Shown here one piece after another: positions 1 to 64,000 of a stretch of 64,000 bases of DNA. The translations under genes were made by a program, and so were the position numbers. The notes beneath the pieces are model-generated. The model saw only the letters and a list, made by a program, of their open reading frames with translations. It did no database searches and had not been told where the DNA came from. The DNA is from Candidatus Eiseniibacteriota bacterium (GTDB lineage: Bacteria; Eisenbacteria; RBG-16-71-46; CAIMUX01; VGJL01), in the NCBI GenBank assembly GCA_041946735.1, contig JBHGAY010000015.1, forward strand, positions 16,170 through 80,169. Reading direction: 5' to 3'. Numbering within the stretch: position 1 is the stretch's first letter; each line of letters opens with the position of its first letter.

Positions 1-441
1 CGAGGACGGCTCGCAGGTTCGTGTTGATCATGTCGCGCGCGATCAAGGTTTCGTCGAGCGTCTTGTCGCCGATCAGATTCCTCAAGTTGGTCTGGGCGAG
101 GGTGGTGGCGGCGAGGCCGAAATGCTGCACCTCGAAGACGGCGCGCACCGGATCGACGACGCGGTAGTAGATCACCGCGTCGACGGTGACCGTCACGTTG
201 TCGCGCGTGATGACCTTCTGCGGTTCGACATTGATCACCTGCTCGCGCATGTCGACCTTGATCAGCTCGTCGACCAGCGGCGTCAGGAACGTGAGCCCCG
301 AGCTCGCCGTCGCGTGATACTTGCCGAGGCGCAGGACGAGCCCCTTCTCGTACTGCGAGACGATCCGCGCGCTCCTGGCGAGGATGATCAGGAGCACGAA
401 GGCGAAGAAACCGACGATGATCAGGGTCGCGTTATGGCTCA
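1..441 (-). CDS. SPFH/band-7 (stomatin-like) protein, N-terminal part; the gene continues past the window start
   Basis: The reverse complement from 441 reads MSHNATLIIVGFFAFVLLIILARSARIVSQYEKGLVLRLGKY...VTVDAVIYYRV, a typical stomatin/PHB N-terminus with one TM helix then the SPFH core. Its ATG overlaps the NfeD stop in an ATGA. Confidence 0.8.
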
Positions 442-909
442 TCACGCACCTCCGCCGGACGATCCCGGCTGCTCGGGGACGACGTAGAGGGTCACACCGT
501 CGATTCGCGTCACGCGCGCGCGCGATCCGGGCTCGATCGGACCTCGGACCCCCGCGTCGAGGCAGGCCCTCCATTCCTCCCCCTCGGTCCGGATCCGACC
601 GGGCCGATCGGAACTGATCGTCTCGACGACCTGCACGGTCTTGCCGAGGATCGCGTCGGTGTTCGTCGCCAGCCCGCCGCGGCCCCAGCGATTCCGGATG
701 CGGCGGCGGCCGGCGAAGACGTAGAGGAGCGAGAGGATTCCGCCTGCGGCGACGCCGATCGCCGCCGACTTCGTGAGCAGGCCGAGGACTCCGCCGAGGA
801 GGATCGCCGACCCGATCAAGAGGAAGTCGAAGCCGGTCACCGCGCCGAGGACGACCTCGATCAGGATCAGGACCGCTCCTGCGATGACGAGCAGCCAGTT
901 CACCATCAT
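442..909 (-). CDS. NfeD-family membrane protein, the stomatin operon partner
   Basis: 155 aa with two N-terminal TM helices and a C-terminal OB-fold-like segment, the standard short-NfeD architecture. It is translationally coupled to the downstream stomatin gene. Confidence 0.75.
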   Translation of the reverse strand: MMVNWLLVIAGAVLILIEVVLGAVTGFDFLLIGSAILLGGVLGLLTKSAAIGVAAGGILSLLYVFAGRRRIRNRWGRGGLATNTDAILGKTVQVVETISSDRPGRIRTEGEEWRACLDAGVRGPIEPGSRARVTRIDGVTLYVVPEQPGSSGGGA

Positions 910-1092
910 CGTCCCTCCTGTACAGGGGGTGGAAACTGGCGAAAACGCTACGGCCAGCCGGGAGGAGGGTCAAGCGAACTCGGCCACAATCGTTCGTGGC
1001 GAAGCGGCCTCGGGACTGGCAGAATCGGCGGGCAAGACGGCGAGAGGGCGCGCCTCGCGTGCGATTGCCGGGCGCATCCGAGGGAGGCTCCG

Positions 1093-1710
1093 ATGTCCCA
1101 TCCGTTTCTGATCGGCCGCCGGGTCCAGCTTCGCGCGATCGAGGAGGAGGACGCGCCGGCGTACGTCGAGTGGCTCAGCTCCCCGGACATGCGCGAGTTC
1201 CTGCTGATCCGCTTTCCGCAGACGACGCAGGGGGAGCGGGAGTGGATCGCGTCGATGCGCGGGAAGGAGAAGCCGCCGGCGAACCTGGTCTTCTCGATCG
1301 AACGCAAGAGCGACGGGCGTCACATCGGCTGCTGCGCCCTGCACCAGATCGACTGGGTCCACCGGCGGGCGATGACCGGCAGCTTCCTCGGGCCGCCGGC
1401 GTTGCGGGGCAAGGGGCTGGGGACCGAGGCGAAGAACCTGCTGCTCGACTACGCCTTCGGGGAGCTGGGCTTGCAGTCGATCTGGGCGATCGCCTTCGAC
1501 CGGAATGCCGCCTCGCGCCGGGCGCTGGAGAAGCAGGGATACCGGGCGAGCGGCGTGTTCCGGAAGGCGTTCCTGGTCGGCGGCGAGTGGAGCGACGCCG
1601 TCTACTTCGACCTCCTGCGCGAGGAGTGGGCGGCGATGCGCGGGGCGAGGAAGGGAGCGGGAGGCGGCCAGGCGGCGCGAAGCGGCAGGAGGTCGGCGGG
1701 CCGGGCCTAG
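1093..1710 (+). CDS. GNAT-family N-acetyltransferase (RimJ/RimL-like)
   Basis: 205 aa. An acetyl-CoA binding motif RGKGLGTEA follows a beta-strand core and there is a conserved WAIAFDRNAASRRALEKQGY segment. Codon usage is strongly GC3. Confidence 0.8.
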   Translation: MSHPFLIGRRVQLRAIEEEDAPAYVEWLSSPDMREFLLIRFPQTTQGEREWIASMRGKEKPPANLVFSIERKSDGRHIGCCALHQIDWVHRRAMTGSFLGPPALRGKGLGTEAKNLLLDYAFGELGLQSIWAIAFDRNAASRRALEKQGYRASGVFRKAFLVGGEWSDAVYFDLLREEWAAMRGARKGAGGGQAARSGRRSAGRA

Positions 1711-1811
1711 CTGGCCGAGCCCTGGACGGCGAGCGCTCGGCGGCGCGGATGCGGCGACCGCCCGACGGCGACGGAGGCGGCGACCGCCCGGCTGTCCGCG
1801 CGTTCGAAGCG

Positions 1812-2470
1812 ACCGGCTGCGGGTGCCGGAGGCGTTGTCCCCGCGTTCTAAGTGACCGGCCGCGGTGCTGGACGCGTTGTGCCCGCGTTTGAAGCGGCCG
1901 GCAGCGGCGCCAGACGTGCTGCTCCCGCCTTCGACGTCCCCGGCACCGCTGGGCGAGCCATGATGCGGGCGCATCCTCCGCCATGCAGCGGTGCCGCACC
2001 CACCTGCTCTCCCGCACGATCAGGCGCGCAGCGCCGCCGGACGCATCGTCCCCGCGCATCGGTCCTCACGCAGCGCCAGCGGCCCCAGGATCCCGCCGGA
2101 AGTCCCGCTCAGCAGCACTGCGGGACGTATTGTCCCCGCTTTCGGTGCGCCATGCAGCGCTGCGGGACCTATTGTTCCCGTTTTCGGTGGTGCCAGCAGG
2201 ACGAGTTGACACGAAAGAAAACGTAGAAAACCTGGCCTGCGCCACCGAATGTCCCATCGCAGGCACGGAAAAGGTCACCCGCGGCGCTGCGCGCCACGTA
2301 ATACGCAGGAACAGGGTGTCCCGCAGCGCCGGCGGAAGTGGTGAACACTCGGAACAGCTCGTCGCGCAGCGCCGGCGACCCCCCGAGACGCCGGAACAGC
2401 CCGTCCGCGCCTGCTGCAGGACGCATCGAAACTGGGGACAATGCGTCCAGCAGTCCTGCAGGCACCATTG
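1812..2470. repeat. Array of degenerate 40-45 bp tandem repeats built on a palindromic core GGGAC-N5-GTCCC, with at least 8 direct and 2 inverted copies (REP/BIME-like)
   Basis: Three near-perfect 43-bp tandem units lie at 1812-1940. Diverged copies sit near 2030, 2110, 2160 and 2310, and an inverted copy near 2440 (GGGGACAATGCGTCC). The array fills the 1.1-kb gap between the GNAT gene and the next CDS. Confidence 0.7.
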
Positions 2471-2855
2471 ATACGCGAGGATCGTGTTACAGACAGCGCG
2501 GCATGACGCACCGAAAGCGGGGACGATAGGTCCTGCAGTGGCGTCAAACGGGCTGTACCGACGCGCATCGTTTACAGCCCTGACAAGGGTCGGCTACACC
2601 GGCGTGTCGCGACGGGATGTCGGCCGGCCAGTATCTCCCTGTCGATCTCTCGACCGTTGCTCGCTCTCCTCCTCCCCACCCTTACGACATGACCGTTTAT
2701 GAACGACGAACGATACCGGTCTGTCTCGCAAGGATTGCCAACGAGTTACGGAAGTCGAAGAAGCACGGAGATCGCTTCTCGCAACCAATGGCCCACCTCG
2801 TGCGTAGGTAGGGTGGCAAGGGCGAAACCGGCCTCTTGCCGGAAAGGAGCAGGTC

Positions 2856-3599
2856 ATGAGACTGCCACTCATCAGCTGGGGCGCCGAAGGCATCCGTCGC
2901 GCGGGGATCTTCATCGTGGCGATGCTGAAGGCGTGGCTGGGCATCCCGGTCGAGATCGTGAACGCCTTCGTCGCCCGGCAGGACGGGCTGGTCGCCCGCA
3001 TCAACGAGTGCGGCCAGGCTGCCGACCGGACGGTGGAGGCCAAGGCGAACTGCAACTACCGGAAGGGGGAGCTGATCCGGTGCGTGCGGCGGCTCGCGAG
3101 CGAGCTGAAGCTGGCGTGCGGCAACAACGCCCGCGCACCCCTCTATCGGTTCTTCTTCCCGAAGGGGCTGCCTGCCTTCACACGGTCGACGATCGAGTCG
3201 GTCGTCGTGCAGGTGCAGGAGCTGCACACGAAGATCGCCCTCGATGGCTGCCCGCCCTCGGTGGCGCCGTTCGCGGAGCCCCTCGCGTCCCTGCGAAGCG
3301 ATCTCGAGCAGGCGGTCCAGGCACTGAAGGGCTGCCAGGAGGACGAGGCCCAGGCGAAGATCGCGTACGAGAACGAGAAGCTGCTGTGGATCGAGGCGTA
3401 CGCCCAGCTCTACCACCGACTGCGCGCGCACTTCGCCACCCAGCCGGAGCTGGCCGAGACCTTCTTCCCGGCGCCACGAATCCGCCGGCGGTCCTCGGAG
3501 GAGGCGCTGCTGGAGGGAGCGACTGCAAGCGATGCCGGAAACGGGAACGGGAGCGAAAGCACATCCGTGGCGGCGGCGCAACCGCCCGCGGCGGCGTAG
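2856..3599 (+). CDS. Hypothetical protein, 247 aa with 6 Cys
   Basis: Strong GC3 codon bias. AGGAG lies 7 nt before the ATG. No family recognised, and the N-terminal hydrophobic stretch may be a signal anchor. Confidence 0.6.
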   Translation: MRLPLISWGAEGIRRAGIFIVAMLKAWLGIPVEIVNAFVARQDGLVARINECGQAADRTVEAKANCNYRKGELIRCVRRLASELKLACGNNARAPLYRFFFPKGLPAFTRSTIESVVVQVQELHTKIALDGCPPSVAPFAEPLASLRSDLEQAVQALKGCQEDEAQAKIAYENEKLLWIEAYAQLYHRLRAHFATQPELAETFFPAPRIRRRSSEEALLEGATASDAGNGNGSESTSVAAAQPPAAA

Positions 3600-3767
3600 C
3601 GGCCGCCCGGGGACCAAGGCCGCATCGATACGAAAGGAGGGCCGCGTAGTACCCCGGCAGGAGCCGTAGCCGGGGAGTTTCGAGGAGTGACAGATGCGGA
3701 CGACATCGGGGCTGCGGTCCGTCACCGGATCGCAGCCCCTGTTCCTTGGGGCGGCCGTTGCAGCTGC

Positions 3768-4814
3768 TCACCGTCGCATCACGAGAATCCGGGTCGCGCG
3801 CGGGGATCCCTCGACGCGCGCGAAGTAGACGCCGGGCGAGACGGGCCGGCCGGCCCGGTCCTCCGTGTCCCAGAGGACCGCGGAGCTTTCGATCCTCCCC
3901 AAATCGCGAACGAGTCGCCCGGCGGCGTCGAACACCGCCATCTCCCGGCCGGTCGGAACAATCCCGTGGAAGCGGATCTCGGCCGCGCGCGAGACCGGGT
4001 TCGGGCTCACGCTTGTCTCGAACAGGTTCGAGCCGGGCAGATTCGCGGAGACGGCGGCCGGCTCGAGGAAGAAGAGGTCGAAGTGGAAGCCGCCGGATGC
4101 CGGGTTCTCCTCGTCCTCGAACGCCTGCCCGTAGCCGCTCGTGGAGAGCGACAGCCGGAAGTCCTCCACACCGAGAGGGATCGACTGATTCAGCTCGATC
4201 GTCTCCTCGCGGATCGAATGATAAAGGACTACACCGCTCACACTCCCGATCAGGCTGAAGTTCGCGACACCGTTGCCCGACGCGGAGAGAGTCCCGACGA
4301 TCTGGAGCTGCATCGGCGAGTCGACGAGGAACTCGGTGTCGAGCTGCGTGGCGCCGAGCGCCTCCGCGAAGTCGGCGGTGGTCCCGATCGTCGCCTCCGC
4401 CTGGAAGTCGGCGTCGACGGTGATCGAAACCTCGCCGATCTCGGAAACCTGCTGCGCCCACGAGTGCGCGCGCGCATCCTCGACGACCGCCTCGCTCTCC
4501 ACGCGTTCGTCGAAGGAGCCCGGGTCGGCGCTCTGCGTCTGGTCGTCGTGGAAGACGGTCTCCCCGTCGAGCGGATCGACGAGTGCGAAGCTCATAACCT
4601 GGCGGGATTGGGAGATGGGCTGCACGGCAGCCTCCGCTACAGGCGGATCGGCGATACCGAGCGGCAAGAGGAGGGCGCCGAAGATGGCCAGCGGAGACAG
4701 CGAGGAGCGGGGCGGGCAGGACGAGGTGGGCGAGGACGCTGCCGACGGGCTCAAAGGCGACGGCCCTGTCGTTGAAGTCGACATGGGGACCTCCCGAGGT
4801 TCACGGACGGACAC
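3768..4814 (-). CDS. Secreted protein with a C-terminal FlgD-Ig/T9SS-type sorting domain; start codon uncertain
   Basis: The C-terminus LWDTEDRAGRPVSPGVYFARVEGS...RILV matches the conserved C-terminal beta-sandwich sorting domain also found at the end of the C10 peptidase (26114..29521). An internal signal-like segment LAIFGALLLPLGIADPPVAEA suggests the true start is downstream of 4814. Confidence 0.6.
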   Translation of the reverse strand: MSVREPREVPMSTSTTGPSPLSPSAASSPTSSCPPRSSLSPLAIFGALLLPLGIADPPVAEAAVQPISQSRQVMSFALVDPLDGETVFHDDQTQSADPGSFDERVESEAVVEDARAHSWAQQVSEIGEVSITVDADFQAEATIGTTADFAEALGATQLDTEFLVDSPMQLQIVGTLSASGNGVANFSLIGSVSGVVLYHSIREETIELNQSIPLGVEDFRLSLSTSGYGQAFEDEENPASGGFHFDLFFLEPAAVSANLPGSNLFETSVSPNPVSRAAEIRFHGIVPTGREMAVFDAAGRLVRDLGRIESSAVLWDTEDRAGRPVSPGVYFARVEGSPRATRILVMRR

Positions 4815-4980
4815 GTCTGGCTAAAGAGGGCCGCGGCCGTGCCGGGCAGTGGAATTCCCCGGCTGCCCCGGTGGTCTGTGACATCGAGTCGAACGGATCG
4901 TTCCCCTGATACGCGATACGGGCGGATCGCACCGCGCGAACGGAAGCTCGGCAGGGGAAAGAGCCGGCCGACCGGGCAGC

Positions 4981-6657
4981 CTACTTCGCCGCGGAGTCGA
5001 TGACCAGATAGATCGTGGCGAGCTGCGAGAGCACTCCGAGCGTCGTGAGGGCTGACTTCCATAGGTCGCGCTGCGGCTTCCGGGGAACCCATATCGTGTC
5101 GCCCGGGCCGAGGCGGTCCACCTTGCCCTTCTTGATCCACTGGCCGGTCAGGGCGCGCACGACGGTGACCTTCCCTTTGTCGGCCTGGTCCGTGTAGCCG
5201 CCGGAGCGTTCCACGTAGCGGTCGATCTCCTCGCCCGCCAGGAACGGCACGTTGCCGGGGCGGCGCACCTCGCCCGCGACCGTGACGAACGGCTGGATCT
5301 TTGGAACGACCACGAGGTCGCCGGGCCGTACGTAGACGTCCTGCGATCTGTCCCCCTCGAGAAAGAGAGCGGGGAAGTCCACCGAGAGGACCGGCCGGCT
5401 CGTCCGCAGCCTCATGGAGTAGTACTGGAACTCCTCCGGGGTCATCTCGCCGGTCGGAAGCTGGCGCAGGCGATCGTACTCCGGGTCGGGCACCGCCTCC
5501 GGAATGTCTCGCGTGACGTACGCCTCCCCGAGCGCGGCGGTCGGCGTGAACCCTCCGACGTCCGCGATGAGCTGTGTGAGCAGCAGGGAGTCGGTGGGGA
5601 GCGCGTGCATCCCCGGGTTTCGCACCTCGCCGATCACGCGGACGGTCCGGCCTTCGCTGCGCTCGACACGCGGCCGCACGAAGAGAAGATCGCCCGGGCC
5701 GACGAGCATCGCGCGGTCGGCCGGATTGCGCAGGTCGAGGAGTCGCCGCGGGCGCGGCGCATCGCGCGACCCGCCGGACTGCAGATACGCGGAATCGGGC
5801 ATCGCCTCCTCGTCGAGGCCATGCGCGAGGGCGAGGAGCGTTCCCACCGAGTCGCCCGGGACCACCTCGACCGGGCCGGGCTTGCGGACCGCGCCGCTCA
5901 CCACCGCGGTCGCGACGTACGGCGGGACCACGATACGGTCCCCCGCTTCGACGGTGGGATTGTGGATGAGCGCGCCGGTCGCCTCGAAGAGGGCGAGATC
6001 GACGGGGAGCACGTTGCCGTCCTGGCGAAGAAGGCGAATCGCGCGCTGCGAGCTGCGGCGAGGTTGCGCCGAGCCGGCGAGGCTCGTGAGAGGCGCGGCC
6101 GCCGCCTGCTCCAGCTCTCGCTGGCCGATCTCGAACGGCTCCGCCCGAGTGACGAGCTCCGAGGCGCGGTCGTTCGGCGTGGCTTGCTGCAGTCCCGGCT
6201 TTCGCACCTCCCCGAGGACGTAAGCGGTGATCGTCCGCAGCTCGAGCAGGTGCAGATCGACCTCTCCGGAGCGGTAGTAGCGGGACATCGTGTCGCGGAG
6301 GAGATCGTTCGCTTGCTCGATCGTAAGGCCTGCAACGTGCACGGACGGCCCCTCCGGAAGGATCAGGTATCCGTCGGGCGTGACGCGCAGCGTTCGTTCG
6401 ACGGGCGGGGTCGCGCGAACGCGGAGGCTCAACAGGTCTCCGGGCCCGAGACGGTAGGCCGAGCGGTCGACGGGTCCTTCCAGCGGTCGCGGGAGCGGAG
6501 TCGTCCCGAGCGTACCCGGCTGGCTGTCCCCCGCAGTCCCGGGCGGCGCCGCCGGCGTTTGCGCTCCTGCGTTGCCGGACAAAGTGCATGCGAGGAGGGA
6601 CGCAAGGAGCAGGAGGATCGTGCAGGCGCCTGCGCGCCACGGCCGCTTCTGGAACAT
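4981..6657 (-). CDS. wza: Polysaccharide export outer-membrane lipoprotein (Wza-like, multiple SLBB domains)
   Basis: MFQKRPW...LLLASLLAC is a lipoprotein signal. Repeated GPGD/PGDxL SLBB motifs follow, and the C-terminal amphipathic helix TLGVLSQLATIYLVI is present. The upstream part of the track ORF 4981..7482 is rejected. GGAGGG lies 6 nt before the ATG at 6657. Confidence 0.8.
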   Translation of the reverse strand: MFQKRPWRAGACTILLLLASLLACTLSGNAGAQTPAAPPGTAGDSQPGTLGTTPLPRPLEGPVDRSAYRLGPGDLLSLRVRATPPVERTLRVTPDGYLILPEGPSVHVAGLTIEQANDLLRDTMSRYYRSGEVDLHLLELRTITAYVLGEVRKPGLQQATPNDRASELVTRAEPFEIGQRELEQAAAAPLTSLAGSAQPRRSSQRAIRLLRQDGNVLPVDLALFEATGALIHNPTVEAGDRIVVPPYVATAVVSGAVRKPGPVEVVPGDSVGTLLALAHGLDEEAMPDSAYLQSGGSRDAPRPRRLLDLRNPADRAMLVGPGDLLFVRPRVERSEGRTVRVIGEVRNPGMHALPTDSLLLTQLIADVGGFTPTAALGEAYVTRDIPEAVPDPEYDRLRQLPTGEMTPEEFQYYSMRLRTSRPVLSVDFPALFLEGDRSQDVYVRPGDLVVVPKIQPFVTVAGEVRRPGNVPFLAGEEIDRYVERSGGYTDQADKGKVTVVRALTGQWIKKGKVDRLGPGDTIWVPRKPQRDLWKSALTTLGVLSQLATIYLVIDSAAK

Positions 6658-6659
6658 CC

Positions 6660-7655
6660 TCATCCCTCCCGGCTCTCCCGGCTCGATCCGGCGGCGGCTT
6701 TGCCTGCCTGCGGCGCGGTCGCGCCCCCTGATCCCGTCTTTGGCCCCCGCGCAGCTTCCCACACTTTCAGGACTTCGAGAAACCCATAGATCCCGAGCAT
6801 CGAGCTGGTTGCGATGCCGATCCTGCCCTCGCGCCAGCCGCTCAGGCGCAGGTAGGACCAGAGGAAGAGGCGGACTCCCGCCCAGATGGCGATGAGGCCG
6901 GTCCGGGAGCGCGCCGCCTTGAGGCCCATGGCGGAGGTGCCGGGCGAGGTGCCGTCCAGGATGCGCTGCGCCTCGCGCGTCGTGTAACGGTTCGTCTTGC
7001 GGATGAAGTCGCGGAGGGTGGGATACGGCTCGTGGAGGATCGGCGCGGCAAGGCGTCCCACCGTCCCGTCGACCTCGAGCGGCTCGTGGATGGCGTGCAA
7101 ACGGTAGCGACCCCTGCCGGAGCGGAAGAGGCGGATCAGCCGGCGATGCCGGCCCCAGTAGCCGTAGCTCGGCCAGGTCCCGAGCACCGAGGTCCAGAAC
7201 GGGATCGCGAAGGCCGCGTCGCTCGGCTGCGACGCGACCGCCGCCCGCATCTCGGCGGCAAGCTCCGGCGAGACGCGCTCGTCCGCATCGACCTGCAGGA
7301 TCCAGCCCGCGGGGATCTGCGGGAACGCCCAGTTGAGATTGCCGTGCACCGGGTCGATCTCGGGCGGCAGCACGTGCGGAACGATCCACGAGGTGAAGCC
7401 CGCGGCGATCTCGACGGTCCGGTCGGTCGAGCCGTTGTCGACCAGGAGGATCCGGTCGGCCCAGAGGAGGGAGCGGAGGCATCGCTCGATGTTCGCTTCT
7501 TCGTTCAGGGCGAGGACGACGGCGGTGATCGCGTGGGGATCGGTGGCCGGGCCGCCCGGCAGCGGGAGCGAATCCGACGCCGGTGCCCGCGACGGTGCGG
7601 GTGCGGACGGCATGCCGCCGGGAACGTTCAGCGGAGCGGAAGCGCCCGCGCCCAT
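6660..7655 (-). CDS. Glycosyltransferase family 2; start 7655 or 7613
   Basis: AITAVVLALNEEANIERCL...LLVDNGSTD...QVDADE is the GT2 DXD-type fold. Its stop overlaps the wza start. Confidence 0.7.
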   Translation of the reverse strand: MGAGASAPLNVPGGMPSAPAPSRAPASDSLPLPGGPATDPHAITAVVLALNEEANIERCLRSLLWADRILLVDNGSTDRTVEIAAGFTSWIVPHVLPPEIDPVHGNLNWAFPQIPAGWILQVDADERVSPELAAEMRAAVASQPSDAAFAIPFWTSVLGTWPSYGYWGRHRRLIRLFRSGRGRYRLHAIHEPLEVDGTVGRLAAPILHEPYPTLRDFIRKTNRYTTREAQRILDGTSPGTSAMGLKAARSRTGLIAIWAGVRLFLWSYLRLSGWREGRIGIATSSMLGIYGFLEVLKVWEAARGPKTGSGGATAPQAGKAAAGSSRESREG

Positions 7656-8776
7656 TCGTAGGTCTCCAGGGTTGCCTGCACGCATCCCGAGATCGTATAG
7701 GAGCGAGCCCAGCGCTCGTGCCCGGCGGCGCCGAGAGCCGCGCGCCGCTGCGGATCGAGCGCGAGGCGAAGGACCGCCTCCGACATCGCCGCCGGATCGC
7801 GCGGTTCGACGAGCAGCCCCGTTTCTCCGTCGGCGACGATCTCCGGGATCCCGCCGGCGCGCGTCGCGACGATCGGCAGCCCAGACGCCATCGCCTCGAG
7901 CAGCACGATGCCGAGCGCCTCCTGGCGGGAGGGGAGAACGAAGAGATCGGCAGCCGCCATCAGTCGGGCGAGATCGCGCCGGAAGCCGAGCAGGCGGAGC
8001 CGCTCGCCGGCGGGAGAGCCGTCCGCCGCCGATCGGAGGCGCGCATCGAGCGGCCCGCGACCGGCCATCAGGAGATAGAGATCCGGGGCATCGGCGCGGC
8101 GGACCGCTCGCTCGAACGCCTCCCAGAGGTCGAGCGTCCCCTTCGTCTCATCGAGCCGTCCGGCGAAGAGCAGGAGGATCGCCGGCTGCGCGATCTTCAG
8201 CTCCTCGCGGACCTCGCGCCGCGCCGCCGCCCGCTCGACGGAGTTGCCGTCGACGCCGTGCGGGATCACGCGGATGCGCTCGGGCGGGAAGCGGTAGACG
8301 GAGGCGACGGCGCGAGCGACCACCTCACTCGGCGCGATGTAGAAGCGGGTGCGGCGCGCGCCGGCCCGCTCGATCCACAGACGCGGCCCGGTGCGCTGGT
8401 AGGGGGACCGTAGAACGTGGCCGTGCTCGGTCGCTGCGATCGCCATCGCGGGAACGCGCGGGAGAAGGGCGCGCAGCCAGGGGACCGAGACGTGGTCGTG
8501 GAGGAGCGCCGGGCGGAGCGCGCGCACCGCGCTCGCCACGGCCCTGGGCCCGCGCGGGTCGCGGCCGGTCGTCAGCCCGCAGCAGCGCACACCGGCTCCG
8601 GCGCTGCGCAGGATATCGCCCGCTCCACCGTCCCTCGAGAGATAGAGGACGCCGCAGCGCACGCCTTGCCGCGCCATCCCGACCGAGAGATCGAGGACGT
8701 GACGCTCGGCGCCGCCGCCGGTCCCCTCCCACAGGACGTGGAGGACGTCGAGAGCGCGAGGCGCCTCGGTGCTCAT
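7628..8776 (-). CDS. Glycosyltransferase family 4 (GT-B)
   Basis: 382 aa starting MSTEAPRALDVLHVL. The C-terminal domain carries the E-X7-E motif and FVLPSRQEALGIVLLEAMASGLPIVAT. Its ATG overlaps the Wzx stop in an ATGA. The N-terminal part of the track ORF 7628..10372 is rejected. Confidence 0.85.
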   Translation of the reverse strand: MSTEAPRALDVLHVLWEGTGGGAERHVLDLSVGMARQGVRCGVLYLSRDGGAGDILRSAGAGVRCCGLTTGRDPRGPRAVASAVRALRPALLHDHVSVPWLRALLPRVPAMAIAATEHGHVLRSPYQRTGPRLWIERAGARRTRFYIAPSEVVARAVASVYRFPPERIRVIPHGVDGNSVERAAARREVREELKIAQPAILLLFAGRLDETKGTLDLWEAFERAVRRADAPDLYLLMAGRGPLDARLRSAADGSPAGERLRLLGFRRDLARLMAAADLFVLPSRQEALGIVLLEAMASGLPIVATRAGGIPEIVADGETGLLVEPRDPAAMSEAVLRLALDPQRRAALGAAGHERWARSYTISGCVQATLETYEWARALPLR

Positions 8777-10302
8777 CCGCGGATCCGCTGCATCGCGGTT
8801 CGGGCGAACGGATGCCTCAGCATCCAGAGAACGAGGAAGTAGGCGAGGAGCCCGGCGATGCCCGCGGCCGCGAGATCGAGAAGGGCGTCTCCCCATCCCG
8901 CGAGCGGGACTGCCGGAAGCGCGCGAAGCAAGACGGCCGCCGCCACCGCCGACGTCGCCGCCCCCGCCAGCGCCGCCCCCGCCCCTCGTGCCGCCGCGCT
9001 CCACAGGCTCGCCGGCAGGCGCTTGTGCACGATCGCGAGCAGCACGACACAGGAAGTCCAGAGGCCGGTAGCCACGCCGATCGGGACCCACAGCAGCCCG
9101 AAGCGGAGCGCGAGCAGGTTCGCGATTCCGGTCACCACGAGCTGGATGCCGCCGGCCAAGGCGAGCGGCCGCGTGCGCTGCGTCGCGTAGGAGAAGTCGC
9201 GGAGCAGGTAGTAGACGGCGACCGGCAGCACGCCGAGGACACCGATACGCAGCAGCGTTGCTACCCCGTGGACGTCCTGCGCGTCGAAGAGGCCGCGCTG
9301 GAACGCCAGCTCCACAATCTGCGGGGCGAGGAGCAGCACGAACGCGGTGATCGGCAGGAAGAGGAAGAGGTTCAGGTCGAGGCCGCGCGCGAGCGTGTGG
9401 GCGCGGTCCGCCCCGCCGGCCGATCGATCCCGCGACATCGTGACGTAGATCGGAAGCGCCACCGACGCGGCGAGGACGGTCTGCAGCGGGGCGATCAGCT
9501 TGCGCGAGTAGGCGAGCATCGAGAGGCTCCCGGCCGGCAGGAAGGAGAGGACCGCGCGCTCGATGTAGCCCGCCGCCTGCACGAGGAAGACGCCGAGCGC
9601 GACCGGGGCGACGAGCGTGCCGACGCGCCGCAGCTCCGGCGGCAGCAGCGGGTGTCGCAGCAGCGCGCCTACCGGCCAGCCTGGCAGCAGCAGGACGAGG
9701 AGCAGCGCCTGCGCGAGCGCCGCGCCGTCGAGCGCGAACATCCAGCCGCGGTACGCCATCGTGGGCGGGAAGGCGAGCAGTACGGCCGTCTGGAGGAGGT
9801 TTCCGGTCAGCATGACGAGCGCGGGGACCGCGTAGCGGTGGTGCGCGTTGTGGATCGTCTTCGCGAACTCCGCCAGCTCGGTGAAGAAGAGCGCCGGCGC
9901 GACCGCGCGCAGCAGGCGGGCGCCCGTCTCGATCTGCTCCGGACCGAGGCCTGGGGCGACCATCCGCAGGATCGCGACGGGCCAGAGCACCACGGCGAGC
10001 GACAGCGCGCCGGCCGCGAGCGCCGTGGCGCGGAGCCCCGAGCTGCGCAGGCGCGCGGCGCGCTCCCCGCTTGCGTCCTCCTCGAGCGCGTGCCCGTAGA
10101 CCGACACGAACGCGGCGAACGTCTCCCGGACGAGCAGGATCGTCGGTAGGAAGAGGAGCACCGCCTCGGCGTAGACGACGAGGTCGGCGCTGCGCGAGAC
10201 CCCGAAGCGCGCGGCGATCGAGGCGTTGCGCGCGAGAGCGGCGAGGTTCGCGGCGACCGAGAGCGCGGTCACCGTCCCGATGCGGCGTCCGAGGAGGCTC
10301 AC
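8773..10302 (-). CDS. wzx: Wzx/MurJ-type polysaccharide (O-unit) flippase, MOP superfamily
   Basis: 509 aa with about 12-14 predicted TM helices and typical MviN/Wzx composition. Its GTG start overlaps the wzy stop in a GTGA. Confidence 0.75.
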   Translation of the reverse strand: MSLLGRRIGTVTALSVAANLAALARNASIAARFGVSRSADLVVYAEAVLLFLPTILLVRETFAAFVSVYGHALEEDASGERAARLRSSGLRATALAAGALSLAVVLWPVAILRMVAPGLGPEQIETGARLLRAVAPALFFTELAEFAKTIHNAHHRYAVPALVMLTGNLLQTAVLLAFPPTMAYRGWMFALDGAALAQALLLVLLLPGWPVGALLRHPLLPPELRRVGTLVAPVALGVFLVQAAGYIERAVLSFLPAGSLSMLAYSRKLIAPLQTVLAASVALPIYVTMSRDRSAGGADRAHTLARGLDLNLFLFLPITAFVLLLAPQIVELAFQRGLFDAQDVHGVATLLRIGVLGVLPVAVYYLLRDFSYATQRTRPLALAGGIQLVVTGIANLLALRFGLLWVPIGVATGLWTSCVVLLAIVHKRLPASLWSAAARGAGAALAGAATSAVAAAVLLRALPAVPLAGWGDALLDLAAAGIAGLLAYFLVLWMLRHPFARTAMQRIRG

Positions 10303-11912
10303 GGCCGGCCTCCCTCCGGCGCGGCGAGCGCCGAGCGCGCGGGAAGCGGCGCACCGGACGGCAGCGGCTCACCGGCCGGTTGCGCCGCGCCTGCCGGCAA
10401 AGGCGTTCCCACCGGCAGCGCCGCCCGCGATCCCTCCTCGACCTCCCGCTCGTACAGCCGCCGCCACGCGAACCCGGTCAGCATCCAGAACAGCAGGTTC
10501 GACGGGTTCGTGTTCATCGGGCCGTTGGAGAGATTCGCGATGAGCAGCACCGCCACCGCGGATCCCGCGATGACCCCGAACCGGCGCTCGTCAGGGTCGC
10601 GGCTGCGCGCGAGCCTCCCCAGCGCGATCAGCGGAAGCAGATGGACCGAGAAGAGGGCGAGCCAGCCGATCCATCCCGCCTCGAGCGCGGTCGTCAGGTA
10701 GAAGTTGTCGGTCGGGATCCCCCCCTCGGCGCTCGACCGCATCCCGAGCTTGTAGTAGACGAGGAGGTTCGCCGTCGATCCGATGCCTCGTCCGATCACC
10801 GGCTCATCCCAGAGCAGCTTCCATCCGCGCCGGTTCTCCTCCAGACGGAAGACGAGCGAAGTCGAGACGCCCTTCTGCAACGTGAACGACGTCATGACCC
10901 GGTTGCGGATCAGATCCCCGAATCGGATCCATCCGATCCCGGCGACGAGAAGGGTGACGATCAGAAACCACAGCAGGAGCTTCCCGCTCCTCTGGCGCAC
11001 GACGAGGATCAAGACGAACAGGAAGACCGCGGAGATCATCGTCATGTTGTAGGTCAACAGCAGCGCGTAGCCGAGCAGCGCGAGGCCGAGGACCACGATC
11101 GCGCGCTTGCCCCTGCTGCTGGCCGCGCCGAGCAGGTGCAGGGAGAGCGCGATCCCGAGGAAGGAGAGCGCCGCGACCGAGGACTGATCGTCGAGGAACG
11201 AGAAGAGCCGCTGGTACAGCTTCCCGCTGATCGGATCGACCGCCACGAACGCGACCATGCCGGTCTCCAGGCTCAGACCGAAGCGGAGCAGGGTCTCGAC
11301 CGGGACGAACGACTGGATGACCGCTCCGAGCGCGACCGCGCAGCAGAGGCCGAAGACCCACCACAGGAATCGCGGTACGCGCGTCATGCCGCCCGCCGCG
11401 TCGTACGCGATGAAGATCAGGAGCGGGTAGAGGAGATAGCCGATCGTTGCGTTGACGATCTGGAGGGCCGGGACGCCGCGAGTCGCCGTGACGGCCGCGA
11501 GCATCCCGAAGATTGCCGCGGCCCCGCCGTAGACGGCGAGCGGAACTCGCGCGCCTCGCCAGTGAGGGGAGCGGTCGGCTGCGCGCGTCAGCAGCCAGAT
11601 CGGCAGGATCGCCAGGAAGAAGATCCCTTTGAACCATCCGAGAGGGAGGTGGACGATCCGCGCGAAAAAGGGCGCGAAGGTAGCGTACAGCAGAAAGAAC
11701 CCGAGGAAGAGCCCCGGGCGGAGGAGCAGCAGGAACGCGCCGGCCGCGGCGACCGCGCTCGCGGCGAGCAGGATCAGCCCTCCGAACGGCGGCTTCCAGA
11801 CCATTCCGGCGATGAAGAGGATCGTGCCGAGCCCGAGACCGGGAAGGAGGTAAGCCGCCGGCGCCGGGATGCGGACAATGGGGGTTTCGAGGGAGCGGAC
11901 GCCCGGAGTCAT
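10299..11912 (-). CDS. wzy: O-antigen ligase/polymerase family membrane protein (Wzy-like)
   Basis: 537 aa and polytopic. A large periplasmic loop contains the R...G motifs of the Wzy_C/O-antigen ligase family, and there is a Pro/Ala-rich C-terminal tail. Confidence 0.7.
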   Translation of the reverse strand: MTPGVRSLETPIVRIPAPAAYLLPGLGLGTILFIAGMVWKPPFGGLILLAASAVAAAGAFLLLLRPGLFLGFFLLYATFAPFFARIVHLPLGWFKGIFFLAILPIWLLTRAADRSPHWRGARVPLAVYGGAAAIFGMLAAVTATRGVPALQIVNATIGYLLYPLLIFIAYDAAGGMTRVPRFLWWVFGLCCAVALGAVIQSFVPVETLLRFGLSLETGMVAFVAVDPISGKLYQRLFSFLDDQSSVAALSFLGIALSLHLLGAASSRGKRAIVVLGLALLGYALLLTYNMTMISAVFLFVLILVVRQRSGKLLLWFLIVTLLVAGIGWIRFGDLIRNRVMTSFTLQKGVSTSLVFRLEENRRGWKLLWDEPVIGRGIGSTANLLVYYKLGMRSSAEGGIPTDNFYLTTALEAGWIGWLALFSVHLLPLIALGRLARSRDPDERRFGVIAGSAVAVLLIANLSNGPMNTNPSNLLFWMLTGFAWRRLYEREVEEGSRAALPVGTPLPAGAAQPAGEPLPSGAPLPARSALAAPEGGRP

Positions 11913-12033
11913 CGCTCGCTCGCCTCCGCGGGCGATGGCGCCTCCGCGCGCGGTGTCGCCGCGCCACCGCGCTTCGCCCCGTCGCGGCGCTTCGCTCCGC
12001 CTCGGACGGAAGCGGAGGCGGCGAGCCGCACCT

Positions 12034-13176
12034 TCACGCGGCAGCCCGGCGGGCGAGGACGCGCATCACCCGGCACTGATTGCGCAGCACGCGCTCCGCA
12101 TCGTAGCGCCGCGACGCCCGCAGCCCCTCCCGCCCCAGCGACGCGCGCAGCGCCTCGTCCTCGAGGATTCGCGAGAGCGCTCGATAGAGCGCGTTCACGT
12201 CGCCGGGCGGAACCAGCAAACCCTGCCGGCCGTCCTCGATCAGGTCGGTGTTCCCCGGGACGCGCGTCGCCACGATCGGAGTCCCGGACGCGAGCGCCTC
12301 GAGCACGATCTTCGGATTCCCCTCAGTCACGAGCGAGGGCAGGACGAGAACGAGCGCCGAGCCGAGATGCTGCGCGACCTCGTCCTGCGGGCGGCTGCCG
12401 AGGAATCGCACGCGCCGCCCGGGGACTTCTCGCTCCGCCTTGCGCTCCAGGCTCTCGTGCTCCTCCCCGGTGCCGAGGATCAAGAGCTCGACCCCGTCGC
12501 GCTCACGCGCGATCCGGCCGAATGCGTCGATCAAGAGGCCCACTCCCTTGCCGGGATGCAGGCGGCCGGCGTAGAGGATCGTGGGGCGCCGGTTTGGAGC
12601 GGGCCTGAACATTGCCCGATCGACCGGATTGGGAACGACGATCGCACGCCGTCCGTAGCCTCGTGTCGCCACCGAGGCGAGCAGGGGAGTTGTCGCGATC
12701 ACGAGGTCGGCGGCGAGGAGGCAACGGCTCTGCATGCGCGAGGCGAAGAGCTTCTTCGCGCCGCCGTAGTAGGCCTGCGTCGTCCGCGCCCAGTCGTAGC
12801 GGAGGTCGACCAGGAACTTGCCCCGGCCGCCCCCGCGGCGCTTCATTTCGGGAAGGACCGCGAGGTTCGAGCTGAGGACCCGCACGAGTCCCGACATGCG
12901 GTCGGCCGCCCGCACGAGGCGGCGATAGTAGATGAGGACCTCGAGCGGCCGCGGCAGCGCGGCGGGCAGTCCCGCGAGCAAGGGACGATGGTCCACCCCG
13001 AGCTCCACGCTGAACGAGCGAGCGTCGGCGCTGTAGAGGTCGACCGCGAACTCGTGGCTATAGGCGGCGAGCGTCTTCTTGAAGTAAGGCCCCATCCCGA
13101 GCCGCAGGATGTCCGCCACCGAGGCGTCGGTGCTCAAGACCAGATGGAGAGGAAGCTTTCGGACCGCCGGATTCAT
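12034..13176 (-). CDS. Glycosyltransferase family 4
   Basis: 380 aa starting MNPAVRKLPLH. GT4 C-terminal motifs VLPSLVTEGNPKIVLEALASGTPIVAT are present. Its ATG overlaps the Wzz stop. The N-terminal part of the track ORF 12034..14085 is rejected. Confidence 0.85.
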   Translation of the reverse strand: MNPAVRKLPLHLVLSTDASVADILRLGMGPYFKKTLAAYSHEFAVDLYSADARSFSVELGVDHRPLLAGLPAALPRPLEVLIYYRRLVRAADRMSGLVRVLSSNLAVLPEMKRRGGGRGKFLVDLRYDWARTTQAYYGGAKKLFASRMQSRCLLAADLVIATTPLLASVATRGYGRRAIVVPNPVDRAMFRPAPNRRPTILYAGRLHPGKGVGLLIDAFGRIARERDGVELLILGTGEEHESLERKAEREVPGRRVRFLGSRPQDEVAQHLGSALVLVLPSLVTEGNPKIVLEALASGTPIVATRVPGNTDLIEDGRQGLLVPPGDVNALYRALSRILEDEALRASLGREGLRASRRYDAERVLRNQCRVMRVLARRAAA

Positions 13177-14426
13177 CCCCGGCGCGCCTCGGCCCGCCCC
13201 TGCCCGCCGTCCTCCCGCCTCGACGAGCGTCTCAGTCTCGCGATCTCCTCGGGGAGCGGACTCTCGACGAGGGCGGCGGCCAGCAGCGCGACGAGGGCTC
13301 CGGACAAGAGCCCGGCGACGACCATCAGCTTCCGCTTCGGGGAGAATCGCTCCTCCGGCGGGACTGCGGTGTCGAGCACCTGCACGGTCGGGGTGTCGCG
13401 CGCCTCCTGGATCTTCGCCTGGTAATACTGCTGGTTCAGGTAGGTCTGCAGGAGAAGCTGCGCCTGCAGCTCCCGCTCGTAATCGGCGAGCTGGAGCGCC
13501 AGGTCCGGGATGCTGGACGTCGCGAGCGACGTGGCCGGGTCGGACGACCCCGGCCGCGATCCTTCCATCTTGGCGATCGCCTCCCGGAGCTGGGCGATCT
13601 CGTTCTCGAGATTGGTGACGACCGGGTTGTCGGGAGTCATCGATTGCCGCGCGATCCCGAGATCGACCTCTTTCGCCATCAAATCGCTCTTCAGCTTGGC
13701 CGATCCCTCGATCAGCACCTTCGTCTGGACGTCGAGCGCGACCGCGCCGTGCTGCCGCTGGAATCCGGCGACTGTCTCGCCCAGTCGGCGGATCGACGCG
13801 TTGTTCTCGTCGAGCTGGCGCTCGAGGTAAATGCGCGTCTGCTTGGCCCGCGAGAGAGACTTCTCGCGGTTGACCGCGTCGAGCTCCGCGACCAGATCGT
13901 TCGCCGTGTCGGCCGCCTTCGCTCGCGTGCGGGCGTCGACCGAGGGTGAGGTGAACCAGCCGGTGTCCATGCGCACCGAGATCTCGATCACACCGGCATC
14001 GTTGACCGAGACGTCGGTCGCGCCGCGCAGCAACGCCACCGCCTGTTCCATTGCGAGCGGCGCCGCCGGATGCGGGATTCGCCACCAGTCGATCAGGTCC
14101 TGCTTGCGGATGACCGCTTCCATCACCGTCCGGCTCTTCAGGATCTCCTGGAAGAGCTTCGCCGTGGACATCGACTCGTCGCGGATGCCGAGGAGCCCGA
14201 GCGAGGCCTCGAGCCCCGGCGTGCCGCTGAAGCCCCCCGCGCTCGAGCTGACCGGCGGAAGCAGGCTCGTCCGCGCCACGTAGGCGCGGGGCATGACGAG
14301 CGAGAGGACGATCGAGAGCAGGAGGAACCCGGCGACGACGCCGAAGATGAGTTTCCGATGCCTCCAGGGCACCTCCAACATCGCGCCCAGGCTCCGTCCG
14401 GCGGGACGTCCTGCATGTTCCGTCAT
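13173..14426 (-). CDS. Polysaccharide co-polymerase / chain-length determinant (Wzz/GumC-like PCP, no kinase domain)
   Basis: TM helices at both ends flank a long periplasmic coiled-coil region. This is the PCP topology. Confidence 0.75.
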   Translation of the reverse strand: MTEHAGRPAGRSLGAMLEVPWRHRKLIFGVVAGFLLLSIVLSLVMPRAYVARTSLLPPVSSSAGGFSGTPGLEASLGLLGIRDESMSTAKLFQEILKSRTVMEAVIRKQDLIDWWRIPHPAAPLAMEQAVALLRGATDVSVNDAGVIEISVRMDTGWFTSPSVDARTRAKAADTANDLVAELDAVNREKSLSRAKQTRIYLERQLDENNASIRRLGETVAGFQRQHGAVALDVQTKVLIEGSAKLKSDLMAKEVDLGIARQSMTPDNPVVTNLENEIAQLREAIAKMEGSRPGSSDPATSLATSSIPDLALQLADYERELQAQLLLQTYLNQQYYQAKIQEARDTPTVQVLDTAVPPEERFSPKRKLMVVAGLLSGALVALLAAALVESPLPEEIARLRRSSRREDGGQGRAEARRG

Positions 14427-14589
14427 CGTTCGGCCCCCGCGCTAGGCGCCCGGCCGGATCCGATCGAGCGGGCGGACGGAATCCTGGCGGACGGACTCCG
14501 ACCGGCGACGATTCGATCCGGTTCGAGGCGTTGCGAAGTTGAGGTTTCCGAGGTTCACGAGGTGCGGACGGCTCCTCCTTGCGGAGCGG

Positions 14590-15933
14590 TCAATCCTCAT
14601 GTCGCGAGGATACACGGGCATGCCCGGCCGGTCCATGCCGCCCGGCCGGTGTGCCTGGCGTGCGACGCGGTCCTTTCGCGGCCCCGGAGAGCAGGAGCGG
14701 CCGGCCGGCCCGCGCGGCCGCCCGCACGAGCCCGCGATAGAGCCGCTCGTACTCCTCCGCCACGCGATCCCACGAATAGGCGGCGAGGGCGCGGGCGCGC
14801 GCCGCGGCGCCGAGGCGCTCGCGCGCGTCCCGGTCGCCGGCCAGGGCGGTCATCCTCCGTGCGAGGTCCTCCGCATCACCGAGATCGAAATAGGCGATCG
14901 CGTCGGATCCGACGTCCTCGATTTCGGGGATGCGGGTCGCGATCGTCGCGCATCGCGCCGCCATCGCCTCGAGCAGGACGAGCGGCATCCCCTCAGATTC
15001 CGATGGCAGGACGAAGAGGCGGCAGCCGGCGTAGAGGCTCCACAGCTCGTCGCCGAATCGGTATCCGGCGAACCGGATCCCGGGATCGTCGCCGGCCTCG
15101 GCGCGCAACTTCGCCGCGTACTCCGGGGCGTGGTTGTGATCTCCGACGAGGACCAGCGGAAGAGGGAGCCGCGCGATCCGATAGGCGCGGATCAGGTGCT
15201 CCACCCCCTTCTGCGGGACGAGCCGGCTCACGCACAGGAGGTAGCCGTCGCGCTCGAGTCGGAGGTCGGCGGGCAGTGGGATCGCGCCGACTCCGCCCGC
15301 GTCTCCGCCGTCGCCGATCCAGGCGGGAGGGTCGACGCCGTTGGGAATATGGACGACGCGCCGCCCGGTCGCCTCGCGCACGAAGCGAGCCTGCGAGCGC
15401 GAGACGGAGGTGAGCGCGGTCGGCGCGGCGGTGGCGGGGCGGAGCAGCGCGCGCAGCAGCGCCTTGTCGAGGCGGTTCCACTTGCCGAGCCCCCACTCGA
15501 AGCCGTGCAGGTGCAGGACGACCGGGATGCGCGCGAGCCGGCCGACTCCGGCGAGGACGCCGTTGGGATAGTTGTGGAGGCCGATCACGTCGGGCCGTTC
15601 GCGGGCGGCCGCGGCGAGTCCGACGAAGGTGTGAGAGAGCGTGTCGAGTCGCTTCGTGCGGACCGCCGTCTCGCGGCGCAGCTCCATCCCGCGCCACGTG
15701 TCGAGGCCGGCGGGCGTGTAGTGGCTGCGGCAATGGACGACGACGCGATGGCCACGGGCCGCGAGGCGGGCGCCGATCTCCTCGACCGCGTGCTCGACGC
15801 CGCCGAACGTCGCGGGGATCCCCTTGGCGCCGACGAAATGGATCCGCAGGGGCCGCTCCCGCGCGGTCCGCGCCGGCTCGTTCTGTCCGGCGCCGTCCTG
15901 TCCAGCGCCGTCCCGTACCGCTTCGACTTCCAT
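14590..15933 (-). CDS. Glycosyltransferase family 4, the first gene of the polysaccharide operon; N-terminus uncertain
   Basis: LRIHFVGAKGIP...GVEH N-domain and a C-domain with FVLPSESEGMPLVLLEAMAARCATIAT. Upstream is a 270-bp divergent intergenic region. Confidence 0.8.
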   Translation of the reverse strand: MEVEAVRDGAGQDGAGQNEPARTARERPLRIHFVGAKGIPATFGGVEHAVEEIGARLAARGHRVVVHCRSHYTPAGLDTWRGMELRRETAVRTKRLDTLSHTFVGLAAAARERPDVIGLHNYPNGVLAGVGRLARIPVVLHLHGFEWGLGKWNRLDKALLRALLRPATAAPTALTSVSRSQARFVREATGRRVVHIPNGVDPPAWIGDGGDAGGVGAIPLPADLRLERDGYLLCVSRLVPQKGVEHLIRAYRIARLPLPLVLVGDHNHAPEYAAKLRAEAGDDPGIRFAGYRFGDELWSLYAGCRLFVLPSESEGMPLVLLEAMAARCATIATRIPEIEDVGSDAIAYFDLGDAEDLARRMTALAGDRDARERLGAAARARALAAYSWDRVAEEYERLYRGLVRAAARAGRPLLLSGAAKGPRRTPGTPAGRHGPAGHARVSSRHED

Positions 15934-16018
15934 CCCGACCCAGGCTACTCCGGCGCGTGGCGACGCGGAACCCTTGTCCCGCGTGGCACCGAGCGGCTAC
16001 GCGGGGCGCGCGGCCCCC

Positions 16019-16075
16019 GCGCTCGGAAGCGCCCGGAAGCGCCCCGGAGCGCTCGGAAGCGCTCGGGAGCGCGCG
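16019..16075. repeat. Short tandem GC-rich repeats (CTCGGAAGCGC-like, about 5 copies) in the divergent promoter region between the polysaccharide operon and the asnB-like gene
   Basis: gctcggaagcgcccggaagcgccccggagcgctcggaagcgctcgggagcgcg seen directly in the sequence. Confidence 0.5.
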
Positions 16076-16205
16076 GGCGCGCCCCGAAGCACGGTCCCAT
16101 CTGCTGCATCCGCGCGCGCCGCGATGCTAGAGTCCACGCGATCCGTGACGTGACCGGATCGAGGAAGCGATCGATCGCGTCCGTCGGGAGGACAGGAGGG
16201 GCCGA

Positions 16206-18059
16206 TTGAGCGGGATCTGCGGACAGTTCGGGCTCGAACCGCGCATTTTCGACGATCGGATCCTCGAGCGAATGCTGGCCCGCCTGGAGCACCGCGGGCG
16301 TCTTGCCGAGAGGATCCGCCGTCCCGACGCGAGCCTCGGGGTCTGCGACCCGGCCGGTCCGAACCGCTGGCCGCCGCGTGGCAGCGAGGACCCCTCCGAG
16401 ATCTGCGCCGTCCTCGATGGCAGGATCGACAACGCGGCCGATCTCGCGGCGGAGCTGGCGCGGGAGGGACACGCTTGCCCCGGCGCGAACCCGGCGGCTG
16501 TCGTGGCGATCGGAATGCGGGCACATGGGATCCCGTTCCTCCAGCGGCTGCAGGGGCTCTTCGCCGCCGCTGTCCACGATCCCGCCCGCAACGTCTCCTG
16601 GCTCATTCGGGATCCCCTTGGCATGCGCCCGGTCTATCTGCATCGCACCCGCTCGCGCATCCTCTTCGCCTCGGAGATCGGGGCGCTCTTCGCCGATCCC
16701 GTCGTCCGCTCCGACGTCGATCCCTCGCAGCTACGGGTGCTCCTCACGCTCGGGTTCATGCCGTCCCCGCTGACCTTGCTGAAGGGGATCCACAAGATGC
16801 CGCCGGGGCATCTGCTCGAGGTGAGCGGCGCCTCGCTGCGCGTCATCTCGTACGCCAAGAAGGGTCCCGGGGAGGACCTCGAACTCCCGTATGAGGACGC
16901 GCTCGAAGCGTACCGAGCGACCCTGCATCGGGTCGTGCGGCGTTCGGCCGGCGAGGAGACGGTCGGGGTGCTGCTGAGCGGCGGAGCGGACTCGTCGGCG
17001 CTCGTCCTGCTGCGGACGCGCGAGGGCAGGCCCGTTGCTTCGTTCACCGCCGGGTTCCAGGATGCCGGGGAGGAGGACGAGCGGGTCGAGGCGTGGCAGG
17101 CGGCGCGAGCGCTCGGCACGCTCCATCGAGAGACGACGATCCGCGCGGTCGAGATCCCTTCGCTCCTCTCGTCGGTGGCGCGAACCATCGACGAGCCGGT
17201 CGCCGCTCCTTGGATGGCTCCGTTCTACAGGCTGGCGGCTTCGATCGAGGGACAGACGCCGGTCGTCTGGTCCGGCCAGGGGACCGGTTCGCTGCATGGC
17301 GAGTCGCCGGTCTGGCGCTGGAGGCAGTGGGGGGAGTGGGTCAGCGAGCTGCCGCCGTTCGTGGCTGGCGTCGTCGGCGGCGTCAGCCGGACGCTGGGCC
17401 GCCTCGATCGAGCCGCGGCCACCCGCAACCACCGCATGGTCGCTTCCAGGGAAGAGAGGGAGCGGGTCCTCTCCGCGTTCTTCCTCTTCGAGGACGCCGA
17501 GCTGGACCGGCTGCTGCGGGCCGGCCACATCGGCGATCGGGAGGCGGCGCGCAAACTCCTCGATCGGTGGCGCGAACCGGTGGCGGATCGCGATCCGCTC
17601 GATCAGTCGCTCTACATCTACGCGCGGACGCACCTGCCCGACGGGGTGCTGCTGCCGGCCGAGCGGCTCGCCTCCGAGCACGGCCTCTTCCTGCGCTTCC
17701 CCTACGCGGACCCGGAGGTCGTGCAATGGCTCGAGCGGCTGCCCGCGTCCTATCGGTTGCAGGGGGGAGCCGGGAAGCGGCTGCATCGCGATGCGCTCGC
17801 GGCATGGCTTCCGGCCGGCGTCCTCGCGCGGCCGAAGCGGCAGCTCGGCGACCTGACGCGGCTGTGGCTGCGGACGGGCGGGCGCGAGCAGGTGTCGCAG
17901 TGGCTTCTCGGCTCCGCCGCCTGGCTGCCGTCGGTGCTGGACGGCGTACGCGTCCGCGGGCTGCTCGAGGAGGCTTCGCGCGGGCGGATCGAGCGGATCG
18001 TCCTCTTGATCCACCTCGAACTGTGGATGCGCGAGATGCTCCAGGGAGGAGGACGGTGA
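16206..18059 (+). CDS. asnB: Asparagine synthetase B-like amidotransferase (glutamine-hydrolysing, class II GATase plus synthetase domain)
   Basis: 617 aa. An Ntn-GATase N-domain is followed by the PP-loop SGGADSS ATP pyrophosphatase motif. It starts at TTG with Cys at position 5 (MSGICGQ) rather than position 2. Confidence 0.8.
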   Translation: MSGICGQFGLEPRIFDDRILERMLARLEHRGRLAERIRRPDASLGVCDPAGPNRWPPRGSEDPSEICAVLDGRIDNAADLAAELAREGHACPGANPAAVVAIGMRAHGIPFLQRLQGLFAAAVHDPARNVSWLIRDPLGMRPVYLHRTRSRILFASEIGALFADPVVRSDVDPSQLRVLLTLGFMPSPLTLLKGIHKMPPGHLLEVSGASLRVISYAKKGPGEDLELPYEDALEAYRATLHRVVRRSAGEETVGVLLSGGADSSALVLLRTREGRPVASFTAGFQDAGEEDERVEAWQAARALGTLHRETTIRAVEIPSLLSSVARTIDEPVAAPWMAPFYRLAASIEGQTPVVWSGQGTGSLHGESPVWRWRQWGEWVSELPPFVAGVVGGVSRTLGRLDRAAATRNHRMVASREERERVLSAFFLFEDAELDRLLRAGHIGDREAARKLLDRWREPVADRDPLDQSLYIYARTHLPDGVLLPAERLASEHGLFLRFPYADPEVVQWLERLPASYRLQGGAGKRLHRDALAAWLPAGVLARPKRQLGDLTRLWLRTGGREQVSQWLLGSAAWLPSVLDGVRVRGLLEEASRGRIERIVLLIHLELWMREMLQGGGR

Positions 18060-19528
18060 AACATCGCGTCCCGCGTGCGGCGTTTCCGCTCCTTCCGCTC
18101 CCTCCGCTGCTTCTGCTGCTTCCCGCCCTCTGGCTTCTCCGGCCACCCGCTGCGTCGGCGCGGGTGCTCCACGTCGAGCAGGCGGGTGCCGGCCGGCCGC
18201 GGGGCGTCTTCACCGAGGTGCAGGCGGCGATCGACGCGGCGGCCGACGGCGACACGATCCGGATCGGAGAGGGCCTGTTCACGGCGAGCACGGCCGCGTC
18301 GATCGTCGATCCGCTATGCGGCAACTGCCTCGAGCATCGGACGCCGGTCGCGGCGACGGCCGGATTCCGGATCGCCGGCGCGCGGCGGCTGGCGCTGATC
18401 GGAGCGGGCGCGGAGCGGACCGTCCTCTCCACCGGCGCCGGCTACGGCATCTGGATCGACGGCGGGGGCGGCGGCGAGGTGCGAGTCGAGCATCTCGCGG
18501 TCACGGGGGGCGCGCGCGACGCCGACGGCAACGCGACCGATGCCGGGGTCGTCGTGCGCGGCGCCCGCGTCACGCTCGAGCAGGTGCACGTGCGCGACAA
18601 CACCGCGCGCGCGGCCGACGAGAAGGTGGTCGTCGGCATCGCGGGCGTCGTGGGGCGCGAGGGGGCGGTGCTCGAGGTCGCCGGCTGTCGCATCGAGAAC
18701 AACGGCTGGGACGGGATCGCGCTCTACCGGGGAGCGACGGCGCTGATCCACGACAACGTGATCGAGCAGGGACGCGGCGCTGGGATCGGCATCACGTGGG
18801 ACGCCGCGGCGATCGTCCTGCGCAACCGAGTCTCCGGCTACTGGAAGGGGATTGGGACGTTCGGCAGCTCGCGCGCCGTCGTCCGCAACAACGCCGTTTT
18901 CGACAACCTGGGGTGGGGGATAATCGCGACCGGCGGCTCCTACCTCGAGGCGACGCAGAACGTGATCGTCCGCAACGGCAACTGCGGCTTCGCCGTCTGG
19001 GACTCCGCCGCAACCGGCACGGCCCGCAACAACCTCATCGTCGACAACGGATGGCGCAAGGAGTGGGTCTGCCCGAGGGTCGGCATCTGGCACGTGGGCG
19101 ATCCCGCGCGCTTCACCGTCCCCTGGAACGCGGCGTGGCGAAACGTGGCGGGGGATCTCCGGGTCGAGGGAGCGGGGGAGGCGGGCGCGGGAGCCCCAAC
19201 CGGCGCCGCGGCGGCCGCAGGGGAGGGCGGGGGAGCCGCGGCGGACACGTCCGTGGCGCGGCCGATCTCGATCGATCCGCTCTTCGAGGGAGCGGCCGAC
19301 TTCCGGCTGCGGGCCGGAAGCCCAGCCATCGACGCGGGAGATCCCGACATCCAGGATGCGGACGGCTCGCGCTCCGACCTCGGTCTCGGCGGGGGATCGC
19401 AGGCGCGCGAGCATCTTGGCGCGCCTCCGCCCGCGCTGCCGGCCGAGCGCAACCGCGTCGGTTCGGCCGCCTGGGCGGCCACGATCGCTTCGAGGCGAGC
19501 CGCCCGGAGTCCGCAGCACAGTCCGTGA
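18056..19528 (+). CDS. Secreted right-handed parallel beta-helix repeat protein (pectate-lyase/NosD-like fold)
   Basis: Its GTG start overlaps the asnB-like stop in a GTGA. AGGGAGGAGGA lies upstream. A signal peptide LLLLLPALWLLRPPAASA is present. Repeated N-x-I/V and D-N-G-W motifs (NNGWDGIALY, RNNAVFDN, VRNGNCGFAV, IVDNGW) mark the beta-helix. Confidence 0.75.
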   Translation: MKHRVPRAAFPLLPLPPLLLLLPALWLLRPPAASARVLHVEQAGAGRPRGVFTEVQAAIDAAADGDTIRIGEGLFTASTAASIVDPLCGNCLEHRTPVAATAGFRIAGARRLALIGAGAERTVLSTGAGYGIWIDGGGGGEVRVEHLAVTGGARDADGNATDAGVVVRGARVTLEQVHVRDNTARAADEKVVVGIAGVVGREGAVLEVAGCRIENNGWDGIALYRGATALIHDNVIEQGRGAGIGITWDAAAIVLRNRVSGYWKGIGTFGSSRAVVRNNAVFDNLGWGIIATGGSYLEATQNVIVRNGNCGFAVWDSAATGTARNNLIVDNGWRKEWVCPRVGIWHVGDPARFTVPWNAAWRNVAGDLRVEGAGEAGAGAPTGAAAAAGEGGGAAADTSVARPISIDPLFEGAADFRLRAGSPAIDAGDPDIQDADGSRSDLGLGGGSQAREHLGAPPPALPAERNRVGSAAWAATIASRRAARSPQHSP

Positions 19529-19565
19529 ACGAAGATTCGAGTGATCCGAAAGGGAGCGATTCACC

Positions 19566-21734
19566 ATGGAGCCTTCCTCACGACGAAGCCGTCGTCTCGG
19601 TGCCGTACTCACGATTCATGCTCGCTGGTTGCTCGTGCTGCTCACCGCGTGCCCCAATGCTGCAGCCCTCGCGGCGGCCGACGAGGCTGGCAAGACCGAA
19701 GAGCCGCGCTCGCGCGTCTTCCTCGCCGACACCGTGGAGGTGACCGGGGAGCGCATGCCGGCTGACCCGATGCGCGTCGCGGTCGCCGGCAGCTCCATCC
19801 CGGCGTCGGCGCTCGACACGCGGCGGCAGGCGGGCCTCGACGAAGGGCTCGACTTGGTCCCCGGCGTCCTCGCGCAGAGCCGCGCGGGCGGGGGCGATGT
19901 GCGGATCCTGATGCGCGGGTTCGGGGCACGAGGCAACGGCGACCGGTCGAACGCCGGGACGACGCGCGGCATCCGTGTGCTTCTCGATGGGTTCCCGGTC
20001 ACCGAGCCGGATGGCCGCACCAGTCTCGACCTCGCGGACGTCGGCGGCCTCTCGCAGATCCGCGTGCTCCGCTCGAACGCGTCGACGCTCTACGGGTCGG
20101 CGTCGGGGGGCGTGATCGACCTCGTCAGCGACGTCGCCTTCGAGCATCCCTACGCGGAAGGACGGATCGCCGGCGGCAGCTTCGGCCTGCAGCGCGCGCA
20201 GGGGGAGATCGGGACGCGCGCCGGAAGCGCCCGCATCCTGCTGACCGGCGCCTGGACGAGCTTCGACGGCTGGCGCGAGCACAGCGCGAGCGAGGTGGCG
20301 ATCGGCGGCCTCGCTATCCGCAGCGACCCATCGCCGCGCACCTCGATCGGCCTCTTCCTGCGGGCGGCGCGCAACCGCTTCCGCATGCCGGGGCCGCTGA
20401 CCGAGGAGCAGCTCGCCGCCGATCCGCGCCAGGCCGACTCGCTCTACGTCGCGCGAAACGACCGTCGTGACAACCGGATCGGTCGCGTCGGGCTTCGGCT
20501 CCGCCAGGCGCTCGGCAGCGGAGAGTCCCACTCGATCGTCGCGAGCGCTTTCGTCGAGCCGAAGACGTTGCAGCGTTCCGAACGCGGCCGCTTTCGGGAC
20601 TTCGAGCGGGTGCATCTCGGCGGCAATCTCCTGCACTCGCTCGCCTTCACGCTCGGGCGTTCGGGAGCGGTGCCCGCGCGCTGGAACGCCGGCTTCGAGG
20701 AGGGCTACCAGGACGGCTCGGCGCGCTTCCACGACCTCGGTCCTGGAGGCACGCGCGGCACGACCCTCGTCTCCGACAAGAGGGAGGGGATCGAGACGCA
20801 AGGCTTCTACACCGATCTCGCCGTCCGCCCGTCGGGGCGTCTCGAGCTGGTTGCCGGTGCACGCTACGACCGCCTCCGCTACATCTTCGAGGACTACCAG
20901 GACCCCTCGCTCGGAGACGAGCGCACGCTCGACGCGCTGAGCCCGCGGCTGAGCGTTTCGTACGAGGCGGGCCGAGGGCAGATGTTCTATGCGGCGCTCT
21001 CCGGGGGGATCGAGGCGCCGGCGTTCAATGAAGTCGACCCCCCGGCGCCGTACGACACGCTGACCGGGCTGAACCCGTTCCTCGATCCCGCGACGTCGGT
21101 CACGTACGAGATCGGAACGAAGGGGCGCATTGGAGGCGACTCCCCGGCGGCGCCGGTGCGCGTCCGCTACGACGTCGCCGCCTACCGGATCGATCTGCGC
21201 GACGAGATCGTGCCCTACGACGGTGGTGCCTATTACCTGACGGCGGGCAAATCGCGCCGCTACGGATTCGAGGCGGGCATCGACGCGGAGAGCCGCTGGG
21301 GGCTGAGCGCGAAGGCGGCGCTGACTGTCCTCTCGAGTGAGTACCTCCGCTACGAGAACGAGCTGGGGGACTTCGACGGCAATGAGACCTCCGGGATCCC
21401 GGGGACGACGCTCACGCTCCTCCTCCGCTACGACACCCGGCCCGGCGTCTACGCCGAGGCAAGGCTTCGCACGGTCGGGTCCTACTGGGCGGACGACGCG
21501 AACCAGGTCGAGGTGCCGGGCTACGAGCGGATCGACTTGACGGTCGGGATGGAGCGGTCGATCGGAGGCTCGCGGGTGGTCGGGATCTTCGCGGGGATCG
21601 AAAACCTGGCTGGCGAGGACTACGTCTCCTCCGCCTTCATCAACGGCACGGGCGGACGCTACTTCGAGCCGGGGATGGAGAGGAACCTGGTTGTCGGCGT
21701 CTCGGCGCGAACCGGGCTCGGCGCGGCCGACTGA
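19566..21734 (+). CDS. TonB-dependent outer-membrane receptor
   Basis: Signal peptide, then a plug domain (IRVLLDGFPV...LADVGGLSQIRVLRSNASTLYGSASGGVIDL), then a roughly 550-aa barrel region. AGGGAG is the RBS. Confidence 0.8.
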   Translation: MEPSSRRSRRLGAVLTIHARWLLVLLTACPNAAALAAADEAGKTEEPRSRVFLADTVEVTGERMPADPMRVAVAGSSIPASALDTRRQAGLDEGLDLVPGVLAQSRAGGGDVRILMRGFGARGNGDRSNAGTTRGIRVLLDGFPVTEPDGRTSLDLADVGGLSQIRVLRSNASTLYGSASGGVIDLVSDVAFEHPYAEGRIAGGSFGLQRAQGEIGTRAGSARILLTGAWTSFDGWREHSASEVAIGGLAIRSDPSPRTSIGLFLRAARNRFRMPGPLTEEQLAADPRQADSLYVARNDRRDNRIGRVGLRLRQALGSGESHSIVASAFVEPKTLQRSERGRFRDFERVHLGGNLLHSLAFTLGRSGAVPARWNAGFEEGYQDGSARFHDLGPGGTRGTTLVSDKREGIETQGFYTDLAVRPSGRLELVAGARYDRLRYIFEDYQDPSLGDERTLDALSPRLSVSYEAGRGQMFYAALSGGIEAPAFNEVDPPAPYDTLTGLNPFLDPATSVTYEIGTKGRIGGDSPAAPVRVRYDVAAYRIDLRDEIVPYDGGAYYLTAGKSRRYGFEAGIDAESRWGLSAKAALTVLSSEYLRYENELGDFDGNETSGIPGTTLTLLLRYDTRPGVYAEARLRTVGSYWADDANQVEVPGYERIDLTVGMERSIGGSRVVGIFAGIENLAGEDYVSSAFINGTGGRYFEPGMERNLVVGVSARTGLGAAD

Positions 21735-21855
21735 GAGCCGGCCGTCCGGCGGCGGGAGAACGGGAAGAAGAAGCGAGGCGGGAGAGCGTCGCCGCTCCCC
21801 CGCCCATCTGGCGATCTATCGCGCGCGCGATCGCGAGCGATAGATCGAGCCGTAG

Positions 21856-22716
21856 CTACGACCGGACCGACTCCGCCTTGTCGCTCGTCTTCGCCGCCGG
21901 CCGCTCCGCAGGCTGATGCGTCGAGACGTGCGCCTGGATCATCTCCGCGAGCCGCGCGTCGTCGATCTTCGCCAGCTTCGCCTGGAGATCGACTGTCTTG
22001 CCTTCGCGAGCCGCCGTGTAGCGGACCTTGTCACCGCTCTTGAATCCTTCGTTCATCAACTTCCCCACCGCTTCCGCGTTCTCCGCGGTGAAAGCGATTC
22101 CATTGAGGGAGGTGAGGACGTCGCCGACCTGGAAGCCGGCCTTCTCCGCCGGGCTGCCTGCGTCGACACGGGTGACGGTCGGCTGACAGGTCCCGTTCGC
22201 CGCGCAGATCATCTCGACGCCGAGCCATCCGTGGTTCGCGTAGTAGGTGCGCAGCATCTGCTCGCAGTCGGCCGTGTTGCTATCGCACACCACGCCGTCA
22301 TGGCTGCAGACCGCCATCGCGCCCATGTAGGGGCAGCCGCCACCCGCGTTCGCCTGCGCGCCCGCGCCCTTGCCCGCGCAGCAGGACGATCCGCCGGACG
22401 TTTCCATCGCGGTCTTCTCGCCATCGGCGCAGCCCGAGCCCGCCTTCATCGCTCCCTTCGAGCCCCCGCAGACGGCGCGCGCTTGAGTTCCCTTGGCGTC
22501 GCTTCCGGAGCAGACGGGCACGAATTCGGCGGCGGCCGATGTGGAGCCGGATTGCGTCATCCCGGGGCAGACGGAAGCCTGAGTCGCGGAGCCGGAGCGG
22601 TTACAGCTCGCCTTCGACGAGCAATCGGAGAACGCGCCGCCCGCGTGGGCGCCCCACGCGGTCAGGCCGGCCAGGGCGACGACCGCGAGCAGACCGGTCA
22701 ACTTCGTGCTCTTCAT
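21856..22716 (-). CDS. Secreted Cys-rich protein with a C-terminal PDZ domain
   Basis: Signal peptide MKSTKLTGLLAVVALAGLTAWGAHA. About 18 Cys in 150 aa, mostly as C-x-x-G/C-x-G pairs. The C-terminal PDZ reads GWLGVEM...GDVLTSLNG...VRYTAAREGKTVDL. Confidence 0.7.
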   Translation of the reverse strand: MKSTKLTGLLAVVALAGLTAWGAHAGGAFSDCSSKASCNRSGSATQASVCPGMTQSGSTSAAAEFVPVCSGSDAKGTQARAVCGGSKGAMKAGSGCADGEKTAMETSGGSSCCAGKGAGAQANAGGGCPYMGAMAVCSHDGVVCDSNTADCEQMLRTYYANHGWLGVEMICAANGTCQPTVTRVDAGSPAEKAGFQVGDVLTSLNGIAFTAENAEAVGKLMNEGFKSGDKVRYTAAREGKTVDLQAKLAKIDDARLAEMIQAHVSTHQPAERPAAKTSDKAESVRS

Positions 22717-22968
22717 CTAGGAATCCTCCTCGTTGCTTTCGACGTCGGTCGAGGTTCGGGGGGATCGGAACAGATCCCTGGCGGAGATCATACAGTTCAT
22801 TAGGGGAAGCCCTCAACAGAAGGAGCTTCCCAACTACCACGACGCGCTGGAACCGCTGGAATCCATACCGGTTCCCGGGATTCTCCTCGGACGCTTGGTA
22901 GGATCTCGATCGGCCACACTCTTGGCGCCAGGAGCCGAGGATCGTTCGGCTGAGGCCAGGACGACACC

Positions 22969-23030
22969 CCGGATGTAGGGGCGCTGCCGGACGCGCCGGA
23001 CGTAGGGGTGCCACAGGACGTAGGGGCGCC
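22969..23030. repeat. Three direct copies of a roughly 17-bp motif CCGGACGTAGGGGYGCC upstream of the PDZ-protein gene
   Basis: ccggatgtaggggcgc / ccggacgtaggggtgcc / caggacgtaggggcgcc seen directly. The copies lie about 250-310 bp upstream of the minus-strand start at 22716. Confidence 0.5.
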
Positions 23031-23061
23031 CGCCCCATGGCCGACGCCAGCAGGCCCGGAA

Positions 23062-23805
23062 TCAGACCAAGCGATCGTTCGCTTGCGCCGCCGTTGCTTG
23101 GCTTTCGACCGCGACTGCGGGTCGCCAGCGCCGGTAGCGCCAAAGCGTCTCGATCGCTTCGATCCCGTCCTTCGCGCGGATCTTCTTCCCTTCGGCCAGG
23201 CGCCGGGGCTCGTAGCGGATCGGCACCTCGTGGATGCGCTCCCCCATGCGGGCCGTTTTCGCCGTGACTTCCGGGCAGAACTCGAAGCGCTCGCACTGCA
23301 GGTCCATCGCCTCGATCAACCGCCGGTCGACGAGCTTGTAGCAGGTCGCCTCGTCGGTCAGTCGCAGGCCGTAGAGGATGTTCGCGATCCACGTGAGCAC
23401 GATCCCGCCGAGGTAGAACGAGAGGGCGGAGTACTTGCGGTTGCGTTTCTCGAGCCGGCGCGAGCCGTAGACGACGCGGGCCCCGACCCTCTGGGTCTCC
23501 TCGATCAGGCGAGCCAGGTCCTCGGGGTGGTACTCGAGATCCGCGTCCTGCGGGACGATGAAATCGCCGCTCGCCCGCGCGAGGGCGGTGCGCAGAGCGG
23601 CCCCTTTGCCCCGGTTGGTCGGATGACGGATCATGAGCACGCGCCCGGCATAGCGCGCGAGGATCTCCGGGGTGTTGTCGCTCGAGGCGTCGTCGACCAC
23701 CACGATCTCGCGCTCCACGGGAAGGGAAGCGGAAAGCACCCGGTCCAGCAGAGCGGCGATCGTCCCCTCTTCGTTGTAGACGGGGATCAGGATGCTGAGC
23801 TTCAC
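23062..23805 (-). CDS. Glycosyltransferase family 2 (dolichol/polyprenol-phosphate mannosyl- or glucosyltransferase-like)
   Basis: MKLSILIPVYNEEGTI...VVVDDASSDNT...PQDADLEYHP are classic GT2/DPM1-like motifs. The overlapping 450-aa track ORF 22601..23953 in another frame is rejected. Confidence 0.85.
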   Translation of the reverse strand: MKLSILIPVYNEEGTIAALLDRVLSASLPVEREIVVVDDASSDNTPEILARYAGRVLMIRHPTNRGKGAALRTALARASGDFIVPQDADLEYHPEDLARLIEETQRVGARVVYGSRRLEKRNRKYSALSFYLGGIVLTWIANILYGLRLTDEATCYKLVDRRLIEAMDLQCERFEFCPEVTAKTARMGERIHEVPIRYEPRRLAEGKKIRAKDGIEAIETLWRYRRWRPAVAVESQATAAQANDRLV

Positions 23806-23964
23806 CGGGTCTTCCTCCCTCGCTGCCGCGCGATCCTCGAGATGGAAGGAGGCACTCGCAGCGCGCCCCGAAAGGATAGCGGGCCGGCGCGCAGGCGGGA
23901 AGCCGTTGACAGGTTCGGCGATCGGTCCGTACCCTTCCGAAAACCTCTTTCAAAGGCTAGAAAC

Positions 23965-25794
23965 ATGCAGGATCAAGAGATCGCGCAACAGGCCCGTGCC
24001 CTGGACGAGGCCTCTCGAGAGCTGTACCGCATCCGGCACTCGCTCGCGCACGTTCTCGCGCAAGCGGTGCTGGAGATTCGCCCGGGGGCGAAGCTCGGGT
24101 TCGGTCCGCCCGTCGAGAACGGGTTCTACTACGACTTCGAGTTTCCCGAGCCGATCACCGCCGAGGATCTTCCGAAGCTCGAGAAGCGGATGCGGGAGAT
24201 TCTGCGCCGCAAGGTCCCGTTCGAGCGCGAGGAGATGCGGTCGACCGACGCGATCGAAAGGATCGCCGGGTTGGCGCAACCGTTCAAGCTCGAAGCGGCT
24301 CGAGATCTGGCCGCGAAGGGGATCGACACGATCTCCTTCTACACGAGTGGGCCGTTCCTCGACATGTGCGAGGGCCCGCACGTCGCCGACACCTCCCAGA
24401 TTCCGGCAGACGCCTTCCGCCTCGACTCGATCGCCGGAGCGTATTGGCGCGGCGACGAGAAGAACCCGATGCTCACCCGCATCTACGGCCTCGCCTTCCG
24501 GACCAAGGAAGAGCTGGAGGCGTTCATCGAGCGGCGCCGCATCGCGATGGAGCGCGACCACCGCAAGCTGGGGCGCGAGCTGGACATCTTCGACATCGAC
24601 GAGGAGGTCGGCAAGGGGCTGATCCTCTGGCTTCCGAACGGCACGGTGTTGCGCGACGAGGTCGAGAAGCTCGCGAAGGAGGCGGAGTTCCGCTACGGCT
24701 ACGACCGCGTCGCGACCCCGCACCTCGCGCATCAGGAGCTGTATCTGCGCAGCGGGCATCTTCCTTACTACAAGGACAGCATGTTCCCTCCGATGCGCTG
24801 GGAAGAGGAGGGGCGTGAAGAGGTCTTCTACCTCAAGCCGATGAACTGCCCGCATCATCACATGATCTACCGCAGCCGCCCGCACTCCTACCGCGATCTG
24901 CCGCTGCGCCTTGCGGAATACGGGACCTGCTATCGTTTCGAGAAGTCCGGAGAGCTGGCCGGCCTGCTGCGGGTGCGCGGCCTGACGATGAACGACGCGC
25001 ACATCTACTGCACGCATGAGCAGTCGCTCGCCGAGGCGATCCTCGTCATGCGCCTCTACAAAGAGCTGTACGACGTGTTCGAGCTGAAGAACTTCACACT
25101 CCGCCTCTCGACCCACGATCCTGCGAATCGCGAGAAGTTCCACCCGGACGAAGCGATCTGGACGGAGACCGAGGCGATCTTGCGGCAGGCGCTCGTGCAG
25201 GAGGGGATTCCGTTCGAGGAGGGATTCGGCGAGGCGGCGTTCTACGGGCCGAAGATCGACGTGCAGTTCGAGAACCTGCTCGGCCGTGAGGAAACCGTCT
25301 CGACCGTGCAGCTGGACTATATGGCTGCGGAGAAGTTCGAGCTGCGCTACATCGACGAGCACGGTCAGGAGGCGAAGCCGGCGGTCATCCATCGCGCGCC
25401 GCTCTCCACCCACGAGCGGATGTTGTCATTCCTGATCGAGCACTACGGCGGGGCATTCCCGACCTGGCTCTCTCCGGTGCAAGTGCGGATCGTCACGATC
25501 AACGATGATCTATTGCCGCATGCGTACGGCCTGCGCGACCGCTTGCGGGCCGAGTACGTTCGCGCCGAGGTCGACGATCTGCCCCACTCCTTCAACAAGA
25601 AGATCCGCAACGCCTCGATGCAGAAGATTCCGATCGTGCTGGTGGTCGGGAGGCGCGAGGCGGAGGCCGGTCAGGTCACTGTCCGCCGTTACAAGAGGAC
25701 AGAGCAACGGACGATGCCGTTCGAGGAGTTCTTCGCCGAGCTGCGCGAGGAGATCCGGCGGCGGATCCACGTGAAGGGGGAGGAAGGTGACTGA
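23965..25794 (+). CDS. thrS: Threonyl-tRNA synthetase (class II) without the N-terminal TGS domain
   Basis: It starts MQDQEIAQQARAL. A second-additional/editing region with the HxxxH...CxxxH zinc motif is followed by the class II core (DHRKLGRELD, FRYGYDRV, the three class-II motifs) and an anticodon-binding domain. About 609 aa against about 640 for canonical ThrRS. Confidence 0.85.
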   Translation: MQDQEIAQQARALDEASRELYRIRHSLAHVLAQAVLEIRPGAKLGFGPPVENGFYYDFEFPEPITAEDLPKLEKRMREILRRKVPFEREEMRSTDAIERIAGLAQPFKLEAARDLAAKGIDTISFYTSGPFLDMCEGPHVADTSQIPADAFRLDSIAGAYWRGDEKNPMLTRIYGLAFRTKEELEAFIERRRIAMERDHRKLGRELDIFDIDEEVGKGLILWLPNGTVLRDEVEKLAKEAEFRYGYDRVATPHLAHQELYLRSGHLPYYKDSMFPPMRWEEEGREEVFYLKPMNCPHHHMIYRSRPHSYRDLPLRLAEYGTCYRFEKSGELAGLLRVRGLTMNDAHIYCTHEQSLAEAILVMRLYKELYDVFELKNFTLRLSTHDPANREKFHPDEAIWTETEAILRQALVQEGIPFEEGFGEAAFYGPKIDVQFENLLGREETVSTVQLDYMAAEKFELRYIDEHGQEAKPAVIHRAPLSTHERMLSFLIEHYGGAFPTWLSPVQVRIVTINDDLLPHAYGLRDRLRAEYVRAEVDDLPHSFNKKIRNASMQKIPIVLVVGRREAEAGQVTVRRYKRTEQRTMPFEEFFAELREEIRRRIHVKGEEGD

Positions 25795-26113
25795 GACGGG
25801 CTGCCGGGCCGCCGCTCGGATATGCCCGTCTGACCTTCCGCCCGAACCGCCGCTGCACTGATCGCGCCGTCGATTCGAGGAGTGCCGGCCGCACCCTCCT
25901 CCCCGCGCCTTGCGGCGTCTCTCCCTCCTCCCTGCGCTTCCGACGTCTCTTCCTCATCCGTGTCCCGAATCCGTCCACCGCACATCCGCCGGACGTTCGT
26001 CCCCCAAGCTCGCGAAAGTGATAGAATTCACCGAACGCAAACGCACCCGAGGCCGCTCCGCATCCGGCCTCCTGCGCACCTGCGAGCTTCCACCCTCAGC
26101 CGGGAGGTTCTCG

Positions 26114-29100
26114 ATGCCGCGAGCGGTCGGCCGCCTACTTGCCCTGTTCTGCTTTCTCCTGTTTTCCCTGATGCTTGCGCCCCGCGCGGGGGCGGTGCTG
26201 GCGACGCCGGAAGAGATGGAGGCGGTCGCCCGCAACTGGATGGCCCTCACCGTCCAGCAGGCCGGAGACTGGGGGGGATCGGAGCGGCCGGAGATCGCTG
26301 GCATGCGGGAGATCCGCTCGGGAGGACGTCTTCTCGGGCGCGTGTACTCCATCAGTCCCACCGGTCACATCGCCGTCCCGGTGCTGAAGGAGTTGCCGCC
26401 GGTGAAGTGTTACTCCGAGAAGTACGACCTCGATCCGGGGGAGCCCGACGGCTTCCCGCGCCTGCTCCGCGAGGCCCTCGGCTCGATGCTCGATCTGTAC
26501 GAGGCGACCTACGGAAGCTTGGACGCGAGCCAGCCGTCTGGAACGGAGACGCTCCTGGGGGAGGAGCACCGCCAGCAGTGGGATGGCCTGTTGCTCGCCC
26601 AGCCGGTCTTCCAGCGGGACCTCGAGGGCGGGCGCTTCCAGCCGCTCCTGGACTACGGTCCGCTCCTGTCCACCGAATGGCACCAGAGCTTTCCGTACAA
26701 CCTCCTCTGCCCGCAAGGGGACGGCGGGCAGTGCGTCGTCGGTTGCGTCGCGACCGCCGCCGCGCAGGTCCTCCGGTACTATCAGTGGCCGCCGATCGGC
26801 CTCGGCGAATCCCAGTACTACTGGGAGGGAGACGACTCGTGCGGCGGCGGCTCGCAGGGCGACTGGCTCTACGCGGACTTCTCCGACCCGTTCGACTGGC
26901 AGAACATGCCGGCAGACTGCGACGGCGGCTGCACGCAGCAGCAGCGCGCGGCGCTCTCGGAGCTCTGCTACGAGGTCGGCGTGGCGTTCCAGATGGACTA
27001 CGGGGTTTGTGGCTCCGGCGCGTATACGAGCGAGGCGATCACCGTCCTGCCCCAATACTTCCGCTACGACGACACGATCACCGAGGAGCGCCGCAACAGC
27101 TACTCGGCGTCCGGATGGTCTCAGATGATCCGGGACGAAGTAGCGGCCGGGCGTCCGATGCTCTACGCATTCCGCTTTAGCGCGAACGAGGGGCACGCGG
27201 TGGTCTGCGACGGATGGCGGCTTTCCGGAGGCGAGGAGCAGTACCACATCAACTACGGCTGGGGCGGGTCGTTCAGCGCCTGGTACGCGATCGATCACCT
27301 CTACCATACCGACGATCCCATGCAGGAGGTTCTGTATCGCGGGATCCGTCCGTCGCCGGGGATGCGCTTCACGGTAGCGCCGGACGGCGGCGGGGATTAC
27401 GCGACGATCCAGGCCGCGATCGACGTCTCGCTCGACGGCGACACGATCGAGCTGCTCGACGGCCTCTACAGGGGCGACGGCAACCGCGATCTCGTCTTCG
27501 GCGGTCGCGAGATCACTGTTCGCTCGCGCAGCGATCATCCGGAGGATTGCACGATCGACTGCGAGGGGAATCCCGGCGCCCACCGGGCCTTCCTTTTCAC
27601 CTCCGGCGAGACGGCGGAGGCGCGCATCCGCGGTGTCACCATCACCGGCGGCTACCCGGGGATCGGGCAGAGCGGCGGCGCGATCCTCTGCTCCAACGGG
27701 GCCTCTCCCGTGATCGAGAACTGCGTCTTCGAGGGCAACGAGGTCGCGAGCGGGGCGGGCGGCGGAGCGATCGCGTGCGCGGGAGCGGGCGCGAGCCCCC
27801 GCCTGGTCTCGTGCACCTTCCGCGGGAATCAAGCGCAGGGACCGCTCGGAGACGGGGGCGCCGTGGCCGCCAGCGGGGCGGGAAGCGCTCCGCTCCTCGA
27901 TCGCTGCGTCCTGGTCAGGAACACGGCCGGCAGGCGCGGCGGCGGAATCTCCGCCTCCTCCGGGGCGCATCCCATCGTCACCGGCTGCACGTTTCATGCG
28001 AACGGCGCTGCATCTGCACAGGGGGCGGCCGTCTGGGTGGGAGCTTCGTCAGCCGTCGACCTGGAACGATCGATCCTCGGTTTCGGCGCTTCAGGCGGCG
28101 CCGTCGCGTGCGAAGGGGCGGGTGCCAATCCGAGCCTCTCCTGCTGCGACGTCTATGGCAACGCGGGAGGGGATTGGGTCGGATGCATCGCGGGGCAGTC
28201 GGGAATGGCTGGGAACCTCTGCGCCGATCCGCTCTACTGCGGGATCGAGCAGGAGAACCTGCGCCTGACGGCGGAATCCCCGTGTGCGGAGGAGAACAAC
28301 CCCGAATGCGGTGGCATCGGGGCGATGCCGGCGGGGTGCGGCCTCGTCATCGTCCTGGCTGACGGCACCGGCGACTATCCCACCATTCAGGCGGCGATGG
28401 ACGCAGCGGAGGCCGGATTCGTGGTGGAGCTGGGCGACGGCGTCTATCGGGGACCGGGCAACCGCGACCTCGATTTCCGCGGCAAGACGCTGATCGTCCG
28501 CTCGCGCAGCGGCGATCCGGATTCGTGCGTGATCGACTGCCAAGGGACCGCGGCCGAGAACCATCGGGGTTTCGAGTTCCATTCGGGCGAGGGATCGAAC
28601 GCCATGGTTTCCGGCCTCACGATCCGCAACGGATACATGTCCACGTACAGCGGCGGCGGCATCTCGTGCACGAACTCCTCGAACCCGACGATCGAAGCCT
28701 GCAACCTGTACGACAACCGCTCGGACGTGGGCGGGGGCGGCCTCTTCTGTTTCCAGTCGCGCCCCACCATCCGGGACTGTACGTTCGCCGGCAACACGGG
28801 GGGGAGCGGCGGAGGCGCGTACCTGAACAGCGGGAGCCAGCCGATCCGGCTCGACCGGTGCACCTTCTCCGGAAATGCCGCCACTGCATTTGGCGGAGCG
28901 GTGTTCTGCTACTACGCCGACCTCGTCGCGGAGAACTGCATCTTCGCATTCAGTTCCCAGGGCAGCGCCTTCTACTGCTTCTACAGCTCGGTCGATCTGC
29001 GGTGCTGCGACGTGTTCGGCAACGTGGGCGGGGACTACGCGGCATGCATCGCCGGCGAATCGGGTGCGGATCACAACCTGTCGGTCGACCCCCAGTTCTG

Positions 29101-29521
29101 CGACCGAGCCGGATACGACTTCGGCCTGATGCCCGGCTCTCCGTGCAACGACGCGGTCTGCGGCCGCATCGGGGCCTGGCCTGTGGGGTGCGGAGTCATG
29201 GACGTGGAGGAAGGGGCGGCAGGACTGTCAGGACCGCCGCTCGATATCGCGGCCCCCGCGCCGAACCCGTTCGCGAGCGTCGCGAGGATTCCTTGCGCCT
29301 TCCGCTCCGCGGAGGCGGGTCGCGTCACGTTACGGATCTTCGACGCGAGCGGGCGTAGCGTCCGCCAGCTGATCGACGAAGTCCGGCCGGCGGGACGGTG
29401 GATCGCCGAGTGGGACGGTCGCAACGACGCCGGGGACAGGCTCGCCGCGGGCGTCTATCTCGCGCGCCTCGAGGCGCCGGGCGCGGAGGGGCGATCCGTC
29501 CGCATCGTCCTGCTGAAGTGA
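26114..29521 (+). CDS. Multidomain secreted C10-family cysteine peptidase (streptopain-like): two parallel beta-helix repeat modules and a C-terminal FlgD-Ig/T9SS-type sorting domain
   Basis: The RBS GGGAGG lies 6 nt before the ATG at 26114, followed by a signal peptide. The C10 catalytic Cys context VGCVATAAAQVLRYYQWP and His context NEGHAVVCDGW are present. Two roughly 300-aa beta-helix modules each begin DGxGDYxTIQAA. The C-terminus is WDGRNDAGDRLAAGVYLARL. Confidence 0.8.
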   Translation: MPRAVGRLLALFCFLLFSLMLAPRAGAVLATPEEMEAVARNWMALTVQQAGDWGGSERPEIAGMREIRSGGRLLGRVYSISPTGHIAVPVLKELPPVKCYSEKYDLDPGEPDGFPRLLREALGSMLDLYEATYGSLDASQPSGTETLLGEEHRQQWDGLLLAQPVFQRDLEGGRFQPLLDYGPLLSTEWHQSFPYNLLCPQGDGGQCVVGCVATAAAQVLRYYQWPPIGLGESQYYWEGDDSCGGGSQGDWLYADFSDPFDWQNMPADCDGGCTQQQRAALSELCYEVGVAFQMDYGVCGSGAYTSEAITVLPQYFRYDDTITEERRNSYSASGWSQMIRDEVAAGRPMLYAFRFSANEGHAVVCDGWRLSGGEEQYHINYGWGGSFSAWYAIDHLYHTDDPMQEVLYRGIRPSPGMRFTVAPDGGGDYATIQAAIDVSLDGDTIELLDGLYRGDGNRDLVFGGREITVRSRSDHPEDCTIDCEGNPGAHRAFLFTSGETAEARIRGVTITGGYPGIGQSGGAILCSNGASPVIENCVFEGNEVASGAGGGAIACAGAGASPRLVSCTFRGNQAQGPLGDGGAVAASGAGSAPLLDRCVLVRNTAGRRGGGISASSGAHPIVTGCTFHANGAASAQGAAVWVGASSAVDLERSILGFGASGGAVACEGAGANPSLSCCDVYGNAGGDWVGCIAGQSGMAGNLCADPLYCGIEQENLRLTAESPCAEENNPECGGIGAMPAGCGLVIVLADGTGDYPTIQAAMDAAEAGFVVELGDGVYRGPGNRDLDFRGKTLIVRSRSGDPDSCVIDCQGTAAENHRGFEFHSGEGSNAMVSGLTIRNGYMSTYSGGGISCTNSSNPTIEACNLYDNRSDVGGGGLFCFQSRPTIRDCTFAGNTGGSGGGAYLNSGSQPIRLDRCTFSGNAATAFGGAVFCYYADLVAENCIFAFSSQGSAFYCFYSSVDLRCCDVFGNVGGDYAACIAGESGADHNLSVDPQFCDRAGYDFGLMPGSPCNDAVCGRIGAWPVGCGVMDVEEGAAGLSGPPLDIAAPAPNPFASVARIPCAFRSAEAGRVTLRIFDASGRSVRQLIDEVRPAGRWIAEWDGRNDAGDRLAAGVYLARLEAPGAEGRSVRIVLLK

Positions 29522-29587
29522 GTCGGTGGAGGCGCAGCGGCGGGTCGGCTCGTGCCTTGCGCCCGACGGCCCTCGGCGAGCGAGGGA

Positions 29588-29617
29588 CGGGGAGGCGCTA
29601 AGCCTCCCCGTCGTGTT
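29588..29617. terminator. Bidirectional rho-independent terminator between the convergent C10 peptidase and mscL genes
   Basis: Perfect 9-bp stem CGGGGAGGC / GCCTCCCCG with a 5-nt loop, followed by a TCGTGTT tail. Confidence 0.6.
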
Positions 29618-29623
29618 CGGCGC

Positions 29624-30025
29624 CTACAGCTGGCTCGTGCAGGACCGGCACTTCTTGGCGCCGGCGGGGATGACGTCCATGCAGTAGGGGCACTCCTTCG
29701 TGGGTGGACCCGGAGGAGGCGGAGCAGGCTTCAGGAACGTCCTCGTGATCTGGAAAACCACAAACCCGATGATCAGCAGATCGATCACGTTTCCGAGGAA
29801 CGACCCGACCATGAGGGCGTTCTTTGCCGTTCCGTCCGGGTTGTGGCTGAGCGTGATCGCCCAGGTCCGCCATCCGCCACCGGGTAGGATCAGGCCGATC
29901 ACCGGCATGAGAAGATCGCCGACGATCGAAGTCACGACCTTCCCGACGGCGGCGCCGATGATCACGCCGATGGCGAGCGCGAGGGCGTTCGACTTGAAGA
30001 GGAACGCCTGAAACTCCTTCCACAT
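29624..30025 (-). CDS. mscL: Large-conductance mechanosensitive channel MscL with a C-terminal Cys4 (zinc-ribbon-like) tail
   Basis: The start MWKEFQAFLFKSNALALAIGVIIGAAVGKVV matches MscL TM1. GGGAGGTGG is the RBS. The tail reads PPPPGPPTKECPYCMDVIPAGAKKCRSCTSQL. Confidence 0.85.
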   Translation of the reverse strand: MWKEFQAFLFKSNALALAIGVIIGAAVGKVVTSIVGDLLMPVIGLILPGGGWRTWAITLSHNPDGTAKNALMVGSFLGNVIDLLIIGFVVFQITRTFLKPAPPPPGPPTKECPYCMDVIPAGAKKCRSCTSQL

Positions 30026-30609
30026 AGTCCACCTCCCAAACGTTCGACCCATCGCGACAGTCAGACGGGACGCACCGTTCATACGCCCAGCCCGGAAGCC
30101 TGGCAAGCGTTCGTTTGGCGCCGGTCTCGGCCTGCGCTCGAGGAGGAGCGGGCTGGAGGGGGAACGCGGCCGCGGGCGAGCCGCCGGCCACGTGAGACGC
30201 GGCGACCGACAACACGCCCCAGCCTGGCGCGACGGCCGGGCCGGCTATCAGCCAGAAGGAGGGATCGAGATCGTTTCGTCCGCGGGCCGGGCCTGCGGAG
30301 CACGATCCAGGGGCGCCGCGACAGGAAGGGCGCAGCCATGTGAGGACGGCGCAGAAAGCGCCCCGCCACGTGCCGACTCCCTCGACGCTTTGTTCGGATT
30401 GACTCCGTTTCGCCGTATGTGAGACGTTTTCTCCAACGGGGCATGCACGATCGTTCGTGAATGATAAAGGTGATGGCAGAATGTTGGACCGAAGAATGGA
30501 TCGTGGGTCCCGTTCGGCTCTTCGCTGCCATCGCGCGGGGATTGATGCGCAAGTGATGCATTCCCCTCGACCGGTTCCGGCCGGCCTCGCAGGAGGAAGG
30601 AGTGATCCC

Positions 30610-31056
30610 GTGAAGCGCTTCTGGCCCAGCCTGATTCTCGCCATCATCCTGCCGGTTCTCGGTTGCGGCGGCGGAAACCGCGGCGATGAGAACGCGTCTG
30701 CGACGGAGCGCGGAACGACGGCCGATACGACGGCGGTCAACGACACGAACCGGGTCTACACCCAGGACGAGATGACCGCGTACAGGACGCAGGTGACGCA
30801 AGACCTCCAGAATATGAATCAGCAGCTGACGCAGATGCGATCCCGCATGGCGAACATGACGTCCTCGGCGCAAGCCGACATGCAGCAGCAGCTCGACCGA
30901 ATCCAAACGGAGCGCCAGACGATTCAGGCCCGCGTGGACTCGTTGGAGACGGCCACCGGGACGCAGTGGACAAGGATCCGGATCCGGGTCGACCAGGACC
31001 TGAAGAACCTGCGCGCGGATCTCGAGGACGCGGGCGACAAGCTGCAATCGCAATAG
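30610..31056 (+). CDS. Hypothetical lipoprotein with a Gln-rich coiled-coil domain
   Basis: GTG start with AGGAGGAAGG upstream. The signal ends in the lipobox LGCGG. It is followed by Q/M/T-rich heptads. It sits just upstream of EncFtn. Confidence 0.55.
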   Translation: MKRFWPSLILAIILPVLGCGGGNRGDENASATERGTTADTTAVNDTNRVYTQDEMTAYRTQVTQDLQNMNQQLTQMRSRMANMTSSAQADMQQQLDRIQTERQTIQARVDSLETATGTQWTRIRIRVDQDLKNLRADLEDAGDKLQSQ

Positions 31057-31184
31057 CCGGCCGGCGGGAAGTGGCGGCCGCCCAGTGCCTCGCAGAAAGG
31101 AATTCGGCCGATCCCGGTGCGGCGCGCCGGTCCTCGCCGGCACCTCGCCCGGGATCGAGCCCAAGGCCTGACAGTGGAGGGTCG

Positions 31185-31598
31185 ATGGAGGGGTATCACG
31201 AGCCGTACGAGATCCTCGGTCCCGAGACGAGCGATCTCCACCGGGCATTGACAAGCCTGAAAGAGGAGATCGAGGCGATCGACTGGTACCACCAGCGGGT
31301 CGTCGCCGCGCATGACCCCGCCCTCCGGGACGTCCTTACCCACAATCGGGACGAGGAGATCGAGCACGCGACGATGGTGCTCGAGTGGCTCCGGCGCAAC
31401 ATGCCCGGATGGGACCGAGCTCTTCGCGCCTATCTGTTCCGGGAGGAGCCAATCACCGAGATCGAGGAGGAGGACAAGGCAGGTGGGGAGCGCCGTGAGG
31501 CCGATCTCACATCGCCGGCCCCCTCCCAGGGATCGGTCCGGCATGGACGGCAGCCGATCCCCGACCTTGGAATCGGCAAGCTCCAAGAGGAGGCGTGA
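31185..31598 (+). CDS. Encapsulated ferritin-like protein (EncFtn), the encapsulin cargo
   Basis: EEIEAIDWYHQRVVAAHDPALRDVLTHNRDEEIEHATMVLEWLRR matches the EncFtn ferroxidase-centre motifs. The C-terminal IPDLGIGKLQEEA matches the encapsulin cargo-loading peptide consensus xLxIGxL. Confidence 0.85.
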   Translation: MEGYHEPYEILGPETSDLHRALTSLKEEIEAIDWYHQRVVAAHDPALRDVLTHNRDEEIEHATMVLEWLRRNMPGWDRALRAYLFREEPITEIEEEDKAGGERREADLTSPAPSQGSVRHGRQPIPDLGIGKLQEEA

Positions 31599-32402
31599 GT
31601 GGACATTCTCAAGCGGGCTCTCGCTCCCATCACCGACCTCGCCTGGACCGAAATCGAAGCGGTCACTGCGAGCGCGCTTCGTACGCACATGATCGGCCGC
31701 CGGATCGTCGACGTCAGCGGACCCCACGGGTGGGACTTCGCCGCGATCGGTCTCGGCCGCCTGGACGTCGACCGGCAAAGCCTCGACGAGGTCTATTTCG
31801 GCGTCCATCAGGTGCAGCCGCTGGTCGAAGTACGTGTTCCCTTTTCGCTCGGGATCTGGGAGCTGGACAACGTGACGCGCGGCGCCGCCGACGTCGATCT
31901 GACGGCTGCGATCGACGCGGCGAAGCGGATCGCCGACTTCGAGGACGGCGCGATCTTCAACGGCTTCGAGAAGGCGAAGATCCAGGGTCTGCTTCACGCC
32001 TCTCCGCATCCCGCGATTGCCGTTCGACCGGACTCGGGGTCGCTCCTGGAGGGCGTTTCGAAGGCGCTCCTGGCGCTTCTCGACGCCGCGGTGCAAGGCC
32101 CCTACGTCCTCGTCCTCGGCCCGCGCCTCTTTCAGACGCTCGCCAACACTGCCTCCGGCTATCCGTTGCGCAAGCAGGTGGAGCAGCTCCTCGAAGGGAA
32201 AGCCATCTACCGGTCCGTGATCGAGGGAGGCGCGCTCGTCTCGAAGCGCGGGGGAGATCTGGAGCTCACGATCGGGCAGGACATCTCCCTCGGATATGAA
32301 TCACACGACACCAAACAGGTCCGCCTCTACCTGACCGAATCGTTCACGTTCCGGATTCTCGACCCTTCGGTCGCCGTACCGCTCACGCTCGCTTCCTCGT
32401 AG
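31599..32402 (+). CDS. Family 1 encapsulin nanocompartment shell protein (HK97 fold, linocin M18-like)
   Basis: GTG start 1 nt after the EncFtn stop, with AAGAGGAGG 5 nt upstream. MDILKRALAPITDLAWTEIE is the canonical encapsulin N-terminus. 267 aa. Confidence 0.85.
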   Translation: MDILKRALAPITDLAWTEIEAVTASALRTHMIGRRIVDVSGPHGWDFAAIGLGRLDVDRQSLDEVYFGVHQVQPLVEVRVPFSLGIWELDNVTRGAADVDLTAAIDAAKRIADFEDGAIFNGFEKAKIQGLLHASPHPAIAVRPDSGSLLEGVSKALLALLDAAVQGPYVLVLGPRLFQTLANTASGYPLRKQVEQLLEGKAIYRSVIEGGALVSKRGGDLELTIGQDISLGYESHDTKQVRLYLTESFTFRILDPSVAVPLTLASS

Positions 32403-32813
32403 CCGGCGTTCCCGTCCGGCCTCCAAAGAGGTCTCCGCCGCAGCGGATACCTTTCCTCTCGCGCCTCCCGGCGGCGCGGGCACTGCTTGCGCGAGCGGCA
32501 GCCCCCCATTCCCCGGGCGCTCGCGCAACGGTTGAATGCGCCGACATTCGGGCGACGAACTTGCCAGTGTGCGACACCACGTAAAGGCGAGCGAGCTTCG
32601 TAATAGCCGGGATTACATGAGATCGCATAGACCGATTCATGTACGTTTTCGTCATCTTGAAACACGAAAGGGCCGTCAGGTTGCGATCTGCTGTTGCCGG
32701 GCGCGATTTGAACCTCGACAATGAGGAAAGAAGGACCGGGTTTCCCTCGCAGATAGGCCGCGACGGCCTAGGCCGATGCGATTGGCCGATCGACCTATTC
32801 CCAGGAGGAAGAC

Positions 32814-32963
32814 ATGCTGTGGACAATCTTCGTGATCTTGCTGGTTCTCTGGCTGCTCGGGATGGTGAGCTCCTATACCCTCGGCGGCTTCATCCATATC
32901 TTGCTCGTGCTTGCGATCGTCGTTCTCCTGATCCGGGTGATCTCAGGTCGAAGGGTCGTGTAG
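32814..32963 (+). CDS. Small hydrophobic membrane protein, 49 aa (lmo0937-family-like), missing from the ORF track
   Basis: MLWTIFVILLVLWLLGMVSSYTLGGFIHILLVLAIVVLLIRVISGRRVV. A perfect AGGAGG lies 5 nt before the ATG. It is preceded by a roughly 300-bp lower-GC leader. Confidence 0.65.
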   Translation: MLWTIFVILLVLWLLGMVSSYTLGGFIHILLVLAIVVLLIRVISGRRVV

Positions 32964-33289
32964 CGGCTCGTCATCGGCTTCGATGATCCGCTTGGTGGCC
33001 GCCTTGCGGACGCGAACGCCAGGAGATCGGCCGGAGTGGCGAGCGCCCTCCGGTCGATCGGCGTCTCCCTGCACGTCCTTTCTCCCCGCACGCCCTTTCT
33101 CTCTGCACGACCCTTTCTTCTCGCGCGGCTCTCCCCGCACGACGGTTCCTCCCCGCGCGACCATTTCTTATCTGAGCGCCGCGAAGCCCCTCCGGGCGCC
33201 GGCGGGCCGGCCATCCCGTCCTCGGGAGGGAGTCCGCATCCGCCCGGTGGCGCGCCTTCGTGCTGTAGAATCGACCTGGGAGGTTTCCG

Positions 33290-33787
33290 ATGGAGTTCGT
33301 GCCGTCTCGAGCGCAAGCGCACCTCGTCGTCGCCGCTGTCCGTGTGCTCAGCCATACGAAGAAACGCCCTCCGACCGCCGAGGAAATGTCCGAGCTTCTC
33401 GGGATCGGACGGGAGGTCATCCTGCATCTCGCCCGGGGTCTGGAGGCGAAGCAGATCCTTCGCGCCATCCAGAACCCGTTCGAGCTGCGATGGGATCTCG
33501 AAGATCCCAGCCGCATCGACGAGCTTCCGATGGCCGCCTCGGGACCGGACATGGGACGCGAAATCGAGGACTTCCACCGGCGGGCCGAGGACCGGCAGAA
33601 GAAAATCGAGCGAATGATGCGGGACACGGACCCGGAGAGGTCCTCGCGCGAGAAGGCGCAGAAGATCGAGGAGGAGTTCCGGCGTTTTCGCTCGGATCGA
33701 AGCAAGCGCTCGATCTTCGGTCCCGCGGGCGGGAGCGACGGCCGGCCGGAGGAGAATGCGGAGGAGGAAGGGAAGGACCGGGAGTGA
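33290..33787 (+). CDS. Hypothetical charged protein, 165 aa
   Basis: GGAGG RBS. Coding-like codon usage with lower GC and a highly charged C-terminal half. No family recognised. Confidence 0.5.
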   Translation: MEFVPSRAQAHLVVAAVRVLSHTKKRPPTAEEMSELLGIGREVILHLARGLEAKQILRAIQNPFELRWDLEDPSRIDELPMAASGPDMGREIEDFHRRAEDRQKKIERMMRDTDPERSSREKAQKIEEEFRRFRSDRSKRSIFGPAGGSDGRPEENAEEEGKDRE

Positions 33788-33845
33788 TGGGTGGCGTTGG
33801 AGGAGCGAGAAGGCGATGCGGCCGGCGCGCGAGAACGCCGAGCGA

Positions 33846-35219
33846 TCAGGCTCTTCCCGCCGCGGCTCGCTCCTTCCTCTTTCTGTACGTTCGCGCCAGC
33901 TCGAAGAAGATGCCGAGGTCGCGCTCCAGGTGCGACTGCGTGCCGTCGAAATAGAAGATCCGGATCGGGATGCCGTCGTGGTCGCGGCTGATCTTCGGAT
34001 AGACCGCCTCGCTCACGATCCCATTCATGCAGCTGAACGGGCTGATGTCGACGATGCCGTCGCACCCCTTCGACCAGAAGTAGACCGCCTTCCCGGCGGA
34101 GATCACCATCTCCCCGTACACACCCGATGCGGGGAGATACGGTTCGGCGAGATCCGTGACGATCTTCATCCTCTCCGGTTCCTCGCGCCCCTCGAAGAGC
34201 GCGTGGAACGGGGCTGCCAGCGCGTGTTCGTCACTCCGCTGGAACGCCTCCTTCACGTACGCGCCCAGCATCCGTAACGAAAATGTCTGCCCTGCGTAGC
34301 GGATCCATTTTCTCCGCTGCTCGAGATTCGTGTAGTAGATCCACTCGCTGATGTCCGAGATCCAGGCTTCGCCTCCCTGCGCCTCGATCTTGCGGACCAT
34401 CTCCTCGTTGCTGAAGGTGTTCATCCGGCAGAAGATCTCGCCCACCACGCCGATCCGCAGCCGGTCCTCGGATCGTCGCGGGACCGACTCGAACGCGGCG
34501 GCCGCCTCGTCCATTGCCGACCGGAGCTTCGCGAGCGTCTCGCCCGCCGTCGCCCCACGTGTCTCGAGGATCGCGCAGACCGCGTCGATCGACCGGTCGT
34601 AGAGCCGGTCGGTCGTTCCCGCCTCGATCTCGTACGGTCGCACCCGCAACGTCGCCTTGCGGAGCAGGTCGGCGGCGACGAGGGCGCGCCACGACGCGCG
34701 CTGGACCGCCCGCGAGTCCATCCCCATCAGGTCATAGCCGCTGCCGCTCGTCGGGCTCACGATCGCCACGCTCTCTGCCCCGACCGAATCGAGCACACGG
34801 CGGAGGAACGGAGCGTACTGGCCGAAGCGGCACGGCCCCGGAGCGGTCGGCATGAAGAAGGCGAGCCGCTCCTTGGGGATCGGGCCGTCCTGCACGATCC
34901 GCAGGATGTCTCCGAGAGTGGCGCGCTCAGGGAAGCACTCCTCCCCGGACGTGTGGCGCCCGCCGAGTTCGATGGTCCGGCTGTCGGACGGCGGGATCGG
35001 TCGAGCATCGACACCGGCGCCGCGAATCGCCGCGGCGACGCAGGTCGCGGCGGAGCCGCTCATCCGGGGGATGAAGAGAACGCGCTCGGCGATCGGAACG
35101 CCACCCGGCGCGCGATCGTTTCGCGGCCGGACCGCGGCAGGGCGAGCGCGATCCGGATCGGCCGGCTCGCCGGCGGCTTCCGCCCTCGCGCCCTCGGGGA
35201 TGCGCGTCGTATCGCTCAC
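33846..35219 (-). CDS. Putative 2-hydroxyacyl-CoA dehydratase-family (HgdB/DUF-like, Cys-rich) protein, partner of the upstream activase
   Basis: GTG start with AAAGGAG 11 nt upstream, just after the activase stop. Conserved Cys sites CFPER, PGPCRFGQY, GEIFCRMN and SPFSCMNGI appear. The N-terminal portion of the 574-aa track ORF is low-complexity and is rejected. Confidence 0.5.
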   Translation of the reverse strand: MSDTTRIPEGARAEAAGEPADPDRARPAAVRPRNDRAPGGVPIAERVLFIPRMSGSAATCVAAAIRGAGVDARPIPPSDSRTIELGGRHTSGEECFPERATLGDILRIVQDGPIPKERLAFFMPTAPGPCRFGQYAPFLRRVLDSVGAESVAIVSPTSGSGYDLMGMDSRAVQRASWRALVAADLLRKATLRVRPYEIEAGTTDRLYDRSIDAVCAILETRGATAGETLAKLRSAMDEAAAAFESVPRRSEDRLRIGVVGEIFCRMNTFSNEEMVRKIEAQGGEAWISDISEWIYYTNLEQRRKWIRYAGQTFSLRMLGAYVKEAFQRSDEHALAAPFHALFEGREEPERMKIVTDLAEPYLPASGVYGEMVISAGKAVYFWSKGCDGIVDISPFSCMNGIVSEAVYPKISRDHDGIPIRIFYFDGTQSHLERDLGIFFELARTYRKRKERAAAGRA

Positions 35220-35242
35220 AGGGAAGGAAGCTCCTTTCGTCC

Positions 35243-38200
35243 TCACCGCGACGGACCGCCCGCCTCGACCGACCCCGATCGCGACACCGACCCGGATCGC
35301 GTAGCCGCCCCCGGTGATCGGGAGGCGCCGAGCAGTGCTGCGGCCTCCTCGACGACCGCCGAAGCGCCGCCGCGACGCTCTTCGCCTCCGCCTGCCGCCG
35401 CCGCGGCGGCCGCCCCGCTCCATCGCCGCAGCATCCCCTGGCTGTCCAGGTAGGCCTCGACGCGCGTCAGCATGCCTGCGTCGTTCGCGTGGCCGTCGAA
35501 CTGCAGGGTCAGGAAGGCGCGCCCGAAGGCGTCGCGGACGAAATGCTTGATGTAGGAGTCGGGGCCGCACTTGAAGTTCGTAATGTAAATGAGGTGGAGG
35601 CGCTCGCGGCGCGAGGCGACGATCGCCGCCGCGAGGATCTTCCTTCCATAGGCCCAGTACATGTTCGCATTGACCGCCTCGATGTCGGCGTCGCCGGAGG
35701 CGAGGAACTCGAGCGGCACCACGTTCGCCCCGTAGAGATCGCGGAGCTTGCGCGGCACGTCGAGGTTCACGACGGGGTCGAAGAGGTTGTACGGGCGGCC
35801 GGCCAGAAGGACGGCCGGCTCTCCGCTCGCATCCAGCTCCCGCATCGCCGTCTCGCCCGCCTCTCGAATCCTCCTCCGAAAGAGGGCGAGAGCCTCCTCA
35901 CCCGCGGCCAGGCCCCGCTTCACGGCCCCCTTCCGCACTCCATAGCGCCGGAGGGAATCGTGCAGCGGATCGACCAGCGCCCGCGGGCCGGCCTGGATGC
36001 GGAGTAGCGGGTGGACGATCCGTTTGGCCTGCGCCTCGAACCCGGCCGCCGCGCGCACGACGTAGGGGATCGTCATCCCCCAAGGACAGCAGAAGCTTTC
36101 GATCTCGTCGTGCGTCCGCTCTGTGTTGATCAGGTTCGGCAGGAAGACGAAGTCGGTCTCGGGCATTTCGAGCGCGAGCCGGACGTGGCCGTGGGCGACC
36201 TGGATCGGGAAGCAAGGCTCGGCGACCGCCGCCTCCACTCCATCGTGCGCGATCGATCGGTTCGTCTCCGGCGTCAGGCGGACCCCGAAGCCGGTCTCGC
36301 GCAGGAAGGCGTTCCAGAACGGAAACCGGTCGAAGAAGTAGAGGGAGCGCGGGAAGGCGACCGTGCCGCGTGGGCCGCTACCCGGCTCGTACCCCTCGAG
36401 GAGCCACTCCTTTCGCAACCGCACGAGATCGTCGATGACCGGCTCGTACTGGACCCGCGCCCGGCGCCTGTAGCGATCGCCGCACTGGTCGCCCCAGAAC
36501 GTCTTCTCTCCCTCGACCCGGAACTCCTGCATGTCGCAGCGGTTCTCGCACCCCTGGCACGTGAACTCCCGGATCCGGTAGTCGACGGTGCCGAGGTCCC
36601 ATCCACGGAACCGCGATGGCGCTCCGGAATCCGCGTTCGCCTTCTCCCAGGCGAGCAGGGCCGCGCCCACGGCTCCGACGACTCCGTTGTAGGGAGGGAC
36701 GATGATCTCCCGGTCGAGAATCTGCGCAAAAGCCGCTGCGACGGCGTCGTTGTAGGCCGTCCCCCCTTGGAAGAAGATCACGCCGTCGATCTTGCGGCCG
36801 CGCACGACGCGGTTGATGTAGTTCGTCGCGACCGAGAGAGCGAGTCCGGCCAGCAGATCCTCGGTCGACGCGCCACGCTGCTGGTAGGCGTTGACGTCCC
36901 GTTCCATGAAGACCGTGCAGCGTTCGCCGAGGCGCACGGGGGAGGTCGACGCGAGCGCCCGGCTCGCGAACTCCCCCTTGATGCAGACTCCCAGCTCCTC
37001 CGCCCGCTCCTCGAGGAACGACCCGGTGCCGGCCGCGCACGCTTCGTTCATCGCGAAGTCGACGACGATCCCGTCCTCGATGCGGATGTACTTCGCGTCC
37101 TGCCCGCCGATCTCGAAGATCGTATGGACCGGTGAGCCGAGCATCGTCCGCGCGATGAAGCTCGCGCCGGTCTTGTGAGCGGTGATCTCGTCGTTCACGG
37201 TGTCGGCGCCGACCAGCTCACCGATCAGCTCGCGACCCGAGCCGGTCGTCCCGACGGCCCGCACGGCGATCCGTTTTCCCAGCTCGCCGCGCAGCTCCGC
37301 GAGCGCCGCGGTGACGACCTCGATCGGCCGTCCCTGCGTGCGCGTGTAGATCTCGCGCACGATCTGGCCTTCGCGCGTCAGAAGAACCACGTTCGTGCTG
37401 ACCGACCCGATGTCGATTCCGAGAGCGACCTCGACCGGAGAGCCGTTCCCACTCGACGGCATCTCGTAAGGGAGCACGCGGTCCCGAAGCGCGATGACCT
37501 TGCCGAGGTCGAGCGGGCGGGCGCGCGGCATCGTGTCCGAGCCGAGGGACGCCTCCGACACTCGCTCCAGATCGAGAGGATGGTGCACGGCGTCGCTCGC
37601 TTCGAGGATTGCGCATCCGATCGCGGCATGCGCCGCGTGATGCTCCGGGACGATCAGGTCTTCGTCGAGATCGAAAACGTCGCGCAGCGCGCGCACCACC
37701 ATCCCATTGGCCGCGACCCCGCCGACGAGTAGAACCGGCGGCCGCGGGGTCCGTCCTTTCACTACGGCGGCTCGGAAGTTGCGCGCGACGGTTTCACAAA
37801 GTCCCCGGAGCACCTCCGGGGGCGAGTAGCCTTTCTGCTGCGCGTGGATCATGTCGCTCTTCGCGAAAACGGAGCAGCGCCCGGCGATCTTGGCGGCCCG
37901 CTCGCTCGCGAGCGCGATCGCGCCCAGCTCCTCGACCTCGTAGCGCAGTCGCCCTGCCTGCTGATCGAGGAACGAGCCGGTTCCGGCAGCGCAGTCTCCG
38001 TTGGTTGCGTAATCGGCGATCCCCAGCTCGCCCGATCCTGGGTCCCGCTCGAAGAAGAGCGCCTTCGAGGACTCCCCGCCGATTTCGAAGAGCGTCCGCA
38101 CCTCGGGTGCCAGGGCGCGCGTCGCCGCCGCGAGGCAGCGGAAGTCGTTCTCTTCCGGGATTCCGAAGCGCTCGCGAAGCAGGCGGGCTCCCGAGCCGGT

Positions 38201-38467
38201 CACACGGACCCCGTCGAACGCGCGGCCGCCGGCGCTCTCCCGTATCCGCTCCACGAGGAGCCGGGCGGCCTCGAGCGGACGTCCGTGGGTGCGCCGGTAG
38301 GTGGTGACGCGGAGAGATGCCGGCCCTCCGCCGGGAAGCTCGATATCGAGGAGGTCGGGGGACCAGAGATCCCCCGACGGCTCCTCGCGACGCTCCCGAT
38401 CCTCGCCGATCTTCAGCAGGGCGGCCTTGATGCTGACCGCGCCGATGTCGAGTCCCAAGTACAGCAA
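35243..38467 (-). CDS. CoA-substrate-specific enzyme activase: two tandem BadF/BadG/BcrA/BcrD-type ATPase domains plus a C-terminal DUF2229 domain
   Basis: Two ASKHA ATPase modules, each with LGIDIGxxS...EIGGxxxK...ACAAGTGSF motifs, are followed by about 470 aa of DUF2229 (CPWG, NFKCGPDS). A TTG start is proposed at 38467 with AGGAG 8 nt upstream. The first 45 aa of the track ORF are rejected. Confidence 0.75.
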   Translation of the reverse strand: MLYLGLDIGAVSIKAALLKIGEDRERREEPSGDLWSPDLLDIELPGGGPASLRVTTYRRTHGRPLEAARLLVERIRESAGGRAFDGVRVTGSGARLLRERFGIPEENDFRCLAAATRALAPEVRTLFEIGGESSKALFFERDPGSGELGIADYATNGDCAAGTGSFLDQQAGRLRYEVEELGAIALASERAAKIAGRCSVFAKSDMIHAQQKGYSPPEVLRGLCETVARNFRAAVVKGRTPRPPVLLVGGVAANGMVVRALRDVFDLDEDLIVPEHHAAHAAIGCAILEASDAVHHPLDLERVSEASLGSDTMPRARPLDLGKVIALRDRVLPYEMPSSGNGSPVEVALGIDIGSVSTNVVLLTREGQIVREIYTRTQGRPIEVVTAALAELRGELGKRIAVRAVGTTGSGRELIGELVGADTVNDEITAHKTGASFIARTMLGSPVHTIFEIGGQDAKYIRIEDGIVVDFAMNEACAAGTGSFLEERAEELGVCIKGEFASRALASTSPVRLGERCTVFMERDVNAYQQRGASTEDLLAGLALSVATNYINRVVRGRKIDGVIFFQGGTAYNDAVAAAFAQILDREIIVPPYNGVVGAVGAALLAWEKANADSGAPSRFRGWDLGTVDYRIREFTCQGCENRCDMQEFRVEGEKTFWGDQCGDRYRRRARVQYEPVIDDLVRLRKEWLLEGYEPGSGPRGTVAFPRSLYFFDRFPFWNAFLRETGFGVRLTPETNRSIAHDGVEAAVAEPCFPIQVAHGHVRLALEMPETDFVFLPNLINTERTHDEIESFCCPWGMTIPYVVRAAAGFEAQAKRIVHPLLRIQAGPRALVDPLHDSLRRYGVRKGAVKRGLAAGEEALALFRRRIREAGETAMRELDASGEPAVLLAGRPYNLFDPVVNLDVPRKLRDLYGANVVPLEFLASGDADIEAVNANMYWAYGRKILAAAIVASRRERLHLIYITNFKCGPDSYIKHFVRDAFGRAFLTLQFDGHANDAGMLTRVEAYLDSQGMLRRWSGAAAAAAAGGGEERRGGASAVVEEAAALLGASRSPGAATRSGSVSRSGSVEAGGPSR

Positions 38468-38649
38468 GAGAGGCGCTCCTGAACGGTCTCCCTGCCGCGC
38501 AGGTCGAGACCCGGCCGGTCCATACGAACGAGGGCGGCCAACCGGGGCTGAGAATACGTTCGGCCTGATGCGTTGGCAAGGACGCCCGACCGGTCGCCGC
38601 ATCGCAGCTCCATGCCCGCCGATGCCCGCCGGCGGGCCGTGTCAGGCCC

Positions 38650-38725
38650 GGGCAGGCCGGCTCTCCTAGCACGCCGGCTCTCCGTGCGGGGTGCTCTCCT
38701 GGCAGGCCGGCTCTCCGTGCAGGCC
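38650..38725. repeat. Direct repeats GGCAGGCCGGCTCTCC / GCCGGCTCTCCGTGC (2-3 copies) in the 310-bp region upstream of the activase gene
   Basis: Seen directly at about 38652, 38672 and 38702. Confidence 0.45.
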
Positions 38726-38779
38726 GCTCCGGCTCGCCTTCGCGGCTGGCTTTCCCGGCTCGTTTCCGTGGCTCGCTTC

Positions 38780-39430
38780 TTAGCGAGGAGGCAGCGCAGA
38801 GCCGAGTTCATCGGCGAGGAGCCTGGCTTTGTGCGCCAGGTTCGCTGCGGCCTGGAGATCCTCGTGATCGAACGCCTTCCGGGCCTGGTCGATCAGGCCG
38901 CGCACGGTGCGAAGCTTCTGCTTCTGTTCTTCAGTCTGGACGCGGTCGACGGAGCGCGTGACCGACAGCTCGGCGATGCGCAGATCGTCCTCGGTCACCG
39001 CCTTCAGCCGCAGCTTCTCGGCATCGGTGAGTGCGACCGAGATCGACGACTGTCCAGCGCCGCCTTCCTCGAGGAGGGTATCCGCCGGAGAGGTCTCGGT
39101 CGTTTCGGACCCCGGCGGGCCCGCTTCGGCCTGCGGTCTCTCGCCCGGCTCGGCCGTCCGCCGTGAAGCGCCGTTGCTGCCCCCTCGAGAGGGCGCGCCG
39201 GTCGATCCCGATGCGCTCGAGGGCGGATGGAAGGCTGCGGAATCGATCGGGGCAGCTTCGGACTGCGCTCGGATCGAGTCGGCAATCTCGGCGGACCAGG
39301 TGGGAGGCGGGGGAGCATCCGGAGGACGGAACAGCCTCTTCACGCTGCCGCATCCCGAGCCGCCAGCCGTGACCGCGAAGGCCAGAAGCACGGCGGGGGG
39401 GAGGAAGCGCCGTCCAAAGAGGCGGGTCAA
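38780..39430 (-). CDS. Hypothetical lipoprotein, last gene of the sigma-54 two-component operon
   Basis: Its ATG overlaps the histidine kinase stop in an ATGA. The signal carries the lipobox GGSGCGS. A Pro/Ser-rich linker leads to a helical C-terminal domain. Confidence 0.6.
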   Translation of the reverse strand: MTRLFGRRFLPPAVLLAFAVTAGGSGCGSVKRLFRPPDAPPPPTWSAEIADSIRAQSEAAPIDSAAFHPPSSASGSTGAPSRGGSNGASRRTAEPGERPQAEAGPPGSETTETSPADTLLEEGGAGQSSISVALTDAEKLRLKAVTEDDLRIAELSVTRSVDRVQTEEQKQKLRTVRGLIDQARKAFDHEDLQAAANLAHKARLLADELGSALPPR

Positions 39431-41280
39431 GCGGGCACGCCACGGGAATCACGCAACGGCGATCCCCGTCCCGCCGACAACCGTACCGGCACGCGCAACG
39501 TCACGGACGTTCCCTCGCCCACGCGGGACTCGATCTTCATGTCTCCCGCGTGCATGTGCATCGCCTGCATCACGAGCGCCAGGCCAACCCCCGTCCCCTC
39601 GCCGCGCGTCGTGAAGTAGAGGTCCGCGACCTTGTCGAGGTGCTCGGGGGGGATCCCGGGGCCGGTGTCGGAGACGACGATCTGAATCTCATTCCCCTCG
39701 GTGCGGCTCCGCACCAGGACCCGTCCCTCTCTGGAGGGGAGCGCCTGGATCGCATTGCGGACGACGTTCTCGACCGCTTGACGGAGCACCGATCGATCCC
39801 CTTGAGTCTCGGGAATCGCCGGATCCGGATGGAACTCCAGCTCCAGCCCGGCGAGGTTCGCCTCGGCTTCCATGCCCTGCTGGATCTCCTCGAGCAGATC
39901 GTTGACGTCGAGCGGAGCATACACGAGCTGTCGCAGGCGGGCGACCTTCAGGAAGCCGCTGACCGCGCGCTGCAGCCGCTGGATTTCGTCCTGCGCGGTA
40001 CGTACGTGGCTATCGACCTCCTCCATGCTCAGATTGCGCGATTGCCGGAGGATGCCCAGCTCCAGGTTGATCGTCTGGAGCGGGTTGCGGATCTCGTGGG
40101 CCACACCGGCCGCCATCTGTCCGAGCCGGGTCAGCACTTTCGAATGGTCGATCAGTAGATGCAGCTCCTCGAGCGCCGTCGTCTCCTTGAACTCGATCAG
40201 GACGCCCGCGGGAGCGTCCGCGCCCGTGATGCGGTGACCGATCGCGACGTGCGCGGGGGCGTTCCCGGAGGGCGGCAACGGGACCGAGAAGGTCCCTTCC
40301 TCCGGTGATGCGTTGTCGTAGAGCCGGTCCGCCAGCACGCGCACCGGATGATCGGGCGCCAGCAGCTCATCGATCCGCTTCCCGCGCGAGGATTCGAGGT
40401 CGATTCCGAGGAGTCCTGCCGTGGTCGCGTTGATGAGAACGATCTCGCGGCGCGGGCCGAGCGTCAGGACACCTTCCCCGAGAAGCTCGACCGTCTTGCG
40501 GAAGGAGCCGAGATGCTCGCGATCCGCGCTCTCTTTCGAGAACTGCTCGGAAAGGAGGTTCAGGTCACGAGCGAGCTGGCTGAATTCGTCGACTCCCTCG
40601 GGGATCCGGCTCTCGTAGCGGCCCTCGCGCATCGCGGCGACGCTCGTCTCGAACTGGCGGAGGCGGCGCGTGAGGAGATAGGCGAGCGCGAGGCCGAACA
40701 GCAGAGCCAGCCCGAGCTGGAAGCCCGCGGCGAGCGCCCCACGGCGAGCGACCTCCGCCATCCGCTCCTTCAAGAGAACGCTCGCGATCGCGATCCGGAT
40801 CGTCGCGAACGGAGTGCCGTCCAGCAGCAGCGGGGTTTCGGTCTGGTAGACGTCCGCCGAACGGATCACGTCCCGGAAGAGGGCGAGCGTCTGCTGGAGC
40901 GTCTTCGCCTCGGGCAGCGGCGGGAGCGGGTCCGCCGGGCGGTCGACCATCCCCCGCTCGGTGCTGGCGATGACGACGTCGCTGGAATCACAAATCGCGA
41001 CGAAGACGACGGCGGGGGCCTGAGCGGTCGCGGCCTGCATCACGAGTGGAAGACGGGGATCGGACCGGATGCGGCGGATCAGGTCTTCCCCCCGGTCCTT
41101 TCCGGCGAGCCAGCCGATCTGCAGCAGCGCGGACTGCGAGATCAAGGCGCTCTCGCTCCGGACTCCGTCGAGCGCCATGCGCATGACGTAGGTCATCTCG
41201 AGGAGTCCCGAGATCGAGACGAGGACGACGGCAAGCAGGAGCAGCGCGAGGATCTGGCGCGCGCTCCACTCGATTTTCAC
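39427..41280 (-). CDS. Sensor histidine kinase (NtrB-like): periplasmic sensor, HAMP, HisKA and HATPase_c domains
   Basis: Its GTG start overlaps the response regulator stop. The H-box AHEIRNPLQ is present, and the N/G1/G2 boxes read NAIQAL...DTGPGIP...GTGVGLALV. Confidence 0.85.
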   Translation of the reverse strand: MKIEWSARQILALLLLAVVLVSISGLLEMTYVMRMALDGVRSESALISQSALLQIGWLAGKDRGEDLIRRIRSDPRLPLVMQAATAQAPAVVFVAICDSSDVVIASTERGMVDRPADPLPPLPEAKTLQQTLALFRDVIRSADVYQTETPLLLDGTPFATIRIAIASVLLKERMAEVARRGALAAGFQLGLALLFGLALAYLLTRRLRQFETSVAAMREGRYESRIPEGVDEFSQLARDLNLLSEQFSKESADREHLGSFRKTVELLGEGVLTLGPRREIVLINATTAGLLGIDLESSRGKRIDELLAPDHPVRVLADRLYDNASPEEGTFSVPLPPSGNAPAHVAIGHRITGADAPAGVLIEFKETTALEELHLLIDHSKVLTRLGQMAAGVAHEIRNPLQTINLELGILRQSRNLSMEEVDSHVRTAQDEIQRLQRAVSGFLKVARLRQLVYAPLDVNDLLEEIQQGMEAEANLAGLELEFHPDPAIPETQGDRSVLRQAVENVVRNAIQALPSREGRVLVRSRTEGNEIQIVVSDTGPGIPPEHLDKVADLYFTTRGEGTGVGLALVMQAMHMHAGDMKIESRVGEGTSVTLRVPVRLSAGRGSPLRDSRGVPA

Positions 41281-42671
41281 GATCCGGCCTGCGCTCGGGT
41301 TTCGGCGCCCGCTCGATAGCTGCGCAGTTTCATGTGCAAGGTCTTGGTGCTGATCCCCAGCAGACCCGACGCGCGCGTCTTGTTGCCCCCGCACGCTTCG
41401 AGGGTTTCGAGGATCACTGCCTTCTCTACCTCCGAGAGAGGGGTGCCGACCGAAACCGAGAGACTTCCGGCCTTCGTCGGGTTCTTCCGCACGCTCGGCC
41501 GCACCGCCGGGGGAAGTTGGGACGGCTGAATCTCTTCCTCCTTGGAGAGGATGACGGCGCGCTGGATCGCATTACGCAGCTCACGGACGTTGCCGGGCCA
41601 GTCGTACTGCATGAGCAGCTGGAGCGTCTCCTCGGCAAAGCCCACGACCGGCTTCTGGTTCTCCTGCGCGTACTCTTCGAGGAAGCTCTGCGCGAGGAGC
41701 GGAATGTCCTCCGGGCGCTCCCGCAGCGGTGGAATGTGCAACGTGAAGACGTTCAGCCGGAAATACAGGTCCTCACGGAAATGCCCCGCTCCCATGCGCT
41801 GCTCGACATCCATGTTCGTTGCGGCGAGAACGCGTACGTCGACCGGAGTCTCGCGCTGGCCGCCAACGCGGCGGACCTTCCGTTCCTCGAGGACGCGCAA
41901 CAGCTTGCTCTGCAATGCGGCCGGCATCTCCCCGATCTCGTCGAGAAAGAGAGTCCCTTTGTCGGCGAGCTCGAACGTCCCCGGCCGCGACGCGGTCGCG
42001 CCGGTGAAGGCCCCCTTCTCGTGCCCGAAGATCTCGCTCTCGAGAAGCGTCTCCGGAATCGCGGCGCAGTTGATCGCGACGAACCTCGCTGCGCTTCGGG
42101 GGCTCAGGTTGTGGATCGCCCGCGCCACCACTTCCTTGCCGGTTCCGCTCTCTCCCGTAATGAGCACGGAGGCGGAGGAAGGAGCGATCTGATCGATCAT
42201 CCGGTAGAGCTCGAGCATGGGAGGCGACTTCCCGATCAGACTCTGGAATCGTCCGCTCCGAACCATCTCCCGGCGGAGGTCCAGGACTTCCTGCCGCATC
42301 GACGCGCGCTCGAGCCCCTTGAAGATCACCGTCGCGAGGCGCTCCGGATCGACCGGCTTGACCAGGTAGTCGTAGACGCCGCGACGGGTCGCTTCGACCG
42401 CGCTGTCGATCGTGCCGTGCGCTGTAAGGACAACGAGGGTCGCCTCGATTCCGCGGTCGCTCAGGTCCGAGATGAGGTCGAGCCCGCTCCTTCCCGGGAG
42501 CTGCAGGTCGGTGATGACGAGGTCCGGGGGAGACGTAAGTGCTTTCTGAAGTGCTTCTTCTGCGCCTTCGGCGAGGTCGACGGTGTGTCCCATCCCCGAG
42601 ATGATCCGCGCGAGTCCCTTGCGGATCGGCTCCTCATCGTCGACGACGAGAATCCGAGTCTCCTTCGGCAT
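41277..42671 (-). CDS. Sigma-54-dependent response regulator (NtrC family: REC, AAA+ sigma-54 activator and Fis-type HTH)
   Basis: The REC domain has D in DLQLPGRSG. The Walker A is GESGTGKE. The GAFTGA-like loop and ESELFGHEKGAFTGA are present. The C-terminal HTH reads RASGLLGISTKTLHMKLR. Confidence 0.9.
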   Translation of the reverse strand: MPKETRILVVDDEEPIRKGLARIISGMGHTVDLAEGAEEALQKALTSPPDLVITDLQLPGRSGLDLISDLSDRGIEATLVVLTAHGTIDSAVEATRRGVYDYLVKPVDPERLATVIFKGLERASMRQEVLDLRREMVRSGRFQSLIGKSPPMLELYRMIDQIAPSSASVLITGESGTGKEVVARAIHNLSPRSAARFVAINCAAIPETLLESEIFGHEKGAFTGATASRPGTFELADKGTLFLDEIGEMPAALQSKLLRVLEERKVRRVGGQRETPVDVRVLAATNMDVEQRMGAGHFREDLYFRLNVFTLHIPPLRERPEDIPLLAQSFLEEYAQENQKPVVGFAEETLQLLMQYDWPGNVRELRNAIQRAVILSKEEEIQPSQLPPAVRPSVRKNPTKAGSLSVSVGTPLSEVEKAVILETLEACGGNKTRASGLLGISTKTLHMKLRSYRAGAETRAQAGS

Positions 42672-42919
42672 GTGATCCCCCTCCCTGGAATCGCCGACGA
42701 TACTCCAAGCCGGACCTGACCGGGAAGAAAGGTAACACTACGCACCTTTCATCCCGCAAGCACAAGCGTCGCTGGTCTCGCGGATGGACGAACTCCGGGA
42801 CGCCTGGAGAGTTAAGGCGCTGAAGCAGATCAGCTTGCAGGCGCCTCCCTCAGCGTGCGCTCCATGGCACGCCGCTGGTTAGTGCCTAAGGCATGGACCG
42901 AGTGCGAGGAGGTAACTGC

Positions 42920-43576
42920 GTGAGCAACTGGAGAGCGCCCGTCTGGATGGCCGTCGTTGGACTCAGCGTATTGGGACTCGGGTCGGGATGCGCCACCCGG
43001 GGTTACGTGAGAAGCCAGGTAGCGGACGCCCGAGCCGACCTTCAGCAGCAGATCGAAGATGTTCGGAACTCGTCCAGCCAGGCGCTCGAGCGAGCGGAAC
43101 TGGCCTATGGGCAGTCGAACGAAGCCAAGGACTTGGCACTCGGCCGCGTGGGATTCCATGAGGTAACCCAGTACACGTTGCGATTCGACTTCGACAGCGA
43201 TGAGCTCGACGGTGAAGCGATAGAGACACTGAACCAGACCGCAGACCAGATCCAGAGCCGTCCTGATGTTCTGGTCGACGTGTATGGGTTCGCCGATCGG
43301 ACGGGATCCGAACGATATAACTACGAGCTAGGCCAGCGTCGTGCGAACGAGGTGATGCGCTATCTCCTCGACCGCATGCCCAGCCAGCTGAACCGCTTCG
43401 CCGCGGTCTCCTACGGCGAGGACAAGCCTCTCGGGGAGCAGGAAACCCCCGAGGAACGGGCGGCCAACCGCAGGGTCGTGGTTTCTCTCATCGAAAGGGT
43501 CCCGTTGGAGCAACAGAACCAGGCGCAGGCGATCCCCGAAGAGGTCCCTGAAGAGGGATCGCAGGCATCGGAATAG
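42920..43576 (+). CDS. OmpA/Pal-family peptidoglycan-associated lipoprotein
   Basis: GTG start with GAGGAGG 7 nt upstream. The lipobox is GLGSGC. The OmpA_C motifs read FDFDSDEL...YGFADRTGSERYNYELGQRRANEV...NRRVVV. Confidence 0.8.
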   Translation: MSNWRAPVWMAVVGLSVLGLGSGCATRGYVRSQVADARADLQQQIEDVRNSSSQALERAELAYGQSNEAKDLALGRVGFHEVTQYTLRFDFDSDELDGEAIETLNQTADQIQSRPDVLVDVYGFADRTGSERYNYELGQRRANEVMRYLLDRMPSQLNRFAAVSYGEDKPLGEQETPEERAANRRVVVSLIERVPLEQQNQAQAIPEEVPEEGSQASE

Positions 43577-43615
43577 CGACCGAGACGCGATAGAAAGAGT
43601 TCGAAAAGAAGACGC

Positions 43616-43687
43616 GGACTCCTCCCGGAGCGGGACGTTGTGCATGCCCCTCGCCCGTCCCCTCTGCGGAGGAGTCCAAATTTTTTG
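43616..43687 (+). terminator. Rho-independent terminator after the OmpA gene
   Basis: Long imperfect hairpin with a 10-bp outer stem GGACTCCTCC...GGAGGAGTCC, followed by AAATTTTTT. Confidence 0.6.
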
Positions 43688-43844
43688 CCCCGATTGACGC
43701 CCTTCCCCTGGGTTCCCTACTCTCTCCTTCGTTCGCATGCACGGCGCTGCGGCGCCAGGCCGGCTGCCCGCGATTCCTTTGGGGGCCGGGAGGGTCGGGT
43801 TGGAGTCAACCGCTTGCGGCGCAAGCGGTTCGAGGAGGTGGATC

Positions 43845-45026
43845 GTGAAGCGCAACGTCGTGTCGATGCCGGGAGACGGAATCGGGAAGGTCGTCCTCCC
43901 CGAGGCGATCCGAGTCCTGGACGCGGTCGGGTTCGAAGCGAACTACATCCATGGCGATATCGGCTGGGAGTTCTGGTGCAGCGAGGGCAACGCCCTCCCG
44001 GACCGGACCATCTCGCTCCTCGAGGAGCACAAGCTCGGCCTCTTCGGCGCGATCACGTCCAAGCCCAAGGACAAGGCGGAGGCGGATCTCTCGCCAGCGT
44101 TGAAGGGGAAGGGGCACGTCTACTACAGCCCCATCGTCACGATGCGGCAGAAGTTCGATCTCGACATCTGCATCCGCCCCTGCATCGCCTTCGAAGGCAA
44201 CCCGCTGAACTGGATCCGCAAGGACGGTCGCGGGAGCATCGAGGAGCCGAAGGTCGACGTCGTGATCTTCCGGCAGAACACCGAAGGGCTCTATAGCGGC
44301 ATCGAGTGGACGAACCCGCCCGAGAACGTCCGCGCCGCCCTCGCGAGCCATTCGAAGTGGAAGATGTACCAAAAGGTCGCAGGACCGGATCTCGCCGTGT
44401 CGACGCGCGTCATCACGCGCCCAGCCGCCGAAAGGATCTGCCGCAACGCGTTCGAGTACGCGAAGAAGTTCGGCTACAAGTCGGTGACGATCTGTGAGAA
44501 GCCGAACGTCCTTCGTGAAACCTCCGGGATGATGGAGTCCGTGGCGAAGCAGGTGGCGAAGGACTTTCCGGGCATCCCTCTCTGGTCGGTGAACATCGAC
44601 GCGCTCATGATGTGGCTCACGAAGAACCCCGAGGCGTACGGGGTGATCGTGGCGAGCAACATGTTCGGCGACATCATCAGCGACGGCTTCGCGGGATTGG
44701 TCGGCGGGCTCGGGTTCGCATGCAGCGGCAACATCGGCCGCAATTGCGCGGTCTTCGAACCGACCCACGGGTCCGCGCCGAAGTACGAGAAGCTTGATCC
44801 TTCGATCGTCAATCCGATCGCGATGATCCTTTCCGCGGTGATGATGCTCGAGCACGTCGGGGAGACCGCGAAGGCTTCGCGGATCAAGAGCGCGATCGCC
44901 GCAGTGATCCGCGAGGGGAAAGTCCGTACATACGACATGATGCGGCTCACGGGCGGCCCCGACGTGTTCGGGAAGGGCGCCGTGACCACGCAGCAGATGA
45001 CCGACGCAATCCTGGCACATCTCTAG
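43845..45026 (+). CDS. Isocitrate/isopropylmalate dehydrogenase-family beta-decarboxylating dehydrogenase
   Basis: GTG start with GAGGAGG upstream. The N-terminus is MPGDGIGKVV. The signature is NMFGDIISD, and the dimerisation and active-site Asp residues are present. About 393 aa. Confidence 0.75.
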   Translation: MKRNVVSMPGDGIGKVVLPEAIRVLDAVGFEANYIHGDIGWEFWCSEGNALPDRTISLLEEHKLGLFGAITSKPKDKAEADLSPALKGKGHVYYSPIVTMRQKFDLDICIRPCIAFEGNPLNWIRKDGRGSIEEPKVDVVIFRQNTEGLYSGIEWTNPPENVRAALASHSKWKMYQKVAGPDLAVSTRVITRPAAERICRNAFEYAKKFGYKSVTICEKPNVLRETSGMMESVAKQVAKDFPGIPLWSVNIDALMMWLTKNPEAYGVIVASNMFGDIISDGFAGLVGGLGFACSGNIGRNCAVFEPTHGSAPKYEKLDPSIVNPIAMILSAVMMLEHVGETAKASRIKSAIAAVIREGKVRTYDMMRLTGGPDVFGKGAVTTQQMTDAILAHL

Positions 45027-45138
45027 TCCATCGACCGTCTGTCGATCGATCGTCTATTGATCGTCCATCGATCGTCGTCCGTCGTCGTCGGGTCGTCGAC
45101 CGGCCGCTCTCCTCGGCCGGCAATGGGGGAGGTGGAGG

Positions 45139-46356
45139 ATGCCACACGCTGCCGAGGCGGGGCGCCGCGGAGCGGACGTTCGCTCGGACTGCTGGATCTC
45201 GATCACGCCCGAGTCCTCGGGCGGCGCGCGTCTCTCGATCCGGAGCAAGGTCGCTGCGATGTACGGAGGCGCAATCCAGGAGCAGATCGCGTCAGGGCTC
45301 GCGGAGCTTTCCATCCGTGACGCGACGGTCGAGGTCGAGGATGCCGGCGCGCTCCCGTGGGTCATCGCCGCTCGTCTGGAAGCGGCCGCCCGGCGCGCCT
45401 ACGGGCCAGCGCTTGCCGGGCGCCTGCTCCCTCCCGCGAGTCCCGGGGCGAGCGCGACGACGGAGCGGGAGCGCTTCCGGCGCTCGCGCCTCTACCTACC
45501 CGGCAACGAACCGAAGTTCATGGTCAACGCCGGCCTGCACGGCGCCGACGGCATCATCCTCGATCTCGAGGACTCGGTAGCGCCGGCCGAGAAGGACGCG
45601 GCGCGGCTCCTCGTCCGCAACGCGCTCCGGTCGGTCGACTTCGGCGCGTGCGAGCGGATGGTCCGGATCAACCAGCTGCCGATGGGCTTCGACGATCTCG
45701 AGGCGGTGATCCCGGAGAACGTCCACGTCGTCCTGATCCCGAAGTGCGAGTCGGCGCAGCACGTGCACGACGTGGAGGCGAAGATCCGGAGCCTCCGCCG
45801 CTCCGACGATCCGCAGGTCTTCCTGATGCCGATCCTCGAGACGGCGCTCGGAGTCTTGAACGCCTTCGAAATCGCGACGGCGAGCCGGGCGATCGTGGCA
45901 CTGACGATCGGACTGGAGGACTACACGGCGGACATCGGGACCGCGCGCACCGAGCAGGGAGCGGAGTCGCTGTGGGCACGCTCGATGGTGATCAACGCCG
46001 CGCGCGCGGCCGGCGTCGCCCCGATCGACAGCGTCTACTCGGACGTGATGAACACCGAGGGGCTGCGGGCGAGCGTCCTCGAGGCGAAGGCGCTCGGGTT
46101 CGAGGGGAAGGGCTGCATCCATCCCGGGCAGATCCGCGTGATCCACGAGGGGTTTGCCCCTACCGCGGCCGAGATCGAGCGGGCGACGAAGATCGTTCGC
46201 GCGTTCGAGGATGCCGAGGCGAAGGGGCTCGGGGTGGTGTCGCTCGGAAGCAAGATGATCGACGCCCCGGTCGTGAAGAGGGCGAACCGGACGGTTCGCC
46301 TCGCGATCCGCTCGGGGAAGCTCGCGGAGGGCTGGAGGGACGCGCAGCAGGCGTGA
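45139..46356 (+). CDS. Fusion of citrate lyase acyl-carrier subunit (CitD) and citrate lyase beta subunit (CitE, HpcH/HpaI citryl-CoA lyase)
   Basis: The N-terminal 95 aa are CitD-like (RSDCWISI around the prosthetic-group Ser; IAARLEAAARRA). A Pro/Ala linker follows, then CitE (RRSRLYLPGNEPKF...LDLEDSV...PKCES...LETALGV...IGLEDYTADIG). No internal start codon separates the two. The RBS is GGAGGTGGAGG. Confidence 0.7.
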   Translation: MPHAAEAGRRGADVRSDCWISITPESSGGARLSIRSKVAAMYGGAIQEQIASGLAELSIRDATVEVEDAGALPWVIAARLEAAARRAYGPALAGRLLPPASPGASATTERERFRRSRLYLPGNEPKFMVNAGLHGADGIILDLEDSVAPAEKDAARLLVRNALRSVDFGACERMVRINQLPMGFDDLEAVIPENVHVVLIPKCESAQHVHDVEAKIRSLRRSDDPQVFLMPILETALGVLNAFEIATASRAIVALTIGLEDYTADIGTARTEQGAESLWARSMVINAARAAGVAPIDSVYSDVMNTEGLRASVLEAKALGFEGKGCIHPGQIRVIHEGFAPTAAEIERATKIVRAFEDAEAKGLGVVSLGSKMIDAPVVKRANRTVRLAIRSGKLAEGWRDAQQA

Positions 46357-46414
46357 ATCGGCTCGCGGCCGGCTGCCCGCAGGGGGGGAGGGGCCGGAGG
46401 GGGAGAGGGAAGCG

Positions 46415-47974
46415 ATGGCGCAGAAGCTGGTCAAGAATGCGGTAGGTCGGGAAGTCCCGGTCGAGATCAACGGAGAGCCTGCGGTCGCCTACCAGGGGGT
46501 CGGGAAAGACCGGCCGTCCGGACGGCGCGCGGCGCCGCCGATCGCCACCTGCGCGGACTATCCGGCCGACGGGAACAAGATCGTGCCCGATCTGCGCGCG
46601 GCGCTCGAGAAGGCCGGGCTGCGCGACGGGATGACGATTTCGACGCACCACCACTTCCGCAACGGCGACCTGGTCGGGAACCGCGTGTTCGACATCGCGG
46701 CCGAGATGGGCGTGAAAGACCTGCGGTGGTTCCCGAGCGCCTCGTTCCCTTGCCACGCGCCGATGATCCGGCATCTCGAGAGCGGCGTGATCCATCACAT
46801 CGAGGGGTCGATGAACGGTCCGCTCGGCGACTACACCTCGCAGGGGAAGATGCGCGGCATGGCGGTGCTCCGCTCGCACGGCGGCCGCTATCAGGCGATC
46901 CAGGACGGCGAGGTCCATGTCGACATCGCCGTCATCGCGGCGCCGGAGGCCGACCCGTTCGGCAACGCGAACGGCCTCCATGGCCCATCAGCCTGCGGCG
47001 GCCTCGGGTTTGCCGTTGCCGACGCGGAGTACGCCGATCGCGTCGTGGTCGTCACCGACAACCTGGTCCCGTTCCCGTGCGTGCCGTGGCAGATCAGCGG
47101 CAACCGCGTCGACTCGGTCGTCGTCGTCGACCGGATCGGCGACCCGGCGCAGATCGTCTCCGGGACGACGCAGATCACCCGCAGCCCGGACCGGCTGCTG
47201 ATCGCCGAGATGGTCGCCCGCTTCCTGGACGCGTCCGGGATTCTGCGCGATGGCTTCTCCTTCCAGGCAGGGGCCGGCGGGACGGCACTCGCCTTCGCGA
47301 TCTACCTAAAGGAGATGATGAAGGAGCGGGGGATCCGGGCCCGCTTCATCCGGGGAGGCTCGACGAAGTACCTGGTCGAGATGCTCGAGGAGGGGTTGAC
47401 CGATTACATCCTCGACGGGCAGACCTTCGACCTCTTCGGCGTGCGCTCGATGGGGACGAACCCGCGCCACGTGAACACGACGCCGTTCACCTCCTACAAC
47501 TATCACGGCAAGGGGAACTTCGCCTCGATGGTCGACGCGGTCGTGCTCGGAGCGACGGAAGTGGACGTCCACTTCCACGCGAACGTCGTCACCCACTCCG
47601 ATGGCCGCCTGCTCCACGGAATCGGTGGATGGCAGAACTGCCTGTTCTCCGGATGCACGATCCTCGCGCTCCCTTCGTTCCGCGATCGCATCCCGGTGAT
47701 CCTCGATTCCGTGACCACGTTGTGCGGCCCCGGCGAGCTGATCGACGTGATCGTCACGGAGCGCGGGATCGCGATCAATCCGCGCCGGACCGACCTGCTC
47801 GATGCCGTCCGTGGAAGCGATCTCCCGATCCGCATGATCGAGGAGATCCAGGCGGACGTCGACCGGATCTGCGGCGGGCGCCCGACGAAGGCGAGGATGG
47901 GGGAGAAGGTCGTCGCGGCGATCAAGTGGGTCGACGGGACGGTGATCGACTCGGTGAGGCAGGTGCTCGCGTAG
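46415..47974 (+). CDS. citF: Citrate lyase alpha subunit (citrate CoA-transferase, CitF)
   Basis: 519 aa with CitF-family motifs throughout (DGMTISTHHHFRNGD, SMNGPLGDY, GGWQNC). It lies immediately downstream of the citDE fusion. Confidence 0.8.
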   Translation: MAQKLVKNAVGREVPVEINGEPAVAYQGVGKDRPSGRRAAPPIATCADYPADGNKIVPDLRAALEKAGLRDGMTISTHHHFRNGDLVGNRVFDIAAEMGVKDLRWFPSASFPCHAPMIRHLESGVIHHIEGSMNGPLGDYTSQGKMRGMAVLRSHGGRYQAIQDGEVHVDIAVIAAPEADPFGNANGLHGPSACGGLGFAVADAEYADRVVVVTDNLVPFPCVPWQISGNRVDSVVVVDRIGDPAQIVSGTTQITRSPDRLLIAEMVARFLDASGILRDGFSFQAGAGGTALAFAIYLKEMMKERGIRARFIRGGSTKYLVEMLEEGLTDYILDGQTFDLFGVRSMGTNPRHVNTTPFTSYNYHGKGNFASMVDAVVLGATEVDVHFHANVVTHSDGRLLHGIGGWQNCLFSGCTILALPSFRDRIPVILDSVTTLCGPGELIDVIVTERGIAINPRRTDLLDAVRGSDLPIRMIEEIQADVDRICGGRPTKARMGEKVVAAIKWVDGTVIDSVRQVLA

Positions 47975-48012
47975 CCGCGCCGCGCCGCACCGGGACGCGG
48001 GAGGAGCGCCAG

Positions 48013-49053
48013 ATGCCTGGCCGTCCGGGATTCCGGTTTCCGCTCGCAGCCTTGGCGTGCGCTGCCTGCCTCCTTGCCTGTGTTCCCGGCCCGCCGGCTG
48101 CGCGCGCCGATTCGACGATCGAGCTGCGCCGCTCTCCCCTCGTCGACCTCGAGTCCTACCTGCGGGCGCTGGCCGGCGAAGGCGACTCGCTTCTCCCGTC
48201 CGATCTGCCGGGGATCGCGCCGGCCGTCGAGCGGGTCCGGGCGCTGGATCGCGCGCTCGGCAGCCCTCTCGCCTGGGGCGCGCTCGAAGGCAACCTCGTC
48301 GGGGTCGAGACGGCGGCCGAGGCGCGCGAGCGGTTCACGAGCCTTCCCGAGAGCGCGATGGTCGCTCCCGGCCGCAAGCTCGCGATCCGGGCAGAGGCGC
48401 TTGCGCTCGCGGATCACCTTGCGGCGCTCGAGCCGGCGTTCCTCGTCTCCGTCTGGCCCGAGCATCAGGTCGCGATCGATCGCGCCTGCCTGCAGATCGA
48501 GCGGGACCTGCTGCCGCGGCAGCAGGAGTGCTTCGCGCGGATCGAGGCCGACCTCGGACTTACGCCATCCCCCGAGCCGATACCGGTCTATCTGGTCGCG
48601 CGGTCTCCCTGGCCGCACGGCGTCACGCACCGGACCCATCAGGGTGGGGGTGTCTGCTGGATCGGCGCCGACGGCGACTCGGGAGGACTCCTGATCGAGA
48701 CGATCCTGCACGAAGCGACCCACGCCCTCGACGTTCGTTCGCGCGAAGGCGTCCTCGCCGAGCTGCGCGCGAGGCTCGCCGCCTCGCCCCTGCAGGGCAG
48801 CCCTTCGCGGCAGCGGGACATTGCGCACACGCTGATCTTCGTGGAGGCAGCCGAGACGGTGCGCCGCGTGCTCGACCCGCAGCACATCGATTATGGAGAG
48901 GCCTCGGGCTACTATGCGCGCGTCGGGCGGGTGGCCGAAGTCGAAAGGACGATCTGGCGTCAGCACCTCGATGGACGCGTGAGCCGCGAGCAGGCGATCG
49001 CGGCGATCGTCGACAGCCTTGCGCCGGCGCTCGCCTCTCCTGTGGGGCAGTGA
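48013..49053 (+). CDS. Hypothetical lipoprotein with an HExxH motif; a putative zinc metallopeptidase-like protein
   Basis: GGGAGGAG is the RBS. The signal and lipobox read LLACVPG. HEATHALD lies in a helical context. No confident family was recognised. Confidence 0.5.
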   Translation: MPGRPGFRFPLAALACAACLLACVPGPPAARADSTIELRRSPLVDLESYLRALAGEGDSLLPSDLPGIAPAVERVRALDRALGSPLAWGALEGNLVGVETAAEARERFTSLPESAMVAPGRKLAIRAEALALADHLAALEPAFLVSVWPEHQVAIDRACLQIERDLLPRQQECFARIEADLGLTPSPEPIPVYLVARSPWPHGVTHRTHQGGGVCWIGADGDSGGLLIETILHEATHALDVRSREGVLAELRARLAASPLQGSPSRQRDIAHTLIFVEAAETVRRVLDPQHIDYGEASGYYARVGRVAEVERTIWRQHLDGRVSREQAIAAIVDSLAPALASPVGQ

Positions 49054-49170
49054 GTGGGGCAGTGAGTGCGAAACAGCCCGACGAAGCAGAGCGAGAGGCT
49101 CCCGGCGCCGTCAGCGCCAGGAGCCTCTCACTCTCAGTCGGCAGGTCGGACGAAGCGGATCACGCCTCGG

Positions 49171-50403
49171 CTACATCTTCTCGGCGTGCTCCCCTTGCGC
49201 CTGCGCCTGCGGTTGGGCCGGACCCTTGCCTTCGAGCAGGTAGGCGATCTCCGCGTCGAGCGTCTCCTCGCCTCCCTCGGCGAAGCCGAGATGGCGGAAG
49301 ATCACCCGCCCGTCGCGATCGATGACGAGGTTGTACGGCACGCCCTCGAGCGAGTAGAGGTCGTGCATCTTCTTGTCGACATCGAGAACGATCGGGAAGG
49401 TCGCGCCCACCTTCTGCACGAACTCCCTTGCGAGCTGCGGGCGGTTGGTGGTCTCCACCGAGAGGATCGTGAAGTCGTCGCCGCCGCGCCGCGCGTAGAT
49501 CTGCTGCAGGTGTGGATACTCCACACGGCAGGCGCCTCAGGTCGGATGCCAGAAGTTCAGCAGCACGACCTTCCCGCGAAGCGATGAGAGCGACAACGGC
49601 GTGCCGTCGGCGAGGGTCGGAAGGGTGAAGTCCGGGGCTTCGAATGCGTTCGCAGCGCGCGTCGCTTGGATCGAAGCATCGACATCCGCCATTGATTCGC
49701 CCTTCTCCGCGACGATCTTCTCCAGATTCTGCCGGAGCTTCGGGCTCTCCTGATGCCCGAGCAATGCGACGTAGATCTCGCGCGCCTCGTCGTCCCGTCC
49801 GGCCGCATCGAGGATCAGCGCGGCGTGCTCCTCGATCTCGTCGATCGGCTGGCCGTAGATCTTGCGCGCCTCGAGAATCGGTTCGGCCGCCGCCGCGGCG
49901 TCTCCCTTCTTGTAGAGAGCCCATGCATAACTGTCGAGCACCGAGGCGATGCCGTTGGAGTCCCCCTCCGCCCGCGCCTTCGCGACCCCCTTCTCGAGGA
50001 TCGGAACCGCGAGGTCGAGATGCTGCTCGCGCTCGGCGAGATCCCAGCCGACCGAGTTGTAGGGCGCGGCCGAAGGGAAGTCAGTCTTCAGGAACTGCTG
50101 CAAGGTAGATTGCACCGACTCGGGTCGATGCTCCAGCTCGAGGGGGACGAGTCGCGCATACGCCTCCGCCGCCTGCTCGCTGTGAGGATGCTCCTTCAGA
50201 AACTGCTCGAGCGCCGCCATCCTGGCCGATTCGTCTTCGAGGCCGGCCGCTTGTGCGTATACCGCGCTGTCGGCAGCCGCACTGCCCGTTCCGCCCGCCG
50301 TTCGGTTCTCCCCGGAGCAACCGGCGAAGAGCGGGACAGCGAGCAGAGTCGTGAGCGCGGCCCCGACGATCCATCTCCATTGTTCGACACGCGTCATTTC
50401 CAC
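49171..50403 (-). CDS. TlpA/ResA-like thiol:disulfide oxidoreductase lipoprotein with a TPR-like N-domain; a candidate selenoprotein with in-frame TGA at 49537-49539 (U-G-A-C motif), or alternatively a pseudogene
   Basis: Two track ORFs, 49537..50403 and 49171..49524, are in the same frame and separated only by a TGA. Read through it gives ...KVVLLNFWHPT-U-GACRVEYPHLQQIYARRGGDDFTILSVE..., which is the thioredoxin-fold W-C-x-x-C motif with its first Cys codon replaced by UGA. A 7-bp-stem hairpin GUGUGGA-GUA-UCCACAC lies 10 nt downstream with G and U in the apical loop, which is bSECIS-like. Confidence 0.55.
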
Positions 50404-50776
50404 CTCTCGTTTTGTTGCCTTCGACAGCGTCCCGTAGCAGGTCCCGACGCCACCGGCCGGCCGTTACGAACCTGGCATTCTAGCCGCTTCCTCGCGCTCC
50501 CGTCATCCGATCCTTCCGCGAATCGGCCGAGACGGATGACTCGGACGTTCCTGCTCTCCGGTCTTTGAACCGGGTTCGCGGTTGCCGGGAGGAGTTTCTT
50601 CCCGGGTGGGTGAAATCGTATCGCTCCCGCGCGCGCTTCGCGGTCGCGTGACGCTGCCAGGGAAAGAGACACGTGCCACAGACCGGCAAGAAGAGCGCCA
50701 GACCTTCTCGGGAAGGCCTGGCGCGAGGTTGCTCGAGTGTTGGAAGGAGGGTGGGTGGGGGTCAGTGAACTCCTTG

Positions 50777-51154
50777 TCAGTTGTTCTGCGCTTTCTCGGC
50801 CTTCTCCTGGCACTTCAGACAGAAGCGGGCGTAGGGCAGCACTTCCAGGCGCCGTTCGGCGATCGGCTTGCCGCACCATTCGCACAGCCCGTAGATTCCC
50901 TCGTCGATGCGTCGGATCGCTTCCTCGATCTCGTTCAGCAGGCGGCCTTGCGCGTCGACCATCAAGTAATCGGACTCACGGTCGGCCTCTTCGGTCGCGG
51001 CCTCCGCCATATGACTCGCGAAGGCGCCGCCCTCCTCGAGGTACGCCTGGGAACGCTCCGTCGCCGACTTCTTCATCTGACCCAGGAGACGTCCTCTCTG
51101 TCCCAGCTCGTCCAGCAACCGCTGGCGGATACGCAAGGTGGTGTTGGCGTCCAT
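50777..51154 (-). CDS. DksA/TraR-family C4 zinc-finger protein
   Basis: It starts MDANTTLRIRQRLLDE with GAGGAGGA as the RBS. The coiled-coil is followed by CEWCGKPI...CLKCQ. The upstream 45 aa of the track ORF are rejected. Confidence 0.8.
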   Translation of the reverse strand: MDANTTLRIRQRLLDELGQRGRLLGQMKKSATERSQAYLEEGGAFASHMAEAATEEADRESDYLMVDAQGRLLNEIEEAIRRIDEGIYGLCEWCGKPIAERRLEVLPYARFCLKCQEKAEKAQNN

Positions 51155-51468
51155 CGTTCTATCCTCCTCGCCCGGGCGACACCGGCGCGTTTGCTTCGGC
51201 CTCTCGGTGGCGGGTCTTCCTGGCCCGGCACCCGTCGCCGGCCGGCCATTTTCTTTCGAAGTCCGTGTATGTACCTTCATTCGCTTCACAAGGTCCCGGG
51301 ATTTTCCCCTTCCTTCTGCAAGATGGGGGCCAGGATGGCGCGGGGCCGCGAGCGGTAGCGGTGTGCTGCCCCATCCGGGTATCTTGGTGCCGGATCGACG
51401 GATCGGAGAGGACCGCGGCGGGATGACGATTGCATGAAGGTCCCACAGGTACAGGGCGGGAGGGTCGA

Positions 51469-51873
51469 ATGTACACAGTCACACGGAAGCACTCCTTTTC
51501 CTACGGCCACCGCCTGCGCGAACACCCGGGCAACTGCTCGCGCTTGCACGGGCACAATGGTGTCCTCTTCGTCACGGTCGGCTCCGACGCGCTCGACGGC
51601 GGCGGGATGGTCGTCGACTTCCACGAGATCAAGCGAACGGTCGCGCGATGGGTCGACGACACGCTCGACCATCGCCTCGTACTGCAGCGTGGCGATCCGG
51701 CGGCTGCTCTTCTCCAGGAGGCTGGCGAGGAGATCCGGGTGGTCGACTTCGAACCCACCGCGGAGAACCTGGCCCGTCACGTCTACGAGGCTCTGACGGC
51801 GCTCGGCCTGCCGGTCCGCGAGATCGTGTTCGAGGAGACGGAGAACTGCCGCGCCTGCTACCGCCCGGGCTGA
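51469..51873 (+). CDS. queD: 6-carboxy-5,6,7,8-tetrahydropterin synthase (QueD / PTPS family)
   Basis: MYTVTRKHSFSYGHRL...CSRLHGHN carries the Zn-binding and catalytic motifs. GGGAGGG is the RBS. Confidence 0.8.
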   Translation: MYTVTRKHSFSYGHRLREHPGNCSRLHGHNGVLFVTVGSDALDGGGMVVDFHEIKRTVARWVDDTLDHRLVLQRGDPAAALLQEAGEEIRVVDFEPTAENLARHVYEALTALGLPVREIVFEETENCRACYRPG

Positions 51874-53348
51874 GCCGACCCGGCCGCGGCCGGCGGAGGT
51901 GCGGCGCGCAAGGCGGGGATGCGGGAGGCGAACCAACCGGCGCCGACCAGGCAAGCGATGCCGCCGAGCCGGACCGACCAGGGCGCGCCGAAGTGCTGCG
52001 CGACGAACCCCGCGAGGAACGAGCCGATCGGAGCGACGCCGACCAGCGTGAAGCTGTAGATGCTCAGCACCCGCCCGCGGATGGCGTCGGGACTGACCCG
52101 CTGCAGGTAAGTGTTGGTCGTGGCGAGCTGCGTGATCATCGCGCCGCCGGTCAAGACCAGGATCACCAGACTGAGCGCGAAGACCCGGGAGAAGGAGAGC
52201 AGGATCAGGCTCGTCCCGAACAGGCCGAGGCCGATCGTGATCAGCCGGGCCGACCCGCGCGTGCTGCTGCGCGCCGCGAGGCGCAGGGCGCTCGTCACCG
52301 CTCCCACTCCGAAGGCGCCCATCAGCAGCCCATAGCCTCTCGCACCCTGGTGGAGGATCTCGTCTGCGAAGACCGGAAGCAGGATGGTGAACGACATTCC
52401 GAAGATGCTGCTGATCGCGACGGCGAGGAGAACGGCGCGGACGCGGACCGTCCGCAAGACGAACGAGAATCCCTCGCTCAGCTCGTGAAGGACGGGCCGG
52501 TGGGGACGTGCCCGCGGCTTCTCGAGCCGCATAGCGAGCAGGCCCGCGATCACGGGGAGGAAGGAAAGGCCGTTGACCAGGAAGCAGACCGCCTCGCCGG
52601 TCGCCGCGATCACGAGCCCCGCGACTGCGGGCCCGACCACGCGGGCGGCGTTGAAGACCGAGGAGTTGAGAGCGATGGCGTTGAAGAGGTCGTCCTCCCC
52701 GACCATCTCGATCACGAACGCTTGGCGGGCTGGCATGTCGAAGGCATTGACGATCCCCAGGCAGAAGGCGATGACCGCGACGTGATAGACGGTCACCACA
52801 TCGGAGAAGGTGAGAGCTGAAAGGACGAGCGCCAGCGTCATCGCGGAGAACTGCGTGGCGACGAGCAGCCGGCGTTTCGGCACCCGGTCCGCGACGACCC
52901 CAGCCAAGAACGAGAAGAGGAAGACCGGCAGGAACGCGGCGGCGCCGACGATTCCTAGCCAGATCGGCTCGCTCGTCAGGCGATGGACGAGCCACCACTG
53001 GGCGGCCCCCTGCATCCATGTGCCGATCAGGGAAATGAGCTGCCCGAACCAGAAGAGGCGGAAATTGCGGTGGCGGAGCGCCCGGAACGTCGCGCGTGCG
53101 CCGGCCAGGAGCGGGCGCGGCGGCTCGGGCGTCGGAGCCGGAGCGGAAATCGGATTCGCCGGCGCGACCGCCGGCATGCGGACCGACCGTGAGACGTCGG
53201 CAGCCGAGTGCGAAGACGGCGACGGCGACGGTGATGGCGATGGCGAGGGTGACTGCAACGGTGACGGGGAGGGTGATGGCGACGGCGAGGTGCGGCCCGG
53301 CGCTTCGTTCCGTTCCCCGCCCCGCTGTCCCTTCCCGCCGTCCACCAT
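51858..53348 (-). CDS. MFS transporter (enterobactin-exporter EntS-like family) with a Ser-Pro repeat N-terminal extension; start uncertain between 53177 and 53372
   Basis: 12 TM helices with MFS motifs. GGGGAGG lies 10 nt before the ATG at 53348. If that start is used, the N-terminal tail contains (SP)n. It converges on queD and overlaps it by 16 bp. Confidence 0.7.
   Translation of the reverse strand: MVDGGKGQRGGERNEAPGRTSPSPSPSPSPLQSPSPSPSPSPSPSSHSAADVSRSVRMPAVAPANPISAPAPTPEPPRPLLAGARATFRALRHRNFRLFWFGQLISLIGTWMQGAAQWWLVHRLTSEPIWLGIVGAAAFLPVFLFSFLAGVVADRVPKRRLLVATQFSAMTLALVLSALTFSDVVTVYHVAVIAFCLGIVNAFDMPARQAFVIEMVGEDDLFNAIALNSSVFNAARVVGPAVAGLVIAATGEAVCFLVNGLSFLPVIAGLLAMRLEKPRARPHRPVLHELSEGFSFVLRTVRVRAVLLAVAISSIFGMSFTILLPVFADEILHQGARGYGLLMGAFGVGAVTSALRLAARSSTRGSARLITIGLGLFGTSLILLSFSRVFALSLVILVLTGGAMITQLATTNTYLQRVSPDAIRGRVLSIYSFTLVGVAPIGSFLAGFVAQHFGAPWSVRLGGIACLVGAGWFASRIPALRAAPPPAAAGSAQPGR
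53214..53289. repeat. Hexanucleotide microsatellite (GAYGGY)n of about 13 units, which encodes the (SP)n tract on the minus strand
   Basis: gacggcgacggcgacggtgatggcgatggcgagggtgactgcaacggtgacggggagggtgatggcgacggcgag seen directly. Confidence 0.7.
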
Positions 53349-53517
53349 GTTGTCCGCCGCCTCCCCACGCATGATGGGTGCATTGTAGCGGCATGGCCGG
53401 CGTCGATGGAGCGGCGAAGCAGTCGGATCCTGGGGCGGAGGAGGCGGATCCGCAGGCGGATCTGCTGGGGCGCCGGCGCAGGTGGGGAGAGGCGAGCGAC
53501 GGCTCCGGGAAGGGGGT

Positions 53518-54771
53518 ATGCTCGCCGCGGCGAGCACGAGGGAGGAAGGGAACGTGGAGCGTCGGACGCGGGATTCCGAGGCGGGGGGCGGGGACGTCCG
53601 CCTGCAGGATGAGCAGATCGATCTCTCGACCCGAGAGGCGAGCGACGAGCAAGGCGGAGTTCGCGAGTTCCGGCGCCGCTTGCTCGCCTTCGGCTTCGGG
53701 ATCGTGACCCTCTCGATCATCGCGCTGCTCGTCGCGATCTACCTTCAGCTCATCTACCAGCTCCTCTGGGGCGTGGCATTGGCCATCCTCTTCTATCCCC
53801 TGCATCGCAAGATCCTCCGGCTCGTGCACGGGAGGACTTCCCTGGCCGCGACGATCAGCACCGCGCTGTCGATCGCGATCGTGATCGTTCCGGCGGCGCT
53901 GCTCGTCTTCAACCTCGTCGCGGAAGTCCAGGACCTCTGGCCGCGGATCGAGAACGTCGTTGGCGACAACGCCTACCAGCAGGTTTCGGAATGGCTGGAG
54001 GACTCTCCGCTGCGCTCCGTGGTCCATTGGGCGCTCGGGCCCCAGGCGGGGACCGGCCCCGAAGTGCTCGAGGAAGAAGTGCGCAAGGCGGCGCTCTCGC
54101 TGCAGGTGTTCCTGCTCGAGCAACTGCGAAAGATCACGCGCTCCGTCCCGGCGTTTCTGATCAAGCTCGGCATCACTCTCGTCACCTTCTTCTTCTTCCT
54201 CAAGAACGGGCCGGGATGGTCGAAGCAGGCGCAGCGGGGGCTGCCGCTCGCCCAGGAGCACTCCGCGCGCCTCTTCCGGATCGCCGAGCAGACGATCAAC
54301 GCCGTGTTCCGCGGAGTCGTCCTTACGGCGGCGACGCAGGCGGCGCTTGGCGGGCTCGGCTACTGGGTCGCGGGGGCGGAGGTGCCGATCCTCCTCGCCC
54401 TGGTCACCTTCATCGCCGCTCTGATCCCGTTCGTCGGTCCGGTCTTCGTCTGGCTCCCCGTCTCGATCGGGCTGCTCCTGACCGGCAAGACCTGGGCCGC
54501 GATCGGGCTCGCGGTCTGGGGAACGTGCGTCGTCAGCCTCGTCGACAACGTCCTGCGACCCTGGCTGATCGGCCGCGAGATCCAGCTGCCCTTGCTCTGG
54601 CTCTTCCTGGCGATCGTCGGCGGGCTCAAGCTCTTCGGATTCCTGGGCGTGCTCGTCGGGCCCGCCGCTCTCTCGCTCGCCGTCGCCTGCTTCCGGATCT
54701 ACATGGAAGCGCGGCGCGAAGACCACCACGAGGAGCGCCAGCCGGCAGAGGAGAACCCCGCTGCCCCGTGA
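53518..54771 (+). CDS. AI-2E family transporter (PerM/YhhT-like)
   Basis: RBS GAAGGGGG. Eight TM helices and the conserved VDNVLRPWLIG motif. Confidence 0.8.
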   Translation: MLAAASTREEGNVERRTRDSEAGGGDVRLQDEQIDLSTREASDEQGGVREFRRRLLAFGFGIVTLSIIALLVAIYLQLIYQLLWGVALAILFYPLHRKILRLVHGRTSLAATISTALSIAIVIVPAALLVFNLVAEVQDLWPRIENVVGDNAYQQVSEWLEDSPLRSVVHWALGPQAGTGPEVLEEEVRKAALSLQVFLLEQLRKITRSVPAFLIKLGITLVTFFFFLKNGPGWSKQAQRGLPLAQEHSARLFRIAEQTINAVFRGVVLTAATQAALGGLGYWVAGAEVPILLALVTFIAALIPFVGPVFVWLPVSIGLLLTGKTWAAIGLAVWGTCVVSLVDNVLRPWLIGREIQLPLLWLFLAIVGGLKLFGFLGVLVGPAALSLAVACFRIYMEARREDHHEERQPAEENPAAP

Positions 54772-54798
54772 CGAGCGCCGGACCGCCGCGGTCCGAGA

Positions 54799-55251
54799 TC
54801 AGCGGGCCAGGCGGGAGCGGTGCCGCCAGGCGGACCAGATCGGCAGGCTCGCAGCGCTGAGCGCGACGCCGATTGCCAGGTAGATCGCTCCTCGCCAGAG
54901 AGACGGCAAGGGGCTCGCGCGCAGCAGGCGGCCGAGCGCGATCATCGAAAGGACGAGCAGCCAGCTTCGCCAGGACAGAAAGCCGCCGAGGCATCGGCCG
55001 TCCCCGCGCCGTTCGATCCGCGTGACCGTTTTCGCTCCGGCTCGTTTGAGGACGAAGCGGGCCTTCAACAGACCGGCGGCGAGCGCGCCCGCCAGCTGAG
55101 GGACCGCCAGGGGCGAGCGGCTGCCGATCATCCAGGCGATGCCGGCGGCGGAGAGGCCGGCGCCGACGACGGTCCAGAGCACCGCGGCGGCCAGCAGATG
55201 CGTGCCGCGCGAGGCGGCCGGGACCGGGACGCGCAGGGGGCGGTGGGACAT
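54799..55251 (-). CDS. Hypothetical small membrane protein, 150 aa with 4 TM helices
   Basis: Hydrophobic helices with coding-like GC3. No family recognised. Confidence 0.5.
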   Translation of the reverse strand: MSHRPLRVPVPAASRGTHLLAAAVLWTVVGAGLSAAGIAWMIGSRSPLAVPQLAGALAAGLLKARFVLKRAGAKTVTRIERRGDGRCLGGFLSWRSWLLVLSMIALGRLLRASPLPSLWRGAIYLAIGVALSAASLPIWSAWRHRSRLAR

Positions 55252-55364
55252 GCTTCCGGCAACCTATCACGACCGGACGAGTAGCGCGCGCCCCGATCCC
55301 CATGCTAGGCTTCCGGGCTCGTTCGGGATCGGGACGGTCCGCCTCGGCACCACGATCCTCGGGC

Positions 55365-55961
55365 ATGAGGAGGCGTGCTTTGAGCGATACGACTGCGACC
55401 GTCTACTTCTCCGTCGACGTGGAAGCTTCCGGGCCGCTCCCCCCCCAATACAACCTGGTCTCGATCGGCGCCGTCGAGGTCCGCGCGACGCCGGAAGGAC
55501 ACCAGCTGGGGCGCGAGTTCTACGTGGAGCTGAAGCCGATCTTCCCCGGATTCCGCGCCGAGTCGATGGCCGTGCACGGAATCCCGCGGGAGCGCCTCGA
55601 AGCCGAGGGGGTGGAGCCCCGTGAGGCGATGCGGCGCTTCGCCGATTGGGTCCGCGAAGGACTGGCCGCCGGCGAACGCCCGGTCTTCGTCGGCCACAAC
55701 GCGGTCTTCGACTGGGCCTACATCAACTACTACTTCCATCACTTCGAGATGGACAACGTCTTCGGCTACAAGGCGATCGACCAGAAGTCGCTCGCGATGG
55801 GAGTCCTGCGGATCCCGTGGTGGGACGCGCAGAAGGACATCCTCGTGCAAAAGCTTCCGGGTCTGTCCGGATTGAAGGAAGGGGAGCGGGCGCACGACGC
55901 GCTCGATGACGCCCGGTTCCAGGCCCGGATCCTCTGCGCTCTCCTCGATCACAGAGGATGA
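55365..55961 (+). CDS. DEDDh-family 3'-5' exonuclease (DnaQ-like); alternative TTG start at 55380
   Basis: The Exo I, II and III motifs are FSVDVEASG, HNAVFDWAY and HDALDDA. AGGAGG lies 6 nt before the TTG at 55380. Confidence 0.75.
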   Translation: MRRRALSDTTATVYFSVDVEASGPLPPQYNLVSIGAVEVRATPEGHQLGREFYVELKPIFPGFRAESMAVHGIPRERLEAEGVEPREAMRRFADWVREGLAAGERPVFVGHNAVFDWAYINYYFHHFEMDNVFGYKAIDQKSLAMGVLRIPWWDAQKDILVQKLPGLSGLKEGERAHDALDDARFQARILCALLDHRG

Positions 55962-56926
55962 GCGGGGCCGATCGCGCGCACTCGATCCGCGACCGCTGGC
56001 CCGGCCGTCCCGCCGCCGCATCGCCTGCGGAGGGACCGCTTCTCGGGGCCCACATGTCGATCGCTGGCGGGATCCAGAACGCGATCCTGGCGGCCGCGCG
56101 CCATCGCTGTCGCGCGGTGCAGCTATTCAGCAAATCGTCGAACCAGTGGAAGGCGCGCATCCTCGCGGACGAGGACGTGGCCGCGTGGCGGGAGGCGATC
56201 GGGCGACATCCGATGATCCCGTTCGTCCACGACTCCTACCTGATCAATCTGTCCTCGCCCGATCCGACACTGCGCAAGAAGTCGCGGGAGGCATTCGTGG
56301 AGGAGATCCGCCGCTGCGATCTTCTCGGGATCCCGTGGCTGATCTTCCATCCGGGCGTCGCCATGGGCGCCAGGGAGACGGTGGGCTGCGACCGGGTAGC
56401 GGCGAGCCTCGACTGGGTCGCCGACCGGCGCCCCGACTCGCGCACCGGGCTGCTCCTCGAAACGACGGCGGGGCAGGGAAGCTGCCTGGGACATCGATTC
56501 GAGCACCTCGCCCGCATCCTGGACCGGGCGCGCTGTCGCGAGCGGCTCGGCGTCTGCATCGACACGGCGCACATCCACGCGGCCGGCTACGACATCCGCA
56601 CCGAGGAGGCGTACCGGACGACGTTCGAGGAGTTCGACCGGATCGTCGGAATCGAGCGGATCCGGGCGTTCCACGTCAACGACTCGAAGCGGGAGCTGGG
56701 GAGCCGCGTCGACCGGCACGAGCACATCGGCCGGGGCAAGATCGGCTCGCGTGCCTTCGGGTCCCTCATGCGGGATCCGCGCTTCCGTGACGTGCCGAAG
56801 ATCCTCGAGACGCCGAAGGAGGGGAACATGGATCGCTGGAACCTGGCGCTGCTGCGCCGGCTCTCACGGAATGCGGCGATCGCGTCTTCCCCGGAGCGGC
56901 GCGGAAGCGCGCCAGCGGCGAATTGA
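55958..56926 (+). CDS. nfo: Endonuclease IV (AP endonuclease, Nfo)
   Basis: LLGAHMSIAGG...FVHDSYLINL...IDTAHI TIM-barrel xylose-isomerase-like fold with metal ligands. It is ATGA-coupled to the exonuclease gene. Confidence 0.85.
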   Translation: MSGADRAHSIRDRWPGRPAAASPAEGPLLGAHMSIAGGIQNAILAAARHRCRAVQLFSKSSNQWKARILADEDVAAWREAIGRHPMIPFVHDSYLINLSSPDPTLRKKSREAFVEEIRRCDLLGIPWLIFHPGVAMGARETVGCDRVAASLDWVADRRPDSRTGLLLETTAGQGSCLGHRFEHLARILDRARCRERLGVCIDTAHIHAAGYDIRTEEAYRTTFEEFDRIVGIERIRAFHVNDSKRELGSRVDRHEHIGRGKIGSRAFGSLMRDPRFRDVPKILETPKEGNMDRWNLALLRRLSRNAAIASSPERRGSAPAAN

Positions 56927-57055
56927 GCCGACCAGCCGGGATCGCACCGGTCCGGCCGGAGACCGCCGCCGACTGTGCCGCGGAGTCGCGCTCGAGCGGC
57001 ATCCAGCAAGCTGCGGCCGGGGGGCTCTGATAGACTGGGCGAGGAAGGAGAACCG

Positions 57056-57670
57056 ATGACCCGTTTCGCCCGGATCCTGTCGCTGGCCGCTCTCGTCCTG
57101 CTCCTGGCTTCGGCCTTCTCCACGCTCTCCCGCGCTCAGCAGGAAGGGCCCAAGCTGCCTCCCGAGAAGGAGGCGGTGGCGCAGAAGATCTTCAACGAGC
57201 TCATCTCTCCCTGCTGCTGGACGACCACCGTCGCGCAACACGGCTCCGGGGCGGCGCCGAAGATCCAGGCCGAGGTGCGGCAGATGCTGGCCTCGGGCAT
57301 GACGCACGACGCGATCATCGACCGGTACGTGAAGGAGTACGGGGAACGCATCCTCGCCAAGCCCGAGCGGAGCGGCCTGAACCTCGTCGTCTACTGGATC
57401 CCGTACCTCGCGCTGGTCGGTGGGGTGGCCGCGATCTGGGTGGCGTTCCGCCGCCGGCGCGGCCGTGAAGGCGGACGTCCCGCCCTCGCGCGCGTCGACA
57501 GGACGGGGGAGCGACAGGCGCCGATCGAGAAGCGCGGGCGCCCGCCCGTCGCCATCCGGCCGTCGCCGTCCGCGTCCTCACCGACGCCGTCACCGTCGCC
57601 TGCGCCCGTTCCAGGAACCGAGGAGGACTACCGAAGGCGTCTCGAGGAAGAGGTGCGCCGCATCTCCTGA
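57056..57670 (+). CDS. ccmH: Cytochrome c-type biogenesis protein CcmH/NrfF family
   Basis: Signal peptide. The CcmH Cys pair context ELISPCCWT, then a TM anchor and a Pro/Ser-rich C-terminus. RBS GAGGAAGGAG. Confidence 0.65.
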   Translation: MTRFARILSLAALVLLLASAFSTLSRAQQEGPKLPPEKEAVAQKIFNELISPCCWTTTVAQHGSGAAPKIQAEVRQMLASGMTHDAIIDRYVKEYGERILAKPERSGLNLVVYWIPYLALVGGVAAIWVAFRRRRGREGGRPALARVDRTGERQAPIEKRGRPPVAIRPSPSASSPTPSPSPAPVPGTEEDYRRRLEEEVRRIS

Positions 57671-57679
57671 GACCGGCCG

Positions 57680-57830
57680 AAAGCGAAAACGGAAGCGGAA
57701 GCGAAAGCGGAAAAGCTGCCGGGAGGGTCGACCTTCCCGGCAGCCTTCCTTCGTCGAGCGGGCCGCGTCTAGCGGGCCGCGTCTACCTCTAGTGGGCCGC
57801 GTCCACGTGCATCGAGCGGACCGCGTCTAC
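57680..57830. repeat. Convergent intergenic repeat cluster: a (GAAAGC)n-like hexamer tract, a 30-bp near-perfect palindrome (57715-57744), and 4-5 tandem copies of AGCGGGCCGCGTCTA
   Basis: Seen directly between the ccmH stop (57670) and the sod stop (57827). The palindrome is GCTGCCGGGAGGGTCGACCTTCCCGGCAGC. Confidence 0.6.
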
Positions 57831-58429
57831 TTCGCGAGATTCTCGTTTGCGAAGTCCCAGTTCAGCAGATTCTCGATCGTCGCCGCGACGAAGTCCTTCC
57901 GCCGGTTCTGGTAGTCCAGGTAGTAGGCGTGCTCCCAGACGTCGGTCGTCAGGATCGGCTTCAGGTTCATGTGCAGGGGATTCTCGGCGTTGCTCGTCGT
58001 GACGATGGAAAGCTTTCCGCCGTCGAGGACGACCCACGCCCAGCCGCTGCCGAACTGGGCAACCGCCGCGTCCACGAACTTCCCCTGGAACGTCTCGTAG
58101 CTGCCGAACGCCTCCTCGATCTTCTTCGCGATCTCGCCGGAGGGGCGTCCGCCCCCCTTCGGCCGCATACAGCTCCAGTAGAAAGTGTGGTTCCACGCCT
58201 GGGCCGCATTGTTGAAGATCCCCTTCTTCGAAGCGTCTCCGTGCGTCTTGCGGATGATCTCCTCGAGCTTCGCATCGGCGAGCGGCGAGCCCGACACGAG
58301 CTCGTTGAGCTTGTCGACGTACGCCTTGTGATGCTTGCCATGGTGGAAGCGGAGCGTGTTCGCCGAGATCGTCGGCTCGAGGTCGGTCTCGGCATACGGC
58401 AGGGGCGGAAGCGTGAACGGCTGGCTCAT
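57827..58429 (-). CDS. Fe/Mn superoxide dismutase
   Basis: It starts MSQPFTLPPLPYA with GGAGGAAAGGAAAG as the RBS. Metal ligands are in the HHGKHH and DVWEHAYY motifs. 200 aa. Confidence 0.9.
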   Translation of the reverse strand: MSQPFTLPPLPYAETDLEPTISANTLRFHHGKHHKAYVDKLNELVSGSPLADAKLEEIIRKTHGDASKKGIFNNAAQAWNHTFYWSCMRPKGGGRPSGEIAKKIEEAFGSYETFQGKFVDAAVAQFGSGWAWVVLDGGKLSIVTTSNAENPLHMNLKPILTTDVWEHAYYLDYQNRRKDFVAATIENLLNWDFANENLAK

Positions 58430-58735
58430 GGCTTTCCTTTCCTCCAACGTCGATGGGGACGCCTGGTCTCATGCCAGGGAATGATCCGTATCGGCGGCGA
58501 CGGGTGGACGGGTGGTGGTTGTCAGCTCTGCATCGGATCGAGGATGCGGCCCGCCGCCGCCGCCGTTCAAGTGGTATCTCGACGATTTCCGTTCGGTCGG
58601 CGTCCCCTGCCGCCGTCCCTTACCTCGCGGCGGGACAGAGAAGGGCGGCCGGCGCGCGATACGCCGAGCCGCCCGTCTCTCGATCGAATGTTCGCCTGAC
58701 AACGCGCGCCGGCTTTCGGTTGCGGCGCGTCCGCC

Positions 58736-59986
58736 TTACCTCTGCGCCATCGGAATGTACGGCGACGAGATCGGTCCCACGTACACCGCCCGCGGCCGGA
58801 AGATGCGGTTGTCCTGCAAGTACTCGAGCGACCGCGCGGTCCATCCCGCGACTCGGCTCACCGCGAAGATCGGGGTGAACATGGCGGTCTCGATCTCCAT
58901 CGCTCGATAGATCAATCCGGAATAGAAGTCCACGTTCGGGAAGATCTTCTTCTCGCCGAGCTGGCCGCAGAGGAGGGAGTCGAGCTTCTCGGCGACCTGA
59001 TAGAGGCGCTTCACCTCCGGATTGCGGTCGGCGAGCAGCCGGGCGATCGGACCGAAGATCCGGGCGCGTGGATCGTACGCCTTGTAGACGCGGTGCCCGA
59101 ATCCCATGACGCGCCGCTTCGACTCCATCGCCTTGCGGAACCAGGGTTCCACGTTCTCCGGAGTCCCGATCTCCTCGAGATCGTAGAGAACCCGTTCGTT
59201 CGCGCCGCCGTGGAGTGGGCCCTTCAGGCTCGCGATCCCTGCCACGACGCTCCCGTACATGTCGGAGAGCGAGGAGTTCACGACCATCGTCGCGAAGGTC
59301 GAGGCGTTCATCCCGTGGTCCGCGTGAAGGATCAGGGAGATGTCCATCGTCCTCTCGATGACCGGATCGGGCTTCTGCCCGGTCATCATCCACAGCAGGT
59401 TGCCGGCGTGGCTCAGGGTCGGATCGGGCGGGAGCGGCTCCTTCCCTTTGCGGATGCGGGCGATCGCGCCGGTGATCGTCGCGAGTTGCGCGATCATCCG
59501 GATCGCGATCTGCTGCTCGTATTCGACCGACGTGTCGTCCGCGCGTGGGTCGAGGTTGCCTTCGACGGAGGCGCAGGTGCGCAGCGTGGACATCGGGTGG
59601 GCCTTGGCGGTCGGCACGATCTCGAGAATCTTCTTCGCCTCGGGCGCCATCGGCGCCGCCGCCCGGATCTTGGCGACGAAGCCGTCGAGCTCCACCTTCG
59701 TCGGAAGGTGGCCGTACAGGAGCAGGAAGGCGGTCTCCTCGTAGGTGGAGTATTCCGCGAGGTCGAAGATGTTGATGCCCCGATAGACGAGCCATCCCTT
59801 CGCCCCGTTGACGTAGCCGACCTCGGTGTCGCAAGCCGGCGCCCCCTCGAGCCCCTTGCCGATCTTCGCGTCGATCGGCCATTCGTGAGCGCCGGTGCGC
59901 TGCGGCTCGGGCTCGTCGCTCGTCTCCTGGAGCGCCTTCTCCTTCGCCGCCCTCACCAGTTCCTGAAGGTCATGCGTGCTCGTCAT
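58736..59986 (-). CDS. gltA: Citrate synthase
   Basis: 416 aa starting MTSTHDLQELV with GAGGAAGGA as the RBS. The signature is GFGHRVYKAYDPRA, and the catalytic His/Asp context is present. The upstream part of the track ORF is rejected. Confidence 0.85.
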   Translation of the reverse strand: MTSTHDLQELVRAAKEKALQETSDEPEPQRTGAHEWPIDAKIGKGLEGAPACDTEVGYVNGAKGWLVYRGINIFDLAEYSTYEETAFLLLYGHLPTKVELDGFVAKIRAAAPMAPEAKKILEIVPTAKAHPMSTLRTCASVEGNLDPRADDTSVEYEQQIAIRMIAQLATITGAIARIRKGKEPLPPDPTLSHAGNLLWMMTGQKPDPVIERTMDISLILHADHGMNASTFATMVVNSSLSDMYGSVVAGIASLKGPLHGGANERVLYDLEEIGTPENVEPWFRKAMESKRRVMGFGHRVYKAYDPRARIFGPIARLLADRNPEVKRLYQVAEKLDSLLCGQLGEKKIFPNVDFYSGLIYRAMEIETAMFTPIFAVSRVAGWTARSLEYLQDNRIFRPRAVYVGPISSPYIPMAQR

Positions 59987-60114
59987 CGGGTCCTTCCTCG
60001 CAACGGGCGGCGCGCGCCGCCCGGCATCAGGGTCTTTCGGCCGACTCCTACGAACGGGAGGATCACCTATACTCCGCTCCTGGGTAGTGCCGCGACCCCG
60101 AGGACGGAGGACCA

Positions 60115-63100
60115 TTGGAGAAGCCGCCGACACCGACCGTCGCCCACCAGGTGACGGATGCGGCTCGGGACCTGGCCCATGCCTTTCGGGACACCGCCAG
60201 TCGCAACCGAACGCTCGAGGATACCATTCCGGAACGCGTGATCGCAGCCGTCGTGGAGACGGCCTCGGCGCATGCGCGGCTGCCGTCCGGGGCCGAGGAG
60301 GCGGAAGTTCGCAGCCTCCTGCTCGACCTCCTCGAGGCCGGCCGCACCCCAGCCTTTCTCCGCCGGATCGCCGGCACCCCGCTCGCCGACCGCTGGCTCG
60401 AAGCGGTGCTCGGCGCCCTCGACGCGGCCGCCATCTCCCTCGGGGATCTCCTGCAGCAGCGGGCGGCCCGGACGCCCGACCGCACCTGGATCCGGGTGCC
60501 GCGCGCCAACGGTTGGGACGACGTGACCTGGGGGGAGGCCGAGGAGCGCGTCGCCGCGATCGCCCGCGGCCTGCGCGAGGAGCTGCCCGAACGGCCGGGC
60601 GCGGTCCATGTCGCAATCCTCGCCCCGAACCGCCTGGAGACGATCCTCGCCGACGTGGCCTGCCTGACGCACGGAATCGTCGACGTGCCGATCTCGTCGG
60701 ACTCCACGCCCGATCAGGTGCGCTTCATCCTCGAGCAGACCGCCCCTCCGATCCTCCTCGTGTCCGATCGAGCGCGGCTCGATGCGGTGCTTTCGGCCGG
60801 ACCGCTGCCGGCGGTGCGGACCGTCCTCTTGATGGACGAGCCGGAGGGGGACCCTCCGGTGGAGCATTGGCTGCTGCTCCGCGAGATCGAGGAGCGGGGA
60901 AGGAGCCTGGGGAGGCTTCCGCTCCCCCGGATCGCGCCGCGCGCCCTCGCCACGCTGCTCTATACCTCCGGCACGACCGGGCAGCCGAAGGGCATCCGCT
61001 TCTCGCAGCGCAACATCGTCTACAAGCGCTTCTGCAGGGCGGTCGCGATTCCGGAGATCGGCGAGGACGACACCTTCCTTTGCTACCTGCCGCTGTTCCA
61101 CACATTCGGCCGATGGCTCGAGATGACCGGGACGCTCTTCTGGGGAGCGACCTACGCGATGATGGAGAATCCGTCGGTCGAGACAATGCTGGCGCGGATG
61201 GCGCTCGCGCGCCCGACCGTCTTCATCTCGATCCCGAAGCGCTGGATCCAGCTTCACGAGCGGATCATCCAAGTCGCGGGCGGCACGATGGAGGAACGCG
61301 AGGAGATTCCCGCGGCGCGCCTGGACGACGCCACCGAGGCTGTCACCGGCGGCCGCCTCCGGTGGGGGCTATCGGCCGCCGGACATCTCGACACGGAGGT
61401 CTTCCTCTTCTTCCAGAAGCGGGGGATCGAGCTTCTGAGCGGCTTCGGGATGACCGAGGCGACCGGGGGAATCACGATGACCCCTCCGGGGCAGTATCGC
61501 CGCGGCACCGTCGGAAAGGCCCTCCCGGGAATCGAGGTGCGGCGAGCGGAGGACGGCGAGCTGCTCGTGCGGGGTCCCTACCTGATGCTCGGCTACAACG
61601 ACCCGGACGCCGGAGATCGCGACTACGAGGCGGATTGGTTCGCGACCGGCGACATCGTGCGCGAGGACGAAGACGGCTATTACACGATCGTCGACCGCAA
61701 GAAGGACATCTACAAGAACGTCAAGGGACAGACGATCGCGCCGCAGAGGATCGAGAACCTTTTCGATGAGTTCGAGGAGGTGAAGCGCAGCTTCCTGGTC
61801 GGCGACGGGCGGGAGTACAACACGCTCCTGCTCTATCCGGACTACGAGGCGGCCGGCGGCAAGCTGAAGCGCATGAGCGCGGAGGATCTGCGGGAGTACC
61901 TCTCCTCCTTCGTCGTCTCCGTCAATCGCTTCCTCGCCCCGTACGAGCGCGTGGTTGCCTTCGACCTCCTCCCCCGCTACTTCCGCGAGGACCGCGGCGA
62001 GCTGACACCGAAAGGGACGTTCGTCCGGAAGGTCGTCGAGAAGAGCTTCTCCGAGCTGATCGAGTCGCTCTACGCGCGGCCGTACGTGACCGTGACGACG
62101 CAGGGGATCGACGTGCGCGTGCCGAGCTGGCTGCTTCGCGAGAAGGGCCTCACGCCGGATTCGGTCAGCGCGGAACCGGGCGGGATTCGCCTGCGCCCGG
62201 GCGGAGAGCGGCTGACCATCGCGCGCATTCCCGGCGCTCCGGGGCGCTATCGCGTCGGGACCTTCACCTACCGGATGGAGAGCGAGGAGCGCGCGGCGGC
62301 GCCGCTCGCCGCTCCGCTCGTCGACCTCGACCGCATCCTGGCGATCGCCTCGCTCTGGGCCGGCAACCTCGAGCTGTCCCGCTTCGTCGGGGAAGGAAGG
62401 CCGAGGCGGCCGCGCACGGCGCAAGGCGGCGGCCCGCGGATCTCGATCGAGGGATGGCACCGGCCGACCCTCCTGGTCGACTTCGCGCGCGAGACGCTGG
62501 GGCGCGCCCGCGCGAAGGGAGCCACCGGGGCTGCCCTCGTCCACGCGCTGGCCGGCGCGCTGTTCGCGACGCAGGGCTCGGACGCGCTCGATGCGCTCGC
62601 CTCCTTGCGCAAGCTCCTGCAGGATCCCGCGGCAGAGGAGGCTGCGCTCGCCCGCGCGATCCTCCCGTTGCTTCGGACCCATCCGGATGCGGCCGTCCGC
62701 TCGGCGGCTCTCGCGATCCTGCTGCCCGGCGAGGTGGACGAGCGCGCCGCCGAGACGCTCGCGAGCTTCCTCGAAGTCGATGCGGACGTCTTCTCGCCCG
62801 AAGTGCGCGCGCGCGCGCTCGAGCACGAGATCACTCCGGCCGCCCTGCGATCGATCCTCCGCCTCGGCGCGTCCCTCGAAGTCCCGGCCGGACAGCCTTG
62901 GGCGGCCGGCCCCGCCCGGCGCCGGATCGAGTCCATCCTTCGCTTCTGTGTGGAGACGGCCGAGCAGTTGCCTCGCTGGTATGCGATCGTCCGACAGCTC
63001 CTGGCGGGCCGCTCCATGCAGGAGCGCGACGCGGACGTCCGCGCGCTCGCCCTCTCGCTGCGCGAGCGGCTCGACGAGCGTTTCCGGTCCTGGATCGAGT

Positions 63101-64000
63101 GGGGACGAACGAGCCCGACCGATCCGGAGACCGGCAAGCCGATCGGCTGGGATCGCGTCCTCGGCTTCGACGAGCGAGTGGAACCCGAGGTGCGGGAGCG
63201 CCTCCGCGACGCGCTCGCCGAGACCACCCTTCTGCGCGAGTCGATCTTCCTGCTCGCGGACGGAACGCTCCTCTCCGGCGGCGATCTCCTTCCGGGGGGG
63301 ATTTGGGTGAGCCACCTCGGAGCCGGCCACGGAAAGACGGTCGTCCGTCTCATCGTGTCGACGCGAGGCGGCCGGACGCACGAGTTCGTCGTCAAGATCC
63401 TGCGCGAGATCCGACCCGAGGAGGCGCGCGAGGAAGCGGACTGGCTGATCCGGCTCGGCTCGTTCGATCGAGCCGTCCGGCTCGTCGCCGATTTCGGAGG
63501 CTATTGGCCGGAGCGCGGGATCTGGTCCGAGGAGTACATCAGCGGCGAGACGGTGCGGAACAACCTCACGCGGATCGCGGCGCATCCTGACGAGGAGCGG
63601 CGGCAACGCCTGTCGAGCAGCTGGCCGCACGTCGCCTGGTCGGCCCTGGCGACGTTCGTCGAGTTCTGGCAGCGGACGGGGCGCAAGCTGATCCTTGCCG
63701 AGCCGACGCCGGAGAACATCGTCGTCGCCCCGCACGACTACCAGGAAGGCTCGCGCCTCGTCTCGATCACCTCCCGCCTGCCGTTCCAGGGGATCGCGTC
63801 GATGCTGCGCCGCCAGCACGAGACGTTCCTCGATCCGGTGCATGCGCAGTTCCCGGAGCTCGCCTCGGGGGCGCCGCGCCGCACGAGCTTTTCCGCCTTC
63901 CTGGAAGCGGTCGGGGAGACGACCGGCTTGGCGCTGCTCTGGCGCGCGCTTGGCGAGATGAAGGAGAAGCTGCTCGCCGGAGACCCGTCCTGGCAGCCCT
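60115..64000 (+). CDS. Long-chain acyl-CoA synthetase-like protein (AMP-binding) with an open C-terminal extension of 690 aa or more; it runs off the window end
   Basis: The frame (mod 1) differs from the track ORF 59976..61769, which is rejected. A TTG start lies at 60115 with GGAGG upstream. The AMP-binding motif is LLYTSGTTGQPKG at about 60958. Motifs YGMTEATGG and GDIVREDEDGYYTIVDRKKD follow. There is no stop codon before 64000. The sequence after residue about 600 is Ala/Leu/Arg-rich and helical with no recognised family. Confidence 0.7.
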   Translation, partial: MEKPPTPTVAHQVTDAARDLAHAFRDTASRNRTLEDTIPERVIAAVVETASAHARLPSGAEEAEVRSLLLDLLEAGRTPAFLRRIAGTPLADRWLEAVLGALDAAAISLGDLLQQRAARTPDRTWIRVPRANGWDDVTWGEAEERVAAIARGLREELPERPGAVHVAILAPNRLETILADVACLTHGIVDVPISSDSTPDQVRFILEQTAPPILLVSDRARLDAVLSAGPLPAVRTVLLMDEPEGDPPVEHWLLLREIEERGRSLGRLPLPRIAPRALATLLYTSGTTGQPKGIRFSQRNIVYKRFCRAVAIPEIGEDDTFLCYLPLFHTFGRWLEMTGTLFWGATYAMMENPSVETMLARMALARPTVFISIPKRWIQLHERIIQVAGGTMEEREEIPAARLDDATEAVTGGRLRWGLSAAGHLDTEVFLFFQKRGIELLSGFGMTEATGGITMTPPGQYRRGTVGKALPGIEVRRAEDGELLVRGPYLMLGYNDPDAGDRDYEADWFATGDIVREDEDGYYTIVDRKKDIYKNVKGQTIAPQRIENLFDEFEEVKRSFLVGDGREYNTLLLYPDYEAAGGKLKRMSAEDLREYLSSFVVSVNRFLAPYERVVAFDLLPRYFREDRGELTPKGTFVRKVVEKSFSELIESLYARPYVTVTTQGIDVRVPSWLLREKGLTPDSVSAEPGGIRLRPGGERLTIARIPGAPGRYRVGTFTYRMESEERAAAPLAAPLVDLDRILAIASLWAGNLELSRFVGEGRPRRPRTAQGGGPRISIEGWHRPTLLVDFARETLGRARAKGATGAALVHALAGALFATQGSDALDALASLRKLLQDPAAEEAALARAILPLLRTHPDAAVRSAALAILLPGEVDERAAETLASFLEVDADVFSPEVRARALEHEITPAALRSILRLGASLEVPAGQPWAAGPARRRIESILRFCVETAEQLPRWYAIVRQLLAGRSMQERDADVRALALSLRERLDERFRSWIEWGRTSPTDPETGKPIGWDRVLGFDERVEPEVRERLRDALAETTLLRESIFLLADGTLLSGGDLLPGGIWVSHLGAGHGKTVVRLIVSTRGGRTHEFVVKILREIRPEEAREEADWLIRLGSFDRAVRLVADFGGYWPERGIWSEEYISGETVRNNLTRIAAHPDEERRQRLSSSWPHVAWSALATFVEFWQRTGRKLILAEPTPENIVVAPHDYQEGSRLVSITSRLPFQGIASMLRRQHETFLDPVHAQFPELASGAPRRTSFSAFLEAVGETTGLALLWRALGEMKEKLLAGDPSWQP

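Follow-up and report, generated by a model that had tools for sequence, protein, structure and literature searches.

The DNA stretch analysed here, called the window below, comprises 64,000 nucleotides of a Candidatus Eisenbacteria genome. The first-pass annotation placed in it an iron-storage nanocompartment operon coding for an encapsulated ferritin (EncFtn) and its encapsulin shell, to which a lipoprotein gene upstream and a small membrane protein gene downstream might also belong. The locus raises the question of whether these genes code for a genuine cargo-loaded encapsulin and, if so, how many of the four are part of the system. All four ORFs were present where they had been placed, and their GC3 values of 0.80 to 0.87 are typical for coding sequence in a 65-70% GC genome. 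Their profile matches have E-values ranging from 2e-12 for the lipoprotein to 1e-85, and thus none of these matches is due to chance. Based on the analyses described below, the locus is almost certainly a canonical family-1 encapsulin system for iron storage and iron detoxification, composed of two translationally coupled genes, with flanking genes that are independent of it. This reading is based on family membership, catalytic residues, the targeting peptide, gene adjacency, the fold of the shell protein and the cross-species link between tag and shell gene.

The first gene of the pair, at 31185..31598 of the + strand, codes for EncFtn, an encapsulated ferritin or Flp cargo protein of 137 residues whose sequence is MEGYHEPYEILGPETSDLHRALTSLKEEIEAIDWYHQRVVAAHDPALRDVLTHNRDEEIEHATMVLEWLRRNMPGWDRALRAYLFREEPITEIEEEDKAGGERREADLTSPAPSQGSVRHGRQPIPDLGIGKLQEEA. 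It is preceded by a Shine-Dalgarno sequence, GGAGG (31176..31180, +), read directly from the DNA and separated from the ATG by 4 nt. The second gene (31599..32402, +) has a GTG start and codes for a family-1 encapsulin shell protein of 267 residues with an HK97 fold and a predicted T=1 architecture. Its own Shine-Dalgarno sequence, GAGGAGG (31587..31593, +), is similarly apparent from the DNA, 5 nt before the GTG and within the final EncFtn codons. The TGA stop codon of EncFtn occupies positions 31596..31598 and the GTG start codon of the encapsulin positions 31599..31601, leaving a spacer of 0 nt. As the two codons abut, translational coupling of the two genes is suggested. The statement that the shell gene starts right after the EncFtn stop codon, with a strong ribosome-binding site, is therefore correct.

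Both proteins score above curated profile cut-offs. EncFtn matches the Pfam EncFtn-like family PF22277 (1e-39, 134.6 bits, cut-off 27) and TIGR04535, the model for encapsulin-associated ferritin-like proteins (1.1e-43, 147.9 bits, cut-off 125). The shell protein matches over its full length the family-1 encapsulin equivalog NF041155 (8.4e-85, 284.3 bits, cut-off 100) and PF04454 (Linocin_M18; 2.6e-82, 276.3 bits, cut-off 24.3). Full-length alignments to the solved Enc:EncFtn system of Haliangium ochraceum were obtained for both, with E-values of 2e-36 for EncFtn (PDB 7oe2, its best solved relative) and 6.5e-68 for the shell protein (PDB 7odw, end to end). The EncFtn-encapsulin operon proposed in the first-pass annotation is borne out by these matches. 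That annotation had also named a lack of similarity to encapsulin and EncFtn profiles as grounds for abandoning its reading; we looked for such a lack, and the strong matches to both families are decisive to the contrary.

The EncFtn protein consists of a ferritin-like domain (residues 4-87), a disordered linker of ~30 residues (about 96-125) and a C-terminal targeting peptide. It includes the strings EEIEAIDWY and HNRDEEIEHATMVLEWLRR, and its C-terminal end is IPDLGIGKLQEEA. In an alignment of 35 homologues, residues E27, E28, E30, W34, Y35, E58 and H61 are invariant, the ExxH motif being E58-I-E-H61. As the first-pass annotation had suggested, we aligned the protein to Rhodospirillum rubrum EncFtn (5da5 and mutant structures), which gave matches of 4e-30 to 6e-34. 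The seven residues correspond one-to-one to R. rubrum E31, E32, E34, W38, Y39, E62 and H65, such that all the ferroxidase-centre residues that had been claimed are kept, and no functionally significant difference between the two proteins was seen at the sequence level. In R. rubrum, experiments have verified E32, E62 and H65 as ligands of iron in the ferroxidase centre, in which Y39 also participates (PMC11202242). Judging from these residues, the ferroxidase centre is intact, and identities of 55-65% to characterised members suggest that the protein is active and forms a D5 decamer.

Proteins of the EncFtn class carry a disordered C-terminal linker of 10-40 residues ending in a targeting peptide. 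Here, the linker is followed by PDLGIGKL (residues 126-133; 31560..31583, +) and then by the four residues QEEA. We recognised the peptide in the 35-homologue alignment, where it aligns with a DLGIGSL block, the sole conserved stretch of the otherwise variable tails of the family. More broadly, the pattern [LIVM]G[IVL][GRK] was found within the last 25 residues of 91 out of 120 EncFtn homologues. In the H. ochraceum system, cryo-EM showed GSLGIGSLR occupying a hydrophobic pocket of the shell P-domain and defined a GxLGIxxL core, which was seen bound to both the H. ochraceum and the Thermotoga maritima shells (PMC8791618). PDLGIGKL matches this core at seven of its eight positions, the first one being Pro rather than Gly, and that first position is variable among EncFtn homologues. 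The claim of a cargo-loading peptide in the EncFtn tail thus stands. [quoted passage not shown]

We also scanned the window in six frames for ORFs with a C-terminal LG[IVL][GR] motif. EncFtn was the only one in a credible coding frame, and hence no second cargo is visible in the 64-kb window. Two other matches to the motif were considered as a second cargo and rejected, having no likeness to the DLGIGSL tag block.

As a cross-species control of the link between tail and shell, we collected the 80 best-scoring EncFtn loci, one per species. An encapsulin gene was found just downstream of the EncFtn gene and on the same strand in 59 of these 80 loci. The long EncFtn tail fits the strict tag pattern in 51 of the 59, and most of the remaining eight come close to it, for example with DLGIGKIK or SPGIGSLK. 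The other 21 loci have no shell gene detectable within the flanking sequence, and in 20 of them the EncFtn-like protein is tail-less, with a length of 92 to 100 residues. Given this split (51/59 vs 20/21), tail and shell gene travel together, and this co-occurrence supports a functional reading of the EncFtn tail at our locus. The co-occurrence across the 80 species is also consistent with the known division into a tagged class and a short, tail-less ferritin-like class denoted s-FLP (PMC11202242). A solved s-FLP, Nitrosomonas NE0167 (PDB 3k6c), has the same ferritin-like domain as our protein (2e-28) but is devoid of a tag, whereas the EncFtn studied here belongs to the tagged class.

For the shell protein, the GTG start is supported by its homologues, which open with MDLLKR or MEFLKR, compared with MDILKR here. 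Beyond the H. ochraceum shell, its sequence matches the shells of T. maritima and mycobacteria at about 1e-57 to 1e-60, in contrast with T=3 and T=4 shells, which it matches at only 1e-11 to 1e-16 (1e-11 to 1e-13 for those of Myxococcus xanthus and Q. thermotolerans). An AlphaFold model built with 40 homologues has a mean pLDDT of 93.4. A criterion for family-1 encapsulins is an N-terminal helix that replaces the phage N-arm (PMC8346489), and the model displays both the HK97 fold and such a helix (residues 13-30). Its superposition on T=1 encapsulins gives TM scores of 0.93-0.95 at sequence identities of 37-44%, as compared with 0.75-0.82 and 21-25% for T=3/T=4 shells, and T=1 encapsulins make up all of its 27 best structural matches. 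The family-1, HK97-fold assignment made in the first-pass annotation is hence upheld by NF041155, PF04454 and the structural matches alike. That annotation had also suggested predicting the T number. As both sequence and fold fit T=1 shells better than T=3/T=4 shells, a 60-subunit T=1 shell is the best prediction, bearing in mind that sequence cannot prove the T number, since M. xanthus EncA makes T=1 as well as T=3 particles according to its cargo (PMC11202242).

Another conceivable reading of these data is that the shell gene codes for the HK97 major capsid protein of a phage or prophage, or for a non-assembling remnant, and that the ferritin-like gene codes for a short, free-standing Flp. 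The HK97 fold is indeed common to encapsulins and phage capsids, and misannotation sometimes occurs (PMC8346489). However, the score of 284 bits against the family-1 equivalog far exceeds its cut-off of 100, an N-terminal helix of the family-1 type is present in the model, whose closest structural matches are T=1 encapsulins only, and the neighbouring genes code for MscL, a C10 peptidase and BcrAD-type ATPases, with no phage genes. The long, tagged tail of EncFtn is likewise unlike the tail-less proteins of the shell-less loci. Taken together, the profile score, fold, neighbours and tagged tail effectively refute this reading, whose likelihood we consider negligible.

[quoted passage not shown] The two shell proteins share 44% identity and superpose with a TM score of 0.93, and they have nearly the same length (266 residues in H. 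ochraceum, 267 here). The two-gene arrangement, the T=1 shell type (predicted here) and the LGIG core of the tag are also shared. As for differences, in the tag Pro replaces the first Gly, the protein has an acidic QEEA end instead of a basic tail, and its linker exceeds that of H. ochraceum by a few residues. The hosts differ as well, H. ochraceum being a myxobacterium and ours a Candidatus Eisenbacteria metagenome-assembled genome (MAG). The T. maritima encapsulin with its Flp cargo (3dkt, 7kq5) is another close relative, also with a T=1 shell, as predicted here; our shell protein matches it at 2.7e-60, with TM scores of 0.90-0.91 and about 40% identity. Its tag, GGDLGIRKL, has a DLGIxKL core in common with PDLGIGKL, but it forms the very end of the protein, whereas four more residues follow here.

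By analogy with these characterised homologues, decamer formation, encapsulation, the T number and iron mineralisation can be predicted for our system. EncFtn would most likely assemble into ring-shaped D5 decamers, with di-iron ferroxidase centres formed at dimer interfaces by E28, E58 and H61 together with Y35 (R. rubrum E32, E62, H65 and Y39). At the end of a flexible, roughly 30-residue linker, the C-terminal PDLGIGKL would dock in the hydrophobic cleft of the shell P-domain, on its inner face, tethering the decamers during shell assembly, so that the ferroxidase would be enclosed as the 60 subunits assemble. The resulting T=1 particle would be about 24 nm in size. Fe(II) would enter through the shell pores, be oxidised by EncFtn and form a mineral within the shell lumen. 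By itself, EncFtn would not be capable of such storage.

We then considered the flanking genes. The upstream gene (30610..31056, +; GTG start) codes for a 148-residue lipoprotein that matches NF052504, the sll1863 family of stress response proteins, over residues 56-145 (2e-12, 47.2 bits, cut-off 35). It has a signal peptide with the lipobox VLGC, and Gln accounts for 18% of its helical part. A single-sequence model has a disordered tether followed by helices at residues 52-81, 87-112 and 117-147, which correspond to a predicted three-helix bundle. With three long helices and 18% Gln, the lipoprotein fairly deserves its earlier description as Gln-rich and helical. We found no homologues of this protein besides itself in an index of 5.8 billion proteins. 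The downstream gene (32814..32963, +) codes for a 49-residue small membrane protein of the lmo0937/DUF5670 family, which is widespread; its matches are to PF18919 (4.5e-15, 55.9 bits, cut-off 23.5) and NF033488 (2.1e-17, 62.9 bits, cut-off 30). A GGAGG sequence is located 5 nt upstream of its ATG. The hydrophobic protein that the first-pass annotation had noticed there does exist and belongs to a membrane protein family. Both flanking ORFs are real genes.

Whether they are part of the nanocompartment is another matter. If they were lineage-specific accessory parts, such as a partner in envelope stress or iron handling, the four genes would form a single co-transcribed operon. All four lie on the + strand, are preceded by strong ribosome-binding sites and resemble one another in GC3, and we found neither a sigma-70-like promoter nor a canonical intrinsic terminator in either gap, the latter being in keeping with a common transcript. 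The same order is found in one other contig that covers all four genes, and two more contigs end before the 49-residue protein gene. Nevertheless, these three contigs are near-identical and come from the same population, and they do not therefore constitute independent evidence. Furthermore, in tblastn searches of 86 other EncFtn loci at E<=10, no relative of either flanking protein was detected up to about 6 kb from EncFtn. The neighbours differ in all of the four to five relative contexts that we inspected, including a second Eisenbacteria operon, and the EncFtn-encapsulin pair is the only constant. Gene spacing also argues against a four-gene unit, with gaps of 128 bp between the lipoprotein and EncFtn genes and 411 bp between the encapsulin and the 49-residue protein genes, as opposed to 0 bp within the core. 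Hairpins follow the stop codons of the lipoprotein (31058..31080) and of the encapsulin (32427..32454), although their z-scores are only about -2, and both flanking proteins are devoid of a targeting peptide. We therefore regard a four-gene operon as very unlikely. The two flanking genes are described here as neighbours, and their membership in the nanocompartment, which the first-pass annotation had envisaged for both, is not supported. The four-gene unit would have been the only part of the locus to exceed the textbook.

No Rfam family was detected in the whole window at gathering thresholds, or in 30000..33400 at E<=1, and thus no riboswitch or sRNA accounts for the two gaps. The four terminator-like matches are within the chance expectation of 2.2 +/- 1.6, and the folding of the two gaps has z-scores of -1.6 to -2.1 relative to shuffled sequence. 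Fur and IdeR/DtxR consensus boxes were not found anywhere in the window, even with up to three mismatches allowed. The 128-bp EncFtn leader holds a 56-nt GC-rich hairpin (31105..31160). We considered that it might be a REP-like repeat and rejected this, as its sequence is unique in the window. One may speculate that the lipoprotein is a lineage-specific, co-regulated partner of the nanocompartment, for instance linking envelope stress to iron sequestration, and that the leader hairpin could be involved in regulation, but we hold this to be highly improbable.

As the first-pass annotation had stated, this type of system is already known; how it works and which sequence signatures mark it are well established, and both proteins are already correctly annotated. 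Their NCBI names, 'encapsulin-associated ferritin-like protein' and 'family 1 encapsulin nanocompartment shell protein', were given independently and agree with our identification. Proteins identical to both are encoded by a Candidatus Eisenbacteria MAG, on contigs of GCA_030372885.1 and on a contig of 130 kb. In the literature that we searched, no paper dealt with encapsulins and Eisenbacteria together. This absence is a cataloguing gap, and the system is not biologically unusual, systems with Flp-type cargo having been catalogued in 23 bacterial phyla (PMC8346489). The locus adds one clean pair of a tagged EncFtn and a T=1-type encapsulin in a poorly studied candidate phylum, with little significance beyond its correct annotation. 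The nearest non-identical sequences share about 58-60% identity with our proteins, which is ordinary divergence in a very large family, with 2,471 EncFtn and 1,228 encapsulin matches at E<=1e-3.

Among the 80 EncFtn loci fetched, each from another species (L004-L083), 21 EncFtn-like genes have no adjoining encapsulin gene. Twenty of these 21 genes code for tail-less proteins of 92-100 aa, i.e. short EncFtn-like proteins devoid of the C-terminal targeting peptide, and they are found for the most part in Proteobacteria. The exception is L040, from an Acidimicrobiaceae member, whose EncFtn of 122 aa is tagged. A tblastn search for a shell gene within 6 kb of this EncFtn gene detected none.

We also looked at potential RNA structures in the intergenic gaps. 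The 128-bp leader of the EncFtn gene (75% GC) harbours a GC-rich hairpin of ~56 nt just upstream of the ribosome-binding site (31105..31160, +). This hairpin occurs once in the window and is devoid of a U-tract, and the fold z-score of the entire leader gap is small (-2.1). The terminator scan identified a terminator-like hairpin followed by TTTTCTCC (30406..30426, +), inside the 584-bp gap between the divergent MscL and lipoprotein genes, with no + strand gene ending near it. The number of terminator-like hits is within chance expectation.

In the MscL mechanosensitive channel (29624..30025, -), the match to the Pfam MscL model covers only residues 1-100. The final ~30 residues of the protein (...KECPYCMDVIPAGAKKCRSCTSQL) make up a CxxC-x10-CxxC tail, which resembles a zinc ribbon. 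A very large secreted protein (25910..29521, +; 1135 aa as called by the gene caller) is composed of a streptopain-like Peptidase_C10 domain, three stretches of right-handed beta-helix and a C-terminal FlgD_ig domain.

A 165-aa ORF (33290..33787, +) with a good ribosome-binding site and a GC3 of 0.81 is highly charged in its C-terminal half. It has no Pfam match, and no relatives were found in the 86 fetched EncFtn loci. The ORF at 33846..35570 (-), of at most 574 aa, similarly has no Pfam match. As listed, it overlaps with the adjoining ORF at 35243..38602 (-), and its real start is therefore probably further downstream. The latter codes for a 1119-aa protein with two BcrAD_BadFG ATPase stretches and a DUF2229 domain, a set that is the CoA-enzyme activase pattern.

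Follow-up and report, generated by a model that had tools for sequence, protein, structure and literature searches.

We identified a pair of adjacent genes in a 64-kb stretch of an Eisenbacteria genome (hereafter the window) that, judging from sequence comparison, probably encodes a split, self-contained PlsA/PlsR-type (Ger-like) enzyme converting ester to ether bonds in membrane glycerolipids. We put the probability of this assignment at roughly two in three. Both genes lie on the minus strand: a plsA-like gene (35243..38467) encoding a 1074-aa protein, and a plsR-like partner gene (33846..35219) encoding a 457-aa protein. PlsA/PlsR, the plasmalogen synthase, and Ger, the glycerol ester reductase, turn ester into ether bonds in the membrane lipids of anaerobic bacteria. 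Two BcrAD_BadFG domains plus DUF2229 (hereafter BBD), combined with a second reductase domain, is the architecture published for PlsA/PlsR and Ger in 2021–2022. We base the assignment on this architecture, a colinear alignment to a Listeria plsA homolog, conserved cysteines, adjacency of the two genes in 77/86 loci, and tetraether synthase (Tes) neighbors in relatives.

The pair joins an already known family and is not a new enzyme type. An earlier note, made from the window sequence, had called it an orphan without an assigned substrate, a description superseded by the published architecture and by Acidobacteria homologs already named PlsAR. The note was right about the overall class, that of ATP-driven Fe-S reductases of HAD/BCR/DCCP type.

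Domain architecture of the gene pair

The 1074-aa protein is ordered as ATPase module 1, ATPase module 2, a four-cysteine linker, a HAD-like DUF2229 domain, and a low-complexity Ala/Gly/Ser tail. Pfam agrees with the earlier reading of two ATPase modules plus DUF2229, detecting BcrAD_BadFG in two stretches (E = 3.6e-73) followed by DUF2229 (PF09989; E = 4.5e-46, 157.7 bits against a cutoff of 29.4), and the gene model is further supported by colinearity with the Listeria plsA homolog. NCBIfam returned only a generic domain model, "acyl-CoA dehydratase activase", and public annotation of such proteins likewise offers only "acyl-CoA dehydratase activase(-related)", "CoA activase" or "hypothetical". 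Translation starts at a TTG codon at 38467, preceded by AGGAG, and both this start and the N-terminus are shared with the closest syntenic relative, Eisenbacteria locus L001 (LSFYLGIDLGAVSIK versus LLYLGLDIGAVSIK).

ATPase module 1 (37568..38467, minus strand; approximately residues 1-300), the second of the Pfam stretches, carries C159 (CAAGTG) and C198 (RCSVFA) and matches residues 77-255 of MbdP in the PDB. Module 2 (36638..37435, minus strand; approximately residues 345-610) is the best Pfam stretch, carries C477 and C517, and matches the activators HadI (E = 1e-32) and HgdC (E = 1e-31). Both cysteine pairs are kept in 62/62 orthologs. Between module 2 and DUF2229, a linker with the spacing C637-x2-C640-x3-C644-x17-C662 (36482..36559, minus strand) is invariant in all 62 orthologs, and the same CX2CX3C...C spacing is present in the Listeria homolog. 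The AF2 model of this region consists of low-confidence beta-hairpins, and the linker may hold an extra Fe-S cluster or a zinc site. The DUF2229 domain (35438..36400, minus strand; approximately residues 690-1010) contains C752 (AEPCFP), C794 (CPWG) and C967 (FKCGPD), conserved in 62, 62 and 61 of the 62 orthologs, respectively.

The partner starts at a GTG codon at 35219, 23 nt past the activase stop codon and downstream of an AGGAG at 35235-35231. GC3 climbs only from approximately 35220 on, and the N-termini of 35 homologs are consistent with this start. The non-ATG starts proposed earlier for both genes are therefore upheld, each with AGGAG ahead of it; the partner is 457 aa from this GTG and not 458 aa. 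It had also been described as Cys-rich, which overstates a total of seven cysteines, though four of these (C95, C130, C264 and C397) are invariant in the homolog alignment.

By sequence, the partner is a remote paralog of DUF2229 with aligning cysteine motifs, and it forms a second HAD-fold reductase/dehydratase domain; both it and the DUF2229 domain adopt the HAD/BCR/DCCP fold. The earlier suggestion of an HgdB-like partner thus holds for the fold, which is that of the alpha/beta subunits, but not for the Pfam HGD-D search proposed to confirm it: no Pfam family, HGD-D (PF06050) included, matched the partner even at E <= 10, and HGD-D matches appeared only below threshold (25-27 bits against 28.4) in two fused relatives. 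PDB sequence searches with the partner as a single sequence and as a profile, and with a DUF2229 profile, recovered no reductase subunits and only an ATPase remnant. At full length, the partner profile aligns with the last ~400 aa of single-chain relatives of ~1400 aa (E = 1e-100 to 1e-74), corresponding to residues ~1000-1420 of fused proteins of 1350-1480 aa that carry BBD. All cluster members retrieved for 20 fused representatives came from uncultured taxa.

This arrangement bears on whether the 1074-aa protein could instead be a free-standing activase that serves a dehydratase or reductase encoded elsewhere, with the downstream gene unrelated. The public names point that way, and the partner occurs without an adjoining activase in 8/86 loci. 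Against this, the 1074-aa protein has its own HAD-fold domain with three conserved cysteines, and among relatives the ATPase gene lies directly upstream of the partner in 77/86 loci from at least eight phyla; their stop and start codons often overlap, and in many relatives the two are fused into one gene. We consider the free-standing reading very improbable.

Comparison with known enzymes and gene neighborhoods

Both window proteins align in order with a fused 1475-aa Listeria plsA homolog, the 1074-aa protein to residues 1-962 (28% identity, E = 1e-109) and the partner to residues 980-1352 (24% identity). This homolog, taken from a chromosome segment among PLSDB records mislabelled as plasmids, served as a surrogate for the verified C. 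perfringens (Q8XL48/Q8XL47), T. maritima (AGL49404) and D. alkenivorans (SHJ90043) proteins, and the alignment addresses homology rather than orthology; active plsA/plsR orthologs have been reported from Listeria. The low identity to the Listeria protein counts against the assignment.

In C. perfringens, PlsA-PlsR corresponds to CPE1194/CPE1195 (Jackson et al. 2021), with single-gene PlsA in Enterococcus, Lactococcus, Bifidobacterium and Listeria. The published account describes a two-gene operon of ~4.3 kb in total, encoding a large Act1-Act2-Red1 protein and then a ~400-aa Red2 protein. The window pair resembles it in having two genes (1074 and 457 aa, 23 nt apart) and BCR/HAD-type Fe-S chemistry, and resembles the PlsA family at large in that the Listeria protein is colinear in every domain and has the linker in common. 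It differs in its lower similarity to the Listeria homolog, as the PlsAs of lactic acid bacteria share 48-55% identity with C. perfringens PlsA and 41-42% with PlsR. The window partner also has a fourth invariant cysteine, C264, that is absent in the Listeria homolog, and the host belongs to an uncultured high-GC Eisenbacteria lineage, unlike the hosts of PlsA/PlsR.

Ger was described from Thermotoga maritima (Tmari_0479) and Desulfatibacillum alkenivorans (Sahonero-Canavesi et al. 2022). The window pair shares with it the BBD core and two detectable activation domains, a feature tentatively tied by the Ger authors to alkyl-ether producers, and relatives of the pair co-occur, like Ger, with membrane-spanning-lipid synthases. 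Verified Ger is a single ~150-kDa chain with small C-terminal D/H Pfam hits, whereas here that region is a separate gene without a Pfam match.

Close to the window pair are proteins from Solibacteraceae and Bryobacterales MAGs, ~49-51% identical to both window proteins, which by similarity places the pair in the same clade as the PlsAR homologs of Solibacter usitatus. These were proposed, as a hypothesis, to form the ether bonds of brGDGTs, branched tetraether lipids of bacteria (Halamka et al. 2022). The split clade is found in Eisenbacteria, Acidobacteriota, Planctomycetota, Actinomycetota and KSB1, and Tes, identified by an NCBIfam equivalog above cutoff, lies beside or near the pair in 11/86 loci. 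Unlike these Tes-associated loci, the 64-kb window contains no Tes and no other lipid-related gene, and we found no lipid data on Eisenbacteria in the literature.

An alternative is that the pair is a HAD/BCR/DCCP-superfamily reductase/dehydratase acting on a non-lipid substrate (an acyl-CoA, an aromatic or, as in the double-cubane DCCP, a small molecule) and that its likeness to PlsA/PlsR is architectural only. The 24-28% identity to the Listeria homolog and a window without lipid genes would fit this reading, as would the AMP-binding or CoA-ligase genes that adjoin the pair in two isolated relatives (L006 and L005). Further, the published definition of "Ger homologs" sets loose homology criteria, so that the family may include enzymes acting on other substrates. 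The ATPase modules with two cluster cysteines and the ATP-driven electron injection are shared with HgdAB/HadBC and their activators HgdC/HadI, with class I benzoyl-CoA reductases, and with DCCP/DCCP-R.

However, all four domains and the four-cysteine linker are fully colinear with the plsA homolog. Among 711 neighbor ORFs there was no recurrent CoA-transferase or acyl-CoA gene; the recurrent metabolic neighbors were radical-SAM genes only, mostly Tes. HgdAB/HadBC, the benzoyl-CoA reductases and DCCP differ from the window pair, which has no HGD-D, no sequence match of its reductase domains to solved reductase subunits and no CoA-metabolism neighbors. Two activator copies are joined here to one reductase domain, whereas HgdAB/HadBC rely on a separate homodimeric activator in a CoA-gene context and DCCP on a separate DCCP-R; both the DCCP and HAD enzymes match Pfam HGD-D. 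DCCP itself is a homodimer in which six cysteines ligate an [8Fe-9S] cluster. The literature searched contained no other function of BBD proteins. On balance, a non-lipid substrate appears unlikely, and we favor the ester-to-ether assignment. Sequence does not tell whether the product would be an alkyl or an alkenyl ether; with two ATPase modules detectable and Tes genes near the pair in relatives, we lean weakly toward alkyl ethers.

Transcription of the pair and the upstream two-component operon

Upstream of the pair lies the operon recognized in the earlier note, encoding on the minus strand an NtrC-family sigma-54-dependent response regulator (41277..42671; Pfam Response_reg, Sigma54_activat and HTH_8), a sensor histidine kinase (39427..41280; Pfam HAMP-PAS-HisKA-HATPase_c) and a lipoprotein-like ORF (38780..39430). 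The response regulator scores below every NCBIfam equivalog cutoff. We placed the start of the histidine kinase using the 4 nt by which it overlaps the stop codon of the response regulator, an arrangement also seen in L001; each junction in the operon has such an overlap, and translation of the lipoprotein gene is coupled to that of the histidine kinase gene. The 216-aa lipoprotein-like product, which has no Pfam match, consists of a signal peptide with a cysteine, a linker rich in Pro and Ser, and a C-terminal helix that is conserved. It is 33% identical to its L001 counterpart, and its C-terminal motif is shared with Bryobacterales locus L059.

The operon and the activase gene are separated by a 312-bp spacer. 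A sigma-70-like promoter candidate, TTGCCA-17-TATTCT (38551..38579, minus strand), is located ~84 nt upstream of the TTG start and is the sole match of its kind in the region, with 0.0 expected in shuffles. In L001, a TTGCGA-18-TACTCT element read from the sequence is similarly placed upstream of the start, with the limit that pairwise alignment does not line up the two elements. The spacer also contains a patchwork of short tandem repeats (38612..38778, no strand assigned) comprising a 10-bp unit in two copies, a 17-bp unit in 4.5 copies and 13/26-bp units. TRF reports the 17-bp array at 38652-38726 (72% matches), flanked by the 10-bp and 13/26-bp arrays. The motif of the earlier note, GGCAGGCCGGCTCTCC, is exact at 38651 and 38701 and has two mismatches at 38668; allowing up to three mismatches, it matches 11 times across the window against 4.0 expected. 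No RNA element was found in the spacer (folding z of 0.18, no Rfam family, no terminator).

The direct repeats noted earlier thus exist, as a degenerate tandem, and had been given a regulatory role in a model in which the NtrC-type response regulator binds them as upstream activating sites and drives a sigma-54 promoter before the activase gene. The operon is indeed on the same strand and directly upstream across the repeat-bearing spacer, and the order response regulator, histidine kinase, lipoprotein, enzyme recurs in L001 and, with two genes inserted, in Bryobacterales loci L059 and L078. In two further loci (L011 and L017), a sigma-54-type activator diverges from the enzyme gene. Against the model, a consensus search and a weighted GG-N10-GC scan found no -24/-12 element in 38468-38790. 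The best GG-N10-GC site in the spacer, CGGCGGGCATGGAGCT, has a score of 15.5 out of 21, below the 19.5 attained by chance sites in other parts of the window, and scans of 15 relatives, L001, L059 and L078 among them, turned up nothing above chance ahead of the gene. The sigma-70-like promoter candidate with its L001 counterpart also counts against the model. The repeats are direct units rather than palindromic, and in L001 their position is taken by a different tandem repeat, of 13 bp. The pair co-occurs with the two-component module in only 3/86 loci, and the module is missing from Eisenbacteria loci L003 and L007. Searching from the lipoprotein side gave only four homologs, and in three contigs (L088, L089 and L090) the histidine kinase-lipoprotein module is not followed by the enzyme (0/3).

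We consider this sigma-54 model improbable. Control by the adjacent two-component system is possible, with no evidence for it found here, and the sequence points to transcription most likely from the pair's own sigma-70-type promoter or by read-through from the upstream operon.

Two other candidates were set aside. A sigma-54-like site, TGGCGCTCGTGATGCA at 39581-39566, lies within the histidine kinase coding sequence and is not kept in the matching L001 sequence. Two-component genes formed the top neighbor cluster (15 loci), which merged generic response regulator and histidine kinase paralogs at varied positions and was judged no more than chance.

Proposed mechanism and wider meaning

We propose that the pair would act as an Fe-S reductase that depends on ATP and is sensitive to oxygen. 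Its two fused HgdC-like ATPase modules would form an intramolecular pseudo-dimer in which C159/C198 and C477/C517 hold a single [4Fe-4S] cluster; the cysteine conservation is observed here, and we infer the cluster from the HgdC and HadI structures. ATP hydrolysis would then drive a low-potential electron, possibly via the invariant CX2CX3CX17C site, into the Fe-S cluster or clusters of a pseudo-heterodimer. The latter would consist of the DUF2229 domain (C752/C794/C967) and the separate partner (C95/C130/C397 and the clade-specific C264), an arrangement suggested by the fold and paralogy of the two domains. Finally, the cluster would bind and reduce the sn-1 acyl carbonyl, with subsequent dehydration giving an alk-1-enyl ether (plasmalogen) and a possible further reduction giving a saturated alkyl ether. 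For this last chemistry we rely on published work on PlsAR of C. perfringens and on the Ger enzymes of T. maritima and D. alkenivorans.

The second reductase is a separate gene invisible to Pfam, so a survey that relies on domain architecture detects "BBD" alone and may call the second domain missing; one 2026 preprint interprets its BBD hits in this way. In 77/86 loci here, the second-domain gene lies directly downstream. The annotations "acyl-CoA dehydratase activase" plus "hypothetical protein" should be taken as a PlsA/PlsR-like pair.

A broader and more doubtful hypothesis is that the split clade, with its extra invariant partner cysteine and its Tes linkage, is the long-sought brGDGT ether-bond enzyme, that Eisenbacteria are unrecognised ether-lipid producers, and that a few lineages have placed the enzyme under an envelope-sensing sigma-54 system with a lipoprotein. 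The Tes linkage in 11 loci provides gene-neighborhood support for the proposed PlsAR plus Tes route to brGDGTs. If our assignment is right, this Eisenbacteria genome could make ether-linked membrane lipids anaerobically, and a poorly known soil and sediment phylum would become one more candidate source of those bacterial ether lipids that serve as palaeoclimate proxies.

Gene order and translation starts

Within the window (GC content ~68%), five minus-strand genes lie head to tail: an NtrC-type response regulator (41277-42671; Response_reg, Sigma54_activat and HTH_8 domains), a histidine kinase (39427-41280; HAMP-PAS-HisKA-HATPase), a lipoprotein-like ORF of 216 aa (38780-39430), a large "activase" of 1074 aa (35243-38467) and its partner of 457 aa (33846-35219). 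Each of the two junctions among the first three genes is a 4-nt overlap, as in the related Eisenbacteria locus L001, so these genes form one translationally coupled operon. Partial proteins from Candidatus Eisenbacteria MAGs match the partner, and a part of the large protein, at 100% identity.

An earlier note on this DNA had placed the starts of both enzyme genes at non-ATG codons, and these assignments hold. The TTG at 38467 is preceded by AGGAG, and this start and the N-terminus that follows are common to L001. The partner GTG at 35219, also preceded by AGGAG, lies 23 nt past the activase stop codon and agrees with GC3 and with the N-termini of 35 homologs. The resulting protein is 457 aa long rather than 458 aa as first given, and it is not notably Cys-rich, as had been stated, though four of its cysteines are invariant.

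The upstream spacer and the two-component module

The 312-bp spacer ahead of the large gene is pieced together from short tandem repeats. The repeats that the earlier note had seen in this promoter region are real, its motif forming a 17-bp array of 4.5 copies. The L001 spacer has a tandem repeat of its own that differs from this one, so the sequence of the repeat is not conserved. Short tandem duplications follow directly after the lipoprotein stop codon in both Eisenbacteria genomes (window 38612-38778; L001:6690-6720), with units of 17 bp in the window and CCCGATGAGCCAG twice in L001; their sequences are unrelated, and replication slippage is a possible origin. No RNA structure signal, Rfam match or terminator was found in the spacer.

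We examined the hypothesis that the adjacent two-component system controls the pair through sigma-54. GG-N10-GC sites in the spacer reach at most 15.5 of 21, compared to up to 19.5 for chance sites elsewhere in the window, and no credible -24/-12 element was found in the spacer or in 15 relatives. The only promoter-like match in the spacer is of the sigma-70 type (TTGCCA-17-TATTCT, 38579-38551), and L001 has TTGCGA-18-TACTCT similarly placed ahead of its own start. The best sigma-54-like site of the whole window, TGGCCCCCATCTTGCA at 51317-51332 on the minus strand, has one mismatch to TGGCAC-N5-TTGCW and is far from the pair.

Among 86 related loci, only three have the response regulator-histidine kinase-lipoprotein module ahead of the enzyme: L001, with 76%, 49% and 33% identity to the window for the three proteins, and the Bryobacterales loci L059 and L078, in which two genes separate module and enzyme. 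It is absent from the Eisenbacteria loci L003 and L007 and from the remaining loci. A search from the lipoprotein side recovered three further histidine kinase-lipoprotein modules, which are followed by unrelated genes. In two Acidobacteriota loci (L011:4606-6693 and L017:4545-6713, both minus strand), a ~700-aa protein that diverges ~210-230 nt upstream of the large gene aligns over ~330 aa, at 33% identity, to the sigma-54-type regulator of the window; no -24/-12 site was found in these upstream regions. Diverging from the response regulator gene is a plus-strand stretch (42893-47974) with genes for an OmpA-family protein, for isocitrate dehydrogenase and for citrate lyase (a beta/ACP fusion and alpha). 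Of these, the isocitrate dehydrogenase and citrate lyase portion holds the same relative position in L001 (L001:1-2249), so the adjacency of the two-component genes and the enzyme may in part reflect nothing more than gene order conserved among related genomes. The pair may be transcribed by read-through from the operon upstream of it; sigma-54 control is conceivable, and nothing positive supports it.

The lipoprotein gene (window 38780-39430, minus strand; L001:6108-6695; L059:3863-4468) is translationally coupled to the histidine kinase and encodes a signal peptide with a Cys, a linker rich in Pro and, at the C-terminus, a conserved helix (R.LIDQA...A..LA.KAR.LA.EL). The protein matches no Pfam family yet recurs in Eisenbacteria and Bryobacterales, suggesting that it may be an accessory sensor component.

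Proposed assignment to the PlsA/PlsR-Ger family

The large protein contains two BcrAD_BadFG stretches and DUF2229 by Pfam. In NCBIfam its sole match is a generic domain model, "acyl-CoA dehydratase activase", and in a PDB sequence search it matches the ATPases HadI, HgdC, MbdQ/MbdP and DCCP-R. The sequence features reported earlier are confirmed, and the fold-level and mechanistic analogy drawn from them was right. The partner matches no family in Pfam or NCBIfam, even at E<=10, and nothing by sequence in the PDB; its homologs number in the thousands, some with a precomputed DUF2229 match.

We searched a partner profile against 1.84 billion representative proteins. End to end, the profile matches many proteins of 1350-1480 aa in their C-terminal ~400 residues (E 1e-100 to 1e-74). 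All five of those scanned contain two BcrAD_BadFG domains plus DUF2229 (hereafter BBD), and two show sub-threshold HGD-D matches besides. A two-gene plsA-plsR operon encodes the anaerobic plasmalogen synthase of C. perfringens, a member of the BCR/HAD family (Jackson et al. 2021). The same enzyme occurs as a single ~1400-aa PlsA in many bacteria. The homologs from T. maritima and D. alkenivorans, called Ger (glycerol ester reductase), produce 1-alkyl glycerol ethers, and their architecture is given as two PF01869 domains, one PF09989 and then small D/H matches (Sahonero-Canavesi et al. 2022). A review lists Listeria plsA/plsR orthologs, apparently active in anaerobic growth.

As a surrogate for the experimentally verified enzymes we used the homolog from Listeria monocytogenes, which is encoded as one chain of 1475 aa on a PLSDB chromosome piece mislabelled as a plasmid. 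The large protein aligns to its residues 1-962 (28% identity, E 1e-109) and the partner to residues 980-1352 (24% identity, E 1e-32). The large gene lies directly upstream of the partner in 77/86 related loci, which come from Acidobacteriota, Planctomycetota, Actinomycetota, KSB1, Krumholzibacteriota, Nitrospinota, Gemmatimonadota and other phyla. Judged by its sequence, the locus appears to be a new and divergent member, split into two genes, of the known PlsA/PlsR-Ger family, with the low identity to the Listeria surrogate a real caveat; the description of the pair as an orphan with no assigned substrate is out of date. According to the literature, alkyl and alkenyl ether products are currently indistinguishable from sequence. 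The L. monocytogenes "plasmid" records NZ_CP030101.1 (2.9 Mb) and NZ_LR134399.1 in PLSDB are chromosome-sized or chromosome fragments, a caveat for plasmid statistics.

In an alignment of 62 large-protein orthologs from the related loci, C159 and C198 of ATPase module 1 and C477 and C517 of module 2 are conserved; together they correspond to the two cluster ligands given by each HgdC-type subunit. Within DUF2229, C752 and C794 are each present in 62/62 orthologs and C967 in 61/62. Between the second ATPase module and DUF2229, the linker motif C637-x2-C640-x3-C644-x17-C662 (36482-36559, minus strand) is found in all 62 and also in the Listeria homolog. This motif may form an additional Fe-S or zinc site and is not mentioned in the papers examined.

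The invariant cysteines of the partner, based on a 36-sequence alignment, are C95 (GEEC.P), C130 (GPCRFGQY), C264 (GEIFCR) and C397 (SPF.CMNG). C264 (34428-34430, minus strand) is kept in all 36 split-clade sequences; in the fused Listeria homolog, Val takes its place (GEILVK). In a profile-profile comparison the partner aligns to the DUF2229 region within the large protein (88.7% probability, E 2.5e-6), pairing GEEC(95)FP with AEPC(752)FP and GPC(130)RFGQ with C(794)PWGQ. The two are paralogs, though remote ones, and this suggests a pseudo-heterodimer of the HadB/HadC kind, an arrangement that we infer.

Tes genes in related loci and the second subunit

Clustering of the 711 ORFs that flank the pair in the 86 loci yielded only two recurrent neighbour families, one of them a mixed group of two-component genes and the other a radical-SAM cluster. 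When five radical-SAM neighbours were scored with NCBIfam, three passed the equivalog NF045702 for tetraether lipid synthase, Tes (478-572 bits; cutoff 450), and the other two were radical SAM/SPASM proteins with no named match. A Tes gene is present inside the fetched flanks of 11/86 loci and adjoins the pair in most. It lies just downstream of the partner in seven loci (L004:9284-11191, L012, L014, L015, L019, L054 and L076), six of them labelled Planctomycetota or Phycisphaerae, and upstream of the large gene in four (L021, L032:4891-6546, L041:5068-6681 and L061:4037-5635), two of them labelled Acidobacteriota. In Planctomycetota, another radical SAM/SPASM gene often comes after Tes. The large ATPase gene is not an immediate neighbour in L004, L012, L014 and L015, and in L054 it is ~3.5 kb upstream.

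No Tes gene was found in the 64-kb window, where the neighbours of the pair (OmpA, isocitrate dehydrogenase, citrate lyase, encapsulin and MscL) are not informative. The encapsulin shell gene (31599-32402, plus strand) matches Linocin_M18 at E 2.6e-82. A 1219-aa protein encoded at 25862-29521 (plus strand), which combines Peptidase_C10 with a right-handed beta-helix and carries FlgD_ig at its C-terminus, is likely a secreted protease.

The Tes linkage in relatives is independent evidence for the predicted action of this clade on membrane lipids. Its occurrence in 11 loci is consistent with the published proposal that PlsAR homologs and Tes make bacterial branched tetraether lipids (brGDGTs) in Solibacter usitatus. 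Along with this linkage, modest points of interest are the CX2CX3CX17C site, which is invariant, a fourth Cys specific to the clade and the Pfam-invisible second subunit. BBD-only matches in Acidobacteriota, Chloroflexota and Latescibacterota MAGs have been read, in a 2026 preprint, as being without a second reduction domain (bioRxiv 10.64898/2026.06.23.733905). In the loci examined here, that domain is encoded by a separate, Pfam-invisible gene directly downstream, and domain-based surveys can miss such a PlsR-like gene.

Follow-up and report, generated by a model that had tools for sequence, protein, structure and literature searches.

The window analysed here, a 64-kb stretch of a 130-kb contig from a Candidatus Eisenbacteria MAG, carries three co-oriented genes on the + strand: a beta-decarboxylating dehydrogenase of the isocitrate/isopropylmalate family (43845-45026, 393 aa, MFB3908723.1; Pfam Iso_dh, 3.5e-77), a fusion of an ACP-like domain with a CitE-type lyase (45139-46356), and a CitF-type (family II) CoA/ACP-transferase (46415-47974, 519 aa; Pfam CitF, 6e-139). 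The open reading frames (43737/43845..45026, 45139..46356 and 46415..47974, all +) are matched by NCBI gene calls with the same coordinates (MFB3908723-25). No terminator-like site was found between the three genes, which are best read, from their sequence, as one transcription unit. A citrate synthase homologue matching E. coli GltA (E 4e-63) lies some 11-12 kb off (~58775-59854, - strand), as the preliminary description had indicated.

Within the fusion, Pfam places an ACP domain (PF06857, 1.9e-17) on residues 16-87 and an HpcH_HpaI domain (6e-54) on residues 115-329. The protein can be divided into an N-terminal ACP-like domain of CitD/MdcC fold (residues ~1-90, 45139..45408, +), a Pro/Ala/Gly-rich linker read from the sequence, AYGPALAGRLLPPASPGASATTE (residues ~89-111; the segment 45409..45471, +, covers residues ~91-111), and an acyl-CoA/acyl-ACP lyase domain of HpcH/HpaI fold (residues ~112-405, 45472..46356, +). 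The linker is the least conserved segment, with a mean identity of 36% among close relatives and 9% among distant ones; the ACP-like domain, at 59% against this 36%, is under constraint. The CitD-CitE fusion with a Pro/Ala linker and a following CitF, proposed from the first reading of the sequence, is thereby confirmed. The suspicion that a frameshift had created a false fusion is refuted, because the fused architecture is common to hundreds of clusters from at least ten phyla; it is full-length in 80 of 80 genome loci and in the 119 clusters of other origin that match best (identity 62-75%), and close relatives all carry the fused gene rather than separate citD and citE. The gene directly after the fusion encodes CitF in 67 of 86 loci. 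The module is a real, widespread and uncharacterised relative of bacterial citrate lyase.

Loss of the canonical carrier serine

Judged by its alignments, the ACP-like domain is degenerate and lacks the canonical prosthetic-group serine. It scores 54.5 on NCBIfam citD, under the cutoff of 63.5, and shares 33% identity with E. coli CitD. Its loop R15-S16-D17-C18-W19 (45181..45195, +) is the counterpart of E13-S14-G15-D16-V17 in the E. coli protein, and MAFFT alignments place Arg15 in the column of the attachment residue Ser14. The same register is given by the HMM match starts (16->12 for Pfam, 15->14 for both TIGR01608 and PRK13253) and is exemplified by the homologue P0144, with AGRLERGDV against AGTLESGDV in E. 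coli. Inspection of this serine, suggested at the outset, was informative: the canonical residue is replaced by Arg15, while an adjacent Ser16 stands where E. coli CitD has glycine (canonical position 15) and where many divergent fusions have G, A or N. The replacement of Ser14 speaks against the view that this is simply a fused enzyme of standard function, and equally against the earlier suggestion that the lyase uses a different acyl-ACP substrate.

Across 61 divergent fusions, the attachment column is occupied by arginine in 33, lysine in 23 and serine in 3, and the following column by serine in 20, glycine in 15, asparagine in 10 and alanine in 9. The loop aspartate is present in every one of them (61/61), and 40 of the 61 representatives lack serine in both of these columns. 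Conservation of at least 90% is limited to Asp17 and Arg79 among these representatives, so there is no universal nucleophile.

Lyase and transferase modules and the accessory genes

The lyase domain shares 40% identity with E. coli CitE, along with the catalytic motifs D-L-E-D-S, L-E-T and E-D-Y. It scores 296 bits on NCBIfam citE (cutoff 443), against 167 on RipC/Ccl and 65 on malyl-CoA lyase. Its nearest solved structures (5ugr, 5vxc, 1sgj, 1z6k) are stand-alone CitE-like lyases, a group that includes M. tuberculosis CitE/Rv2498c, human CLYBL, Mcl and RipC/Ccl and shares the HpcH/HpaI TIM-barrel fold; unlike the enzyme of the window, these have neither a CitF partner nor an ACP-like domain. 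The transferase shows 39.5% identity with E. coli CitF, has solved relatives in 2hj0 and 1xr4, and falls just short of the NCBIfam citF cutoff (499.1 vs 501.45).

These scores can be calibrated against a lineage of fusions known from metagenomes (P0163, P0224), which likewise join ACP and HpcH domains ahead of CitF and, in the P0163 lineage, have linked genes for an Iso_dh enzyme and an aconitase-family protein as well. Unlike the window fusion, they have retained the A-G-x-x-[ED]-S-x-D loop in its canonical form, and their own dehydrogenase carries the classical S-x-N loop of IDH. P0163 reaches 90.8 on CitD (cutoff 63.5) and 411 on CitE, and its CitF partner 746 bits (cutoff 501), whereas the window modules, at 54.5, 296 and 499, all remain under the NCBIfam trusted cutoffs: the serine-bearing lineage scores as genuine citrate lyase and the window modules do not. 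In a rough NJ tree, E. coli CitE clusters with the serine-bearing fusions, and those with arginine or lysine, including the window's CitE domain, fall into clades apart from it.

The genes citC, citX and citG, reported at the start as missing from the 64-kb window, were indeed not found there: a tblastn search using the E. coli proteins gave nothing better than E 0.11, and Pfam scans of every GC3-supported ORF were likewise negative. A phmmer search of 86 loci, extending 10 kb to either side, and the Pfam-labelled contexts also revealed none of the three, and none was found within 10 kb at ~100 related loci from at least ten phyla, 80 of these genome loci having been screened with single E. 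coli sequences, a search of limited sensitivity for the short CitX. All three genes are adjacent in the canonical E. coli operon.

The initial suggestion of a non-canonical module holds. The comparison with citrate (pro-3S)-lyase CitDEF of E. coli and K. pneumoniae (EC 4.1.3.6) shows homologous alpha-, beta- and gamma-like modules in the same order D-E-F and, presumably, the same acyl exchange followed by Claisen-type cleavage; in the window, however, the gamma module is fused to beta, its attachment serine is replaced, all three modules score under the cutoffs and the accessory genes are locally absent.

Operon partners

The presence of an IDH-like dehydrogenase had been recognised from the beginning, but its weight was underestimated, as it is an operon partner conserved across phyla and directly precedes the fusion in 56 of 86 loci. 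It represents a distinct subfamily with the specificity loop T-S-K-P...Y-[YF]-S-P-I-V-x-M-R-Q, which is invariant in 65 operon-linked homologues. The loop alignment retains the serine of IDH, with isoleucine in place of the IDH asparagine and valine in place of Arg85 of homoisocitrate dehydrogenase (HICDH); the nearest solved structures are the NAD-IDH 6lky and the Thermus HICDH 1x0l.

Operons of Acidobacteriota and Gemmatimonadota add a hydratase of homoaconitase type and a divergent member of the MmgE/PrpD family, and the operon is flanked by the housekeeping genes fmt, def and aroC. Of these partners, only the dehydrogenase stands next to the lyase genes in the window. CitDEF operons differ in carrying citrate transporters, oxaloacetate decarboxylase or the CitAB regulator. 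The occurrence of the dehydrogenase-linked module in many soil and sediment bacteria hints that central carbon metabolism may have a branch so far unrecognised.

Candidate reactions

What reaction could such a module catalyse? The best reading, to which we would give an even chance, is that of a prosthetic-group-independent CoA-transferase and acyl-CoA lyase with citrate or one of its close homologues as substrate. The enzyme would probably run on free coenzyme A, dispensing with the covalent 2'-(5''-phosphoribosyl)-3'-dephospho-CoA group. The CitF-like subunit would act as a CoA-transferase converting acetyl-CoA and a tricarboxylate to acetate and a tricarboxylyl-CoA, the CitE domain would cleave the latter to acetyl-CoA and a 2-oxoacid, and free acetyl-CoA would cycle catalytically in place of acetyl-S-ACP, so that CitX, CitG and CitC would be unnecessary. 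The ACP-like domain, under selection without its attachment serine, would most likely be a tethered adaptor coupling lyase to transferase. The substrate may be citrate or a relative such as homocitrate or citramalate, the expected direction is cleavage, and the reaction would be coupled in metabolism to the neighbouring dehydrogenase and, in the majority of other phyla, also to the hydratase and MmgE/PrpD-family enzyme of the same operon. Stand-alone CitE-like lyases use free CoA thioesters without ACP, as proposed here, and CitF/MdcA-family transferases take CoA esters instead of ACP in vitro (PMC9813914). For canonical CitF and CitE, however, activity with free CoA is known only in vitro, which counts against this reading.

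A rather unlikely alternative is an ordinary, if fused, ACP-dependent citrate lyase performing the classical conversion of citrate to acetate and oxaloacetate, with the attachment site displaced by a single residue to Ser16 and the genes citX, citG and citC located elsewhere in the genome. The conservation of Ser16 in 118/118 close homologues and of an [RK]-S-D motif in 77/79 orthologous operon loci speaks for a shifted site and against the free-CoA reading, as does the flexible Pro/Ala-rich linker, of the kind expected where a carrier domain swings. Unlinked accessory genes are also known, citX of K. pneumoniae being at a separate locus (PMC2735749), and both the near-cutoff CitF score and the existence of serine-bearing fusions fit this alternative. 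Nevertheless, MAFFT and three HMM registers put Arg15 rather than Ser16 at the attachment column, and position 15 is glycine in E. coli CitD and asparagine in the canonical-type P0163, so a serine there is not the canonical site. One orthologous locus with an intact operon (L077) has R-A-D, and sister clades in which this position is G, A or N still have CitF paired with the fusion. None of the accessory trio was found at the ~100 loci, although citC and citG are operon-linked in enterobacterial systems, and the CitD and CitE scores are well under their trusted cutoffs.

Operation of the lyase pair in the condensing direction, as a synthase that conserves the thioester in a pathway of 2-oxoacid chain elongation, seems quite improbable. 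CitE would join acetyl-CoA to a 2-oxoacid (for example, 2-oxoglutarate to homocitryl-CoA), CitF would move the CoA to acetate and so regenerate acetyl-CoA without ATP, and the operon dehydratase, hydratase and dehydrogenase would yield the elongated 2-oxoacid, such as 2-oxoadipate. Known modules of this kind (homocitrate synthase/homoaconitase/homoisocitrate dehydrogenase, IPMS/IPMI/IPMDH, citrate synthase/aconitase/IDH) similarly combine a C-C enzyme, one or two dehydratases or hydratases and a beta-decarboxylating dehydrogenase, as the operon does in most phyla, and the Acidobacteriota and Gemmatimonadota operons supply the remaining steps. Their hydratase passes the homoaconitase equivalog TIGR00139 (756 bits, cutoff 530) and is closest in the PDB to the methanogen homoaconitase large subunit; the best NCBIfam models for the dehydrogenase are homoisocitrate dehydrogenases, though far under cutoff (277 vs 540). 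No separate synthase gene was seen in the Pfam-labelled operon context, the housekeeping neighbours suit biosynthesis, and the organism of the window already has a normal citrate synthase. The C-C step here is nonetheless a lyase with a CoA-transferase rather than an enzyme of LeuA/HCS or citrate-synthase type, and to our knowledge all characterised CitDEF-type enzymes are catabolic. The formation of a tricarboxylate from acetate and a 2-oxoacid is near 0 kJ/mol under standard conditions by our own estimate from general thermodynamics, so millimolar concentrations would favour cleavage. The dehydrogenase loop fits neither IDH nor Thermus HICDH and lacks Arg85, by which the latter recognises the distal carboxylate; no dehydratase is as near to the MmgE/PrpD member as IDS epimerase and IRG1 are, and the window itself has the dehydrogenase alone beside the lyase genes.

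It is also distinctly unlikely that the substrate is citramalate or another 2-alkylmalate, cleaved by a citramalate-lyase-type enzyme, with the dehydrogenase acting on 3-methylmalate or D-malate-type products. In favour, the hydrophobic Ile-Val of the dehydrogenase loop, where IDH has asparagine and HICDH arginine, resembles isopropylmalate dehydrogenase. Among NCBIfam models, the citramalyl-CoA lyase RipC/Ccl ranks second for the CitE domain, and the operon hydratase is almost as near to isopropylmalate/citramalate isomerase (212 bits) as to homoaconitase (228 bits). Citramalate lyase moreover shares with citrate lyase its organisation into alpha, beta and gamma components (PMC9196870). Against this, the CitE domain favours citE over RipC/Ccl by 296 to 167 bits among models for citrate, citramalyl-CoA and malyl-CoA lyases, CitF is near the cutoff for the citrate lyase alpha subunit, and the hydratase, in passing the homoaconitase equivalog, implies a tricarboxylate. 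The dehydrogenase keeps the IDH-type serine, and its conserved lysines (T-S-K-P) could bind a distal carboxylate.

Gene set of the module and spread of the fusion

The citrate-lyase-like module lies in a window of ~68% G+C and consists of three closely spaced genes on the forward strand: a dehydrogenase (43845-45026; Pfam Iso_dh), an ACP-CitE fusion (45139-46356) and CitF (46415-47974; Pfam CitF). They correspond to the NCBI entries MFB3908723.1 ("isocitrate/isopropylmalate dehydrogenase family protein"), MFB3908724.1 ("aldolase/citrate lyase family protein") and MFB3908725.1 ("citrate lyase subunit alpha"), and the NCBI annotation of the source contig (130 kb, from a Candidatus Eisenbacteria MAG) delimits the same ORFs. 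No terminator-like site was found between the three genes. The window cluster comprises the dehydrogenase and the two lyase genes only, and no aconitase-family or MmgE/PrpD homologue was found anywhere in the window. In the fusion protein, an ACP domain (PF06857, residues 16-87) is joined to an HpcH_HpaI domain (residues 115-329) by a linker rich in Pro, Ala and Gly. Identity to the E. coli proteins is 33% for CitD, 40% for CitE and 39.5% for CitF.

The preliminary description had reported a CitD-CitE fusion followed by CitF, with no citC, citX or citG in the window and with a citrate synthase nearby, and the observation is borne out in every part: ORFs, Pfam domains, linker, accessory-gene scan and citrate synthase. 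The last of these was recovered by tblastn with E. coli GltA (~58775-59854, reverse strand, E 4e-63) and falls outside the set kept by the GC3 ORF filter. It is 34.5% identical to GltA and adjoins an AMP-binding (acyl-CoA synthetase-like) multidomain gene of more than 1300 aa (60088-63999, forward strand) that continues past the window end. The module is therefore not just a replacement for citrate synthase, of which the organism has an ordinary copy.

Is the fusion itself real? A frameshift or assembly artefact is ruled out, because the fused architecture is conserved across hundreds of clusters. The best 119 matching clusters from other sources are 62-75% identical, about 405 aa long and all of ACP+HpcH composition. 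Scanning a single genome for each GTDB species yielded 80 loci, every match spanning query residues ~1-400, in Acidobacteriota/Terriglobia, Gemmatimonadota, Myxococcota, KSB1, Sumerlaeota, Planctomycetota, Fibrobacterota, Krumholzibacteriia, WOR-3, Armatimonadota and a Chromatiales MAG. Exhaustive searching of 50%-identity representatives extended the full-length fusions down to ~36% identity and also recovered CitF-ACP-CitE triple fusions. Soil metagenomes hold the clade in great abundance, and in them the Terriglobales fusion alone has at least 120 matches of 80% identity or higher. The fusion as a whole is ancient, widely distributed and no artefact; its public annotations are generic.

Two of the triple fusions, P0155 and P0220, are single polypeptides of ~930 aa joining CitF, the ACP-like domain and CitE, and a Myxococcales MAG (locus L012:10006-12780) encodes ACP-CitE-CitF in one ORF of 925 aa. 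These single-chain proteins show a trend towards fusion of the whole complex.

Carrier serine and accessory genes

Citrate lyase is a textbook enzyme that needs a covalent CoA-like prosthetic group and three dedicated helper enzymes. In canonical CitD this group is 2'-(5''-phosphoribosyl)-3'-dephospho-CoA, carried on Ser14 (E. coli, K. pneumoniae) within the loop A-G-T-L-E-S14-G/S-D. Conservation of this serine, which the preliminary description had marked for checking, does not extend to the window: canonical CitDEF (EC 4.1.3.6) has the carrier serine, whereas the fusion has Arg15 in the Ser14 column; Ser16 then falls at position 15, and Asp17 aligns with the invariant Asp16. Aligning the family to E. 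coli CitD with MAFFT gives this register, and so do the positions at which the Pfam, TIGR01608 and PRK13253 matches start and the same HMM coordinates in P0224, a canonical-type fusion that keeps Ser14.

Most of the divergent fusions lack the canonical serine. Of 61 representatives, 33 have R in the Ser14 column, 23 have K and only 3 have S, and the following column holds S (20), G (15), N (10), A (9) or Q (4), with no serine at either loop position in 40 of the 61. In the fusion P0144, for example, the loop reads A-G-R-L-E-R-G-D-V, against A-G-T-L-E-S-G-D-V in E. coli. Only Asp17 and Arg79 are conserved at 90% or more, so the ACP-like domain has no universal nucleophile. Mean identity is 59% in the ACP-like domain, 36% in the linker and 76% in CitE; the ACP-like domain is nevertheless under constraint.

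Could the enzyme nevertheless be a classical holo-ACP lyase in which the attachment site has shifted to Ser16 and citXG are unlinked? This is the main rival explanation, and we retain it because Ser16 is well conserved in the window's own group and because the search for accessory genes covered the window and the surroundings of related loci. All 118 close homologues keep Ser16, as do 77 of 79 orthologous operons, one operon having R-A-D. Ser16, however, matches canonical position 15, and it is Arg15 that occupies the Ser14 column. E. coli has Gly at position 15, P0224 has Ser and the serine-bearing fusion P0163 has Asn; this position is therefore not the canonical attachment site. Cys18 was rejected as an alternative thiol carrier and general mechanism: cysteine is found there in only 34 of the 61 divergent fusions, and the residue is L, V or A in most operons of Acidobacteriota and Gemmatimonadota. 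A hidden stand-alone CitD in the form of the 91-aa gene after citF is ruled out by lack of similarity. This conserved protein, which has no Pfam match, is encoded 400-570 bp 3' of citF in KSB1 and Zhuqueibacterota (loci L001:13169-13444, L003:13352-13627 and L008:~12801-13160).

The accessory genes bear on the same question. In E. coli, citC-citD-citE-citF-citX-citG are adjacent, whereas the fusion loci screened here have no citC, citX or citG nearby. The reported lack of these genes from the window holds in tblastn searches with the E. coli proteins (best E 0.11) and in Pfam scans of every GC3-supported window ORF, which returned no CitC, CitX or CitG. None of the three was found within 10 kb on either side of the fusion gene in 86 related loci (phmmer, E. 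coli seeds), nor in Pfam-labelled contexts from Zhuqueibacterota, KSB1, Eisenbacteria and Terriglobales or from three divergent lineages of the G/A type. Since citX is unlinked in K. pneumoniae (PMC2735749), local absence does not prove absence from the genome.

Relation to known lyases and linked enzymes

None of the three window domains reaches the cutoff of the respective NCBIfam equivalog model. As a calibration standard we used P0163, which we consider a genuine fused citrate lyase. Against the CitD model TIGR01608 the window scores 54.5 (cutoff 63.5; P0163 90.8), against the CitE model TIGR01588 296.5 bits (cutoff 443.4; P0163 411), and against the CitF model TIGR01584 499.1, just under the cutoff of 501.45 (746 for the CitF partner of P0163). 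The window CitF is a clear family member (Pfam CitF, 6e-139), and the catalytic motifs of CitE are intact. In a neighbour-joining tree of CitE domains, which is rough and carries no support values, E. coli CitE is joined by the serine-bearing fusions and by most of the stand-alone CitE proteins; the Arg/Lys fusions occupy large clades apart from these, and the window domain lies outside the E. coli CitE clade. The free-CoA lyases (Mcl, Ccl/RipC, CLYBL and Mtb CitE) offer no closer home. They stand alone, whereas the window lyase has CitF directly downstream and an N-terminal ACP-like domain, and its CitE domain is a member neither of the RipC_Ccl model (166.9 against a cutoff of 375) nor of the haloarchaeal malyl-CoA lyase model (64.7 against 500). 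The module is clearly homologous to citrate lyase, but its carrier serine is missing, the accessory genes are absent locally and the metabolic context is different.

What is this context? The dehydrogenase is directly upstream and co-oriented, with CitF directly downstream, in 56 of 86 loci, and lies 4-8 kb away in 11 more; it is no chance neighbour. The operon of Acidobacteriota, Gemmatimonadota and Krumholzibacteriia runs HDIG - MmgE/PrpD-family - aconitase-family - dehydrogenase - ACP-CitE - CitF (for Acidobacteriota and Gemmatimonadota, loci L020-L087, for instance L049:4266-12900, and L099:4381-12768). Neighbours were clustered from longest-ORF calls with SEG filtering and coverage thresholds, and the six-gene order is confirmed by independent gene calls with precomputed Pfam hits, the flanking genes being housekeeping genes. 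Myxococcota, WOR-3 and some others have a second aconitase-family gene instead of the MmgE/PrpD gene, KSB1 and Zhuqueibacterota have the lyase pair alone, and in some divergent lineages the pair lies beside GH127 glycosidases. Two such divergent pairs, whose loop position is Gly or Ala (L096:8141-12125 and L098:1165-5491), share their operons with GH127 (beta-L-arabinofuranosidase-like), ABC transporters, an ADP-ribosylglycohydrolase and a beta-lactamase-fold protein, a metabolic context quite unlike that of the window.

The dehydrogenase is evidently a subfamily of its own. Its specificity loop (S-P-I-V) is invariant in 65 homologues and is preceded by an 11-residue insertion. In E. coli isocitrate dehydrogenase (IDH), Ser113 and Asn115 of the Ser-x-Asn loop bind the gamma-carboxylate of isocitrate; compared with A. 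fulgidus IDH (2iv0), the window enzyme keeps the Ser, but Asn is replaced by Ile, and every IDH equivalog model is far under its cutoff. In Thermus HICDH the distal carboxylate is bound by Arg85, a position occupied by Val in the window enzyme (alignment to 1x0l), and the NCBIfam HICDH models give 277 bits against 540. The aconitase-family protein of the related operons passes the homoaconitase equivalog TIGR00139 (756 bits, cutoff 530), and its nearest PDB entries are the large subunits of homoaconitase and isopropylmalate isomerase; the swivel-domain loop is YLRT, as against YLVY in the methanogen enzymes, but since the fused Lys4-type enzyme has another loop, this feature is no guide to the substrate. 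As regards homocitrate-type elongation, the homoaconitase is present in the operons of Acidobacteriota and Gemmatimonadota but absent from the window cluster. The MmgE/PrpD protein is nearer to iminodisuccinate epimerase and bacterial IRG1 than to 2-methylcitrate dehydratase.

A comparable linkage occurs in a low-GC lineage (L090:97-6505 and L091), where a LysR gene is followed by a classical IDH with the S-A-N loop, a serine-bearing ACP-CitE, a canonical CitF and a hydratase of the YbhJ type (aconitase family; PRK11413, 911 bits). This cluster is apparently a genuine fused citrate lyase that is likewise linked to a dehydrogenase and a hydratase.

Possible function and further features of the window

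The simplest model fitting these facts is a citrate-lyase-like system without a covalent prosthetic group. In it, CitF would be the CoA-transferase, CitE would cleave the acyl-CoA as a lyase, free acetyl-CoA would cycle catalytically, and the ACP-like domain would persist in the role of a tethered adaptor. Canonical CitF-family enzymes accept CoA esters in vitro (PMC9813914). The substrate may be citrate or a close homologue, although the clues conflict: a tricarboxylate is favoured because CitE and CitF are nearest to citrate lyase and the hydratase passes the homoaconitase model, whereas the hydrophobic loop of the dehydrogenase favours a side chain without a carboxylate. As to direction, the reaction may run either as cleavage or as a thioester-conserving condensation.

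A more elaborate proposal, which we regard in its entirety as a rather unlikely one, is a citrate lyase freed of its cofactor tether, in which an Arg or Lys took over from the covalent Ser-phosphodiester link during evolution and holds free (acetyl-)CoA non-covalently on an ACP-like domain that is still mobile. Together with the MmgE/PrpD enzyme, the homoaconitase-type hydratase and the new beta-decarboxylating dehydrogenase subfamily, the lyase would then form a hitherto unrecognised, ATP-independent, thioester-conserving 2-oxoacid pathway (2-oxoacid + acetate <-> next-higher 2-oxoacid + CO2), for example 2-oxoglutarate <-> 2-oxoadipate or oxaloacetate <-> 2-oxoglutarate, and this pathway would belong to the core metabolism of Acidobacteriota, Gemmatimonadota and related soil-dominating phyla.

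A full-text literature search found neither the serine-less fusion clade nor its operon described. The clade is large and phylogenetically broad, with Acidobacteriota, Gemmatimonadota, Myxococcota, Eisenbacteria and KSB1 among its phyla. It keeps all three structural modules but lacks the attachment serine and, in the loci screened, neighbouring helper genes, and it would show how a tethered-cofactor machine can go back to a free cofactor. The tight operon linkage to a dehydrogenase of a new subfamily, a hydratase of the homoaconitase type and a divergent MmgE/PrpD protein, all set among housekeeping genes, points to uncharacterised central carbon metabolism in soil bacteria that are among the most abundant and the least cultivated. 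Annotation pipelines label the genes "citrate lyase" and may infer from them a capacity for citrate fermentation or the reductive TCA cycle in MAGs.

Several other genes of the window deserve mention. An encapsulin shell protein is encoded at 31599-32402 on the forward strand (Linocin_M18, 2.6e-82). The reverse strand carries at 35243-38641 a large fusion of the CoA-enzyme activase type, with two BcrAD/BadFG ATPase domains and DUF2229, which is syntenic in Eisenbacteria (also at L006:1-2178), ~5-8 kb upstream of the lyase genes; in the KSB1 locus L003, an HGD-D 2-hydroxyacyl-CoA dehydratase component lies ~9.6 kb downstream of the fusion gene.

A gene at 49171-50463 on the reverse strand, encoding a TPR and thioredoxin-fold (TlpA/Redoxin-like) protein, contains an in-frame TGA (49535-49537) in the place of the first Cys of a CxxC motif (F-W-H-P-T-U-G-A-C-R-V-E-Y-P), and its product is likely a selenocysteine-containing redoxin. 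A 7-bp hairpin (GUGUGGA-GUA-UCCACAC) begins 11 nt 3' of the TGA; its fold z-score of -0.77 is by itself not significant. Both TGA and hairpin are kept in two Eisenbacteria relatives, L006 (~13150, UGAC) and L007 (~13183, UGPC), in each of which the gene is annotated as two separate genes.

Follow-up and report, generated by a model that had tools for sequence, protein, structure and literature searches.

Organization of the Locus

The 64-kb stretch of DNA analysed here, referred to as the window, stems from Candidatus Eisenbacteria and carries on its minus strand a gene that appears in public records as two. Two open reading frames (50403..49537 and 49524..49171, minus strand) share a common frame and are separated by a TGA codon as sole interruption. 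Translation through this codon gives ...GKVVLLNFWHPT-[TGA]-GACRVEYPHLQ.... This arrangement of two ORFs in one frame with a TGA between them had been proposed in the first-pass annotation, and both the ORF coordinates and the read-through translation bear it out. The likely start is the ATG given in Table 1, with GAGAGGTGG preceding it, which places the predicted selenocysteine (Sec) at residue 287 and the following cysteine at residue 290. In GenBank, the gene is split into MDM7916315.1 (286 aa, hypothetical protein) and MDM7916314.1 (117 aa, TlpA family protein).

Upstream of the gene, one sigma-70-like promoter match was found, for 0.1 expected. The DksA/TraR-type zinc-finger gene that precedes it is a conserved neighbour, as this adjacency is kept in seven loci of the closer clade; any functional link between both genes is putative. 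No cytochrome c maturation or Sco/Cox gene lies directly beside the predicted selenoprotein gene, and no CcdA/DsbD gene is found near it. A CcmH gene is located at a distance of 6.5 kb. A scan of the 64-kb window returned no further gene pair separated by an in-frame TGA. At one related locus (L005), an apparent TGA-split pair (3969-5999 and 6003-7349) turned out to be two unrelated genes lying side by side.

Table 1. Coordinates of the predicted selenoprotein gene, its domains and RNA elements, and its upstream surroundings in the window.
Feature	Position	Strand	Remarks
Single CDS	50397..49171	minus	408 codons, ATG 50397, stop TAG 49173..49171, lone in-frame UGA
Signal peptide and lipobox	50397..50320	minus	...LLAVPLFAG|C27, read from the translation; in the model, helix at residues 3-24, then disordered linker
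All-alpha TPR-like domain	50289..49651	minus	Residues ~37-249, 12 paired helices, ~210 aa
TlpA/ResA/DsbE-like thioredoxin-fold domain	49641..49255	minus	Contains the UGA
Predicted selenocysteine codon, in-frame TGA	49539..49537	minus	Residue 287, U of the U-G-A-C motif
TGC codon, Cys290	49530..49528	minus	Resolving Cys of UxxC, invariant in 23/23 family sequences
SECIS-like element	49532..49503	minus	Inside the CDS; covers codons C-R-V-E-Y-P-H-L-Q, active-site helix
Upper hairpin, 7 bp, loop GUA	49526..49510	minus	GUGUGGA 49526..49520 / UCCACAC 49516..49510
Lower stem CUGC/GCAG, 4 bp	49531..49528 with 49507..49504	minus	Weaker
Sigma-70-like promoter match	50506..50477	minus	ATGACG-18-TAGAAT, ~80 nt 5' of the start codon; consensus match only
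DksA/TraR-type zinc-finger gene	50777..51289	minus	Upstream neighbour; Pfam zf-dksA_traR
Terminator-like hairpin	50724..50695	minus	3' of the DksA/TraR-type gene

Domain Architecture and Active Site

The predicted protein starts with a signal peptide and a lipobox; across the family, conservation of G26 and C27 reaches 90% or more. Structure models were considered for the N-terminal fragment and for a full-length Cys homologue. In the AlphaFold model of the former, pLDDT is 89 overall and 96-98 across the all-alpha domain, for which the best PDB matches retrieved with Foldseek are the TPR lipoproteins LbcA, PilF, and PilW as well as a consensus TPR (TM ~0.5). Homologues also show Pfam TPR matches. 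The lipoprotein-anchored N-terminal TPR-like domain suggested by the first reading of the DNA is thus supported by the conservation of LFAG|C, the AlphaFold model, and the TPR lipoprotein matches.

The second domain, in which the UGA is embedded, matches Pfam AhpC-TSA and Redoxin (69 bits each for cutoffs of ~26, E ~5e-19), the match spanning the TGA, and Thioredoxin_8 is also among the Pfam domains of this part. The AhpC-TSA match is explained by membership in a common clan; by structure and by sequence, the closest relatives are ResA, DsbE, and TlpA. A peroxiredoxin proper (AhpC/Prx) was discarded, the motif P-x-x-x-T-x-x-C(U) being absent and the residues around Sec being F-W-H-P-T-U. Sequence matches in the PDB include 3kcm, 3gl3, ResA, and TlpA (E 1e-17 to 1e-24). 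In alignments with 3kcm and 3gl3, two solved TlpA/DsbE-like proteins, the TGA falls on the first Cys of WCxxC, in agreement with the earlier proposal of a TlpA/ResA-like fold with UGA at the first Cys of CxxC. The model of the Cys homologue superimposes on DsbE, ResA, and 3gl3 with TM of 0.92-0.94 and rmsd of 1.1-1.4. The active site reads W283-H-P-T-U287-G-A-C290 and is accompanied by a conserved cis-Pro loop G-V-P-Y (G-T-P-T in relatives). None of the curated NCBIfam cutoffs is reached, as shown by ResA (76 bits for a cutoff of 170), TlpA (50 for 230), StoA (47 for 210), and DsbE (41 for 123).

Conservation of the In-Frame TGA

The codon was compared across 22 related loci, mostly from Candidatus Eisenbacteria MAGs, with 32-58% identity. 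Of these loci, 21 (19 distinct sequences) have TGA at the corresponding codon, and the remaining one, L010, has TGC. The orthologues had been named beforehand as the place to look for TGC or TGT at this codon, and all but one of them speak for TGA. In all 21 TGA loci, 104-125 conserved in-frame codons follow, devoid of any indel over ~100 codons, and the differences per codon position (0.38/0.29/0.48, that is, position 3 > 1 > 2) are of the coding type. Conserved features of this downstream part include the cis-Pro loop and the resolving Cys. At the protein level, the 23 closest database proteins (34-58% identity) all terminate precisely at ...NFWH[PY][TN], whereas P0018 (431 aa), encoded at L010, runs on past this motif with CGPC. 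L010 and its TGA relatives therefore constitute a Sec/Cys pair, L010 being the sole Cys form found within the close clade. Farther away, 44 representatives of TPR-redoxin clusters carry WxxxCxxC.

One might suspect that the TGA arose from faulty sequencing or assembly, or that a recent mutation inactivated a TGC/TGT Cys codon and left a pseudogene, as a lone in-frame stop is a common artefact in MAGs and GenBank holds two separate CDSs. However, the same codon is TGA in loci that were assembled independently, the frame beyond it is intact and under constraint in all of them, and another deposited assembly contains identical DNA. The probability of such an artefact is negligible.

Public annotation implies that UGA is a true stop. 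The locus would then encode a 286-aa TPR lipoprotein and a 117-aa thioredoxin-fold fragment separately initiated from GTG 49524, a codon available four codons past the TGA in the window. Such a division would leave strand beta1 on one polypeptide and the active-site helix on the other, breaking up the thioredoxin fold, with loss of the nucleophile. Moreover, the G-A-C-R codons between TGA and GTG, including the resolving Cys, are conserved, whereas the GTG position is GCG (Ala) in 11 of the 19 distinct sequences with TGA, so that there is no conserved start codon. The spacing between both parts is zero and in frame in every case, and the Cys homologue is a single ORF. Two separate proteins are thus highly improbable.

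Of 33 window ORFs, 20 end with TGA, more than with any other stop, and 8 of the 21 relatives with a TGA form use it as the terminal stop of this gene as well. On both grounds, reassignment of UGA through a variant genetic code is rejected.

Several criteria have been put forward to recognize bacterial selenoprotein genes. They comprise an in-frame TGA shared by two or more distinct homologous sequences, homologues with Cys aligned to the TGA, a translated downstream part, the presence of selA, selB, selC, and selD in the same genome, and selenium in the protein (PMC1088965, PMC12013277). The gene studied here displays a conserved TGA, aligned Cys homologues, and a downstream frame under coding constraint.

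A Hairpin Downstream of the UGA

The mRNA hairpin reported in the first-pass annotation (10-nt spacer after the UGA, 7-bp GUGUGGA/UCCACAC stem, GUA loop) is found as described and at that distance. The 4-bp lower stem suggested along with it stands in part: it is present in the window sequence but poorly conserved, with 11-17 of the 19 distinct sequences paired per position. The hairpin itself, GUG[U/C]GGA-GU[A/U]-UCC[A/G]CAC, is kept in 21/21 TGA forms, and the flanking synonymous sites vary. Among the 19 distinct sequences, pair 17-27 is U:A in 8, C:G in 11, and never unpaired, with at least three independent switches on the tree. Five stem pairs are invariant, and just one of the seven is informative for covariation. 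When the 3' partners of the 12-pair structure formed by the upper and lower stems are slid, pairing drops from 87% to 32-57%.

The hairpin is also visible in codon usage. Its codons are rare (CGT 8%, TAT 18%, CCA 6%), with a joint probability of 1.5e-4 given the peptide. The Cys form L010 and the Sec form L020 encode the identical peptide RAEFPH, and four synonymous differences abolish the stem in L010. This locus is a natural control, that is, a Cys form with relaxed codons and without hairpin. The family exemplifies how a SECIS located within a CDS constrains codon choice and even the amino acid, Val/Ala being coupled to a synonymous Pro change. The hairpin is considered to exceed chance because the TGA is conserved in 21 of 22 loci, one stem pair covaries, and rare codons are used.

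Folding of the single window sequence is not significant, either over 40 nt (-14.8 kcal/mol, z = -1.65, 13 of 200 shuffles as stable) or over 66 nt (z = -0.36). The genome has a G+C content of 68%, and the window fold is unremarkable by itself. Rfam returned no match at gathering thresholds and chance matches only in E-value mode on 49440-49600, a result that is uninformative because bacterial SECIS elements lack a general Rfam model.

A published model of the bacterial SECIS (bSECIS) specifies an apical loop of 3-9 nt on an upper stem of 4-16 bp (PMC13188914, Fig. 2 legend). It also includes a loop pattern N1-G-[G|U]-N-N2 with G in the first two loop positions, 16-37 nt from UGA to apical loop, and an MFE <= -7.5 kcal/mol (PMC13188914). 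The window hairpin agrees with all four constraints. It has a 3-nt GUA loop on 7 bp, and the pattern is read as A-GUA-U, its outer A and U forming a pair; neither G21 nor U22 varies in 22 sequences. In every family member, the distance from UGA to loop is 17 nt (10-nt spacer plus 7-nt stem arm), and the MFE of the TGA-form members ranges from -13.1 to -25.2 kcal/mol. As in the E. coli fdhF/fdnG SECIS and the bSECIS model of Zhang and Gladyshev, the stem-loop lies within the CDS just 3' of the UGA, and it shares with the E. coli elements a small apical loop presenting G then U. In contrast, its sequence is unrelated to that of the fdhF element, its loop counts merely 3 nt (5 if the A-U pair opens), and no bulged U is evident.

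Selenocysteine Machinery and Proposed Decoding

Genes of the selenocysteine machinery were searched for in the window and at the related loci. ARAGORN detected no tRNA whatever, and hence no tRNA-Sec, in the 64-kb window or in loci L001-L009. Pfam revealed no SelA, SelB, or SelD in ~30 window ORFs or in those of L009 and L005, selB being searched by Pfam only. Using approximate E. coli SelD and SelA sequences as queries, tblastn gave no true match for SelA or SelD over all loci compared; a weak match at L007 corresponds to a ThiL-like kinase, not to SelD. On L009, an Eisenbacteria contig bearing the same gene, there is also a formate dehydrogenase containing Sec (NF041513, 1527 bits), and its SECIS has a GGUCU loop. 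When used as query for a second selenoprotein in the MAG of the window, this enzyme retrieved fragments only, none of them attributable to that MAG.

With no Sec machinery located in the 64-kb window, and as downstream RNA structures in general can stimulate read-through, UGA might be decoded independently of selenium, either by a near-cognate Cys or Trp tRNA, by hairpin-stimulated read-through, or under the variant code discussed above. However, the UGA falls exactly at the redox Cys, the Cys form is devoid of hairpin, the hairpin matches the SelB-type SECIS model down to the loop G-U and the 17-nt spacing, and a canonical Sec formate dehydrogenase is encoded on a related Eisenbacteria contig. 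Selenium-free decoding is thus highly unlikely.

The preferred reading, to which a probability of about 0.9 is assigned, is that the CDS is one gene for a selenoprotein with a TlpA-like domain. According to this reading, the ribosome arriving at the UGA would encounter the hairpin acting as a bacterial SECIS, which would draw SelB·GTP·Sec-tRNA(Sec) and lead to the insertion of selenocysteine in place of termination. Translation would then go on through the 121 remaining codons of the thioredoxin fold. By homology, the product is predicted to be exported and lipid-anchored via Cys27, with the TPR-like domain followed by the TlpA/ResA/DsbE-like domain bearing W-H-P-T-U-G-A-C. The nucleophilic attack would fall to Sec287, giving a selenenylsulfide with Cys290. 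The product most likely acts on extracytoplasmic client proteins by reducing disulfides, or possibly sulfenates or peroxides, and the TPR domain may serve as a client- or partner-binding module. Re-reduction of the protein could be ensured by a membrane electron donor of the CcdA/DsbD type.

Candidatus Eisenbacteria, an uncultured phylum, thus very probably uses selenocysteine, and does so in an exported lipid-anchored redox protein. A literature search combining Candidatus Eisenbacteria with 'selenocysteine' returned no mention.

Known Relatives and Distribution

Selenoproteins of the UxxC TlpA/redoxin type are already catalogued in reviews (PMC13188914). The window gene is a new, mis-annotated member of this known kind of bacterial selenoprotein and does not alter the picture of which kinds exist. 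Compared by description, it shares with the catalogued proteins the AhpC-TSA, Redoxin, and Thioredoxin_8 domains, a U-x-x-C motif with N-terminal Sec, a SECIS immediately 3', and the existence of Cys homologues. It differs from them by the additional lipoprotein signal and TPR-like domain of ~210 aa, by the predominance of the Sec form in its clade (21/22 loci), and by its source, Candidatus Eisenbacteria.

The fold is that of ResA (Bacillus subtilis), DsbE/CcmG, and TlpA (Bradyrhizobium), which are extracytoplasmic membrane-anchored thiol-disulfide reductases. The window protein shares with them the cis-Pro loop (GVPY/GTPT) and the position of W-x-x-x-C-x-x-C, and is predicted to be likewise exported and tethered to the membrane, whereas it has Sec for the first Cys, WHPT-U-GAC instead of W(A/G)(S/T)W-C-xPC, and an N-terminal TPR-like domain. 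The second-best NCBIfam match is NF041054, a ResA-like WAxxUGC selenoprotein that also combines a TlpA/ResA-like fold with an active-site Sec. Its score is 66.6 bits for a cutoff of 300, and its motif W-A-x-x-U-G-C, with Cys two residues after Sec, contrasts with the classical UxxC of the window protein (W-H-P-T-U-G-A-C). A thioredoxin fold is also associated with client-binding TPR in proteins of the CnoX/YbbN type, CnoX being cytoplasmic, of opposite domain order, and devoid of Sec.

A TPR-TlpA selenoprotein had been expected to be uncommon, an expectation that did not hold. Indeed, ~67 of the best 150 representatives of 50%-identity clusters end at the codon homologous to the TGA, and such proteins are not rare among metagenomic sequences. 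The motifs preceding Sec vary among clusters and include FWHPT, FWSYG, FWFPT, FWKPG, and FFSPT. L023, the sole remote member examined as DNA, possesses the same type of hairpin (GUGCGG-AGUUG-CCGCAC).

It is conceivable, albeit doubtful, that the gene represents a large clade, so far unrecognised, of exported lipoproteins combining TPR and TlpA domains, with Sec and not Cys as the normal state. Should such a clade exist, it would amount to an extracytoplasmic selenoenzyme system widely distributed among bacteria of soils and sediments, with a substrate chosen by the TPR domain, and the conserved residues E-[YF]-P-H beside the active site would in part reflect demands of the RNA element and not of protein function. 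The split seen in GenBank, with a 'hypothetical protein' preceding a truncated 'TlpA family protein', recurs in dozens of relatives, and a selenoprotein model of the NCBIfam type would therefore repair many records.

A predicted selenoprotein encoded across an in-frame TGA

The gene at 50397..49171 on the minus strand is, with a probability of about 0.9, a genuine selenocysteine (Sec)-encoding gene. A minus-strand reading of 49100-50500 and the ORF listing place ORF 50403..49537 and ORF 49524..49171 in one frame with the TGA at 49539..49537 as the sole intervening stop, as described in the first-pass annotation. Translation across the TGA gives ...SLRGKVVLLNFWHPT before it and GACRVEYPHLQQIY... 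after it. Translation most plausibly begins at ATG 50397, which is preceded by GAGAGGTGG and is also the start of the public protein P0001. From this start, the gene counts 408 codons; the UGA is number 287, and a Cys codon follows at 290. When Cys is put for the stop, the Pfam families AhpC-TSA and Redoxin each match residues 255-383 (E about 5e-19), so the domain spans the UGA. Public annotation presents the gene as a pair, a 'hypothetical protein' of 286 aa and, beginning at GTG 49524, a 'TlpA family protein disulfide reductase' of 117 aa; that two proteins are made separately, as this pair would have it, is highly improbable.

The N-terminus, MTRVEQWRWIVGAALTTLLAVPLFAG followed by Cys, reads as a signal peptide and lipobox in agreement with the lipoprotein anchor proposed earlier, with G26 and C27 at least 90% conserved. 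An AlphaFold model of residues 1-286 made with the family alignment (pLDDT 89) displays twelve paired helices across residues 37-249, and TPR proteins, among them the lipoproteins LbcA, PilF and PilW, rank highest among its PDB matches (TM about 0.5), which bears out the suggested TPR-like domain. The C-terminal domain resembles by sequence thioredoxin-family and DsbE-like structures, ResA and TlpA (E 3e-24 to 3e-11). In these alignments the UGA falls on the leading Cys of WCxxC in the matched structures, the position to which it had been assigned. A model of the full-length Cys homologue reaches pLDDT 93, its thioredoxin domain superposing on a DsbE-like protein and ResA with TM 0.92-0.94. 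Because of the lipobox and the TPR-like and thioredoxin-domain matches, the product is predicted to be an exported, lipid-anchored thiol-disulfide reductase, in which Sec287 would act as nucleophile, with Cys290 as the resolving residue, and the TPR domain would bind clients or partners. The read-through protein reaches none of the curated NCBIfam cutoffs, scoring 76 of 170 for ResA, 67 of 300 for the WAxxUGC selenoprotein family and 50 of 230 for TlpA, and it differs from Prx in missing the motif PxxxTxxC.

Conservation of the TGA

Searched against the database, the read-through protein retrieves 23 closest relatives (34-58% identity), all of 280-315 aa and all with C-termini exactly ...NFWH[PY][TN]. 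One relative, P0018 (431 aa), extends further, as NFWHPT-C-GPC-RAEFPHLE. On the question of whether orthologs carry Cys or Sec at this position, 22 loci were compared, from 9 species-representative genomes (5 labelled Candidatus Eisenbacteria), 12 metagenome contigs and the P0018 contig (L010); TGA occupies the homologous codon in 21 and TGC in L010. Past this codon, the frame is open for 104-125 codons in every locus, without indels over the first ~100, and the resolving Cys and cis-Pro loop (G-[TV]-P-[TY]) are kept. Pairwise differences at codon positions 1/2/3 amount to 0.38/0.29/0.48, a pattern indicative of translated sequence. A second deposited assembly, GCA_030372885.1, has the identical 1861 nt, TGA included. 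With the TGA so widely shared, an intact frame of translated type and an identical second assembly all speaking against it, a sequencing error or a pseudogene has a negligible probability, and the TGA is, on this comparison, conserved and not an error. UGA is the commonest stop of the window ORFs (20/33) and also closes this gene itself in 8 of the 21 TGA-form relatives, so it is not reassigned in these organisms.

A SECIS-like hairpin

The hairpin has the layout first reported for it: UGA, 10 nt, then GUGUGGA-GUA-UCCACAC, with CUGC/GCAG on the flanks. According to a 2026 review (PMC13188914, Fig. 2 legend), a bacterial SECIS (bSECIS), the RNA hairpin directing Sec insertion, has a loop of 3-9 nt on a stem of 4-16 bp, a G within the first two loop positions, typically as N1-G-[G/U]-N-N2, a UGA-to-loop distance of 16-37 nt and an MFE <= -7.5 kcal/mol. 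The window element has a 3-nt loop on a 7-bp stem, reads A-G-U-A-U with A and U paired, and places its loop 17 nt from the UGA, with a 40-nt fold of -14.8 kcal/mol, and thus agrees with all four constraints. In a window of 68% G+C, this fold has z = -1.65 and is equalled by 13 of 200 shuffles, the 66-nt fold of the region has z = -0.36, and the hairpin of a single sequence alone is weak evidence for a SECIS. An Rfam search gave no match for the hairpin, a result of little weight, since the diversity of bacterial SECIS elements is too great to be captured by one model.

Alignment of the 48 nt starting at the UGA points to selection on the hairpin as RNA. Its 17 nt are almost invariant; the synonymous sites beside it vary freely (GGC/GGA/GGG/GGT, CCC/CCA/CCT/CCG, CTG/CTC/TTG). 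Five of the seven upper-stem pairs are without variation, one has two mismatched cells and one covaries perfectly: of the distinct sequences, 8 have U:A, 11 have C:G and none is unpaired. This switch, which ties a GUG/GCG replacement (Val/Ala) to a silent CCA/CCG change in a Pro codon, occurred at least three times on a neighbour-joining tree. In the 12-pair structure (upper stem plus a 5-pair lower stem), a shift of the 3' partners by 1-3 nt cuts pairing from 87% to 32-57%. The proposed lower stem is present in the window and only partially conserved, with 11-17 of 19 sequences paired at each pair. Rare codons spell the hairpin: CGT accounts for 8% of Arg codons, TAT for 18% of Tyr codons and CCA for 6% of Pro codons. 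Given the peptide, this codon choice has a joint probability of 1.5e-4.

A natural control is provided by L010 together with L020, the Sec form closest to it. Both encode the peptide R-A-E-F-P-H, as CGC GCC GAG TTC CCC CAC in L010 versus CGG GCG GAG TTT CCG CAC in L020, and through these four synonymous differences the stem is gone in L010. This locus, the only Cys form found, sits nested inside Sec forms on the tree and carries C-ending codons at all four synonymous sites, which looks like codon relaxation following a Sec-to-Cys change.

Sec decoding and family breadth

The 64-kb window contains no tRNA genes, and about 30 of its ORFs show no SelA, SelB or SelD domains. A tRNA scan of loci L001-L009 returned no tRNA-Sec, Pfam found no SelA/SelB/SelD in the L009 ORFs and two L005 ORFs, and tblastn with E. 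coli SelA and SelD queries over all fetched loci found neither. Indirect support comes from L009, an Eisenbacteria MAG contig, which carries a formate dehydrogenase 5.7 kb from its copy of the TPR-TlpA gene, with UGA in the canonical spot (...SNQARV-U-HSSTV...) and a GGUGCCC-GGUCU-GGGCACC hairpin beginning 11 nt past it. Since Sec formate dehydrogenase is a classic bacterial selenoprotein, the L009 member of the lineage, at least, is predicted to decode Sec. The nearest database relatives of this enzyme are fragments of 820-890 aa, broken at the Sec codon, and its full-length Cys forms are actinobacterial. Read-through independent of selenium, considered beside both the blank machinery searches and the predicted Sec decoding in L009, is very unlikely.

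A profile search over 1.84 billion cluster representatives yielded 30 matches at E <= 1e-30 and 657 at E <= 1e-10. Among the best 150, which were classified (50%-identity cluster representatives, P0122-P0268), about 67 end one codon before the CxxC position, 53 of them right after W plus three residues (FWHPT, FWSYG, FWFPT, FWKPG and others) and about 14 more after NF[FMS]SPT-type variants such as FFSPT. WxxxCxxC occurs in 44, mostly as FWATWCGPC, and the residues preceding the Sec position differ systematically from those preceding Cys. L023, the sole remote member examined in DNA, continues in frame as NFWKPG-TGA-NTCSAELPHLQ (TGA at 11564-11566) and has the hairpin GUGCGG-AGUUG-CCGCAC. Because of these stops and the L023 DNA, TPR-TlpA proteins with Sec appear to be common in metagenomes, and the initial view of such a fusion as uncommon is not upheld.

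UxxC selenoproteins with these domains are catalogued (PMC13188914, PMC9312934; first reports PMC1088965) under the names 'Prx-like thiol:disulfide oxidoreductase' (PF00578) and 'Redoxin family protein' (PF08534), and a separate 'UGC-containing TlpA' family is listed (PMC13188914, PMC9312934). The window gene displays all the features by which selenoproteins are recognized, namely a TGA that two or more sequences share, homologues with Cys, and a structure resembling a bSECIS (PMC13188914, PMC9312934, PMC1088965). Specific to it are the fusion to a TPR lipoprotein part, a clade in which the Sec form predominates, the Eisenbacteria phylum and the two-gene public annotation; among the papers searched, none pairs Eisenbacteria with selenocysteine. 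The example is well supported, instructive and useful for annotation, and would not surprise a specialist in selenoproteins.

Genomic surroundings

Features of the window and of related loci
Feature	Position	Strand	Remarks
TPR-TlpA gene, public annotation	49171-50397	-	two CDSs: MDM7916315.1 + MDM7916314.1; also MFB3908728.1 + MFB3908727.1
DksA/TraR-type zinc-finger gene	51289..50777	-	upstream of TPR-TlpA gene, same strand
Terminator-like hairpin, then promoter-like site			after DksA/TraR-type gene
QueD-like gene			divergent from DksA/TraR-type gene
Orphan ORF	47950-49050	+	downstream, convergent to TPR-TlpA gene; ~367 aa
Isocitrate/isopropylmalate dehydrogenase, then CitE, CitF	43698-47971	+	convergent to TPR-TlpA gene
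CcmH (cytochrome c biogenesis)	56927-57667	+	about 6.5 kb upstream of TPR-TlpA gene
Encapsulin shell protein	31599-32399	+	Linocin_M18, E 3e-82
ORF behind encapsulin gene	33269-33784	+	172 aa; no family match
BadF/BadG/BcrA/BcrD-type ATPase fused to DUF2229 (CoA-enzyme activase type)	35246-38641	-	1132 aa
Formate dehydrogenase alpha subunit	L009:16038-19178	+	UGA 16638-16640; NF041513 1527 bits (cutoff 1400), TIGR01553 919 bits (cutoff 814)
Cys/Sec comparison sites	L010:1414-1480 vs L020:229-300		

The gene order QueD / DksA-like / TPR-TlpA gene / CitF-CitE-IDH recurs across the closer clade, the CitF/CitE/dehydrogenase cluster being kept in L001, L004 and L012, and probably stems from common descent, not from function. 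CcmH, also present in L004, may be relevant to a ResA/CcmG-like role of the TPR-TlpA protein. The orphan ORF between CitF and the TPR-TlpA gene has no Pfam/NCBIfam match, and relatives lack it at their syntenic loci; its N-terminus is signal-like, and it contains a HEATHALD motif. The CitE of the neighbouring cluster has an N-terminal ACP (MdcD/CitD-like) segment.
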